From contig NW_026853995.1 of assembly GCF_026571515.1 (NCBI RefSeq), positions 1 to 64,000 on the forward strand: a stretch of DNA of 64,000 nt, written 5' to 3'. Numbering within the stretch: the stretch's first letter is position 1; every line of letters begins with the position of its first letter. The translations under genes were made by a program, and so were the position numbers. This document shows, in pieces, positions 1-64,000 of this stretch. Source of the DNA: Ruditapes philippinarum. Its lineage: Eukaryota. The notes beneath the pieces are model-generated. The model was not told where the DNA came from and did no database searches. It saw nothing but the letters and a program-made list of their open reading frames with translations.

Positions 1-321
1 ATTCACCCGTAACAAAATGAAAACCTTTTTTATTTAAAGCATTATCTAAAGTGCATCTTAAAATAACAGCCGAAAATTTGTTATGCATAACTACTGACAT
101 TCATTATAAAGAATTTAAATTTCAAACAATTATAACTAAAAAGTTAAAGCTTCCCTTTTTAAAGGGAATCCAAATTAAATTGGCATCATTTTAAGGTAAA
201 AATGTAGGGGACTTTTTTTAAAATACGGGGACCAATATGGGTATATGTTTTAAAATTTTCTTGAAATGGTCTAAAAAAAAATAAAAAAAAAAAAAAATCA
301 AAGATGAAAATTTTTTTTAAA

Positions 322-3300
322 AGGGTTCAAAATACAAACAGTTCGTGGGGTGGCATGGAAATCTTAAAGTCGCAACTGTTGATAACAGTTGAGGGAAAAG
401 GTGTGGGATTCGGGTTTCCAACTTATTATGCTATAAAAATACTCCAAACAAAAAGACAAATTTTAAGGTATAAAACCCAATTTGTATATAATAATTCCCC
501 AAAATTAGCAATCGAAAAAATTAAGTTTTTTCTGTTAACGGTCCACTTAAATTTAAAATTGTAGGGAAAACAAAATAAACTTTTCCTTTTTTTTAGTTAA
601 AATTTTTACTATAAGGATATCTATTAAAGATATACCTTACAAAAAATCATTAAAATTTTTTGACAAAAAAAATTTTGCTTTTTGCCCAATTGACCGAGTG
701 AAATTTCCTTTTAAACGAATTTCTTTACGATTTCAATTTTTGCGGCACCAGAACATTTAAGATCGGGTTTCCTGGTTAAAAGGGGCCCAAAAAAGGAGTT
801 TTTTATTTTTTAAATTCTTTTTTTTATGCAGGGGTGTCTTAAATCAAACCCGTACTTCCGGGATTGACCCCCACCGGTGAGAACATAGGGGTTTTTTGCA
901 TCGCAGAAACAAAATTTTTTTTTCAAGGGGGATTCCAATAAATTTTTAATACAATTATTTTTTGTAGGTTAGATTTCAAAAGGTCCCTAACATTTTTTTA
1001 TATAACGTTCAAAAAATTTAATATTTTTTTTTTTAAAAAAAAGCTTAAAGGGGATAATTTTTGATACAAAAAAACACAAAACAAAAAAGCCCCCGGGCCA
1101 GAATTAAATATTCAAGTCCAACGTATATAATGCAGGGAACGGTAAAGCATGTAATAAAGTTGAATTTGGTTTCCTTCAACATTCTAAAAACCTTAGTGGA
1201 ATAACACATTCTTTCATAAAAGTTTGGCATGCAGAAAAGTGGAATGAAAAAAAATCATTTAAACCATAAAATATCGCATCAGGAAACCATTGGATGCAAA
1301 AAATTTATAGAATTCACCAGGACTAGTAAATGCGGCTTAAATAACAAACAACATAAGTATTTCATATCAAACACAATTTCAAATAACATGATACACATTG
1401 CTATCTTTGTATATAACTCCAATATAGCAGCGAACCGGTTTGTACATACAAAACCGACATATAAAAACGCAAATAAACAATAACGAAACAATTAAAGCAT
1501 GATAGAACACGCAACTTCTGTGCATGCATCGTAAGCAGAAACCTGGAAAAAAGGCATTTTACGCATATTTAGCTCTTCAAATAGTCCAAGTAGACTATAT
1601 AATTTGAAATGGATGTATAATTCAATTATTCTTTGTATATTAAATGATTTTTTTACGACAATTAAAAGATAATGATATTTCAGATTGGTATGAAACTTGA
1701 AATTGGACGTAAGAAGCTGAACATGTTATCTGGAATTAATAGCTTTTTTCGACATTGTCGGATTTCACAATTTCCCGCCAACAGTAACTCCCTATGCAAG
1801 TGCGACCTTGTCTAAATACCTATAAAACGGATTTTGATCAATCTTATAATAGCATAATATGAACGATTATTAAATTCGAGACCATTTCCATTGAACCCAA
1901 CCTTCTTTATTTTTGGTGTACTGGCTGGTCCTTGAAATTCAAAAAATGCTTAGGGAATTCACTATTGAAATACAAAAACAAACGAGCTACAACATTAAAT
2001 TGCCTGTTCAAACGAACGGCAATTCAAGTCAACCTGCCTGTAAAAAGTCAATCAAGGCTTAATAACAAAAATTAGCAAAGAACATTAGAGTTAACTGTAA
2101 ATTGTCCAGTGCGATGAACTCAATTAAAGTTGGAAATTCTGTAGAAAAAATCTACAAGTTGTTTATAGTCTGACAGAACGAAGTATGCAATTTAATAAAG
2201 TAGAACTTTGAAGTGATCCACTTTGAGGAGATCGTTTCCACATCGGAGACAATATTCAAATAGTGCTACACGTCCTATTAATGATGATCCCGATCGATTA
2301 GACGTTGTTAGAGCACATCCAAATCACAACAAATAATCAAAACAATAACTGGTTAACGTATTTTATTTTTAACCGTTTCCTTGACATCTGACTGATATTG
2401 GAAATTGCACCTTCTACATTTGCCAATTGAGACTTATTCTAAGGTAACTGAGTTTTGCTATGGTAGGGTTGAGACAAAGGAGATGCATAATAGTTCAGTG
2501 GTTTACCGTAAGGAAATGAAATCGGCATCCGGCGACAATCTCAACAATCTTAATTTCCTTTCACAGTGCGGAAATCTCCAATAACATACTGCCGGAGCTG
2601 GCCCTCTCAGAGTACATCGACTATTACATCACGTATCGTGATATGCAGCCACAGATAAAGAGGTATTGTAATCTGGCTGTTAATGTATTACACTGAAAGA
2701 TATTAAAATCTTCCGAAATAAGTATAGTAACGTTATTTTAAATTTACATGTTGAAAAGAACTGCTATCGACAGAAATAATTCATTTTCAATGCATACGTA
2801 GCTGTATCTAGTTAACAGTACCTAATAATTTAATCCCAGGAAAATTGTGATGATAAAGACCTAACTGGCCCATGTGACAGAACGAAAGATGCAAAACTCC
2901 ATAGTATATTTTGCAGGCCAGCGCGTGGCGAGTTGTTTGTTAACTATGCGAGAATTGTTCATTGGTGAACTGATATACGCTATCGAAGATGGAATCTACA
3001 TCGGTTGGCGTAAAGAATAAAATTTAATAATCAATATAATTAGACATATCGAACATGCATATTTTTTGCTCAACATCAATATGTAACCACGATGTAGTTC
3101 TTTTGTCGGTGACCAATTGAACTGGGAACATTTTCCGATAAATGTTACATTTGTCCCAACCCCTGATTCAAAATCTTGTAACATTAATCGTCGACACTAA
3201 TTAACTGTTATTTGGTATCCAAAAAGCTCGGCTAGATGAATCGCCCCGGTTGGATAAGACAAACGTATTGTGTGAAAATTGTTCGTTAAACAGACTAATC

Positions 3301-6300
3301 AACTCAAAAAATAACAATAAAATAATTACTTTTCTCCTGTGATACTGTTGTAAGACATTTGTTCTTAAATAAAACACTAGTTGTCTTAACATATTTAGGA
3401 TTACGAAGATATGAAGAAATGATAATATTTCATCATTGTATGTTAATATAAACAATTTCTTGATTCTCAGGTCATCAAGATAAATTATCATATTAATTCA
3501 TGACTGAGGTAAAAGAAGCTCATTTTAAAAGACATTTGCATCATGTTAAGAAGAAAAAACGTATAAACTTATGTTTTTCAGCAAATCATCGAATACGATA
3601 GATGAAAAACTTAAAACAATACTACTCTACTTGGTGGTTATCAAAACTGAATATCGAGGCGAAGTGACTTAACGTCAGTGACAGAATATAAAGTTCAATT
3701 CCATAGTTGCACTTAAAAGCCTAGTAGTGATTCAATTAATCCACAAAACCAACGTTCATAAATAAAACAGGACCCTTAAATTTTGGTCATTTAATTTAAA
3801 TTTTTAGTAATAAAATGGATAAGATAGTGATATAATAATTAAACTGCTGAGAGGAAAACAAAACACAATGCTAAATTACTTGTTAAGCAATTTAAAGCGA
3901 GAGGCTCTTAATTATGACTTCTCTTCATCAATAGATATTTACACATTTTATTTGATGAAATCTAATTTGTCTCACTATTTATCAGAACCATGCAATATAA
4001 ATGCGTCACCATAAGGAAATACAAAACAATAGCTCTGGCAACATTGTAACTTGTGACTATCCGGAATAATTGAAACCTTGGATCACTTGGAGTGTTGTGT
4101 ATAGCTAAGATACATTTTACGATAATTGGCCGCTAATTTTTGGTTAATTTAAAGTTAAATTTAGTTAAATAATATTGTTCTGATGATATACCAACATATA
4201 AGAATCATTAACTTATTAAAAGGAACGCTAAATTTTGTCCAACAATGTTTAAAGTAAGTTCAATAGGGTTGAATATGTGAAAGTCATTGTTTTTGGAAAG
4301 AAAAACACATGTTGTTTACCTCAAACGGTTAAAGAATATAATGCTGCAGGTTACTTTATTTGAGTTGTATCGTATGTAATTACACTGGTTTAAAGAAAGC
4401 TAATAACCAAAAGCCCTCTCTCTTGTAAACAAATGATAATTAAAAAAACATCAGAATGTTATGTTGATTAATATTTGAAAAAAAAAATGCAGGGAAAAGC
4501 AATGCCAAGGGACTAAAAGACGGTTCTGAAAATTGGGGAAAAGTCATCATCAAGAAAAACTACCCGTCTCCCTCCGCTCTAACTAGATGTTGTCATTTTT
4601 TCTTATAATTTATCAAAAAAAAACAAAATGTTCCTGCAGAACAAGGTTCTTTCCCAATTAGTTTTACTTACATTAAACTTTGCTTCTTTTGTACAAAAAT
4701 AAACAATAACGTATTATGCATTTTTTACTGATTAGCAGAAGTTTAGTAACAAAGTTCGATTCGAAAACGAATATGCATAAACGCAGACAGGCTGTTATTG
4801 AAATAGATTAACCACTTTTTATTTTAACCTAATATGTTTTATTCGTCAGCATTTACTTCAAAAAGAATTACATATTGTCCTATATGTGGTACGAACTTTC
4901 ATAACGTACGTCATCTATTTATGTTGACGATATAAAGCCTGGCACAAAAGTAATGTAATCATTTTTAAAATATCTTCTACTACTTTGTGTCATTTGTCTT
5001 TCGCTTATACATTTAATTTGATTGCATTATGTTTTCTTTTTTGCTTCATAAAGTGGAGACAATCATGGGTAGGTACACATGTTCGTTGGATCTATTGAAA
5101 AAATAACTAAAACATTGCGCTCTACATTAAGTAACAAATTAAGTATAATTAGAATTAATTTAAAAAGAGAGAGGAAAAATAAGAAGCATTCCGAGAAACA
5201 TGATGAAGACTGTAGAAAACTACATGAACTACCCGCCTTAGAACTAACAAACCAAATCTTAGTCTGTCATACCTGTTTTTTTTTTAAGAATTTCAAAATT
5301 GTAATTTTTTTAACTCTCATAAAGGGTTTATGCTGAAATTGAAATGTTTCATATACATTACAAGTTCGATTTGAATTATTCACATTTTAGATATATAAAT
5401 TTTTAACCTGTGAAGATCTTTTGTTTATGATGGGAACCCTACCCGATTTTAATAAAAAATTTCTCAACCTTTTAAAGGGGTGACTTTTTGGGTTTTTCTC
5501 TAAACCCATTTTCTTCCCTAAAATTTTATAAATAGGTTTTTTACAATTAATTTTTCTTATTCATTTACATTTTTGTCAATTGACAAATTTTAAAAGCGGG
5601 TTTGCTAAGAAAGGAAAAACCAGGACCCCTAGAAAATTTTAAATTTAAACGTGTGTAAACTGGGGTCGTTCCCCAATGTTCGTTTCTAGACCCCCACCAG
5701 TATTGTTGACAATTAAAAACAAAAACAAGCCCGTCCGAACAAGGGGGAAATTTAAAACCCCCAATTATACACTTTGAGTCCTACCCCAAAAATAGCCTTC
5801 GGGTTTAATTTTTAACGAAATGTTCAAAGATATTTGAATGGAACAGAAAAATGACGTTTATATATTATAGAGGCAAAAGAGCAAATTTTAAAGCAATATC
5901 GATTGATGTTTATTGAACCCCGACAAAATCAGGAGGCACATACAGAGTAATCTAACAAAACAAGTATATGTACACTGATCATGTTTCAAGCAAGCAACAG
6001 ACTATCAACGACAATAATAAAGATGCTATGCAACACTCATGAGATAAGTGTGAATGTTAAATAGTAACCTCTGTTTACAAAATGATAGTGAACTGAACGA
6101 CAACGATGATCAATCTAAATCGTGCGTTATAAACTAACAATTTTAATGACAAACATGTGACATTTAAAAAACTATCACTGGTAAAAGTGTTTCTAATTCA
6201 TTGAATGAAGAGAATGAATATATCATTACAGACATAAAAGTAAATGATATCAAAACTTCATGTGATATTCATGATAATAACTTGATCTCACCAAGAAGGA

Positions 6301-6448
6301 ATATCGGTGAAAGACAAAACAAGGAAAACAAATTCACCACGTACAAAAATGTATGCAGGATCAAACCAAAACAGATCTAGAAACTCAAAGTGAAACAAAT
6401 AGTGGATCTAAAAGAAGACGCCCTAGTTTTCAAGAGAGTCTTGTTTAA
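322..6448 (+). pseudogene. Frameshift-riddled second copy of the receptor GC 3' exons (true pseudogene or unpolished haplotype copy)
   Basis: Exon remnants at ~322-470, ~735-878, ~1683-1875, ~2467-2635, ~2917-3010, ~3582-3675, ~4492-4585, 5054-5068 and ~5570-6448, colinear with 22850-31170; many indels and homopolymer expansions; two exons missing. Confidence 0.8.
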
Positions 6449-7644
6449 AATACACAATTGGATTACAAAGACTCCATGAACACTTTAAACCAGGACATTG
6501 TCTGAATTCAAGGTGCTGTTTCACAATCTACGCATGTTGTATAATCTCTATTTTTTCATTTCATGACTAAGCAATTGGGAGAATCTTTCTGTTTTTGTTA
6601 GCGTAAGGTCTATTGCTCTTTAGGCTGTCTTGGTTTAAGGGAAACTTTATATGACGAAATGACCTACAATAAGTTAAACCTTACTACGATTTATATCTTA
6701 AATGCCCTTGTCTATTTTTAATTCGATATCGTCAAAATCATAATTTGTTTATAGAAAGAATTTCAAAACTAAGTACTTACTAAATAGTGGACATTGGATA
6801 CCATTGATACATGTAGATGACACATACATGTATGTGCCGGCTTATCTTGGTCTGCACCGGTCATACGGGTTACCATAAACAACACACACACACACAATAG
6901 AAAAACAAAAACATGATAAAAAAATTAACAAACAATTGAACGCAAAAATTCAGGAACATAATTGATTTTAACCAAATTCTAAAATTGTACTAGTGTGATC
7001 TTATATGCTCTTGTAACAGAAACACGTATCATGTAGTTTTTATTTTATTCAATTTACATTTATCGACAACATTTACTATTTCTATTGCCAATTAATGCAT
7101 TAATATGTTTTTACATGTTATAAATATTTTGTCAAAAGATGCAACATATGTTAAGATAAAATATTTCCAATTTGTCTTGGCATAATATTCATTTAAATCA
7201 TTTATATGTATTCGTTTGATAGACTTTCCTATTGTTGAATAATTTAGATATATAATGTATTAATGTTAAGTTTTTTATGTGTTAACATGTTATAATGTAT
7301 ATTAATGTCTGTCTAGTTTTGTTTTAAATTTTGGTATTATATTGTTTCCTTTTATATAGACCTTTTGAATAAAACTGTTCTATTTAAATATCTTTCTTAA
7401 TATAATAAAAACAAAATTATAATAAATTTGGCAGTGTTTTCCGTTTTTTCTAACCCGTTCCTCATTTTCTTTTCTAATGCATTTAAAGATATGTATCTTA
7501 GATAAGATGCAATTAAATTTATAGCAAAATGTAATAGAGTTCGTGTTAATATAAATTCAAAGCTACAATTCAAACTGATTAAGATTTAAGATCTTCATTT
7601 GAATTGAGAATATTTCAAGTTATATTAACATAATTATAGTTTGG

Positions 7645-7760
7645 GAGCCCGCTCGTTCATGCATGAAATAAGGCACGGAAGTACACTCCACCAGTTTGAA
7701 CGTCGCATTATGACATAAACTGTGTCGGTGTGACGAAAAAAACAATCAAACAAACACAGA
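7645..7760 (+). mobile_element. Truncated MetaSINE 3' fragment (duplicated at ~32332-32447)
   Basis: gttcatgcatgaaataaggcacgga..ctccaccag..aacgtcgc..tgtgtcggtgtgacg, then an aaac tail. Confidence 0.65.
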
Positions 7761-8909
7761 CAAATCATAGTTTTGAAATGTATACATGTTACAAGTATTC
7801 TGAATGGCCACTTAACGAAATGTACCACGCAATGCGGCTAGGCAAATTTCTTAAGCCTTCATATAATTTATCAAGTAATTTCAGTTTAGAATGCAATAGA
7901 TTTACACAAAAATGAAATTAAGCAAGAAAACAAGATTCTCTTTTTATAATATCAACACAATCTAATCATCGTTATTATAGTAAGGTAATATAATGACTGT
8001 TTATTGAAACAAGTTGTGTCCTTTATCTCTAATTTTTATTTCGACTATTTGATGTAATGATTTCTCAAAGTTGTCATTAAATTGATAACTAATGTAAGCA
8101 ACCTATTTGATTTCATTGACAGCTTGGACTAAATCAAAACCGATGTCGAAAAATAATTCCAAGAGATTTAGAATTTGAAATACGACTAAAGCATATGTAG
8201 CATAGAAATATATTTCTTCTCAAATTTGATATATTTCCAACATGTCCTTTAATCAATATATGAGGGAAGGATGCAATATATAACGCAGTACTAGAAATTA
8301 TTTCTTTGAGAATGATCTTTAATTTCCTGTCGCGTGTTAGGTGTCATCACAATATTCTGTGATTAAAGTCAGACAAATACTCAATGTGCAATTTGCAGCA
8401 AACACTATCGATGTAAAGGGTATTAGTGATATAAATTGAAAGAATATACGAGCTATCAGGGATGTTAATTGAATACAGCTTAACACGGTGCTATGCACTT
8501 TTCCTGATCTGACAAATGTCAAACTGATTATGCAATTTATTTTTCGTTGCTTTCGAGGGATCCCCGTCTTATTAGGATGTGTGTGCACGTATAAAACAAA
8601 GTTGCTGCGTTTCAAAGAAAAACTATTAAAATATCATTTTTAAACATCCCTTGGCTACTAAATGAACTGGAAAGGTGTTGTTATCGTGTATTATGGTAGT
8701 ATGATACTTAAAGCGACGAGGAAGTGGCATTATAAGATGGTTAATGAAAATTTTTAATCATAAATTAACCATACAAGAAGTTATACATGTTAGCTCTACA
8801 AGGATATATTATACATTGTCTACGCGTATATTGTAATACAAAACTGGTTGGTAGAAGATTAGAGTATGCCAATGAAATACGATCTTATATTTAGAACCGT
8901 TGTCTCCTT

Positions 8910-9580
8910 AGTATAGGGTGCAAAAAGTGTATGGACAAAACAAAATGTCTTTTCATCTGTAATTCGTTGACTTGATTAATTCCATTATAGGGACGAATGC
9001 ACCCTATGCCCGCTGGCCTAACTATAGAAGAAAACAGAACCCCTAAGTAAGCCCAACGTCTTATACGTTTGTCAAGACGGTTGCCAAAATGAAAGAAATA
9101 GCACACACTAATGCAAGATACACAGTATCGTTTGCAGCAATGTGATTTAAAAAGGAGAAAGATCTGGGCTAGACAGACTCCCTCCTTTTTTGGTGATATA
9201 TAAGCAGAAGTGGGTCACGTATAATGCGGTATGTTGTTGCTTAAACAGTATCCAAATTACAGTGCATGGTATTTTGCAAATTTCACTGATGGCGAAACAT
9301 TAGTTCATATTTATGAGCAAAAATGTAAACATCAACACAAGATTCGTGCTACAAAACTTAGTAAAAGACCATGTATCGGGAATAAAACAATCAGTATGAA
9401 GAAGATATGCCTTTGTCTTCACAACACAGGGTCCCGCCATTTATTTTGCTGTCCCTAAAGGCAAATTTGTTAATGCAAAAGTTTACAGGGCAAAAGTCCT
9501 TCGAAAACTTATCAAATAAATTTGGAAACGAAGACCCAAAACATGTTTGGCTAGTCGGATGGCAGCATGACAACGTGTCT
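8910..9580 (+). mobile_element. Paralogous copy of the mariner transposase relic
   Basis: ORF 9231 FTDGETLVHIYEQK (cf. TGDETWVH.YEP), KRPCI..T.SMKKI, QHDNVS. Confidence 0.8.
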
Positions 9581-10770
9581 ATAGTGTCTACTGAGTTTTT
9601 ATTTTATTCAGAAATATTTTTTTCAAGGTTACAAATGGAAACACGTTTAAAGGCTTTTAATAAATCATTGTTTTAATATTGAGCATATACATGTACTCCA
9701 AAATTCAACACATTGAAGTACATATTTCAACATCTACGAACAGTTAAAATTTGTACGTTTGAGTTTGGCTCATAAAGGTTCTCGGGTGGATGGTGTAATG
9801 TGGCACAGAATACTACTGCTACCTAACAGAATCAAACCTGCAAATTCCATACTAAATATAATTATGATTAAACAATAACATTATGATAACGCTTTATGAA
9901 TTTAAAAATTAAAATATTGAACTGTTACCTTTTGTAAAGTTAACTCTAAAGATTGTGTTTCAGCATTTTCACTTTATAGATTAAGGATATAAAACGAGTG
10001 TTTGCCATACTGATATTTTACAAGCCTATATTTCTTTTTAACTGATTCTATTATCATATTCTCAGATCACGCAGATATATTTATTTAGGTAGTTTTCATT
10101 CGTCTATTTCTGTTTATGTAACCCTGGCATACGCCATAAAAGTAAACATTTTAGGAGAAATATGTGTTCTTGTTTCACTATTTAAAAAAATGCATTTAAT
10201 CTTGATATAGAACAGTTACGTTTGTCCTATGATAAGTCTACAATTTATTATATTTTTGAAGTCAGTTAAAGTAATCATTTCATTGTTAATTAATATATTT
10301 TATTCTTATAGTGTCTGTACAATAAAACATTTCTAATTTATACAAATTTAACAGCGGTTAAGCTTGTGCAAATGATATGACTTAGTAGAATTAAACTTAA
10401 GCCAGTTGTCTTAATATTGTTTTTTGTTTTGTACTTAAGATAAATGAAGACAATGGCGATCCGCGTTCTTATCGATAGGGTTTGCTCTAAAATCAGTTTA
10501 AACAATGCCTGCAATTATTCCTCTTTAGGTGTGATAGCGTTTAAAATGTTTGTTTATTCCATTCCTTCGCGGTAATTACACATGGAATCAACGACCGTTT
10601 TTAGAAGCTTTCAACAAGCTGATCAAGAGCCTCTAATCACACTAGCCCCGCTTTGAAGATCAGAAGCTTTAATTAATTAATAGTTATTAATAGTTATTGT
10701 TTTTGCGTTTACAATATTACAAATTCGATATTGTAGTCATTTTGCTAATTTCAGATCCTGTATGCACTGG

Positions 10771-10978
10771 TTTGTTTGTTTCATTTTACGCCTTTTTCCA
10801 GCAGTATTTCAGTCATATAGGCGGGTAGTTTCCTAACCATTGTTCCTGGAGAGTTACACCAGTACTAGACAACCTTCCTCCGAGCTAAACTACCAAAGCA
10901 TCTCCCGGGGATCGAATCCACGCCAGAGAGGTAACTGGATAAGAAGTCATCAACTCTAACCCCTCGACCACGGAGGCG
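10771..10978 (-). mobile_element. tRNA-derived SINE, full length, with 11-bp TSD
   Basis: Minus-strand A box TGGTCGAGGGG, B box GGATTCGATCC, (AAAC)n tail; TSD gtatgcactgg at 10760-10770 and 10979-10989; absent at the paralogous site ~38832. Confidence 0.9.
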
Positions 10979-12649
10979 GTATGCACTGGCTTAGTTTAAA
11001 CAATATTTTATTTATAAACATTACATTTACATTACATTTACATAATACTTGACAAATAATAAACTGTACGGATTGGGTGGGCAGTTTGAAACCTATTTTA
11101 GAAATATGTTTGAATATATATGTCCGAACCCTCAGATTGCAATTGTTAAGTTGGTCATTGGTTTAATTAATATGTGCGGAACGTAATGAAGATAAAAGTT
11201 ATTGTAAGACCTGAGCGATAGACAAAGCGCGACAAAATAAGAGTGTCATGTAAATTTTAACAAGGTTTGATGCTATTAACTAGACGTCACTACTAATTTA
11301 TCAGATGAAAATGATACTTAAAGACTTGCATTTTTCCTTTCTTATTATTTCCTGTTGTCATGAAGACACACAAGAATAAGTTCAGATTGAGGTCAAGTAA
11401 GATTATAGTATGAAGTTTGTTATCTAAATGTACCCATGCTCATATATGTTCGAATATACAAATTATATTTAGATAAAATATATTCATTATTCAAATATTT
11501 AAACTATTATCAGTAACCCAGTATAATTTTGTTTCAATAAAAGTGAACAACTTAAAGCAACAAGGAAATAACATGTTTCACACAATTCATTTATAATTTA
11601 TTTCCTAGATTCTAGATATTTGTTTAGTATGCTCATTTCCCAAGTTTAAAAAACTTTTTATAAGGCATTTTGGCTTACAACTTTAACACTTTGCTTTATT
11701 CTATTAAACAGACTTTAAATTTATCATCTGTTTCTACAGTACTGTGTTCATTTTTCTCATTGCACAGGGAATATTCTGTTTTCCAGCAGCTTAAATAAGG
11801 TTAACATGATTTGAAACGGTCTGCCTTACTTTGGAGCCGTACAACAAGCTATTCAACAGGTATGTTTTTATCAACACAACACGCTGAATTTATAAAGCGT
11901 GTCATTTCTTTTTGTGTACATGTAAATATGTATTTCAACCCTTCTTTAGATAGTATAGCTTTATTGATTGGTTATTATGAACACATCAAAAAAATGTTTC
12001 TATCTAGCTGAATCAAATATGGGTAGTAAATATGATCAAAAAAGATTTTATGTTATTAGTAGAATAACCAACGTTTAACTCAAAATGTCTTTCATTCACA
12101 CATCTGCTTCGAAACATTTTATAGAATTTTGATAATTTATTTACGTAAATGTAAAGAGTTAAGTCACTTCATGTACATTTTCGTTTTATCTTATCGAGCA
12201 ATCTACTTCATGCTTCCCCTTTGTCAAACACTCTTCTTGAGTTTGATGGTATAGTTTTTTCCAATATTCTTTTAACGTATAATGAAAAAACGTGTCACGT
12301 TTATTGATAAAATTATCTTAAGCTTAATATCGAACTACAAAATAAATGACATCTAATCTGTATTCAGACAATAAAAGGACATGACGAAAAAATGCACATC
12401 TTCGATATTTGCGTTGTTCCATGGCTGCGGTTAAGTTGCTAACTAAAACTAGGTTACATGTTATATGTTATCAGTAAGGAATGATAATGAATAAAAGACA
12501 AAAGGAGCTTTCGAGTATTTTGCTTTACTTCAGGTGCGTTCTGAAAGACGAAACGCATTTAATTTACCCTGGGCATTAGGAATCCTGTTTGTGTATACGT
12601 TACTGTGGATATCTCACTTATCGACATATCGCTAAATACAGCGTCTCGC

Positions 12650-12865
12650 ACCGCCTCCGCGGTCGAGGGTTTAGTGTCGATTACTTCTAATCCAGTTACC
12701 TCTCTGGCGTGGGTTCGATCCCCGGGGGATGTTTTGGTAGTTTAGGCGGAGGAAGGTGGTCTAGTACTGGTGTAACTCTTCAGAAACGATGGTTAGGAAA
12801 CTACCCGCCTATATGACTGAAATACTTTTGGGAAAAGGCGTAAAATGATACAAACAAACAAACAA
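12650..12865 (+). mobile_element. tRNA-derived SINE of the same family, with 12-bp TSD
   Basis: B box GGTTCGATCCC, (CAAA)n tail; TSD acagcgtctYgc at 12638-12649 and 12866-12877; empty site with one target copy at 42091-42102. Confidence 0.92.
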
Positions 12866-14635
12866 ACAGCGTCTTGCTTTACTCCAATGAATACACTCAT
12901 TTCATTCACAGTACTGCTGCAAATTCATTTCAAGTATTATTATGATAATTTATTTCCGTAACAGTAAAGTATGTGTTGCAATTTCAATATTCATTATATT
13001 ATATGATCTGTTTATTCTTGCCTGTCCTTCAAGTTTATTTGATAACTCAAAATAAAAATGTAATGACTGTAAGCGTAATTCACATTTTCGAAGATTTTCT
13101 TTGTCGTATTCATCAAGCTGTTATTATGTTTTCCCCTTACCAAACACAATTTCTGTGTTTGTTGTGTATTTTTAGTATTTTATCCTAAATTGACAAGGAG
13201 TTTTAGAAAATAATTTAAAGTTTAATAACGAACACGACAAAACTGACACCCAATCTGTAAATATCTTTTATATTAAAAGGACGAAAGATAATCAGGACAA
13301 GAAAGGGCATTCACGTGTTTTTTTTTTACTGAAGTTGTGTTTAAAAAGTCACCATGTCTCATATTTTAACAGTTCGCTCAACGGATTTGATAGATGTATA
13401 TACATGTATTAGTTTTTAATATATTGGCTAATCCTTGCAACTATTCTTGTACAGAAAACCTAGTGTTCAAGATAAAGACAGCGTTCGTGATGTGAAAACA
13501 GATTGCTTTGAAAGGAAAAAAAACACAATATGAATATCAACGGTTTAGACACTCTTTTCCAAACAAAGTTGTGTGAGATATTTTTAGCGAAAGGTATTCT
13601 TATGGACATGCGACCTGATCGATAATGTCCTTAATAAACTTGTCATCTAAAATAAGATTATTTAAAATTGACAAAACAGTGTATGTGGAATGGCAGCAGA
13701 TGATTGTTTGGTTTATCTGATTCTCGCGCAGTTATTGTAAAGGAAGTATGCAATTAATTATCTGATAGGATAATAACGACCACTTGTACAAGCTTTTATC
13801 AAGCCGATCAAATGCTTATTATCACACTGGCTCAGCTTTGAAGATAAGAACATATTAGAAGCCTTATTTAATCTATTAAGTAACAGAGAATTGTTGTACC
13901 AATAAAACAACGTTATTTTTCTAATTTAGCTTTGTTATGCATTATCGGAAGTCCATTTAGGTTTAATTAAATTTTAAAAGATATGCTCCGAGAGAAGTAA
14001 AACAAAAAAATCGTTATCTAGAACATCGATTTTTCCTTTTAATCAAAATGTCTTGCCTCAAATATTCATTTTTGTACAATACAATGTCCTATCAGTCTGA
14101 AACAGATTTTTTTATTTACTTTTAAGTATTTCTTTTCAGGACCTTCTATCAATATTTATGGTTACCTTTTATCTACTGATTATTTTGATCATAATTATCG
14201 CCCTTTTTTCATTTAAAGCATTTAAATTATTTCTTTAGATTAAAGACTAAACACATTTGCAATATGTATGTCAGCAATCAGCAAAATATGTAATGTGTCA
14301 GCAATTAAACAAGTTATTGAAATTAAATTACTGTACAGAGAAAACAACAAAAAATTATAAATGCAAGAACAATGTCAAATAATAAATATTTTTTAACAAA
14401 ATGGATATTTTAATAGGCGTTGTATTGAAATAATTTAAAGGATGAGGACGGAATTTCATTTTTTTGTCACTCTGTTTGAATACGGAATAAACAAACATAT
14501 CAAACGATTACATTCGGCAAAACTTATCCAAAATATGACTAATGTTAAAATAACTAAAAAAGAAATCCCGTCTTGCGGAAGAACGTTTTAGAAATTGCAA
14601 CACAATAAATTAACTATTGGTTTGTTCACGTTTAA

Positions 14636-14980
14636 AGTGACATTATGTTCATTGAAGTGAACAGTAATTGAATAGGTGAAAGTCAAAATAAGTTTTTATA
14701 TTGCCATTATTCATTTTAATTTGATAATTAACTTCACATAAACAATAAATAACCCTTGGATCAAAACTGATTTTTTGGAAATATCAATTAGAACTTACCT
14801 GAAGCGTTCAGTTTATAAATAGAGTGGGGCAGTCCTTTTATATTTTAGGCAGATTTTAAATTTTATCCTAAACATTTTCCAAAATAAACTGTTGGTCAAA
14901 CACCATTTCAACAATCAAACTTAAAAATAAAAAGTGAATTTAGCTCAACTTGAGTATGAAAATATGAGCATAATGTCACT
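14636..14980. mobile_element. 345-bp MITE with TTAA TSD and AG...CT termini (Kolobok-like)
   Basis: 16-bp TIRs agtgacattatgttca / tgagcataatgtcact (1 mismatch); TTAA at 14632-14635 and 14981-14984; empty site with a single TTAA at 44151-44154. Confidence 0.85.
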
Positions 14981-17050
14981 TTAAGGGCTTATTATGTTCT
15001 TTTGTTTAACAAGTCAATGAAATGCTAAATGCTGGCATATGTATAAAAGAACCAGACTAAGACGGAATTAACAAATTATCTCCTGAGGCAATACATTAAT
15101 GTTTGATTAAGTCTATTGAAAGATTTTATTCAGCAGGCGTATGTGTTAACCTTGACAGCGATATTTGAACTATGTGATCATTAAAATGTATACACAAACT
15201 ACTACTTCTCTATAAAGTGTAACATCTTTATCTGACCTGGCCCGTTCTGTATGCGCTTGCACTTAATAGAGAAGTAGTAGTACATGTAGTATGTGTACAT
15301 TTTTAAAAGAGTTTAAAAGTTTAACAGAACCGGAAATATGTAACGCTTATTTAATTTATATGAATAAACGGTCACGTAGCATTGATACTGATACAATCTG
15401 TTCCATAATAAACACGTGCACATTGTTACTTATGATATAAAATAAGAAGTATATTAAAAGATACTCGGCCGAAGAAAAACTTGTTAACTTGCACATGTTA
15501 GTTCTTAAATTTTAATGCAAAGTCATATAGAAATGTAAGCATAGCATAGCTGGTATAACATTGACGTAATAAGTTCTTGTAGGATAAGTAATCTTGGGAA
15601 ATTGAACAATTTAAGACGTATGTGTTTCTTAACAAGCCTCTGGCATTTCGGTAAGTGAACCCAATTTATATACCAACATCTACACAGTCGGGAAAGCAGT
15701 TTTGTTACAAAATACTTGATTAATATGCAAAGATATAATATTTATAAAAACTATAAACATATATCAATTGAACAAATCAATAATCATATAATATATAAGA
15801 CACAATGAATTTGATAAACTAAGAGTACCTGATATGTTCTGATATTATTCTGATTATTTTTGACACAATTTTAAACTCAGATCTGCAGTTAAAATAAACC
15901 CAGTAAGTTCTTACCTAACATAAACAGTTCACTAATAAATGTAATGATATCTGAATGCAAGAAGTATTGTTAAGCATAACTTAAATTTCTGAGCAATTTA
16001 ACTAGAAAGTTAAAGAACTGTAATGTACATATTGCTTAAGAACTATCCTTTACATTTTATTTCATAATGGCAAAAACTATATCTTTTATTTTAGTTAAGA
16101 ACTGTTCTTTACATCAATTTTGAATTGCAATGAGATTCTAAAGATTTTCATTTTGTATTTTAAAAAAACCAATGAAAATTCTTCTTACTTTAGATCTTCC
16201 CTTTTAAATTTTAAAAGGGAATAAAATGCAAATCTAAAAAACTTTTTCTCAATTCATCAAACGCAAGTCAACCCAAAAACATTTTGGGCCAACCTAACAC
16301 AATTTAAAGCAACATTTTTTAACACCCCTTTTTTTCCCTTTAAAAGTTTTTTCCCTTTTTCATTTTAAACCATTTTGGGCCCAAATTTAAAATTCTTTTA
16401 ACCGTTTTTTACTCATAGTCCGAACCTAAACAAACCCAAGAACAAGGTTTTCCTTTTCAACTGCAATTTTTTAAATAAAAATAAACTTACGGGCATTTGG
16501 GAAAAGATATTACAAACAAAATTTTATTATTCCAGCGTTTTTAACAATACAAAGGATTTACATGACATCAACCAATCAAATATAAATTTTTTTGGTATTT
16601 TTTAAATTTTCAGGATTTTTTTGGCGCCTCAAAAATAGTTTTAAAATAAAATCCCTTTTTTAAAAAGAACATTTTTGTTCATCTGTTCCCCCACAAACCT
16701 TTTAAAAAAGTAAAATTTTTAAATATTACTTTTAAGTAAAGCCCCCGAAAAAAAATTCCTTTTATATTGTTTTTCAAGAAAAAATTTAAAAAAACCAATT
16801 CCCCTTTATACGTTTTTATTAAAGGGGAACGATGTTTAACTTAAATGCATTATTCAGGGGGTTTAAATTCCAGAAGCTACAACGAAGCTATAAAATGGGC
16901 TCCTATGGGTGACAGAAAACACAAAACAACTGAAATGCTGAAACAAAATGAATACAAAGTATTTTATCATAAATATGTTTCACGTGTTTTCCTTTTTTGA
17001 AGATGAAACATTTTTTTATAAACATTTTAAATATAGTATTATTTTTGTAG

Positions 17051-17224
17051 TATAGCAATATCACGTTTCTGTTATATTCCGGGACACTTAAAACTGACAT
17101 TTCTAATAATATTCTATTCGATTTTGTTCTGAGTGATATGAACATCAAACAATGACAAAAAGATCGTGTGTAGGAAATAAAGCAGTTTTCAGACGGTAAT
17201 TGGGTAATAATTGGACTTTCAAAG
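17051..17224 (+). CDS. Damaged late ectodomain exon ([31 protein letters not shown]...[13 protein letters not shown]) with two in-frame stops
   Basis: ttttgtag acceptor and AAG|gtaccg donor; 174 nt, phase 0/0. Resembles the NxTFxGxxGxVxxDxxG..DY.L.DM segment of receptor-GC ectodomains. TGA and TAG in frame, next to an error-rich zone. Confidence 0.6.
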
Positions 17225-20200
17225 GTACCGTTCTTTGTTTTATCTTGTGTTTAGCCCTTTAAGATGCAAGTAAAAAATAGATATTTAACCCTGAAGGCGT
17301 CCAAGGACGTTATTTAGATGAGTATCAAAATGATTACTGGCACAATTATTAATAATTTTGGTCTGCTTCTCTTTTTCTCTAGATTTGTACTTTGTGATGT
17401 GACCTTTGGTTTATTCATTAGCGTCGTTACAAATTTCTCGGGTTTTATTTTTAGACGATTTTGCACAAATTAATCTTTTTAGAAAGAAATTTGTTAAGAT
17501 TGATTTCCCTCTGATTTGTTTTGATTTACTCTGACTTCCAGACACACTTTTACACAAATTAGTTCGCAAAACATTTAAGTTACATAAGTTGCTTGAATGA
17601 AAGGAAGTGCTGAAACTTTAATAGAAGAAGTAGAAAGTGTAAGTATGTCGCTCGACACGATTATTCTTGTTTTATTGCTGTTAAGAATATTGAAAAAGTT
17701 AAATGTCGAATCTCAGGCGAAAAATGGTTGATCGCAAAAATGAAACGTTATGCATAAACGTGAAGATTTGAATTTGAATTGTTGAAATCTGTATTACCGC
17801 CTATCTATTTATTGAATGATTCAACAACATTTTGCAGGTTCGATGGCCAAAGAATATTGTGTTGGGTCCCGACCAATGCTTCCATTTAATTTCTTGCAGG
17901 CAAGAATCAGAGGGAGGACTAGATGCTCTTTATATTCTTGCCATTGCCATAGCTGTCTTGTTTGTTGCCAGGGTAGCAACTGCAATAATTACTGTGTGGT
18001 ATGTATACGATGATATAATCAAAAATAAAAATAGCTTAAATCTGATGAATCCAGAGGCATACAAATTTATCAAAAGATTATAAGTAACATTACACAACTT
18101 TTTTATGTTAAATATAAAAATTATTCTTGATTTCTTTTCTTTTATGGTGCTATGTGACTTGATCTTGTATAAAAACTCAACACAAATAAACAAATGACGG
18201 ATTCATTCTGTTACATTTTAATGGTGCTATGACCATTATATAATCTGTTTTATGAAAATTCATTTACTTTCTTTTTAAAGAATGTACCTCGATAGAATAT
18301 AAAGACTCTTTCTAGATTGGCATAATATTTGTTTTCATATTTTGATTTAGGCGAAAGATTATACACAGAGATATGTCTAAAGGTCAACATAAAGTTCTGT
18401 TATCGAAAGACGACCTCGTCTTTTTATCCAAACGTGACGTTCAAAAAGGATCTAAGGTGAGTCGTTTAAGTAAGATTTAATCGTGACACCGTATTCAGCA
18501 ATCTGCGGATGTTTCAAAATTCTAAATTTTACCAGTTCATGTTAAATGTTGAATTCTGCTTAAGCCGGTGCTTGGGGGCGGAACGGTAGTTTGCACTTGA
18601 CAGTACCGTCCATGAACAGGCTCAATCAAACCGAGCCTGCAACATTTTCGATTTTGCCGTGTTGGGCTTTCTTTAAGGATTCTTATTTCTCTCCATTATA
18701 TTTATCTGAAACACAATACTCAACAAAGTAACATTTATATGTGACACCATACGCAACAAAAAATATTAATTCGTGACACCATGCTCAACAACGTTAGAAT
18801 TGGCCGTGCTACATACACAACAAAGTAAGATTTATCTGATACACAGTACTCCATATACTCGACACAGTTAGATTGATCTGTGACAAAGTACTCAGCCCAG
18901 TAAAATTTATCTGTGACATTATACTCGACAAAGTTATATTAATCTCCGACATCATACGAAACAAACGTAGATTCATCGTCGGCACTATATTCAACAAAGT
19001 AAGATTTACTGTGGCACCATACTCAACAACGTTAGATTTATCTGTGACACCAAAGTTCACAAAGATTTATTCTCCTCACTCTTCCTTATTCACAATCTTA
19101 ACAATGCTATATTTTTTCAATCACCAAGTAATCAATGGAGACATCCAATTTCTTTGTGTTTTCTGTCATCAGATCTAATTATAGCTATGTTTTTCTCTTA
19201 TTAATTCTGGAACCGAATCTTAACAACAACTCGAAAACATTGTGATGTTATTTAAGCATCATTCTATTCTGAAAACATATTCACTGAATAAATAATGAAA
19301 CCTTGCATTTAGTTTCTGTTTTAAACAAGACCATGACACAATTACACAAACTTTCAGAAAATTGCATAAAAGTGGATATGTATGCGAACTGGTTTTGTAA
19401 TTCATTTCTTTCCTCATTATATATTTCTCCAACACCATTGAATATTTGCCATTTGAATGAATGGAACGAGGAATAGGAATAATAAACTGAGAAACTGGAA
19501 CTCATTTCACTCATTTAAATAATCATAAAGTTTATAGACTTCAAATAATCAATGTTTTGTGAATGAAATGTATACGCAAAGCACACAAAGAACTTTTCTT
19601 TAACTAAGTATTGAATACATGTTAAGTATTTTTTAGATTGAAACAGGCTCAAAAGAGATCCTCAAATGCTTATTTAAGCAATTCTTGCTGCAAGAAATAT
19701 TGCAATAAAAATAAAATGTTGCAATAATACTTGAATAAATAAAATGACATTCAGTTTTGTAAAGACAATAAACGGGTGATTGTTGTCAACGATCTACCTT
19801 TATTTTTTCTTTGCTACTTATCGTACAAAGTATATAGATCTATATTTGTTTTTGTTCAAATAAGTTGTTTTTGTCAACGCAAAACACTTTTCCAAAATGA
19901 AATTTCAGGAAATTATTTATTTTTCGTTCTTTATAGATAATGAATGGTAACAGTAATCTGATAGACAGACCAGATCTGATAAAAGACTCCAGTGGCAGAA
20001 CAGCAACAAATAGGTCAATGGTTAGTCTCCATGAATATGCTGATATAACGGATACAGCAAGATATAATGTAAGTATAATATCTTATAATGAAAGTATAAA
20101 ATCTTCTAATGTCAGTGTAAAATCTTATAATTTTTTTTGTATAGAATCTTTAAATGTAAGTATAATTTCTTAAAATGTAAGTATAAAATCATATAATGTC

Positions 20201-23200
20201 AGCATAAAATCTTGTAATGTAAGTATAAAATTGTATAATGTCAGTATGAAATTTTAAAATGTAAGTATCATATCTATAATGTCAATATAAAATCCTATAA
20301 TTACAGTATAAAAACTTAGAATGACAGTAATAAATCTTATAATGTCAGTATAAAATCTTATAATGACAGTATAAAATCTTATTAAGTTTTCTTATTAAGT
20401 TTTACATATCATCATATAACATCTTATAATGTCAATTAAACATATTACAATGTAAGTTTAACACCTCATACAGTAGGTTTAACATTTGAATGTAAACATA
20501 ACAGCTTATAAAGTAAATATAACATATATTAACGTAACAATAACATCTTTATATAATGAAAGTATTACATCATATATTTCATAACATTTTATGACAATAA
20601 CACACACATTACTGTCGTGTCATTGAAACGTAGATATTTTCAGATACTTTCTGAAATTTTAACGGCAATATATCTTTAAAAAAACATAAATATTTTAAGA
20701 GAGAAGATGAAATTGTGACAGTTTGTAGAATTTATCTGAAGTTATTACTAAGACGTCGATATTTCCCATTGGGTATTAGATTTACTTCAAAGTTTTGTAA
20801 GCTTCATAACCAAAGTAACTGTAAAATCAGCATTTTGTTGTTTATTAAACAAGAAACACGAAAAGAAAAAAAATATTGACTATTATGTACGCTTGTATAC
20901 ATATGCATTATTAATGGTGTTACACTAACGGAATCGTTTTTCACTTTTACAGGGCGATTTGGTTCATGTTAAAGAACTAAATATTAAAAACTTTGAAATG
21001 AAAAGTAAGGTGCTACAGGTCATAAAAACGGTAAGTATTAAGTTCTAGTCCAATTAAAATTTCTTTCTAAATCATATACTTTTATATAAATTTTACTAAT
21101 ATTTACAAATACTTACTTCAAAACAAATACAAATGTACTAAATAATTAACGATATTATTTTCTATTAACATAATCAAAACTAAATATTAGTTAAACTTTA
21201 CTTTTTGCTCTCATTTCCAGCCCTCCAAGATATCAGTTTACTGTCTCATTATGTATTTAAGACACTACAAGAATATAACACCACGACATACGAAGGCAAT
21301 ATCTAACTTTGAATGAATGCATTAAATCAGCTGCGATAGTTTCAAATTGTACAGCATTATTAAATATTTTGAGTTTACTTGAAAATTAGAAAATTTGAGA
21401 TAGCTTGAAACTAAATCTGTTGTTGAACATTATTTCTGTTCATATTCTGATCTGATATTCGTTTGTTTTATTGGTTTTTTTTTCAAGTCGAATAAATGAT
21501 GACATTTGCAATAATATATGATTTCAGCTAAAAGATGTACGGCATGAAAACGTGAATTTATTTGTTGGTTTCTATGACGACCAGCATGTTCCAGCAATAA
21601 TAACAGATTTTTGCAGCAGAGGTAGTCTTGAGGTTAGATATGATTTGTTTGACACTATAAAGCAAATGGTCTTATTAAATGTAAGACTTAAAAAAGTAAT
21701 CAATATATTCTTAAGAAGTGTGTTAAATTTCTATTTTTATAAATATACTTGCTTACGTATGTTTTTCTAATTAATTGTTTCGTTTTTGTTGTGTGTAACT
21801 TGGCTTTCACCCCCCTCCCACAAAAAAAGAAAGAAAAAAAAACGTTTCACATTGTTTCGCACACGACGAGTTGTTCAGTTGTTATAACGAAAATGCAACA
21901 ACAAACCAAATTCACGTTTCGCTTTTTTGCACGGCGTGTAATTGTTTTTTTTTAATTACTTGCTTATTTATTGGAACGGTTTCCATGATTTTTTTGCTTT
22001 AATTCCGCTATCGACTATCCAAAGCAAATTCACTGTTTGCCTTTTCGCGCGGCGCGTTTTTGTTAATTAAAATATAAGAACAAAACAAACTCAGCAATTC
22101 CTTCCGTTCGCGCGGTTAACAACAGAACGACAACAGGCCAATTGCCATGACCCTGTTCTGTAAAGTTTTTTGGCACAGCACCTTATTGCTAGCGGAATGG
22201 ACTACAGGAAAGTAATTAAACAAAGCGACCATAGTTATTATTATTATAAATATAATTATATAATCCTATTTTTCAGGATGTTCTCAAAAATCATGATATA
22301 AAGCTTGACTGGGACTTCAAGGTCTCATTACTTACAGATCTCATAAGGGTAAGTGAAGTTTACATATACACACAATTACATATTTAATGAAGATGAAGAA
22401 TGTAAACAGGAACTAGCATAATGCGTATAAGGTTTATCCATACGTTATGCATTAAATGCTTGTCGTTTACAAGTCAAGTCAATACATAAAAGTTGTTTCC
22501 GATGTAAAGAATCTTATATTTGATTTAAACGGAGAAATTGGTAATGTCACGCGTAACAAAATGAAAACGCATTTTATTTAAATACATTTATCTAAAGTGC
22601 ATCTTTTACAATAACAATCGACAATAGTTATGCATAAAAACTGACAGTCATTATAAAAAATGTAAATTTCAAACAATTTTAAAAGTAAAACATTCTTCTA
22701 AAGAAATCACAAAGATGATTGAAACATGCATAGTTAATGATGCAATATGTAGAGACATTTATACAAACACGGTGGACCATACAGCGCTATAAGATTTATT
22801 TGAAAAAAAAACAACAACAAAATACTTAGATGTAATATTTTATTTTAAGGGTGTCAGATATATACATAACAGTTCCGTGCGGTGGCATGGAAATCTTAAA
22901 TGTCGCAACTGTTTGATAGACAGTCGATGGGTACTCAAGGTGTCGGATTTCGGGCTTCCAAGCTTCTATGGTGCTATTAAATATACTCCAAAACATAAAG
23001 ACAAAGGTAAACAATCCAATTTGTATTAATCATTTTCAAGTGCAGTCATGTGTTCTAGTTAAACGATCCACTTTAATTTCGAACTTGTAAGGCAAATTGA
23101 AATAACGATTCAACTTAATTAATTACCTAAATGTTAAGACAATGAATTATAATATGAAACCTCATTTTCAAGATCTTCTCTTACAAAATATTTAACATTA

Positions 23201-26200
23201 ATAAAATTATTTAATGGTATTCTTTAAATTAACCTAAACTTGACAATAAGTCCGAGGTATTCTTCAATTAACTTCAAGTTGACTTCATCAATTTCAGATC
23301 TGTTGTGCATGGCACCAGAACATCTTCGAGATCAGGTTCCTGGGCTTAAAGGCTCAGAAAAAGGAGATGTTTACAGTATATCTATCATTATGCAGTGTGT
23401 CGTCCTAAGATCAGAACCCTACAGTACTTCCGGATTGACGCCTACTGGTGAGAACATCGTAGTTTATTTGCATGCGGCAGTAACACAAGTTTATTTTTTT
23501 CATGGAGAAAGGTGGCCAAGTTGTAAACGTGCATACTTCTTAATACAATGTATAGATTTTGTAGGTTAGATTGCAAAAGGTTATTCTCCATATTTCTGTA
23601 TATGACACAGTTAAAATAATTTAATGTTTATTTTTCACAATACTGCTTAAATGGTTAATTTTAAAACTGAAAAACAACAACAACAAAAAACATCAGGCCA
23701 GAAATGGTTATTTAAGGTCCAACGTGATATGATCCCTTAGTGAACTTGTACAAATTGTATTCTGAAAGTTATAATTTGGTTTCTCTCTAATTCTATCAAT
23801 AGCTACTATTTTATTGCATAAAAGCTCAGTACGCAGAAGAGTGGGAAAAAATAAATTAACCTAACAAATCACGCGATCACGCACCATTGTTGCAAATTAT
23901 TATAATATGTGTGCCACCGGGCATCATGTAGAATTGCTAAATACAATACAATTCATGATATTTCATTATCAAACACAATTTGTCAAATAACATTGGACTC
24001 ATCCGTTATAAGCATGCCAAAGCCAGTTTATATATACGAAACACAAATAATAAATCGCAGAATAATCGAATCAGACGGAATAAAAATTATGCACGGATAG
24101 AACTTATGCACTCTTGTGCATACATTTGCTTATGCAGAAGCACATGACTCATTTAAAACACCAGCCTGCAAGTTGCATTTACCCTATATCGCTGAAAGCG
24201 TTGACATATATATTTTATCATACTAGAATAAAGATATTTGTAAAAGTTGAATGGTTTGTGACTCTTTAATATGTTCCTCCACTGAGTCACGTTGCATGCC
24301 TATGACTGTTATACTTCGATATATACTTGTACTACCTAAATGATTAGATATTGTTATATGGTAAACCTCTGTCAACGTTGCTTTCAATAAAGCCCAGATT
24401 GTATTCGTTTTAGAAGAGCTTCTCACGAATGTATGCTCTAGTTATTTTCAAGTGCTTCTTCTACAGATTAAAGTAATTTATTGAGATGTTAGCTCACACA
24501 TTATCAGCTTTAGTACTTTACCCTTCCCAAATGTAATTCATTTCCAAGTGTTATTCGTTATAAATGACAAGCTTTCAGCAGAAATATAAAAATTGGACAT
24601 GAAAAGACATTAATCTGGTTTAATGTAGCCCTACTTAAACAGGAGGAAGAAGTTGACGTGTTAGATTTTTGCATTTTATCTAAAGTAATGAATTTTGCTT
24701 TTTCATATTTCATTTGTGTACATATTGTAATTTATTTCATTGTCACATATACTATGTACTTTAATTATGCAGAAATTTTACAAAAGTTGAAACATCCTCC
24801 GCCATTACTTCGACCATCAGTTAGTCATGGTACAGCGCCACCGCAGTATATACAACTGATGAAAGTTTGCTGGACGGAGAATCCGGAAATGCGGCCCGGA
24901 ATGGAAGAGATTTATCAACAGTTCAAAACCTTTACCGGCGGGAAGTAAGGTCCCTTCTCTCATATTAGTAGAAGCTTGTTTCACTTGAAAACTCTGAGTC
25001 AGAATATATTTTATTCATTCATCGTTAAAGTTAATTTATTTTTTGATAATTATATATATTAAATGAACTATCAGTTTGATAAACCGGACTCTGTAATGCT
25101 AGGATCTAATCTGTACATATAATTGTGAATTGTGTAGCTTAAAAAGTAACTATTAAATTATGTTCATATAACAAAAATGTTTTATCTTCTAATGAAGGAA
25201 AAAGTTGTAAGCCGGTGCTAGGGGCGTGGACGGTATATTGCATTTTCCAGTACCTTCCGATCAAACCGAGCCTGCAATATTTTTTAAATGTTTTTCGATT
25301 TGGGCGATATAAAGGGATTCTGTTTTTCTCTATCTAATCAAAATAAGATAATTTTGTTATGTTACGTTTAGAAAAATGAACATAGTCGACACCATGTTCC
25401 GGATGTTAGAGAAATACTCAACCGATTTAGAAGACCTAGTAAAAGACCGAACACTTCAACTAGAGGAGGAAAAGAAGAAAACCGAGCTTCTTTTATATCG
25501 AATGCTTCCAAGGTGAGAGACAATAGTATATTCCCAATAAAAGCTAGATATTACCATTTATACAGGGTTTTCAGGGACTTCAGGGATACAGAGAGAATAG
25601 ACCTATTCTTTCCAGAAGACTTTACTCCTTTGCAATTATACTGATCTACCAGACTTTGTAAACACTGTCTAAACTTGTTAAATATCATTCGTAGAAAAAC
25701 AATATATATTTATAAAAAGAAGATTATACTTGTTCCCTTTTGCAATTAGAATATCAACCGTACTTTAGCCAGCTATTAGGTTAAATAAAGATATCGTAGA
25801 CATAGCAGTGTAACCTTTAAATGAGATATTTAACAATGAAAATGTATACAACAAATTTGTCGGTTATTGTCAGAGCATTGTGTATTTTTTAAACAGAGCA
25901 CTGTTTGTATGTATATGTTTCATGTGCACTATACAACCTCGAATGTCTGTTATCGAGATTGTAACCTCTAGGACATCTCTATATGTGTTCCAATCAATGT
26001 TGTGATATACTTCATCTGAAGTAGAAAGAAAGTTTGCAATAACAATTTAAGCCCTTTATCTGAGAAGTTTATTCTCGTAACTCCGCAAACTTAATTGTCA
26101 ATCATACAATTCTTTATCTTCTTCTTATTTTGTCACACTTTGAAGTGTACAAATTGAGTTTACTATATGCATCGTCACGTATGCACATCATTCATTTTGT

Positions 26201-29200
26201 TTTCCATAAACATTTGTATTCTGTGAAAGACATTTTGGGGTCCGCCTGGGCTCCTTGCCGTTGGTTCTTGTTGCTGGGTCATATGGGGGTTGCGTTCATT
26301 GAACGCCGCCTTTCCTTGTTGATCTTGTTTTTCATATTTTTCGCAAATCTTAGCTTCCAGGTGCATCAAAAGTAGAATAAGTAAGCAGTATCGTAGTTCT
26401 GAATTGGTTTGATATTTTTATGTGTAATATATTTCTTTAAATTTCTTCTTTATATTATTTAATGATTTATTTGATGAGATTATGAAGATAATTTGATATT
26501 TTAGAATTGTAGCAGATAGCTTGAAATGTGGACGTAACGTAGAGGCTGAACAGTTTTCTGAAGTTACAATATACTTTTCCGACATTGTCGGATTTACAAC
26601 AATTTCTGCCAACAGTACTCCTATGCAAGTGGTCGACCTTCTGAATGATCTATATACGATGTTTGATGCAACTATTAATGCATATGACGTTTATAAAGTA
26701 AGAACCTTCATTTGAACCCTAATCTTCTTTACTTTGTGTACTGGGCGTGTGCTTTGAAATTCAATAAAATTGTTAGGGATTTCACTATTGAGTTACAAAA
26801 ACAACGAGCTACCAACATTAAACTGCCTGTTCAGACTAAACGGGTATTTAAGTCGACCTGCCTGTATACTTGTATCAAAGGCTAATCACATTAGCAGAGT
26901 AAGCATTAGAGTTAAAATGTTAAAATTGTCAGTGCGATTGACTCATTTAAGTTTGAATTCTTAGAAAAATCTACATGTTGTTTATGTTCTGACAGGGACG
27001 AAGTTGTATTTAATAAAGTATAAGCTTTTGATAAGTGATTCCACTTTGATGAGTCGTTTCACATCGATGATATTCAAATAGTCTAACTGTCTATATGAAG
27101 TGATTCCGATCGGTGTAACGTTGTTTAGAGCAAATTCAAAATGACAACAAATTAAAATCAGAAGCAATAACTTGTTAAAGTTATTTTTAATTTTTAACGT
27201 TTCCTTTGGACATCGACTGTATATTGAATCTGCAACCTTCTACATTTTGCCAATTTTAGACTTTATTTAAGGTAACTGTTTTATGTTTTAGGTTGAGACA
27301 ATAGGAGATGCATATATGGTTTGCAGTGGTTTACCGATAAGGAACGGTAATCGGCATGCCGGCGAAATCTCAACAATGGCGTTAGATCTTCTTTCACAAT
27401 GCGGAAATTTCACAATAAAACATATGCCGGAAGTGCCTCTCAGGGTTAGAATTGGACTTCATTCAGGTATTTGATATAGCCACACTTTTAATTTCATTAA
27501 ATATTTTAAAATCTTCCGAAATACAGTAATGTGAACGTTTTTAAAGTTTAATGTAGTGAAAGAACTGCTATCGTACAGAATATAATTTGCATTTTGCATC
27601 TCGTAGCTGTACGTTTATAAGTAGCTTAATATTTAATTCCAAGGTAAATTTGATGAAAGACCTATTGGCCATTGACTACGAAAGATGCAAAATATGCCAC
27701 TATGTTTTTCAGGGCCAGCGGTGGCTGGAGTTGTTGGTCTTACTATGCCGAGATATTGTTTATTTGGTGATACTGTAAATACTGCTTCGAGGATGGAATC
27801 TACCGGTGCAGGTAAAGATATAATATGAATAATCATATAATTATATCGACATGCAATATTTTTTGCTCAAACATCAGATATGTAATCCACGAGTGGCTTG
27901 TTCGTTTGTCGAAGACAATTGATCTTGGACATTCCGAGTGATGTTAAATTGTCTCCAACCCTGATTCAAAATCTTGTAATCAGTAATTATCGACAATAAT
28001 TATTGGTTATTGTTATCCAGAAAAGCTGCCGGTTTGATATGACAAACGTTTGTGTTAAAATTGTCGTTTAAACAGACTAATCAATCAAAAATGACAATGA
28101 ATAATTCTTTCTTTGTGTGGATTACTTTGTATATGTAATTGTTCTTTAAATAAAACTATCTGTGTCATTTTAACGATATAATTATCAAGATATGAAGATG
28201 ATATTTTCCATCATTTGTTGGATAGTTGAACATTCATTTTGATCTTGGTCGTCTAATCAATTATCTTATTATTCCATGTATGGAAAAAGGAAGCAGTTAA
28301 AGAGATTGCATCCTGTTAAATAAAACTTTAAACTTATTTGTTTCAGCATATCGAATACATATCAGTGAAACTGTTAAAACAATACTTGATCTACTTGGTG
28401 GTTATCAAACTGAATATCGAGGCGAAGTTGAGCTGAAGGTCAGTGAAGAATATAAATGTTCATTCCAATTATGGTTGATTAAAAGCTTAGTGGTGATTCA
28501 ATTAATCACAACACGTTTCATAAATAAAACAAGGACCTGTAAATTTTGTCATTTAATTTAAGTTTTTAAGGTAATAAAATTGATAAGATAGTGATATAAT
28601 TAATTAAACTGCGGAGAGGAAAGACAAACGACATGCGTAATTATCTTTGTTAAGCAATTTAAAGCGAATGAGCTCTTAATTAGGTGCACTTTCTCTTCAT
28701 CAATAGATATTTATCACATTTTATTTGATGAAATGCTAATTGTCTACTATTTTATCAGAACCATGCATATAAGATAGCGTTCACAATAATTGGAAATACT
28801 AAAACAATTAGCTCTTGGCAAACATTGTACTTGTTGATATCCGGATAATTGGAAACCTTTTGATCACTTTGGAGTGTTGTGTATAGCTAAGGGATAATTA
28901 CGATTAATTGGCAGCTATGTTTGTTGTTTATTTTTTAAGTTAAATTTTGTTCAATTAATTATTGTTCTGATGATAACAACATAATTAGAATCATAAACTT
29001 ATTAAAAGGAACGCTAAATTTTGTCAACAATATATTAAAAGTATTTCAAAGGGTTGAATATGTAAAGTCATGTTTTTTGAAAGAGGAAACCCTGTTGTTT
29101 ACCTCAAACGGTTAAAAATGATAATGCTGCAGGATTACTTTTATTGAGTTTATATATGGATTACAGTGGTTTAAAGCAAGCTAATAACAAAGCCCTCTCT

Positions 29201-31170
29201 CTTGTAAACAAATAATAATTAAAAAACATCAGAATGTATGTGATATATTTGAAAAAAAAAAATTGCAGGGAAAAGGCATGGCCAAGACGTTCTGGTTGAT
29301 TGGAAAAGATCAGTTCAAGAAAGATCTACCCGATCCTCCGCCTCTATCTAAGTATGTGTTTTCTTATTTTCTTATATTTATTCTAGAAAACAAATGTTCC
29401 CGCAGAACAGGTCCTTTCCCAATTAGTTTACTTACATAAACTTTGCTGCTTTTGTAAAGATAAACAATAACGTATTATGCATGTTTACTGATAGCAGAAG
29501 TTAGTAATGTCGATCGAACAGCGAATATGCATGAAACTGCAGACAGTTGTTATGAATAGATAACCACTTTTATTTTCATCTATGCTTTATTCGTCAGCAT
29601 TTACTTCATAAAGAATTAAACATTGTCTAAAATGTGGTACGAACTTTCATAACGTACAACATCTATTTATGTTAACGATATAAAGCCTGGCACAAAAGTA
29701 ATGTAATCATTTTTAATATATCTTCTACTACTTTGTGTCATTTGTCTTTCGCTTATATATTTAATTTGATTGCATTATGTTTTCTATTTTGCTTCATAAA
29801 GTGGAGACAATCATGGGTAGGTACACATGTTCGTTGGATCTATTGAAAAAATAACTAAAAATTTGCGCTCTACATTAAGTAACAAATTAAGTATAATTAG
29901 AATTAATTTAAAAAGAGAGAGGAAAAATAAGAAGCATTCCGAGAAACATGATGAAGACTGTAGAAAACTACATGAACTACCCGCCTTAGACCTAACAGTC
30001 CACATTTGTCACAAACCAAATCTTAGCCTGTCATACCTTTTTTAAAAAATGTGTTTTTTTTTAAGAATTTCAAAATTGTAATTTTTTAACTCTCATAAAG
30101 CGTTTATGCTGAAATTGATATGTTTCATATACATTACAAGTTCGATTTGAATTATTCACATTTTAGTTATATATAAGTTTTAACCTGATGAAGATCATTG
30201 TTATGATCGCAACTAGCCGACTTTAATAAATAATCTCAACCTATTAGGTGGTGACGTTTAGTTTCTCTAAATCATTTTCTGCCCTCAATTTATAAATAGG
30301 TTGTACAATTAATATTCTTATTTCATTTACAGTTTGTCAATTGACGAATTTAAAGCTGGTGCTAAGAAGGGAAAACTGGATCCTAGCAAATTTACAAAAC
30401 GTGTGTCAACTGTTTCGTCTCCAATGTTTCGCTCAAGTACACCACCAGTACTTGTTGACAATATAAACAATCACAAGCCGTCCGAACAACGGGTAATAAA
30501 CTCAATTATACACGTGAGTCCTACACCAAATAGCCATTCTGGTAATCTTAACGAAATGTCAAAAGATATTGATGGAACAGAAAATGACGTTAATGAATTA
30601 TTAGAGGCAAAAGAGCAAATTTTAAGCAATATCGATGAGGTTATGAATCCGACAAAATCAGGAGCACATACAGATAATCTTAACAACAAGTATGTGTACA
30701 CTGATCATGTTTCAAGCAAGCAACAGACTATCAACGACAATAATAAAGATGTATGCAACAATCATGAGATAAGTGTGAATGTTAATAGTAACCTCTGTTT
30801 ACAAAATGATAGTGAACTGAACGACAACGATGATCAATCTAAATCGTGCGTTATAACTAACAATGTTAATGACAAACATGTGACATTTAAAAAACTATCA
30901 CTGGATAAAAGTGTTTCTAATTCATTGAATGAAGAGAATGAATATATCATTACAGACATAAAAGTAAATGATATCAAAACTTCATGTGATATTCATGATA
31001 ATAACTTGATCTCACCAAGAAGGAATATCGGTGAAAGCAAAACAAGGAAAACAAATTCACCACGTACAAAAATGTATGCAGGATCAAACCAAAACAGATC
31101 TAGAAACTCAAATGAAACAAATAGTGGATCTAAAAGAAGACGCCCTAGTTTTCAAGAGAGTCTTGTTTAA
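17051..31170 (+). CDS. Receptor-type (single-pass) guanylyl cyclase, retinal GC/GUCY2D-F-like, 5'-incomplete. Join 17838-17998, 18351-18456, 19937-20068, 20953-21030, 21528-21632, 22277-22348, 22850-23006, 23298-23447, 24773-24944, 25372-25512, 26505-26697, 27292-27466, 27713-27811, 28347-28438, 29269-29351, 29802-29816, 30333-31170, plus damaged exon 17051-17224
   Basis: All 17 exons are bounded by AG/GT with matching phases and total 2769 nt with no internal stop. Motifs: TM helix; RHENVN, CSRGSLED, HGNLKxRNC, SDFGL, APEHL (kinase-homology domain); [21 protein letters not shown] (coiled coil); [35 protein letters not shown] (class III cyclase with the GTP-specifying E and C). [21 protein letters not shown] and NHGLS resemble retinal-type GCs. 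Confidence 0.95.
17838..17998 (+). CDS. Receptor GC exon: juxtamembrane Cys pair and TM helix ([54 protein letters not shown])
   Basis: tttgcag acceptor, TG|gtatgt donor, WP..D.C...C pattern followed by a hydrophobic run. Confidence 0.85.
18351..18456 (+). CDS. Receptor GC exon ([35 protein letters not shown])
   Basis: atttag acceptor, AAG|gtgagt donor; completes the TGG codon; basic post-TM segment. Confidence 0.88.
18468..19070 (+). repeat. 33-bp minisatellite (consensus aagatttatctgtgacaccatactcaacaaagt), about 11 units, interrupted at 18511-18692
   Basis: Visible repeats; 11-aa periodicity in the ORFs at 18809 and 18873. Confidence 0.88.
18511..18692 (+). mobile_element. Unclassified ~150-180-bp structured interspersed element, copy 1
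   Basis: Homologous to 25208-25331 (+) and 34572-34728 (-); stems GGAACGGTA/TACCGTCC and CAGGCTC/GAGCCTG. Confidence 0.7.
19937..20068 (+). CDS. Receptor GC exon (IMNGNSN...DITDTARYN)
   Basis: ctttatag acceptor, AAT|gtaagt donor, 132 nt; ARYN joins GDLVHVK. Confidence 0.88.
20062..20590 (+). repeat. 21-bp minisatellite (consensus tataatgtaagtataaaatct), decaying rightwards
   Basis: Over 20 visible degenerate units starting at the exon/intron junction. Confidence 0.9.
20953..21030 (+). CDS. Kinase-homology exon ([26 protein letters not shown])
   Basis: ttttacag acceptor, ACG|gtaagt donor, 78 nt. Confidence 0.9.
21528..21632 (+). CDS. Kinase-homology exon ([35 protein letters not shown])
   Basis: atttcag acceptor, GAG|gttaga donor, RHEN and CSRGSL motifs. 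Confidence 0.93.
22277..22348 (+). CDS. Kinase-homology exon ([24 protein letters not shown])
   Basis: ttttcag acceptor, AGG|gtaagt donor, IKLDW.FK.SLL.DL motif. Confidence 0.93.
22850..23006 (+). CDS. Kinase-homology exon ([36 protein letters not shown]...)
   Basis: ttttaag acceptor, G|gtaaac donor, HGNLK and DFG motifs. Confidence 0.94.
23298..23447 (+). CDS. Kinase-homology exon ([12 protein letters not shown]...KGDVYS...SEPY)
   Basis: atttcag acceptor, G|gtgaga donor, APE and GDVYS motifs. Confidence 0.94.
24773..24944 (+). CDS. Kinase-homology C-lobe exon ([18 protein letters not shown]...[10 protein letters not shown]...GGK)
   Basis: tatgcag acceptor, AA|gtaagg donor, CW.E.P..RP motif. 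Confidence 0.94.
25208..25331 (+). mobile_element. Same unclassified element, copy 2 (internally deleted)
   Basis: taagccggtgct.ggggcg..acggta..ttgca..cagtacc..tcaaaccgagcctgcaa..ttgggc..aagggattct. Confidence 0.68.
25372..25512 (+). CDS. Coiled-coil/dimerisation exon ([46 protein letters not shown])
   Basis: cgtttag acceptor, AG|gtgaga donor, canonical signalling-helix sequence. Confidence 0.95.
26505..26697 (+). CDS. Cyclase exon 1 (IVADSLK...[15 protein letters not shown]...YDVYK)
   Basis: ttttag acceptor, AAA|gtaaga donor, FSDIVGFT. Confidence 0.96.
27292..27466 (+). CDS. Cyclase exon 2 ([15 protein letters not shown]...RIGLHS)
   Basis: ttttag acceptor, G|gtattt donor. Confidence 0.96.
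27713..27811 (+). CDS. Cyclase exon 3 ([33 protein letters not shown])
   Basis: ttttcag acceptor, G|gtaaag donor. Confidence 0.96.
28347..28438 (+). CDS. Cyclase exon 4 ([31 protein letters not shown])
   Basis: gtttcag acceptor, AAG|gtcagt donor. Confidence 0.94.
29269..29351 (+). CDS. Cyclase exon 5 ([27 protein letters not shown])
   Basis: ttgcag acceptor, AA|gtatgt donor, KGKG...TFWL motif. Confidence 0.93.
29802..29816 (+). CDS. 15-nt micro-exon ((N)GDNHG), phase 2/2
   Basis: Pyrimidine-rich tract plus aag acceptor, GG|gtaggt donor; creates PPPLSNGDNHGLSIDE, resembling the retinal-GC NHG(L/I)S tail motif; identical at 5054-5068. Confidence 0.7.
30333..31170 (+). CDS. Terminal exon: ~279-aa N/S/D/K-rich disordered tail ending [12 protein letters not shown]
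   Basis: tttacag acceptor, 278-aa ORF in the ORF track, phase fits the upstream exon. Confidence 0.88.
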
Positions 31171-32054
31171 ATCACAATTTGATTACAAGACTCCATGAAC
31201 ACTTTAAACCAGGACATTGTCTGAATTCAAGGTGCTGTTTCACAATCTACGCATGTTGTATAATCTCTATTTTTTTCATTTCATGACAAAACGATTGGGA
31301 GAATCTTTCTGTTTTTGTTAGCGTAAGGTCTATTGCTCTTTAGGCTGTCTTGGTTTAAGGGTAACATTATATGACACAATGACCTACAATAAGTTAAAAC
31401 TTACCACGATTTATATCTTACATGCCCTTGTCGTTTTTTAATTCGATATAGTCAAAATCATAATTTGTTTATAGAAAGAATTTCAAAACTAACTACTGAA
31501 TAAATAGTTGGCTATGGATACCATGGATACATGTTGATGACACATACGTGTATGTGCCGGCTTATCTTGGTCTGCATAGGTCAAACGGGTTACTATAAAA
31601 AAACACACACACACAATAGAAAAACAATAGCATTATAAAAAATTAACGAACAATTAAAAGCAAAAATTCAGGAACTAAATTATTTTAATAAAATACTTAA
31701 ATTGTATTAAAGTGATTTTATATGATCTTGTAACAAAAACACGTATCATGTAGTTTTTATTTAAATGAATTTTATTGCCAATAAATGCATTAATATGTTT
31801 GTACATGTCAGAAATATTTTGTCAAAAGATGCAACATATGTTAAGATAAAATATTTCCAATTTGTCTTGGCATAATATGCATTTTAATTATTTACATGTA
31901 TTCGTTTGATAGACTTTCCTATTGTTGAATAATTTAAATATATAATGTATTAATGTTAAGTTTTTTATGTGTTAACATGTTATAATGTATATTAATGTCT
32001 GTCTAGTTTTGTTTCAAATTTTGGTATATTGTTTCCTTTTATATAGACCTTTTG

Positions 32055-32135
32055 AATAAAACTGTTCTATTTAAATATCTTTCTTAATATAATAAAAACA
32101 AAATTATAATAAATTTGGCAGTGTTTTCCGTTTTT
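32055..32135 (+). terminator. Candidate polyadenylation region (AATAAA at 32055, 32091 and 32108, followed by a GT/T-rich tract)
   Basis: Clustered AATAAA about 0.9 kb after the stop, then gtgttttccgttttttc; AATAAA is common in AT-rich DNA, so weak. Confidence 0.3.
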
Positions 32136-32331
32136 TCTAACCCGTTCCTCATTTTCTTTTCTAATGCATTTAAAGATATGTATCTTAGATAAGATGCAAT
32201 TAAATTTATAGCAAAATGTAATAGAGTTCGTGTTAATATAAATTCAAAGCTACAATTCAAACTGATTAAGATTTAAGATCTTCATTTGAATTGAGAATAT
32301 TTCAAGTTATATTAACATAATTATAGTTTGG

Positions 32332-32447
32332 GAGCCCGCTCGTTCATGCATGAAATAAGGCACGGAAGTACACTCCACCAGTTTGAACGTCGCATTATGA
32401 CATAAACTGTGTCGGTGTGACGAAAAAAACAATCAAACAAACACAGA
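32332..32447 (+). mobile_element. Truncated MetaSINE 3' fragment
   Basis: Same sequence as 7645-7760. Confidence 0.65.
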
Positions 32448-32794
32448 CAAATCATAGTTTTGAAATGTATACATGCTACAAGTATTCTGAATGGCCACTT
32501 AACGAAATGTACCACGCAATGCGGCTAGGCAAATTTCTTAAGCCTTCATATAATTTATCAAGTAATTTCAGTTTAGAATGCAATAGATTTACACAAAAAT
32601 GAAATTAAGCAAGAAAACAAGATTCTCTTTTTATAATATCAACACAATCTAATCATCGTTATTATAGTAAGGTAATATAATGACTGTTTATTGAAACAAC
32701 TTGTGCCATTTATTTGTAATTGTCATTTCGACTATTTGATGTTATGATTTCTCAAAGTTGTCATTAAATTGATAACTAATGTAAGCAACGTATT

Positions 32795-33532
32795 CCTCTG
32801 ACGAAATGAGTCTCATTAAGTAAAAGACAGCATGAAAAAAACAAGAATACACATCAACAAGGCAAAGCAACGTTCACAGGATGCAGCCCCCCGACAGACC
32901 CAAGTAGGGCACTCACAAGACAACAAACAAAAACCCGTAGTGGACATAAGGGTGAAAGGAGTGGGACATGTAATGTGAAATAATATTCACTAAACAGGCC
33001 CATATGGGAATTAAAGGAATAAAGGTTGTAAGGGTGAAAGGGGGGTGGGGGCGATCAAAAATGGGAGAAGGGGGAGGGGGGTGAGAAAATACCTACCGTC
33101 AACGACAATGGAACAAGACAGACATCATAAAACATGTAAACAACCATAAAAAACTAACAATACAGACATGAAAAACACGTGAAGGAACACAGAGGGGTAC
33201 CGTCTTGGAACGGTCGGTTTTACGCGCGCCAAACCTCACTTTTAGCCCCAATATGTTCCTGAATGACACGAAAATCTAAATAAAATTAATACCCTCCAAG
33301 TAAAATTCTAACAATGGTCATGGTTACATTAGACGAAATAAATAAAACACGTAAAAGATAAATATGTAGAAAAAGGTACAGCCTAATGACCATTAACAAA
33401 GTACTCGATGCCTTAAAGAAAATCAGAGCAACAAGAAAATTACCTACAAGGGCCCGACAAAGTAAGACAGAAGACGAACATTAAGACAATTCAGTCCCAA
33501 AGGGCTTTAAGAAGTGTCCATCATAGAGTCTC
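32795..33532. mobile_element. ~740-bp purine-rich insertion (unclassified interspersed repeat) with a G-tract cluster
   Basis: Absent at ~8105-8145; contains gtaccgtcttggaacggtc..ccaaacctcact, recalled from abundant bivalve repeats; no clean TSD. Confidence 0.6.
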
Positions 33533-34429
33533 TCGAAAAATAATTCAACAGAATTAGAAATCGAATACGACTAAAGCATATGCAGCATAGAAATATGTTT
33601 CTTCCGAAATTTGATATATTCCCAACTTGTCCTTTAATCAATATACGAGGCAAGGATGCAATATATAACGCAGTACTAGAAATTATTTCTTTGAGAATGA
33701 TCTTTAATTTCCTGTCGCGTGTTAGGTGTCATCACAATATTCTGTGATTAAAGTCAGACAAATACTCAATGTGCAATTTGCAGCAGAAACTATCGATGTA
33801 AAGGATATTAGTGATATAAATTGAATGTACGAACTATCAGGGTTGTTAAGTATATACTGCTGAACTCAGTGCCATGGAATGTGAGAAAATTTGCACTTTC
33901 CTGACAAATGTCAAAATGATTACGCAATTTACTTTTCGGTGCTTTCGAGGGATCTCCCTCTTTATAGGATATGTGTGCACGTAAACAAAACATAGTACTT
34001 GAGTTTAAAAGAAAATTTATTGAAATATCATTTTTAAAACATCTCTCTGGCTACTAAATGAACTGGAAATGTGCGGTTATTATCTTAGGGTAGTATGATA
34101 CTTTGAAGCGACGAGGAAATTGCATAATTAAATGGTTAATCAACATTTTTTATCAGAAATTTCAACCAAAAAAAAAGTGTCTAAATATGAATATATCTAG
34201 AACGTTACATGTATATTGTTCTTTATTGTGCGGAAAACACGACAAAATGAAAGATCATGCTAGCTCTACAAGGATACAACATTTACAAAATTTGTTCACA
34301 TGTGTTGTCTTTATAGTTTGTTATACATTGTCTACACGTATATTGTAATGCAAAATAGTTGGTAGAAGATCAGAGTATGCCACTGAAATACGGTCTTATA
34401 TTTAGAACCGTTGTCTCCATAGTATAGGG

Positions 34430-35255
34430 TACAAAAGAGAGTTTCAATGAAATTTGTGTTCTGTGTATGGACAATCAAAATGTTTTTTTCATTAGCTATT
34501 CGTTTGTTTTAATTACCGGTATTTCCAGTGGCGTAATTCTGACTGTAGATGCACCCTATGCCCGCCCGCCTAAAATAGAATCCCTTAGAGAAAGCCAATA
34601 ATTGCAAATGTTGCAAGCTTGGTTTGACTGAACCTGTATGTGGACGGAACTGGTAATTGCAATCTACCTTATACGCCCCCATACGCACCGGCTTAACATG
34701 AACTGGTAAAACTTTGAATTTAGAAACAACGTCATATATCTATGTAAAGACGGTTGCTAACTAAAACAAAAAGTACGCACCGATGCAAGATACATCTTTT
34801 GGCAAATTGCTTGTATCTTTGGCAGCAGCGTGATTTAAAAATTAAAAGATCTGTGCTAGATGGACACCCCATTTGCCGATATATGAGCAGAAACAGGCTC
34901 ACATTTAATGCAAAATGTTGTTGCCTAAACAGTTTCCAAATAACAATGCATGGAATTTTGCAAATGTTACTGATGGCGATACATGAGATCACATATATGA
35001 GCAAAAATGTAAACATAAACACAGGATGTGGGCTTCAAAGCTTAGCAAAAGCTTGGAAAAAGTCAGTATAGGAAGGTATGCCATTGTCTTTACAACTCAG
35101 GGTCCCGTCATCCATTTTGTTATCCCTAAAGGCAAATTTGTTAATGAAAAAATTTACAAGACAAAAGTCATTCGTAAACTTATCAAACAAGTTTGGAAAC
35201 GAAGACCCGAAACAGGTCGGTTAAGGTAGACGGATGGCTGCATGACAACGTGTCT
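34430..35255 (+). mobile_element. Decayed mariner (Tc1/mariner) transposase relic
   Basis: Frameshifted pieces VDAPYARPPK, ICARWTPHL (cf. WVPH), YAIVFTTQGPVIHFVIPKGKFVNEKIYKTKVIRKL..KRRP, LHDNV; truncated after the second catalytic Asp. Confidence 0.82.
34572..34728 (-). mobile_element. Same unclassified element, copy 3, inserted into the mariner relic
   Basis: Reverse complement matches 18511-18692; splits the transposase between PPK and TTS. Confidence 0.7.
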
Positions 35256-37289
35256 ATAGGTAAGGACATTAGATAAATGATTATGTTTTTAATTTTAACA
35301 TTAATTTTCACATAGCTGAAGTATGTGATCCTCCCAACAATACACAATAGATTTGTTATACGAGAAGCTTGATGTCATTTTGGATTACACTAGAGTGTAA
35401 TGCAGATTTTTCTCTGTCGGTTCATATTTATGCATGTGTTACATGCATTACATGAACAGGTATATAACACAAAGATATGACTGTATATTTACACATTTAT
35501 TATAAATGCCTTTTCCATAATCTTGAATACAATTTTGTTAACAATGTCAAATTCGGTTAGAAAGTGTCCATTATAATGGCGCTATTGTATCGTTATTTAC
35601 CTTTACAGCCTATGCTTTAGCGAAGAGTGTCTGATTATTTACTTTTGCAATATCTTTGAAAAGTAATTATCTATTTGCGGAGATAAAGCATAGATACAGC
35701 ACTTATCTTGTTCTTGAGACCACCTTTGTTCTTGTCAGGAGTAGAGCACCAACACATGGGACCTTTGATTTCATAAGGTCTAATTCACAATTGTTTGAAA
35801 TAATGATGTTGAGGGATGTTATATTGGGTGCCGACCTTCCTTGTTGATCTTTTTTTTATATTGTAGCGGGGATTCAAGCATGTCATCCTTAGATCCATAT
35901 CCAGTGATGCTTGTACTTCAAAAAGATTTATTTCCTTAACAGTAATAATTAGTATAATAGTTGATCAATGCTATGCTTTTAGCGCAAACATATTGCAATG
36001 CCTCATACAAACCTTTCTTATCATGGATTTTGCAACAACTACAAAAGAAGTTGCTCATTTTATTCTTTATTTTCATTTTATGATTCACGATAGAAAATAT
36101 GAAGATATGGCTCGCTTATCTAACCCTTGATGAATATTGAACAAGAAAATTTAACTTTTGTTCTAGGATATTGATATCTGACATCAGACTGTATTAGGCT
36201 TTTAGTTATAACAGCTTAAATGATAACATTTTCTTTGATGTATTGAATTGATCTTGGCTTCATGACATACAGTTAAAACAACTATTGTTCAAGACATTCT
36301 TGTTGAATTAATTTGAAAGGATAGAACATGTTGAACATTTTGATAAGACATTCTTAAACAGAAATGCGTCGCTTGTTTTCATCTGTTTCAGGCATATAAC
36401 TGAGGTGTTTTGACATGAAAGGACAAAAACAACGTGGTGAAGGTCAATTTAAATATGTGTAAAAATTTCAGATCACTTTGTTCACAGAGTTTTTTATTTA
36501 TTTTACAATATTTTGAAAGGCTAAAAATGAAAACACCTTTAAAGGCTTCTAATAAACCATTTTTTAACCTTGAACATATATTCGAAAATTCGAAAAACTT
36601 GAGTTTGGCTCAAAACGGTTCTCGGGCGGATGGTGTTATGTGCTATGCAACACTACATTAAATAACCAAACCTGCTAAGTCCATACTAAATATAAGTATA
36701 ATTAAACAATAACATTAAGATAACGCGTTATGAATTAAAAATTAAAATATTGAACTGTAACCTTTTGTATGCCAGCATTTTCACTTAAGAGGATATAAAA
36801 CAAGTGTTTGCCTTACTGATATTTTCACTTTATAGATTAAGGATATAAAACGAGTGTTTGCCATACTGATATTTTACAAGCCTATATTTCTTTTTAACTG
36901 ATTCTATTATCATATTCTCAAATCACGCAAATACATTTTATTCTGTAGATTTTATTCCGTTTATATCTCTTTATGTAACCATGGCATACGCCATAAAATA
37001 AACATTTTGGGGTAAATAGTTGTTCTTGTTTCACTATTCAATTAATCTGGATATACAACAGTTACGTTTATCCTATGATAAGTCTACACTATATTTTTGA
37101 TATTTTTGAAATTGGTAAAAGTGTCATTTCATTGTTATTAATATTATATTTATATTCTTATAATGTCTGTACAATAAAACATTTCTAATTTATACAAATG
37201 TAACAGCGGCTTAGCTTGTGCAAATGATATGACTTAGTAGAAATAAACTTAAGCCAGTTGTCTTAATATTGATTTTTGTTTTGTACAGA

Positions 37290-38487
37290 TTAGAAAAAAA
37301 AAGAAACATTATTGGTTGTGTCTCCAGTGCTCAAGTACTATCTGAAACTCTGACATAACCATTCGTCTGATTGCGTCTAGATAAACACATAACGTGTCAA
37401 TAGCCCATCTTCAGTATTACGCTTTTAAATGGTTTTGAACTTTTGAATGGCAAGTCGTGATGATTGTGACAAGCAACTCATGAAAAGGAAAATTAAAACA
37501 TGAATAAGTTTCTAGTCAGAATTAAAGTTGAATTGCCATGGCAACGAGAAACTAAATTAAATTGACATAAATATTGACATACATATTGCAGTCATAATGT
37601 CAGTAAAGGATAGCTCTTTGTTGCACATTGACACATTAATGGCCTAAGCGCGCTGGACGTAAATGTCTTAGTAAAATTATGTCATATGATATACTATTAG
37701 AAATAATTGCACAAAAACGATCGGAGTATTTATTTCAAACTTACCCAATTTTTCTATTAATATCAAAATCGTTTGATAAAACTGTTAGCATAACCGATTC
37801 ATTTTAATATTTTATCTTATTTTTACAAAGATACTTTAACACCACATTCAGTATTTAATGATGTTTAATTTGGCTATACAACTATTAAAAATGATCAAAA
37901 TATAAAAGGAATAGTTTTCTTTTACTCAAATACATTTTAAGAAGAAAGCATCATTTTAAGGAGAAAATGTATATTTGCCTGTTTTCTTTCCCTTTCAAAT
38001 AACAAAATTATCAAATATGTGACCTGAAGACATGAACAGTAAAATTGAATGGCATATTTTTTTAAGCTATTGCAATGTCGAAATGACTTTTAAAAGCTTA
38101 CAATAACTAAATTTGTTGTAATAGGCAAACAAAGAGACAGAAATGTAAACAAAAGATATTAACTTGCTCTAGATAGCTATCAAGGGAATATTATTTCATA
38201 TTATTATAATATCGCCGTATATTTCTATGTTTTTGGTAGTGTGTCAAACAAGACATATCTTTAAAAACACAATTAAAACAGTGCTTTATTTTTTAACTGT
38301 TCTTTGTTGTTCTTTTTAAAGGTTTGGACTTATCCTTACTATTTGATCCGATGAATTATTTCATTCGGTCTCTTGGTAAATACAGTTCCCTATAACATAC
38401 TCTTTACCTTTTAACAAAAATACCTCAATTTAACGACAAACATTGTATAAAATTATGTATATTCAAATTAACTGCAAAATATACTAA
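37290..38487. other. ~1.2-kb segment present only in copy 2 (insertion, or deletion in copy 1)
   Basis: Flanks ttttgtac and cttaagataaat are adjacent at ~10430. Confidence 0.65.
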
Positions 38488-38911
38488 CTTAAGATAAATC
38501 TAGACAATGGAGATACGCGGTCTTATCAATAGGGTTCGCTCTAATATCAGTTTAAACAATGCCTGCAATTGATTCCGCTCTAGGTGTGATAGCGGATAAA
38601 ATGTTTGTTTATCCAATTCCCTCGCGATTATTGCACAGGAAATATGGAGTTAATCACCTGCTAGGGTATCAACGACCGTTTGAGAAGCTTTTAACAAGCC
38701 GACCAAAAGCTTCTTATCACTCTGGCTCAGCTTTGAAGATCATAAGCTTTAATTAATTAGTTAATTATAATTTTTTTGTGTTCACAATATTACACAGTTG
38801 ATATTGTAGTCCTTTTGCGAATTTTATATCCTGTACGCACCTGTTAAGGAAACGTCCATCGATAAACTTTTATATTCACGGGTAGTATTAATTTAAAAAT
38901 ATTTGGTTTGA

Positions 38912-39823
38912 CATTATATAAATAACACATGGGTTTGTGGGTAACAGTAAAAATATCCTCCCGAGAAAAATACTGTTACCCGAGGGATGATGTTTTAACT
39001 GTTACCCACAAACCCATGTGTAAATTATTTTATTATCCCGAACAAACACTGTGATGGTTTGTATTGGTAAACTAAATCTAACTGTAACAAAAAAAACCCA
39101 AGAGTACCAATAACAAAACTGTCCTTACCGTGTATTGTAGGCCTACTTGAAAAGCTGTTTTTCTTTTATTGTTTAAGCAAGTGATGATATCTACCAGTCA
39201 TAAACATACAATAAGCTGTGTTTTATTGTGAAAACAAAACAAAACACTTACCCATTTATAAGGTTATGATCTGTGAAATCTGATCCTTGTGTATCCAGAA
39301 TATGCTTCGCATGGTTTTTGACAAAGTGCATTCACAAAATAACGATGATATCCTACAGATGTCTGTCCACCAACTCTATCGGTTAAAACTGCTACATAAA
39401 TCTTTGTTCCATGCTTTAATCGTCTGCATGTTCCAGTTGTACACAAAATTATTCACATTACAATTACGTCCGTTGAAAACGGATGTTTACTTTTGACTAT
39501 TCAACAAAAATATATTTTATACGCGAAAAGAACTCTACAGTAGGGTGCAAAGAACTAAATTTTATGAGAGTTATGAGAGTTACTTTGGCGATGCCCTAGG
39601 CCCTATCGTCGAAAATAAGAATGAATCGAGAGAAAAATGGCGGCAATTTTATTTCTTTTTATTTAGAAATAGACCACCAGATTTTATACAGTTAAACAAT
39701 ACTGTTACCTATGTAACAGTACAAAATTCTTAGTCACGTGGTACACAGGCATTAACAGTAAGAATAACTCCCAGAGGCCTATGGGAAATTAACATTACGA
39801 TAAAAGTGAGGGGTAATAAGTTT
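38912..39823. mobile_element. Hairpin-ended non-autonomous element (long palindrome 38925-39021, small palindrome 39700-39721)
   Basis: Arms acacatgggtttgtgggtaacagt / actgttacccacaaacccatgtgt; absent at the paralogous site ~11110. Confidence 0.75.
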
Positions 39824-40465
39824 AATATATATGTCCGAACCCTCAAATTGCAATTATTAAGGTGGCCATTTGTTTAATTACTAAGTGCGATACGTACAAT
39901 TAAATGCCGATGAAAGTTATTGTATAATATAAACAACAGACACAACATGAAGATAAAAGAATTTCATGTGAAATTTAACAAGGTTTTATGCTATTAACTA
40001 GACGTCACTACTAATTTATCAGATGATAATGATACTTAAAGACTTGCATATTTCCTTTCTTGTTATTTCCTGTTGTCATGAAGACAGACAAGAATAAGTT
40101 CAGATTAAGGTCAAGCAAGAATATACTTTATAAAGTTTCTTATATAAAAGCATCAATGCTCATATATGTTCGTGTATACAAGTTATATTTAGATAAAAAC
40201 TAATTATTATTCAAATATTTAAACTATTATCAGTAACCAGTATAATTTTGATTCAATAAAAGTGAACAACTTAAAGCAACAAGAAAATAACATGTTTGAC
40301 ACAATGTATTTATAATTCATTTCATAGATTCTAGCAATTTGTTTTGAATTATCATTTCCCAAGTTTTATAATAATTTTTATAAGGCACTTTGGCGTACAA
40401 ATTGTAACACTTGCTTTATACTATTAAACATACTTTAATAAAGCATCTGTTTCTACAGAACTGTT

Positions 40466-41179
40466 GTTAATTTCATCTAATTTTTGTTTGATAAACTTTA
40501 TATAACGTCATTATGACGTCATAACGCCATGACGTCATAAACTTCCTTGGCAACGTCAGTATTATTATAATCAAGTTACTTTGTTGATTGTGATCATACA
40601 TTAAGGGAAATAGAGAATACCAAACTAGTGTCTGATATTATAAAATTTATCAGGCAAGGCTAAGAAAAAAAATGAAGAACGAGGCTCTGCCGAGCTCTTC
40701 ATTTTTTTTCGTGCCGAGCCTGATCAATTTTATAATATTAGACACTTGTTTGGTATTCTATTTATCATGTTTTTAATTTCAATTGTTGTTTGATTTTTTT
40801 TATTTTAATTGAAGCAAAACCCTATCCAGAACCTATTCAGACGGCGCGCAATAATATGTGAAATGTCAAATCAAAAAGAAATAGTCCCGAATGTTTTAGT
40901 TAATTGTAAGTGACGCGTTCATATTCAAAATTTCTATTTGATTCAAAGTTTATCAGTTAAATATTTCCAACCCAGTAGCAGGAAAATATATTCCATTCTT
41001 TTTATTTCATTTCGCAAATTTCGCATATTTTTGATGAGGTGTCTGATAAAGCTTGGGGTGACTGATAAAGCTAGGTTTATCAGGCATGCACTTTATCAAC
41101 AGAAATCAATGTAATGACATGATAAATATATTTATTTGGTGTTTGCGTAGCATTAATCAGGTGTTGAATTTAACTTAAC
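40466..41179. mobile_element. Insertion flanked by an aactgtt direct repeat, containing a ~150-bp palindrome (40608-40765)
   Basis: Absent at ~11740; arms agaataccaaactagtgtctgatattataaaatt.. / ..aattttataatattagacacttgtttggtattct around cgaggctctgccgag. Confidence 0.78.
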
Positions 41180-44100
41180 AACTGTTTTCATTTTACTCTT
41201 CGCACAGGGAATATTCTGTTTTCCAGCAACTTTAATAAGGATAGCATGATTGGAAACGGTCTGTGTACAACAAAATGTTATACAGGTATGTTTTATCAAC
41301 ACAACACGCTGAATTTATAGAGCACGTCTCATTTATTTTTGTGTACATGTACGTAAAATCGTAAATACGTATTTCAACCCTTCTTTAGATAGTATAGAAT
41401 TATGGATTGCTAATTATAAGCACATTTCCGGAAAGTTTATGAAAATATGTTTCTATCTAGCTGAATCAAATATGGGTCGTAAATATGATCAACCTAGATT
41501 TTATGTTACTAGTAGACTACCCAACGTTTAACTCAAAATATTCTTTCATTCACACATATGTTTCAAAATCATTTTATAGAATTTTGATAATTTATTGACG
41601 TAAATATAAAGAGTTAAGTCACTCCATGTGAATTTGCGTTTTATCGTATTAAGCAATCTACTTCATGCTTCCCTTTGGTCACTTTGTCAAACACTCTTCT
41701 TGAGTTTGATGGTAAAGTTTTTACAATAATTCTTTAACGTATAATGAAAAGACTTGACACGTTTATCGATAAAATTATCATTAGTTTAATATCGAACAAC
41801 AAAATAAATGACATCTTATCTGCATTCAGACATTTAAAGGACATGATGAAAATGCACCTCTTTGATATTGGCGTTGCTCGATGGCTGCGGTTAAGTGTCT
41901 AACTAAAACTAGGTTATATGTTATCAGTAAGAAATGATAATGAATAAAAAAACCAAAGAGCTTTTGAGTATTTTGCTTTACTTCAGGTGCGTTCTGAAAG
42001 ACGAAACGCATTTAATTTACCCTGAGCATCAGGAATCCTGTTTGGGTTCACGTAATTGTGGATATCTCATTTATCGACATATTGCTTAATACAGCGTCTC
42101 GCTCGTCTGCCATGAACACACTCATTTCATTTACAGTACTGTTTCAAATTCATTTCAAGTATTATTATGATCATTCATTTCCCTAATTGTAAAGTATTTG
42201 TTGCCATTTCAATATTCATTATATTATATGATCTTTTTATTCTAGCCTTTCCTTCAAGTTTATTTGATAACTCATGATAAGAATGTAATGATTGTAAGCG
42301 TAATTCACATTTTCGAAAATTTTCTTTGTCGTATTCAGCAAGCTGTTATTATGTTTGCCCCTTATGAAACACAATTTCTGTGTTTGTTGTGTATTTTTAG
42401 TATTTTATCCTTAAATTGACAAGTTGTGACAAGGAGTTTTAGAAAATAATCTTAAGTTAAATAACGAACACGACAAAACTGACACCCAATCTGTATATAT
42501 TTAAAGGACGAAAGAAAATTAGGACAAGAAAGGGCCTTCACGTGTTTTGTTTTACTGAAGTTGCGTTTTGAGAAAAACAAATCATTAAACTGAATAAATA
42601 TTGCTGATTTCTTAAAAAAAGTCATCATGTCTCATATATTAACAGTTCGCTCAACGGATATGATAGATGTATATACATGTATTAGTTTTTTAATATATAA
42701 GCTAATCCTTGCAACTATTCTTGTACAGATAACCCAGTGTTCAAGATAAAGGCAACGTTCGTAATGTAAAAACAGACTGCTTTGAAAAGAAAAAAATACA
42801 CAATATGAATATCAACGGTTTAGAAACCCTTTTACAAACAAACTGGTAAATGATAAAATGTTGTGCTTTTTTAATGATTGCAAACAATTCTACTTTTAAT
42901 TATTGAATTGTATTAATTCTAGATTATATCAGATTACACCCGGTAAATAATGCATCCCTTAAGGCAGTATAATAATGCTTGATTAATTATGTAGTAGGAA
43001 CAAGTATTTAATATATATAAAAAATGAATCAAATGTAACTAAAATAGGAAGTGTCTCACTATTGCCTCCCTTTAATTAGATGACATATAAATTCGGTAAA
43101 TTAATATGCTTTTTGGAACATTTTGAGGAGTGTAACCTTATTCCTTACCATATCATGCGAGTCATTTAGGATATCTTGTCTTTTTGCATTAAACAGTTGC
43201 CTATGAATTACTTTTAACACATTTACCTTAAACGTATGAATGTCAGTATCGCAAGTTATTTCAAAGTGTGAGATATTTTTAGACAAAACGAAAGGTGTTC
43301 TTATGGTCAGGCGACCTTATCGATAATGTCCCTAATAAACTTGTCATCTAAAATAAGATTATCTAAAATTGACAAAACAGTGTATGTGGAATGGCAGCAG
43401 ATGAATGTTTTGTTTATCTGATTCTCGCGCAGTTATTGTAAAGGAAGTATGCAATTAATTATCTGCTAGAGTATCAACGACCGCTTGTACAAGCTTTTAA
43501 CAAGCCGATCAAAAGCTTCTTATCACACTGGCTCAGCTTTGAAGATTAGAACATATTAGAAGCCTTAATTAATCTATTAAGTAACAGAGAATTGTGGTAC
43601 CAATAAAACAATGTTATGTTTCTAATTTAGCTTTGTTATGCATTATCGGAACTCCATTTAGGTTTAATTAAATTTTATAAAGTATGCTTTGAGAGAAGTA
43701 AAACAAAAAACATTATCTAGAACATCGATGTTTCCGTTTAATCAAAATATCTTGCCTCAAATATTAATAATAATTAATAAAAATTAATTTTTTATGTTAT
43801 ATTTCAGCAATTAAACCATTTATTGAACTTCAATTATTGCACAGAAAAAAAGAACGTACATTATAAATGCAAGAAAAATGTCAAATAATAAATATTAATA
43901 AAAAATGAATATTATAATACTGTTGTACTGAAATTATAAAAGTATGAAGACGGAATTTAATTGTCTTTTTGTCAACCTGTTTTAATACGGAAAAAACCAT
44001 ATCAAACGATAACATTCGACAAAACTTATCAAAAATATGTCTAACGTTAAAATAACCGGAAATAATCACGTCTTGGGGCATGTCGATTCTTTCATAAAGA

Positions 44101-47100
44101 ACTTATTAAAAGTGCAACACAAAAGCATTAACTATTGATTTTGTTCATGTTTAAGGGCTCACTCTGTTTTTGTTCAACAAGTCAATGAAATGATGAATGC
44201 TTGAAAATGTTAACAAGAACCAGACTAAGAAAGAACAAACAAATGTATCCCCCGAGGCCATACACTAATGTTTGATTAAGTCTATAAAAAATAGTTTATT
44301 CCACAGACGTGTGTGTAAACCTTGACAGCGATATTTGGACTATATGATCAACAAAATGTATACATGTGCACTAGAGAGTTATGAGACGGGATAGCATCTT
44401 TATCTGACCTGACACGTTCTGTATGCGCTTACTTAATACAGAAGTACTAGTAAGTGAACCTTTTTAATAGAGTTGAAAATTTTCAAGAACTATCTTTAAA
44501 AAAGATAATCGACCGAAGAAAAAAGTGTCAACTTGCATATGTTAGCTTCTTAGTCCATGCAAAGTCATATATAAATGTTGGCATAGCATAGCTTGCATAA
44601 CATTGACGTATCAAATTCTTGTAAGGTTAGTAATCTTGTGAAATAGAACAATTTAAGATGTATGTGTTTCTTAACAAACCTGTGACATTTCGGTAGTGAA
44701 CTCAATTTCTAACACCAACATCTACACAGTCGGGAAAGCAGTTTTTGATACACAATATTTGATTAATATGCAAAAATATATAAAAGTTATAAAGTTTAAC
44801 ATACATCAATTGAACACATCAATAATCATATAATACATAAAAACATTTAATGAACATCATTAACAAAGAGTACCTGATAAGTTCTGATATTATTCTCATT
44901 ATTTTGGACATAATTTAAAACTCAGATCTGCAGTAAAATAAACCAAGTAAGTTCTTACCAAACATAAACAGTTCACTAATAAATGTAATGATATCTGAAT
45001 GCAAGAAGTATTGTTAAGCATAACTTAAATTTCTGAGCAATTTAACTAGAAAGTTAAAGAACTGTCTTGTACATATTGCTTAAGAACTATCCTTTACATT
45101 TTATTTCATAATGGCAAAAACTATATCTTACATTTTAGTTAAGAACTGTTCTTTACATCTTATTTTAGAATTGCAAATGAGATTCTAAGATTTCATTTTG
45201 TAATTTTAAAAAGACCAATGAAAATTCTTCTTACATTCAGATCTTCCCTGTAAATTTAACAGGAAATAAAGTGCAAATCTAAACGATCTTATTGCTGACG
45301 AATGTCATCTCAATCGACAAGTCAACCTAGAACTTAACATTTACGGACCATTACCTACACACTTAATTTTAATAGCAACTATTTTATAACACCGTTCTTT
45401 TTCCTTAGATGAGTTTTTTCCCTGTTATCATTCCAAACTCATTTGTTCTCCCAAATTAAATTTATTCTTCGTAATCCTGTTTTCTACTCCACTAAGTCCG
45501 ACACCTAATTATCTAGAATTCTCCAGAGAACAAGGTATAACCTTATCAATCTTCAGTTTTCTTAAAGTGAATATTAGATCTTCTCACGATATTTGGGAAA
45601 GATATCTATGTATTAGTATTATATGTTAATATATGAAAATATGTTATATAAGTCGATTTTCAACAATTTTACATGTACTACATCAACTTAAACAAATTAT
45701 AAACTTGCAAATAGTGTTGTGTATGTTTTCAAACTATTTGCAAGGAATTTAAGACCATAAAAAAATAGTAGTTAAATCCTATTTAAAATGTTTACATTTA
45801 GTTGCACCCATAAACCTTAATTGAAAGTACAAAATTTGTCAATATTACTTCAATAAGAAAACACAGCCGGATAAAAAAAAACACTTAGATTATTGTCTTT
45901 AAAAGAGAAATGGTTTTCTAAAATAACCACATTCTTCTTGATACTGTATTCAACATGAAAATCGAATCGACTGTTTGAGCGTTTATAAATCAGTAATATC
46001 AGGTGTACGACATGTTGAAAGTTCCTGTAGCAACAATGAAGCTCCTATCGGCGACTTTGAAAATAAAGTATTCTAAGCATTATAATAAAGATGTTTTACG
46101 TGTTTTACTTTTGTTAAAGTTGAAACGTTGTTTTGATTTTTTTTGCGAAACAAAACTTATTGGAAACAAATCTTACCGGACAGAAACGAAATAAACATTA
46201 TTTTGTCTGCATTCAGTTTTCTAACTTACATTGTCTGAAATTACACACACAAAAAATACACAACTGAAAAAAGATGGGTTTTCCCAACATGTACTCTCTC
46301 AAACCATGCATTGCGCTCGTCCTTGTTATCAGTGTTATTATGCATTTGATTTAGTGTGTCTTCATATATACAACAACCATATCATATTTCACGTAATTTC
46401 CTGTCTGCAAAAAACATATCATAAATTTTGAGCATTCGTATTTTGTAAATAATCTTTTTAAGTATTTCCTTGTACGAAAATGTCAATCCAAGATAAGACA
46501 AAGGTTCTAGAATATCATAATATTTATCTTATCACCTTGACTACAGAAAATTGATTCTTATAGCCTCAGCTTATTTGTTAGAAGGGTCAATTTTGACCGA
46601 TAACAGCAATGAGGTATATTTCGTAAATATATTATCACTAATAGTATGTTTTATAAAATTTTAAGCAAATTGAACAGTAAGGCTGATAATAGTGTTAGCA
46701 TTTTAAACAAAAGAAGCATCAGATACACTTCACATTAGCAGGTCAAAATGTTAACATGTTATATCTCTTTTGTTGTTGTTGTTTTTGTTGCTCTTTGAAC
46801 ATTTCATGCCACATTGTAATAATAACCAGATTAGTATAGATTGCTCTCTTCGATCGCTATTGTGTCTATAACTTGCTATAAAGTAGAAGATGCACTCTAG
46901 ATAAAACAATAATTTCAGAATATTGAATTTAATTCGCATTATTAAGTTATGTTTTATCTGGCAAATATTTTATTTCTTTTCATTGGATTATGACTTTATA
47001 TCATAAATAACATGTTATATCGTTCCATGACTGAGTCATTAATGTCGTTGACTTCAATCAACTTGCGCCTCACTTCGGGTTTCAATCAAGGAAGTCAAGG

Positions 47101-50100
47101 ACACATATCAATGTTATTGTATAATCAAAATATATATATATCTCGCCCAAAGCAATATCCCGTTCACCATAAACAAATCTATTTTAAAATAATCAATTTA
47201 AATGTCTATTTAATCTGGCAAGTGTGTTTCCTTAAAGTATGTTCGCTTAATAGTTTAAAAACCATTTCATCAGTTTGTGAAAATATAAATGTTATTTAAT
47301 GATATATCTAACATTAAGCTTTTTGTTTTTTTTCTAGTAGTATTTTAATTTTTCATAATTTGTCTGTTATATCAAATGGTACAAAATTGTACATTAAGCA
47401 CTGTCTCAGGATTATGCATTATGTGGAACAACGTCCGAAAATTTGGACACTTCAATGTTAAACTTTGAGGAAAAAGGCAAAATACAGGTATATTTTGCTT
47501 TAATGCACACGTCAAACTTCGTTAAACAATAATATAAATGCTCGTATATAATTCCAAGAACGTGGCAAAGACATGATAAATAAGCTTCCCCTGAGTCAGT
47601 TTCATAATGACTGATTATGTCTATTGATATGGATTATCGCCAGACGTCCATGCAGACGTTAAGAAAGAGAGAGATATGGCCAATATGATGAGTAAAATGA
47701 GAATAAGTAGAATAAAACATGTGCACTTTTAACTGCAGACACTATCTTTATGTCAAAAGCCTTTGAAAGTTTGTTTTCGACAAGTGCTTTTTTATGATAT
47801 GAATTATCACAACGACTTTGCACTTTAATAAATAAATATAAACAACTGTATGAACTGGACTGATCAGAATGCTTAAACTCCTATCTGAGGACGAAATAAA
47901 AACTTATCTATGTTTATGCGAAAATGTCAACCAAAGATCTAAGACGTGAGTCATGACTTAGAACTATGTTAATTACTGAATCCTTATCCTTACCTAATTC
48001 CTTGTTTTGTTTATGCTTTGTTTTATATATTTAAACTAATCTTTGAAATGGAAATCATTATCAATTTTTTAGTGCAAACGTATTTAATGGACAAGTCAAT
48101 GACTGCAGTATAATACAAAATGCACAACGTTGGTATTATTAATGTAAAGTAAAATACAAAACATAAACTGTGATCCATAGTGACATGCCAATATATCAGT
48201 TAGGTTGTATCTTTTCTATAACGGTTATTTCAAAAACCAAATTAAAAAAACGTGTCTTTAAACCATAATAAAGATGTTAGATAAACTCAACGACGCAAAG
48301 AATACGCAATATGATAATACGATAGCCAGTTAAAACAATTGTCTAAAAAAACGCTCATAGCTGACCGTATACTGGCTAGTAAATATCCCGTCAGAAACAG
48401 ACAATTCTACAAGCAAATCTACCATTAAAAATGAACGGACCATTGCCTACAACAATCATTCCAATTGTATCTTGCTTTATTACACCCTAATTGACAAGCA
48501 CCCTAGATTTGTTACCACTTGTTGTCACTTAAATCTCTCAGTTCTCTCCAAATTAAATTTATTTGATGTAATCAAATATTCTTCTCTACATTTTCTTACA
48601 ATTAATCATATAAGATTGCTCTGAGAGCAAAGCATTACGTTCTTTTTCTTATATAGAAAAATCAGTTCTTATTTAAATATAAAACATACGAAAGATATAT
48701 GTATTTATGTTGCAATGTCTATGTTATTCGCACAAACCGTTGAACTATGACAAATCTAGAAATATGATGTATTCCACAAGTTATATGAAAAAAAAAACAA
48801 CATAATTTTTGTCACCCAGCCCTACCATAACCCGCCCATCCCTATTTACTGCGGTATTTTATAAAATCAAGGGAAAATATTTCATTTCGGTAGAATAGTG
48901 TTATATAAAGTACATAAAGTAAATGATAAACATGAATAATCTTATCGATATTGCGTAAAAAGGTAAAATATTTTGACGGCAATTTATCAAATTTTGCTCA
49001 ATATACGTGCATCAGACGATTTTGACTTTTTTGTACAATCAAATTTATCAAATGATCGTGAACGCGCTAAAAGAAATATTTCAATACTTTTGACATTAAT
49101 GTATTTGTGTGATTTATCTGTAACTGTGTTGAACTAGCTGTCATAAGTGTAGCTGGATAAATATATTCCCTGTAAAAAAACCATTTTATGAATTAGTTTT
49201 CGAAACGGTTTGTTAACACATTGTCATGAATGTTTATTATAAGAAGAAAACAATGCAACATAAGAATTATTTTTTGTGAGATCAATATTACTATGAAGAC
49301 AAACCGAAAAGGTGTAGATTATAATTCAAGCCCATATTGTAAAACAAAATCACCGACTATCCCATTTCTTGCACAAAGAAATGGTTCATCGGTGTAAAAA
49401 TGTCGAAAGTTTTATATTTCCTGACTTTACATATGGATTTATCTTTATGTTTTGGTCGACATGCTTATGTGTTTGATGAGCCCCACCTAGTGTTTAAGCA
49501 CCCTTAGTGCAAACGATACGTTGCTTTCTACTTGAAAAATGATAACCCTGTGAAACACAAAATATTTGTATTTCTTTGCAGTTAATATGGCTTTGATAGT
49601 GAAATGGCCAAATCTGATTTTTCTACAATACACCTTTATTCTGACTGGCTATCTTCCATGTGTATAAGTACTAAACTAATAACTAGACTGTTAATGAAGA
49701 CTTGAAGATGAATTCGGTATATTATAATTTTAACATTAACCATTATTTCCTGACATGATACTTATTTCCTTAACAATTTTAAAAACAAACACACATTTTG
49801 TTAAGTAGTTCCTTGTAGAAATTACTGATAAGATTACACATGTCCTATAAAATCACCTTGACAAATGAAGAATGGATCGTAGAGCATTTAATTATTTGTA
49901 TGATTAATAAGTTATGCTACCACATAATAGAGATAGGTCAATTTTGAAGCCCACATCACATAGCAACAATGACATTCAACATTGAATTTCAAAAACAGCT
50001 ACATAGAATACAAAGGAATACAAATTCGTCCATATAAATATACTCAACCGTTATAAAAGTATTTTTTTGCATTACGTTATGATAAGAAATGAAACTAACA

Positions 50101-52089
50101 CGCTATGATCTTGCAAGTCCTGATAAATAGGTATATGTAAAATTAATGCGTGACAACGCTCTTATTGACTCTGAACTAATCTGTTATTTTGAAATGAACA
50201 CAATTTAGAATCTTTAACTTGCCATTGTGGCAACTTTCAAACGACCAATCGGATAATATTTTCCTTTAAACTACCATATTATTTCTCACGGACATTTCTT
50301 GCTGTTGCATACAGAAATGCCGTACATTGCAAATCAGTAAGGAAGCACAATGTAAAGTAAAATTAATATTATTTAATACATCTATATCAATCATACATAT
50401 ATAAGAAAGCAGCAACTTATAAAATCGTTTTTATGATATAAAAAGCTGTAGGTCCCTCTTGGAAATTTTTTATAGCATGTTACGTGGTAAAATAATAGAA
50501 TTAACAATATATCAATTTTATAATTATGATAACTCGCAAAATCGTTAATTAAAATTGTACACAATGATATATAAACATTTATAATTTAATGAAGTAACGA
50601 TTATAAATTTAGTAATATTGACTTAGCTTGAGGCTATATATACAGTATTTTGTTTGGTAATCGTCTTTTAAATATTGTTTTTCTCCGAATATATTACAAA
50701 TGTAACTATACATCCATGCTTGTCGTTGAGTGATAATCAAGTTCTAGTTTAATCTAGACATTAAAAAGTCAAATTAATAAAGGTATGTTAAAATAGTTTT
50801 GATTGATGATTGCTTAAGGTGTATTTCTGTTTGAATCGTAAATAGGCAATCTCATTTAATTATAACATTACTCGCAAATGTATTTCTCAGAGCCCGGTAA
50901 AGAAGCGATAAATATGCATCCCCTGGGGCAGAATTATAACGCTGGATCAAACCTACCATTATACATTCGTTCACAGTCAATTGGAAAATGAACGGTCTTT
51001 TTAACCCTGTGTAGAGCAGGAAGAACTTTCGGATATTGTAATGTGACAACGGATCTGCACATTAACAATAACTCAATCGTCATTTGACTTGTACTGATTT
51101 TAATATTGAAGACAAAAGTTATGATCTTGCGAATGTATTAACACTTGTTTCATATAATAGTCTTGGCAGTAAATATTTTTCATTCATATATCTTTATTAT
51201 AATAGTATATAACGATTTCCAATTTGTAATCACGTCCTATAAATGAACAAGCTGAACTTATAGAATTATTCCAAACGCATAAAATTTATATTATTAAGTC
51301 TAGATATAAGTAAATAAGTGCTAATTTAATTCGTGCTTTTTAAACATTTATTATAAATTGTACTGCTGTATTGCTTTGTGAATAAAATATGTTCAAATAC
51401 AATCCATTTCGTCTCTTAACATGGATGTGAATCACAATGCTACATGTAAAGCTGTCTAGGGCACATAAAATCACACAGTGTATGGTTATAAATATCAAAA
51501 CAACTTTCAGTGTTCCTCATTTTAAGCGGAACAATAAATGCTCAATGGCATTTCAGAAACAAAAATCTCACATAGGGAAACCTCTAAATAATATTATACA
51601 GACAATTACATCCCAGTCTTATTTATATGGCATCGACGTTGCATAATTTAGTAATTGACAATCTCCCTTATAAAACGTACTTTTAAATTTCACAAGATCA
51701 AGAAAACAACTTTGAAATGTTTTTTTGGATTGTCATAAGGTAAAAACATAGTAAAATATGAAAAATTAAGGCAGTCTAAGAATACTCCTAATCCTAAGTC
51801 TCAATACTGAAGGCTAGAATATCTGGAGACTCCTCGTATAAGTATTAATGGTTGTTTATTTCTCTGTATTGTTTACAATTTGGTCGTTAAACCTAAGTAT
51901 CACACAGAAGAATTATGACCCTTTCGACCTAGGCGTCATGATCGTCTTTTTGATATGTTTTGAATTATGGATATACTATTCTCATCTTTGAGTAAAATAC
52001 TTAAATCATTATTATGTTAACATGTGCACGAGTCAATAATTTGTAGAGACTATCGGTTTACATGTTACGTTCATTCATAGTTCATTCAT

Positions 52090-52552
52090 AGTAAGAGCTT
52101 TTCATATTGTACTGTTTTGAACATTAAGACGTGTCTAGTGTCAAGGCATGGCTTGCATTCATATGCTGGAATACACTCATAACCTTTTTTATCACATAAA
52201 CCGCGGCGCAGGAGTGTAATAAAGCCATTTAATAAAAACGATATTACACTAGTGTAATAACACTTTGACGTGACGTCATTTGCCTTATATATAAACATAG
52301 CTTAAAGCGCGCTAATGTTAGCGTTACACTATAAACGCGTGGTTGAAAAATTGCTCATTTTAACAGTTTAATGTTCTTAATTTATGTATGTGATAAAAAG
52401 AAAATTATATTCGTGTATATTCAATACTAAATTTATTGAACTCGTTGAATAAAACAATATTATGCTCGCCAGAGGCTCCCATAATATGATTTTATTCAAC
52501 TCGTTCAATAAATTTAGTATTAAACTACACTCATTCAATATCCTCTATATAT
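52090..52552. mobile_element. Hairpin-ended element (palindrome 52413-52530)
   Basis: aatactaaatttattgaac..gttgaataaaa..atattatg / cataatat..ttttattcaac..gttcaataaatttagtatt around ctcgccagaggctc; small palindrome ttacactagtgtaa at ~52244; left boundary approximate. Confidence 0.65.
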
Positions 52553-55500
52553 GCTGTAAACACGATTTTGATATCAAAAATATTTTATGCTCAAATTTGA
52601 TAGTTGAAAAAAGTTGAAGCAACAACAAAACGAAATAAATTCTGATAATTACCATACAATCTCTTTTGAAATGTGCAATAGACATATTGTGTATACATAC
52701 AGAAAGGAACTATGTTACCCCCTACAGGTAATCACAATATGATACCATACATGTCTGGTAGTTTTTATAAGAATTGATCAAATAAATTTGACAAGAAATA
52801 CGGCATGCAGCTTCTCAAAAATAGTTCATACCTTCCTATATCCAAATAACATAGGATGAATAACGATATTTCAATAAATATATGCCTTGTCTTGCTTTGC
52901 TAAAATATAGTATACAAATAGTAGACATAAGGGAAACCCTGTACGTTTAAAGTAAACGTTACATGAAGTCAGGAAAGGACTTGAAATGGATTGCTTTACT
53001 TTAGGAATGCTCCGAGAGAAGTTAAACAAAAACATTATCTAGACTTCAGTGTTTCCGTTTAATCAAAATGTCTTGCCATAAATAATCATTCTTATACACT
53101 GCAATTCCCTGTCAGTCGTAAAAGAATTTACATCTGCCACAGAAAAGTTGTATAAACCTTTGAACTATTTCTTTTAAAGGAACTTCTTTCAGTACTATGG
53201 ACAGCAGTTTTACTAATCCAGGATATATAACTCCATAATTATAGCTCTTTCTTCATCTAAAGCATTTTGATTATTCGTCTAGTTTATAAACTTTACAAAA
53301 TCGGGTGATTCTGTGTCAAGATGTTGTGCAATTAAGGAAAATTTCGACATTGCAAGCAATGTACTGTTTCAGCAATTCAACCATTTTCATGAAATTAATT
53401 TCATTTACAGAAAAAAGAAACTACGTTTTAATCAGAAGTATTAAATTCAAAAAAGATGTCAATTAATAAAATTTGATAATAAATAATTAAAGATACTATA
53501 CTGAAAATTATAGAAGTACAATTAATTGAAGGAATTTAATTTTCTTCTTGTGACCTTGTTACATTAGGTTAAATACGGAGAAATCAAACATATCAAAATC
53601 CGAAAAATCTGTTCCAGAATATGTCATACGTGATAATAACCAAAAAAGAATCTACTCTTGTCTTGCCGCTTGTCCTTTTTTTTTCAAATAAAGTTAACTA
53701 TTGATTTGGTACACGTTTTAGGGCTCCATTTGTTTCAAGTTAATCAAGGCCACAATCGCATGGGAATGCTAAATGCTATAATATGTTTACAAGAACGAGA
53801 CTGAGACGGAATAAACAAATGGATCCCCTGAGGCCTTACACTAATGTTTGATTAGGTCTATTGAAATAGTTCATTCCGCAGACGTATGTGTAAACTTTGA
53901 TAGCGATTTTTGGTATATGTGATCAATAAAAGTATGTGCACAAGAGAGTTATATGACAGAAAACATTTTATCCGACTATGTATGCGCTTAGCTCAAATGG
54001 AAGTAGTAGTGTCTGTACCTCTTTTATTGAATTGAAAAGTTTTTAAGAAATGAAACTATGCAAAGCTCATAATATAAATGAACGATCACGTAACATTTAT
54101 TCTTATACATACTCTTCACATTTATAACACATGCACATTCAATTTGGTACTTATGTTATAAAAAGAAAATAATATTTACAGGTCCGTAAATATTACCATG
54201 TAAGGTAGTCGATTATACATTTCCGGCCACCTAGCTCAATCCGGAAAGAAGCGGATTCAAAATCTAGAGATCACTGGTTCGGTCATAGAGCGAGTGAAAT
54301 TTTCTACGAAGCAACGAAGTGTAAGTTTTTTTTTATCTCGGAAACCTGATTAAAAAGCACGTGAAATAAGTAACAAGCGGATAAATTATAGTAATTACCG
54401 ACGAGTTGTCACAGAGAGGAGGTTATGTAGGATGAAATTGGCGAACAATCTATTCAAATCAAAACATTTATAACCCTAAACTATATATTCCTATTTCATT
54501 TGCTATAACGTAAAAAAAACACTCTGCAAACAACTTTTGATCTCAAAGAAAAGATGATATGAACTCGCAGAACTCCTTAAATTCATGTTTATGTTTAAGC
54601 ATTTCACCTTTAACCAAGCAAATACTGTTTTAATCACATGCGAATATAAACGATATAGTCGCTGATAAATGTCGTCTCAAAAGAAAAGCAACCTAGTATT
54701 AAACATTAAGGTACCATTACCTACACATATAATTCTTAAAAACTGTTTTGTAACACCGTTTTTTCAACTCCCTAGATTCGTTGCCTCCTGTTATCTCTCC
54801 AATCTCTATTATTTCCCCCAAATAAAATTTATTCGTAGTAATCCTGTTTTCTACTCCACTAAGTACGACACCTAATTATCTTGAATTCTCCGAAGAACAA
54901 AGTATTACTTTATCAATCTTCAATTTTCTAAAAGAGAATATCGGGTCTTCTTCATTATTCGGAAAATGATATTTACAAGATCTATGATTGTTATTGTATA
55001 TTCAAAAATGACAGATGATTTACATGTACATCGATTTTTTCAATTTATAACAACTTGCTAATAATGTTGTGGTTGTTCATTTTTGTATTTTCTCTTAAAC
55101 GATTTTTTTTCTATTTAATAGACCTTTGGAAACTATTTGCAAGAAATTTAAAGCCATTGAAATTAAGATGTATAATCTTATTTCTGACTGAAACGAAATT
55201 TATAAAAATGTTAATTTAGTCAAAACGGCACATGTTTCCTCCCACAAACCTTTACTGCTTGTTGATTTCGTATGTGAAAATATAAATCTATAATTGTAAT
55301 TGTTTTGCACGAAAAGGAACGTATTGTTCCTATGTGATTGTTAAAATTTGTAAGATGGTGTTAGAAAAACATGAGGGAAAAGGCTTGTCAAAAGGCAAAA
55401 GACAAAACTGTTTCTCTATGTGTAATAACATCAATTCTATCACAACACGTGATTTTGTCACTATAGACAAAGAAGGAAAAAAACCGGTTTTAAACTGCCA

Positions 55501-56033
55501 ATAAACAGTGGTTAGGGACTACTTGTATATGCGGCTTTTTATGTTTTCGCCCTCGATTATATAGTTTACAAAGCCTTTTAAAGCAACAATAAAAATCATT
55601 TGTATTTATATTTTCAGTTCTTATAATGTTTTCTTTTCATACAATACCGAAATAATATTTCACATACACTAACATTACATATTTGATCCATATCAGTTAA
55701 TATTTTGACAAAACGTCGCCAATCCGTTAGCAGCGTAATGACGTCATCGTAAGTAAACAACTCATACATAAACAAGCTAACGTTATTTAATACATACAAA
55801 AATAATAAATGGGGCACTGATGTATACACAATACGATGTAAGTTTTGATTGTTGAAAACTTGATAAAATAACGTTTTTTCTTTAATTATTTTTTTTTTTG
55901 TTTAATATTTTCTATATCTTTGCAACAGTAGGGTGCAAAAATCGAACAGCGTAATATGAAAATCGGCACCGGAAGTTATTTCCGCTTGAAAAAATAACAT
56001 TAGTGATCTTCCTTATTTCATCGTGAAAGAATC

Positions 56034-56192
56034 GAAATGACATCGGCCTGAGAGGTGTATATCGGCTATTTGTCAATTTGATGCGAAATTATTAACCACT
56101 CAGGCCTACGGCCTCTTGGTCAATTCCTACGCATCAAAACTCCAAACCAGTGGTAAATAGCCGATAAACACCTGTCAGGCCGATGTTATTTC
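56034..56192. repeat. Long imperfect palindrome (end of a hairpin-type element)
   Basis: gaaatgacatcggcctgagaggtgtatatcggctattt / aaatagccgataaacacctgtcaggccgatgttatttc around aggcctacggcct. Confidence 0.8.
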
Positions 56193-56847
56193 TTAAATAT
56201 ATTCCATGTCTTGCAAAAGTAAAGTAATATGAAATTGCTTTTCAAAATAGATATGTCATGTGCAACTTAAAGTTTGCAAGTTATTATAAAATATTAGCTA
56301 GTATATACTTTTACACAGAGAAATTGAAATAATGGTACGATCTAACAAAACGTAAACAACTAAAAGATGGCCTTATCTCTTGTTCTATCTCAAACCATGT
56401 AATGATATTAGCCTTATCATCATTGATATTTTGAACAAGATTTATTTTGTCTTATATTTACAACAGCCATCTCATATTTCACGTAAACTCCTGTCTGCAA
56501 CAAAATTAACATATTTGAACCTATTTTTTTTTTTTATGTTTAAGTACATTTCCTTGTACGTATTCATTACTTTCAAAATAAAACTAACATTCTAGAATAA
56601 CATATCTCGTTGACAGCAGAAAATTGATTCTGAAACCTTATCTTATTTGTCAGAAGGGTCAGGTCATTTTTTAAACCATCGTCAGACAACAGTAATGAGC
56701 AATGTTTTGTGAATATATTATCATAAATAGTATGTTTTATTTTGTTTAAAGCAAATTGTACAGTTAGACTGATACCATTTTTACAGAAGCATCAAATGGA
56801 TGCACTGCTCATTAGCAGGTTAAAATATTGACATATTACCCCTCTTT

Positions 56848-56880
56848 TTGTTGTTGTTGTTGTTGTTGTTGTTGATGATG
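56848..56880. repeat. (GTT)n/(GAT)n microsatellite
   Basis: ttgttgttg...gatgatg; shorter paralog at ~46770. Confidence 0.85.
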
Positions 56881-58707
56881 CTTTTTGAACATTTTCACAA
56901 TATTGTAATAATTACAAGATTTGTATAAATAAAGTGCCTTTACTCACTAAAAAATTAAAGTTGCACTCGAAAATAAAAACTATAATTTCAGAATATTGAC
57001 GTATGAATATCAAATTTTACTTCACATTAAAGTTATCGGCTGAATTTTCATCATTTCTGAATTCTCGAGTTTTTTCACTTATAGTATTTGATCTTAACAA
57101 TAGCAAAGAGTTGTTTATTATGACAATAAAGTTAAAACATGCTATATCGCGTTCGTAGATAAAGGGTTAATGTCGCTGTCTTCAAACCTTTCTAAGACTT
57201 CTTTCACAGGAGGAGGCTAATTTGCATATCATTTGTCTTTCCTTTGTATATAACAACAAATTTCAATACTGCATCGTTTCCATGTTGATCAGTCGCCATG
57301 ACTTGTATGTGAACATCAATTTGTCACTTTAATCTAAAATGTAAGGACGTCGGTAAACGTATTTGTATTTAAAACAGTTTCATTTTAGGCTTTGGCATTG
57401 CTTGCCAGCTACAGATGAGTGGCCAGTAGAAATTCAGATTTGCAGATATGTTTTCCATCTTGCATTTTTTTTATTTGTAACAACACTGTTACTGTCACTC
57501 GTACAATCATACGAAGACTTTATTTGAGGAATACGTCAGCTGATCAACTTTCATTATTTATAACACGAGCGATAGATATGATAGAATACGTTAAACGTGT
57601 TATAGTTTTATTAGTGTTACATGTATTATTATATGAGTACACAAATGCATGTAAGAGTAATGACATGAAAATACGAAAGGGCGTTAAGCGTTTGCTTTAC
57701 TCCAGATGTGTTATGAGACAAGTCAAGGACAAAAATTACCTGGAATTTCAGTGTTTTTATATAATAAAAGGTTCAAGTCTAAAATATAAATATCTCGCTC
57801 AAAACAATATACTGTCTAACATAAAGTAATATTTAAAAAAAATGTTAATGTTAAAAAATCTTGTAAATGAGTTTCCTGAATGCACTTTCGTTTAGTAATG
57901 TGAAAATCATTTAATCAGTTTGTGAAGATCTAAATGATATTTAATGACATACATGTATTTAGCTTTTTCGTTTTAGCCTCTTTTGATTTTTGATAAATTT
58001 GTGTCTTTGTATTATAAAATGGAGCAAATTTGTACATTTCTGTCTCAGACTTATGTATAACGAGGAACAACTGTCGAAAAGTTGGAAACTTTAATGGTAA
58101 AACTTTGAGCAGAAAGGTAAAAATATGCACGTGTACCTCACTATTTTAACAAGCATATTTGATTATGTTAAATCTTGCTAAGCCTTGTTTAATTAAACAA
58201 AGATATAAATGTTGTATATAATTCCAAGAACGTGGCGAGGTCGTGATAAATATGCATCCCCTGGGGCAGAATGATAATGAATGATAATGTTTATTGATAT
58301 GGATTATCACCAGACGTTCAAAGGGATATGTGGTAATTAGGAAAAAACATTTGCACTTTTAACAGCAGACACTGTCTTTGTGTCAAAAGCCTTTTAAGTT
58401 GGTTTTCCCAAGTGCAACTTTATTTTATGAATAATATGATTACAAGGACTTTGCACTTTATTAATAACTTATAGACAACTATTCGACTTGGACTTATCAA
58501 AATGCTTTTAAGAGGACGAAATAAAAACATATTTATGGTTACGCAAATATGTCAACCACACACTTAGACTTGAATCTTGGCTTAGAACTATGTTCTTTAC
58601 TGGATCCTTATTTTACCTTATTCCTCGTTTTATTTATGATTTGCCTGTTTCGTTTTATTTATTCAAACTAATCTTGGAAATAGAAATGATTATCATTTTA
58701 TTCTAAT

Positions 58708-58935
58708 TCAGCCGAGTGGTTATGGACGTTGACTTCAAACCACTTGCCCCTCACCGCTGTTGGTTCGAATCCCGAAAGGGACTTTAGATTATTCATATTT
58801 GGATTCTATCCAGCTACCGTACGAACGTCGGTGGTTCTACTCAGGTCCCCGTTCGTGCCTGAAATAATGCACTGAAGGACACCTGAGGTGTTCCTTCACC
58901 AGTGAAGCTGAAACCTCGCCAAATGACCTATTGTA
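58708..58935 (+). mobile_element. MetaSINE-type tRNA SINE (bivalve), near full length
   Basis: A box (a)GCCGAGTGG, B box GGTTCGAATCC, core tatccagcta..cgtcggtggttctactcagg..cgttcgtgcctgaaataatgcac..acctgagg..tcgcc.aatgaccta, recognised from memory as the Meta domain; absent in the paralogous 48.1-kb region. Confidence 0.8.
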
Positions 58936-61900
58936 CCTTTAAAAGTATAGTCAATCAAAGACAATTAATGTCTCTTAGATCATAGTATAAGTCAATAACA
59001 CCATTAATACCACCAACACCTGTTTGATTGCTTACAAAAACAATTGTTTTAAAAACACACGTATCTAACCGTATAGTGGCTAATAAATATCCTGTCAGAA
59101 ACAGACAATGTTGCAAATCTACCATTGAAAATGCACTTACTATTGCCTTCAAACCTCATTGCCTACTACAATCATTCCAATTGAATCTTTGCTTTGTTAC
59201 ACCGTAATTGACAAGTCCCCTAGATTTTTTACCTCTTGTTGTCACTTTAATTTCTGAGTCTTCTCCAAATTGAATTTATTCGCGGTAATCAGATTGCCCC
59301 CTCTACTTGCTGTGACACTTGATTATATTAGATCTGTGAAAGCAAAGCATCGCGTATTTGTTTCTCATAGAAACAATCAGTTTGTGATTTTACCAGATTT
59401 CAATAAAAACATACAATAAATTACTTATGTTGCAATGTTCATGCAAATTGCACAAATCGTTGAATGATGACAAATCTAGAAATATGTATTTTACAAATTA
59501 TATGAAGGAAAACAATCTTTTTTCCCCACACAGACATCCGTTCCCTTCTCATTCCCGTTTACTCAGACATTTTATAAAACCTTCTCAGATAGTTTATAAA
59601 ATCAAGAAAAAAAAACATCTCATTTTGGCAAAATGATGTAATATAATCTTTACAATGTCATATATTTCATAGGATATATAAAGTTAACAAATATTCATGG
59701 AGCATCTAATCGATATTGCGTAAAAAACAAATATCCATGAAATAATCTGATTAATTTTGCGTAAAAACCAAAATTGTTTGATTGCAATCTATCAAATATT
59801 TTTCAATGGACTTGAAACAATTCAAGTTTATGTTTTAATACGATTGAAATTATCATATGATCGTGAAAGTGGTAAGAGACCCATTTTGGGAAAAGTTCTT
59901 ACACCATTAATGTCGTAGTGTGATTCATCTGTAACGGTATTGAACTAGCTGTCATAAGTGTAGCTGTATAAACAACATTCCGTGTCAATAGACCATCTTA
60001 TGTATTAGTTTTCTTTAATCTTATCAAAACCTTTTAATGGTTTGATGACAAGTTGTCAGGATTGTTTAAGATACATTATTGCACCTGATAATCTTTTAGT
60101 AATGTGGGTTATAATTATGATATGAAAAACAAACGTAAAACGGATAGATTATAATTTTAGCACATATTTTGATACAAAAACACTGACTTCCTTTTCTTAA
60201 AAAAGAAGGTTCGTCGAAATATTTCTTACATTATATGCAACATTTCTTAACTTACATATAGATATATATTTTGCTAGACATGCACATTTTTAATGCTTAC
60301 CCTAGTGCTTAAGCACACCTAATGATGCGAAGGATCAGAGAAGTTATTTATATTAAGAAAATGAAAGCATTTGAAACACAAAATATTCACGTTGCTTGGC
60401 AGTTAATTTTATTGATTAAAAAATTTCTGTTAAGATTAAACATTGATTTCTTAATAATACACTTTTTTCTGATGATCTGCCATGTGTATAAGTAAACTAA
60501 TAACTAGACAATCAATAAAGACTTGAAGCTAATTTCAATATCAATTGTAATTTTCCGACATGATACCTGTTTCCGTAACAATTTAAAACAAGAAAACACT
60601 TTTTTAAGTTCCTTGTTTAAATTACTGATAAGATAAAACACGTCCTATAATATCACTCCGACGAAGGAAAAATAAATAGGAGAGCATTAAATTATTTGTA
60701 TAATATATTAGTCACGCTACCACTCAATTTTGAAGCGTGCTATTGCTGTTTTAAGGAGGGTTTAAACCTGTTTAACAATGGTTTCTAGCATGCGTCATTC
60801 GCTTTAAAGCCAATAAAGTAACACATTTCTTTTATATAGTAATTCAAAACAATACGTGTTGCAGCAAATATACAATTTAAAAACTTTAACTTCACATTTC
60901 ACTTTATTCTAACAGTAAGTTATAGAAATAACCAGTTTGTTTTCTGCTTTAATTACTACTTTTAATGAATATTATTTTTGTCGTCATGTCACATTGAGGT
61001 TTAAGTAAAAGTAATAGGTAACATTGGAATAAATCTGAGGTACATATACTGTTCTGATTACACAATGATGTGATTAATGATACTTGACACATACGAAACA
61101 GCATACAAGCAAACTTTAATAATGTATGGTTTTAATTGATGCATGCTTTATATGATTACTCGCATATAATTATTTCTTTCAACCCGGTAAAGAAGTGATC
61201 AATATGTATCCCCTGAGACAGAATTATAATACTTGATTAAGCCTACCACCAGACATTCATGTAAATATTCACATAATTATATATTCAATAGGATGTTTAA
61301 CTTTGTGAATGCATAATTATCCATAAGAAGGAAAGACATTCGGATTTTGTAATGTGATAACGAATTTGCACCTTATTGATAACTGAATCGTCATTTGACC
61401 TATACTGCACATAAATTAAATATGGAAGTCACTAAGATTGCCCATTTTGACTCATTAGCTCTTAATGAACAAAATGAACTAATTAACAAATACAAAACTC
61501 ATAACGCATGTATTATGAACTTTATGTATGTTTTTATATTTAGATTCATTCTTAAAAAACAGTTATTAAAAACTAAAACATGCTTTTATTAGCTGTATGT
61601 TTCGAGAATATAAAATGTCCAAATATTATGCATATCGTTTCTGAACATGACTGTGGATCACAATGCTACATGTATTGATATCAATGGTTTATAATATATA
61701 AACACTGTATGGTTGTAGGACAGCGTTGTTTAATGATACCGTAATTGACGACCCCCTGGATGTTTTACCCCCTGTTGTCACTTAAATCTTATATTTCTCC
61801 CGAACTTAAATTTATTCGCTGTAATCCAATTTTCTACTTCACTCTCCCTGACGCTTAATAATTTTATCATCTAAAATCTCAGAGAACGACTAGACTTCCA

Positions 61901-62959
61901 TTTTCAAAAGACGAATTCAGCTTGTCAGTAATCATTTAAAGACATTAAAAAGACATACGTATTTATTTTTTAAAAGGTTTATGCAAAAAAAAAACTTATA
62001 AATATTTTAACAATGGTTAAACTTATAAAATTATGTATCTAATACAAAACGGTGTATTTAATTAACAAGGAAAAAATAGCTTTCGTGCATTTACCATCGT
62101 TTAATTTCTCTTAAAATAGTATTCATTGCTGAGAGTTGACATTTTTTGACATTTGTTAATCACTGCAGCTAATTTAAGTTATTTTTCTGACCATAAGTAT
62201 ACGAAAGATAAATAATTTTTACTTCTTATTTGTCATTGTAAATGATATTTATAGAGGACGATAAATAGGCGTGGTATCTGTTTTGAAAATACCAAATCAG
62301 TTAAAAAAACGGTATAAACCAAGTCTCGATTACAACGGTTTCATTCAACGAGTTCATAAGAAAATTAAAAAAGAATCTGCACTAATTAAAATTCTTTTTA
62401 TCATCACACAAAATACTTACACTGCAATCATAACGGTTTTACAACGCTCTTAGTAACAAAAACGCCATATACATAAGTAGGTGCACATAAATTACATGTG
62501 TACTGTTTTTACAGAATGATACTTTTTTATTACTCAATTATTGAAGAGCTTAACATATTTACAAACTAAACATACACAAAACATGAAATCTGCATGAATA
62601 TTAACACAGCAATTTCAAATCATATATCATCTGTTACACACTTCATCCAATTCAGGCAAATATCATATGGCAATATATGCTGATATCTACATCTATCTCA
62701 TATAGTGTACTATCAAGCGAATAGGCATTATTTAGAAATAAAGATGAGTTAAAATGACATTGATTTTAAATAACAGGCTGCATATATAAAACCATCATAA
62801 TTACTGTAGAAATATTGAAAGTTTGTTACAAAATTATAAAGTATTCAAAATTCATAACGATAAATTCAGAATGCCCCCTTAAGTTTGAGAATAAAATTGA
62901 CGTCTGTCATCGTTTACTTTTTACCGTGATTTGTTATGCTTTATACCTCCTTTACACTT

Positions 62960-63092
62960 GTCGATGGTTCTACTCAGATGTCCATTCATGCTTGAAAAAA
63001 TGCACGGAAAGGCACATGAGGTCTTCCTTAACCAAGCTGGATCGTCGCCACATGACCTTTACTGTTTTGATGTAACAAACCAATCAAACAGA
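62960..63092 (+). mobile_element. 5'-truncated MetaSINE
   Basis: gtcgatggttctactcag..tgcacggaaaggcacatgaggtcttcct..aagctgg..gtcgccacatgacct, then an aaac-like tail; homologous to 58830-58930. Confidence 0.75.
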
Positions 63093-63620
63093 CTGTCTAG
63101 CAAAATACACTAGTCGACCTTTCTAATATCACTTTATCAATATATTTGCAGAAACAAAAAAGTGTTTTTAACAAAGCGTTTAAATAGATAGACCGAGATA
63201 GCCGTATTCCCGTCGGCCAATCTGATTTCCTGGAAAATACTGAATAGGAACTACATTAAAATAATGATGTTTGTTGGCTTGAAATTATAACAATCTGAAA
63301 AAATCGCTCATCATATTAAAAGCATTTAAAAGATAAAAACATTAGAGTAGTAAAATCGTTTATTTTCCATTTACGAAATTAGAAGTACAAAATGCGATTT
63401 ACTTCCTTTAGATATGTTTTGTGTGGAATGATTTTGTTGATTTAGATCGAAATATATTTCTGTATGCAAAAACAATACAACAAAAAGTAAATAAAAAAAC
63501 AATTATCCAAACAAATATTAAAAGGTATTTACTTTGCATTTTAATTTTCTGTAATAAATTTGATAATAAATACATTTCAAATATCAGTTTGAATTGTACA
63601 TAAAGTAGAGTAATTAACGT

Positions 63621-63739
63621 ACCTTTTTGTGCATTAGAATCTACAGAAGCATGAGGGTGTATTAAAAGCTCGAGTCCGTAGGGCGAAGGGGTTAACAAGT
63701 CGAAAGGCTTCTGCAGATGTTAATGTACGAATAAAAGGT
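63621..63739. repeat. Long imperfect palindrome (end of a hairpin-type element)
   Basis: accttttt.gtgcattagaatctacagaagc / gcttctgcagatgttaatgtacgaataaaaggt around cgagtccgtagggcga. Confidence 0.72.
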
Positions 63740-64000
63740 CACATTTACCTTAACTAGAGAATGCAACCTTTAAATTACAGTTAATGCATTCAGTTATTCA
63801 AATTATTAAGTAAGAGTTTCAAACAAATCAATATATGTCTGCAGTAAAAATCTTTTACCCAAAGATTAGCATAGAATATCTTTAAATATGCAAAATGGTT
63901 TGACTTAAAAGACCGCACAATATCGTTCAATTTATGCTAAAGAGTTTAGTCTACATGTTTTGACTGGGATATAAAACTTAAAATTGTACAAACATAAGGC

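Follow-up and report, generated by a model that had tools for sequence, protein, structure and literature searches.

The closest described arrangement is that of the mouse olfactory-receptor enhancers known as Greek Islands, in which a composite of adjoining Lhx2 and Ebf sites occurs in 35 of 63 separate enhancers, with support from ChIP, ATAC and EMSA (PMC5608512). The motif of the COE factors (UNC-3/Collier/EBF) is given as TCCCNNGGGA (PMC5498135) and the TFAP2/AP-2 site as GCCN3-5GGC (PMC9877354). A search of the literature for homotypic enhancers multiplied by duplication in bivalves returned nothing comparable, but it was too narrow to show their absence from print. Conserved non-coding elements in paralogous copies, and duplicated (shadow) enhancers, occur in gene-poor regions. 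The locus described here resembles these in its short constrained blocks, its tandem and segmental copying, its redundancy and its losses of single copies. It differs in that the constraint is about twofold, and is measured only among the paralogues and alleles of one genome. An exact-pattern scan of metagenome contigs gave no match.

How are the motif copies arranged? The window that we analysed is a stretch of 64,000 nucleotides of Ruditapes philippinarum, the first part of contig NW_026853995.1. The first-pass annotation had reported eight motif copies in it, and all eight lie at the coordinates and have the sequences reported, all on the + strand. They show 0–3 mismatches against 18 specified positions; the next-best site in the window shows 5 (+ strand) or 6 (− strand). 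Class alpha comprises the copies at 15080..15109, probably allelic to the one at 44249 and not independent of it, at 44249..44278 and at 53825..53854. Those at 47588..47617 and 58258..58287 belong to class beta, and those at 50920..50949 and 61210..61239 to class gamma. The copy at 42956..42985 is weakly gamma-like (tree support 0.76, with about 80 bp aligned). The proposed order, alpha-beta-gamma followed by alpha-beta-gamma, stands, but the count of three classes does not: a fourth class, delta, lies at contig position 65099, just outside the window, and the leading gamma is the weakly assigned 42956 copy. Similarly, the 47588 copy does contain TGAGTCA, but this word is not peculiar to it, being present in three of the six beta copies.

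The motif is the best-kept 30 bp of a block of about 120 bp (block A, about −55 to +60 around the motif, as at the 44249 copy). This block family has 17 copies on the contig and five on a second contig, C12719, which is probably allelic to the locus, 22 in total. The flanks had been described as barely alignable between classes. It is true that only discrete blocks align, separated by unalignable DNA of variable length; yet more than the motif aligns, namely block A, a block B of about 300 bp lying 0.5–1.1 kb downstream, and an upstream block common to the alpha and beta units (52961..53130, with its beta counterpart at about 57660-57780). Block B was located at 45293..45588 in the 44249 unit, 48373..48672 in the 47588 unit, 54659..54952 in the 53825 unit, 59077..59386 in the 58258 unit and 61642..61926 in the 61210 unit; neither it nor the upstream block is assigned a strand.

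All eight motif copies descend by duplication from one non-coding block of about 120 bases, which was multiplied first in tandem and then by 50-kb segmental duplication. The four old classes go back to a single ancestral unit made up of blocks A and B; the alpha-beta-gamma triplet underwent further duplication, and three inverted segmental copies of about 50 kb carried along the gamma-beta end. The motif copies owe their fixed spacing to common descent, and they have been lost or broken repeatedly. In the C12719 counterpart of the 53825 copy the TAAT..GAT part is gone through a 13-bp deletion, two of the three segmental paralogues of the 61210 copy are broken, and deletions run through the motif in 3 of the 22 family copies. 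The hierarchical duplication proposed in the first-pass annotation is borne out, the family being confined to one locus on two contigs. A dispersed transposon was considered and rejected: 11 of 12 pattern hits, and all hits of the DNA searches (6/6 and 9/9), fall on those two contigs, so that the motif is not a piece of a genome-wide element. These searches give lower bounds.

What proteins might the motif bind? The paired-class homeodomain dimer site at P3 spacing is TAAT-N3-ATTA, and this was present in 0 of 21 copies. The N5 form was present in 9/21. GATWA was found in 16/21 copies, and RYAAAYA, upstream of the motif, in 13/21; the former we take to be a homeodomain- or GATA-type site and the latter a forkhead-like word. 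The AP-2 and homeodomain-palindrome labels given earlier fit a minority of copies. The AP-2 consensus GCCNNNGGC, a GCCN3GGC palindrome, occurs in 0/21; the likeness to the AP-2 site as described in PMC9877354 lies in the CC-NNN-GG shape (relaxed SCCNNNGGS, 8/21), while many beta, gamma and delta copies lack the GG half. Compared with the COE motif as set out in PMC5498135, the left half TCCC is kept, the two following positions are free (CT, CC, TT, AA) and purines come next (TCCCNNRRR, 17/21). The right half, on the other hand, is degenerate: the stricter TCCCNNGRGA occurs in 2/21 and the exact consensus TCCCNNGGGA in none of the copies. Judged on these words, a COE/EBF-like TCCC half-site together with GAT[T/A]A appears to fit better than the AP-2 and homeodomain-palindrome labels. 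As in the Lhx2/Ebf system (PMC5608512), the elements are non-coding and repeated, and an EBF-type site (here a candidate), relaxed to a pyrimidine run followed by a purine run, lies at a constant distance from a site of homeodomain type. Unlike the elements described there, the present copies share one common ancestor, their two putative sites lie 7 nt apart, and other parts of the genome show no enrichment of the pattern.

The suggestion that the motif changes more slowly than its flanks was upheld. Within classes the block evolves at about 0.43 times the flank rate (gamma copies 42956 and 260932 left out; misalignment may inflate the flank rates), and the 30-bp motif shows 31 changes against 72.7 expected. 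The reduction is seen independently in three of the four classes; the beta class shows none in the 30-bp motif (0.533 vs 0.546 changes per site). In the five comparisons among intact segmental paralogues, the 60-bp window on the motif stands at percentiles of 0.96, 0.96, 0.86, 0.92 and 0.92, and G+C matching leaves these the same. Against C12719 the five motif windows stand at 0.63, 0.08, 0.53, 0.83 and 0.73. The mean is 0.72 over 11 scored comparisons (z ~2.5; the comparisons are not independent, and 2 of 13 were unscorable). Since the within-class rate is reduced and all five intact paralogue comparisons lie between the 86th and 96th percentiles, moderate constraint is likely. With a rate of change about half that of its surroundings, the block is likely to be an ordinary regulatory element, and the reading we lean towards, with some reserve, is that the motif would be the core of a duplicated non-coding block that is probably cis-regulatory and under moderate, redundant constraint.

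Could the motif instead be a neutral survivor, a stretch of old functionless duplicates that escaped indels by chance and was picked afterwards? The deletions through 3 of 22 copies speak for this, as do the missing reduction in the beta class, the rank of the motif window (sixth among the 54 aligned in all three paralogues) and block B, which between classes is conserved no less than block A (0.68–0.74 vs 0.53–0.73). So does the 42956 copy, which is absent from a common haplotype through a deletion at 42843-43265, the majority form in a deep DNA run (depth 121.5 vs 24.9). However, copies that the first-pass annotation had not seen score high when intact, and the reduction recurs across classes; we regard neutral survival as unlikely. 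We are more doubtful still of the model put forward in that annotation, in which a rigidly spaced composite site for a pair of transcription factors, selected for its spacing, was multiplied into a homotypic enhancer battery. The mouse olfactory enhancers are a precedent for it in the form given in PMC5608512. The spacer was said never to vary from 7 nt, and this is so in 8/8 window copies and in all 19 of the 22 family copies that keep both halves. Across classes, moreover, ATCCC, TAAT and ATTA undergo 0.5–1.0 changes per column against 2.7 in the spacer, a circular contrast, because the motif was picked on that pattern. When copies of one class are compared, however, spacer and cores are conserved alike (0.47 and 0.41 times the flank rate). 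At the flank indel rate 1.4 gap openings are expected within classes in the spacer, P(0)=0.25, and 5.9 in the 30-nt motif, P(≤3)=0.16, so that an unbroken spacer may arise by chance. Reuse of the motif at unrelated loci was not found either: outside the family the spacing pattern has 3 matches in the 1.41 Gb genome, and the reversed control has 12. The conserved spacer, the chance expectation, the deletions, the haplotype lacking a copy, the probably allelic 15080 copy and the lack of genomic enrichment together count against this model, as do the AP-2 and palindrome counts, and leave selection on the spacing itself unsupported. A modified form is a locus-private COE/EBF plus homeodomain composite enhancer of rigid spacing, built by duplication into 17 copies or more that fall into four ancient classes, spread over a 250-kb gene-poor region next to a receptor guanylate cyclase and varying in copy number between haplotypes. 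It would be an invertebrate counterpart of the Lhx2/Ebf grammar; we think this, too, very doubtful. The chief lesson of the locus is that duplicates inherit a fixed spacing, which is no evidence for a transcription-factor grammar.

It is likewise improbable that blocks A and B, duplicated along with the unit, are what is left of an ancient retroelement, or of the exons of a gene or lncRNA that is dead or seldom expressed. In favour of this are the discrete conserved blocks amid unalignable DNA; some block edges in some classes carry splice-like words (by eye), some frames within block B are open, and 5 of 22 block A copies score above the maximum of the null with a C-terminal profile of CR1-type LINEs. 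Yet these matches do not keep one register from class to class, the sense-strand scores are raised too, and block B scores no higher than the null with the thumb profile, whereas four of five other LINE clades scored 61–94. Thumb and C-terminal similarity are not in one register, and a CR1-type LINE 3' remnant (CR1-type profile only) was rejected. Class-specific indels of 1, 2 and 13–14 nt and an omega of 0.5–1.7 with no consistent frame (classes with at least four copies) also argue against exons, as does a strict splice scan, in which the array yielded no spliced exon that is conserved and the one candidate lies outside it, at 84.9 kb.

The codon-periodicity scan of the contig gave nothing beyond noise, but lacks a positive control, since it is silent over the cyclase exons as well (the second copy is full of indels). 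Pfam families were matched by 0 of 11 unit ORFs and, above the curated cut-off, by 0 of 131 ORFs of at least 56 aa at 64–114 kb; elsewhere, the 100 longest of 242 ORFs of at least 72 aa gave transposon-type domains only. Cadherin-like exons had at first seemed to be present at 64–110 kb, but this was not borne out. No protein relatives of the block peptides were found, the single match being a tandem-repeat protein (hhalign probability 3.7%). An array of protein-coding exons or pseudogenes was rejected on periodicity, dN/dS, Pfam and protein relatives. So was a structured RNA or snoRNA: Rfam gave three weak matches, none within the array, and RNAalifold on the block gave no structure on the + strand and −1.4 kcal/mol on the − strand (shuffle fraction 0.105).

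If the block is regulatory, its slow rate would reflect protein-binding sites, the most plausible candidates being the COE/EBF-like TCCC-NN-RRR half-site and the homeodomain- or GATA-type GAT[T/A]A site, which the upstream forkhead-like word would join in many copies. The target might be the guanylate cyclase next to it or some gene that lies off the contig. In four RNA runs the array had no specific coverage or spliced joints, but the cyclase too was nearly silent in the three RNA runs mapped to it; the candidate element might act in cells outside those sampled. Were the block regulatory, its 22 copies, with their point changes, deletions and presence/absence alleles, would form a natural mutational series for mapping a cis-element in a group of animals in which few enhancers have been mapped.

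Positions 1..16430 (+ strand) are a second copy of 22.5–45.5 kb. This copy, noisy at its ends, is probably an allelic haplotype that was joined wrongly; haplotype duplicates in an assembly inflate such arrays. The nearest gene, 12–30 kb from the array, is the 3' part of a receptor-type guanylate cyclase (17900..31170, + strand), with a predicted transmembrane segment, kinase-like, coiled-coil and cyclase exons and a long last exon.

How widely is the 30-bp motif (a TCCC-type core, a 7-nt spacer and TAAT-N5-ATTA) distributed? A scan of 18 specified positions recovered every one of the eight copies in the first-pass annotation (15080, 42956, 44249, 47588, 50920, 53825, 58258 and 61210), all on the + strand with 0–3 mismatches; the next-best window site had five mismatches on the + strand and six on the −. 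A profile search taking in the rest of the contig, C2482 (300 kb), and a second contig, C12719 (57 kb), found 17 and five copies, respectively. Over the 1.41-Gb genome, the count proposed in that annotation, a degenerate pattern matched 12 times (nine on C2482, two on C12719, one elsewhere) against none for the reversed control. Two unit fragments used as DNA queries matched only these two contigs (at least 6/6 and at least 9/9 matches, both lower bounds). With matches so confined, the motif is not part of a genome-wide, dispersed transposable element. We conclude that the motif is real and locus-specific.

How are the copies related? They sort into four classes, alpha, beta, gamma and delta, the first delta copy lying just outside the window (C2482 65099). 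The hierarchical duplication suggested earlier holds: the window's alpha–beta–gamma triplet occurs twice, about 10 kb apart, with larger segmental copies beyond. A segment of about 45–50 kb (64–110 kb of C2482) recurs four times in inverted orientation along this contig, at roughly 70–90% identity; three of these copies end in gamma and beta units, the last also with delta and alpha. Between classes three blocks align: block A (about −55 to +60 around the motif), block B (about 300 bp, 0.5–1.1 kb downstream) and an upstream block common to alpha and beta units. Since the block B core is as alike between classes (0.68–0.74) as the motif (0.53–0.73), the repeated unit is larger than the motif. 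The following 236 kb or so (64001–300051) hold five copies of the segment, four inverted, and no host gene was detected there. Several blocks of 90–96% identity among segment copies (for example 63220–63415, 68030–68290, 69070–69285, 72050–72340 and 108505–108580) are conserved as much as the motif or more. At 70620–71700 and 176810–179400 there are a ~21-bp satellite, in both orientations, and a ~165-bp tandem array. A Tc1/mariner-type transposase fragment (L032:4881–5237, −) and a DUF1759 retrotransposon-type ORF (L033:3594–5216, −) were also seen.

Are all these copies distinct? Window 1–16.4 kb repeats 22.5–45.5 kb, carrying a further copy of the 3′ part of the receptor-type guanylate cyclase gene and of the DNA beyond it. 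In a deep DNA run, a joint from 42842 to 43266 (GTT between) has depth 121.5 and the undeleted form 24.9, adding up to the last-exon depth of 145.7; the joint has the form found in the first copy (1–16.4 kb). Thus 15080 and 44249 are likely alleles rather than separate copies, and 42956 appears to be a presence/absence variant; contig depths being flat means, this inference is suggestive, short of proof. C12719 (80–94% alike) is also probably allelic. In mussels, hemizygosity is reported to be extensive (PMC7653742). Cyclase exons in the first copy are set apart by single-base indels, scattered and of raw-read type, and the intact gene begins at its transmembrane exon directly after a homopolymer-rich join at 16.2–17 kb. 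The contig is therefore probably chimeric at this join (about 16230–17000), and the first cyclase copy not a true pseudogene. Some 300–500 bp just past the cyclase stop (32000–32500 and 7338–7637), likely a constrained 3′ UTR, are 99–100% identical between the haplotype-like copies, whose intergenic DNA is 8–15% different.

Does the motif change more slowly than its flanks, as had been proposed? Within classes (20 copies, leaving out 42956 and the truncated 260932) it carries 31 changes against 72.7 expected from the flanks (0.43×), the beta class, with no reduction at the 30 bp, being the exception. The cores stand at 0.41×, the spacer at 0.47×, N5 at 0.41× and the whole −60 to +60 block at 0.57×. 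Against segmental paralogues, sequence never seen in the first-pass annotation, the 60-bp motif window reached percentiles of 0.96, 0.96, 0.86, 0.92 and 0.92 when intact, and 0.52 where the motif is deleted; in the comparisons with C12719 it ranked 0.63, 0.08, 0.53, 0.83 and 0.73. Two of the 13 comparisons fell outside any alignment, and G+C matching had little effect. Among 54 windows aligned across all three paralogues it came sixth. A block of about 120 bp is likely under moderate constraint, one of several such in the region.

Is the spacing itself selected? The 7-nt length is indeed constant in the 19 copies keeping both halves; were indels as frequent as in the flanks, seven nucleotides would stay unbroken within classes with P of about 0.25. 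Deletions run through the motif in three of 22 copies: the copy near 260932 lacks its 5′ half, the one at 288314 lacks 8 bp and one on C12719 lacks 13 bp. In a fourth copy TAAT has become TGAC. A genome-wide pattern of conserved letters and spacing only gave 13 sites, ten in the family and three elsewhere; the reversed control gave 12, so unrelated loci show no reuse of this spacing. The Lhx2/Ebf composite, by contrast, is reused across mouse olfactory enhancers (35 of 63; PMC5608512). This analysis does not support selected spacing, the element that made the first reading striking.

What might bind? An AP-2 site is given as GCCN3-5GGC (PMC9877354) and the COE consensus as TCCCNNGGGA (PMC5498135). 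Among 21 copies, GCCNNNGGC occurs in none and SCCNNNGGS in eight; of the homeodomain palindrome, TAAT-N5-ATTA stands in nine and TAAT-N3-ATTA in none. TCCCNNRRR occurs in 17, TCCCNNGRGA in two, GATWA in 16 (beta copies mostly GATAA) and upstream RYAAAYA in 13. The G before ATTA, formerly assigned to the spacer, is invariant. The copies are better matched by a candidate pairing of a COE-like half-site with GAT(T/A)A than by AP-2 plus a homeodomain palindrome, such labels being weak in 70% A+T DNA. TGAGTCA is present at 47588, though common to three of six beta copies rather than peculiar to it.

What, then, is the block? Its copies share one origin, were multiplied by hierarchical duplication, evolve about twofold more slowly and have repeatedly been lost: a duplicated conserved non-coding element, a known kind. 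Our literature search, too limited to show absence from print, found no description of this locus. We lean, somewhat beyond even odds, to a candidate cis-regulatory block whose copies would be redundant, so that each would be under relaxed selection. A neutral survivor would suit the beta class and sit poorly with 0.43× overall; we consider it unlikely. A dead exon or retroelement remnant is less probable still: blocks A and B at the array yielded no coding signal and no structured RNA, and a LINE ORF2 likeness spotted by eye did not hold up, its few high scores lying in registers that differ among classes, with block B at null level. About as improbable is the selected rigid grammar, which the constant spacer suits and the deletions do not.

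In four RNA runs, read pile-ups were confined to dispersed repeats. Motif bins had depth 0–0.2 in three runs and, in the fourth, background up to about 4 covering 29/30 bins; there were no splice-type joints among those shown. Cyclase exons were also nearly unread in the three RNA runs mapped to them, so the runs miss cells with an active locus and the blank at the motif says little. Repeats inside the array at 52190–52550, 55440–56190, 58711–58930 and 62960–63070 draw nearly all reads; a hairpin lies at 52420–52524, and 58711–58930 contains a tRNA B-box-like word and is presumably SINE-like. A SECIS_1 match at 33471–33532 (−; 28.6 bits against the Rfam gathering score of 35, E 0.17) is probably chance.

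Which gene might the block serve? The cyclase (3′ part at 17900–31170, +) is the only gene found on C2482 and a candidate target; its 3′ end is 12–30 kb from the array, and the segmental copies lie 180–270 kb from the gene. The assembly contains no close paralogue of it, the next-best match reaching 70% in one exon. An open frame of 285 codons following the cyclase domain (30313–31170, +), without Pfam family, is probably its unusually long low-complexity last exon. Intronic minisatellites lie at 18700–19052 and 20042–20527, with units of 32–33 bp and 21 bp.
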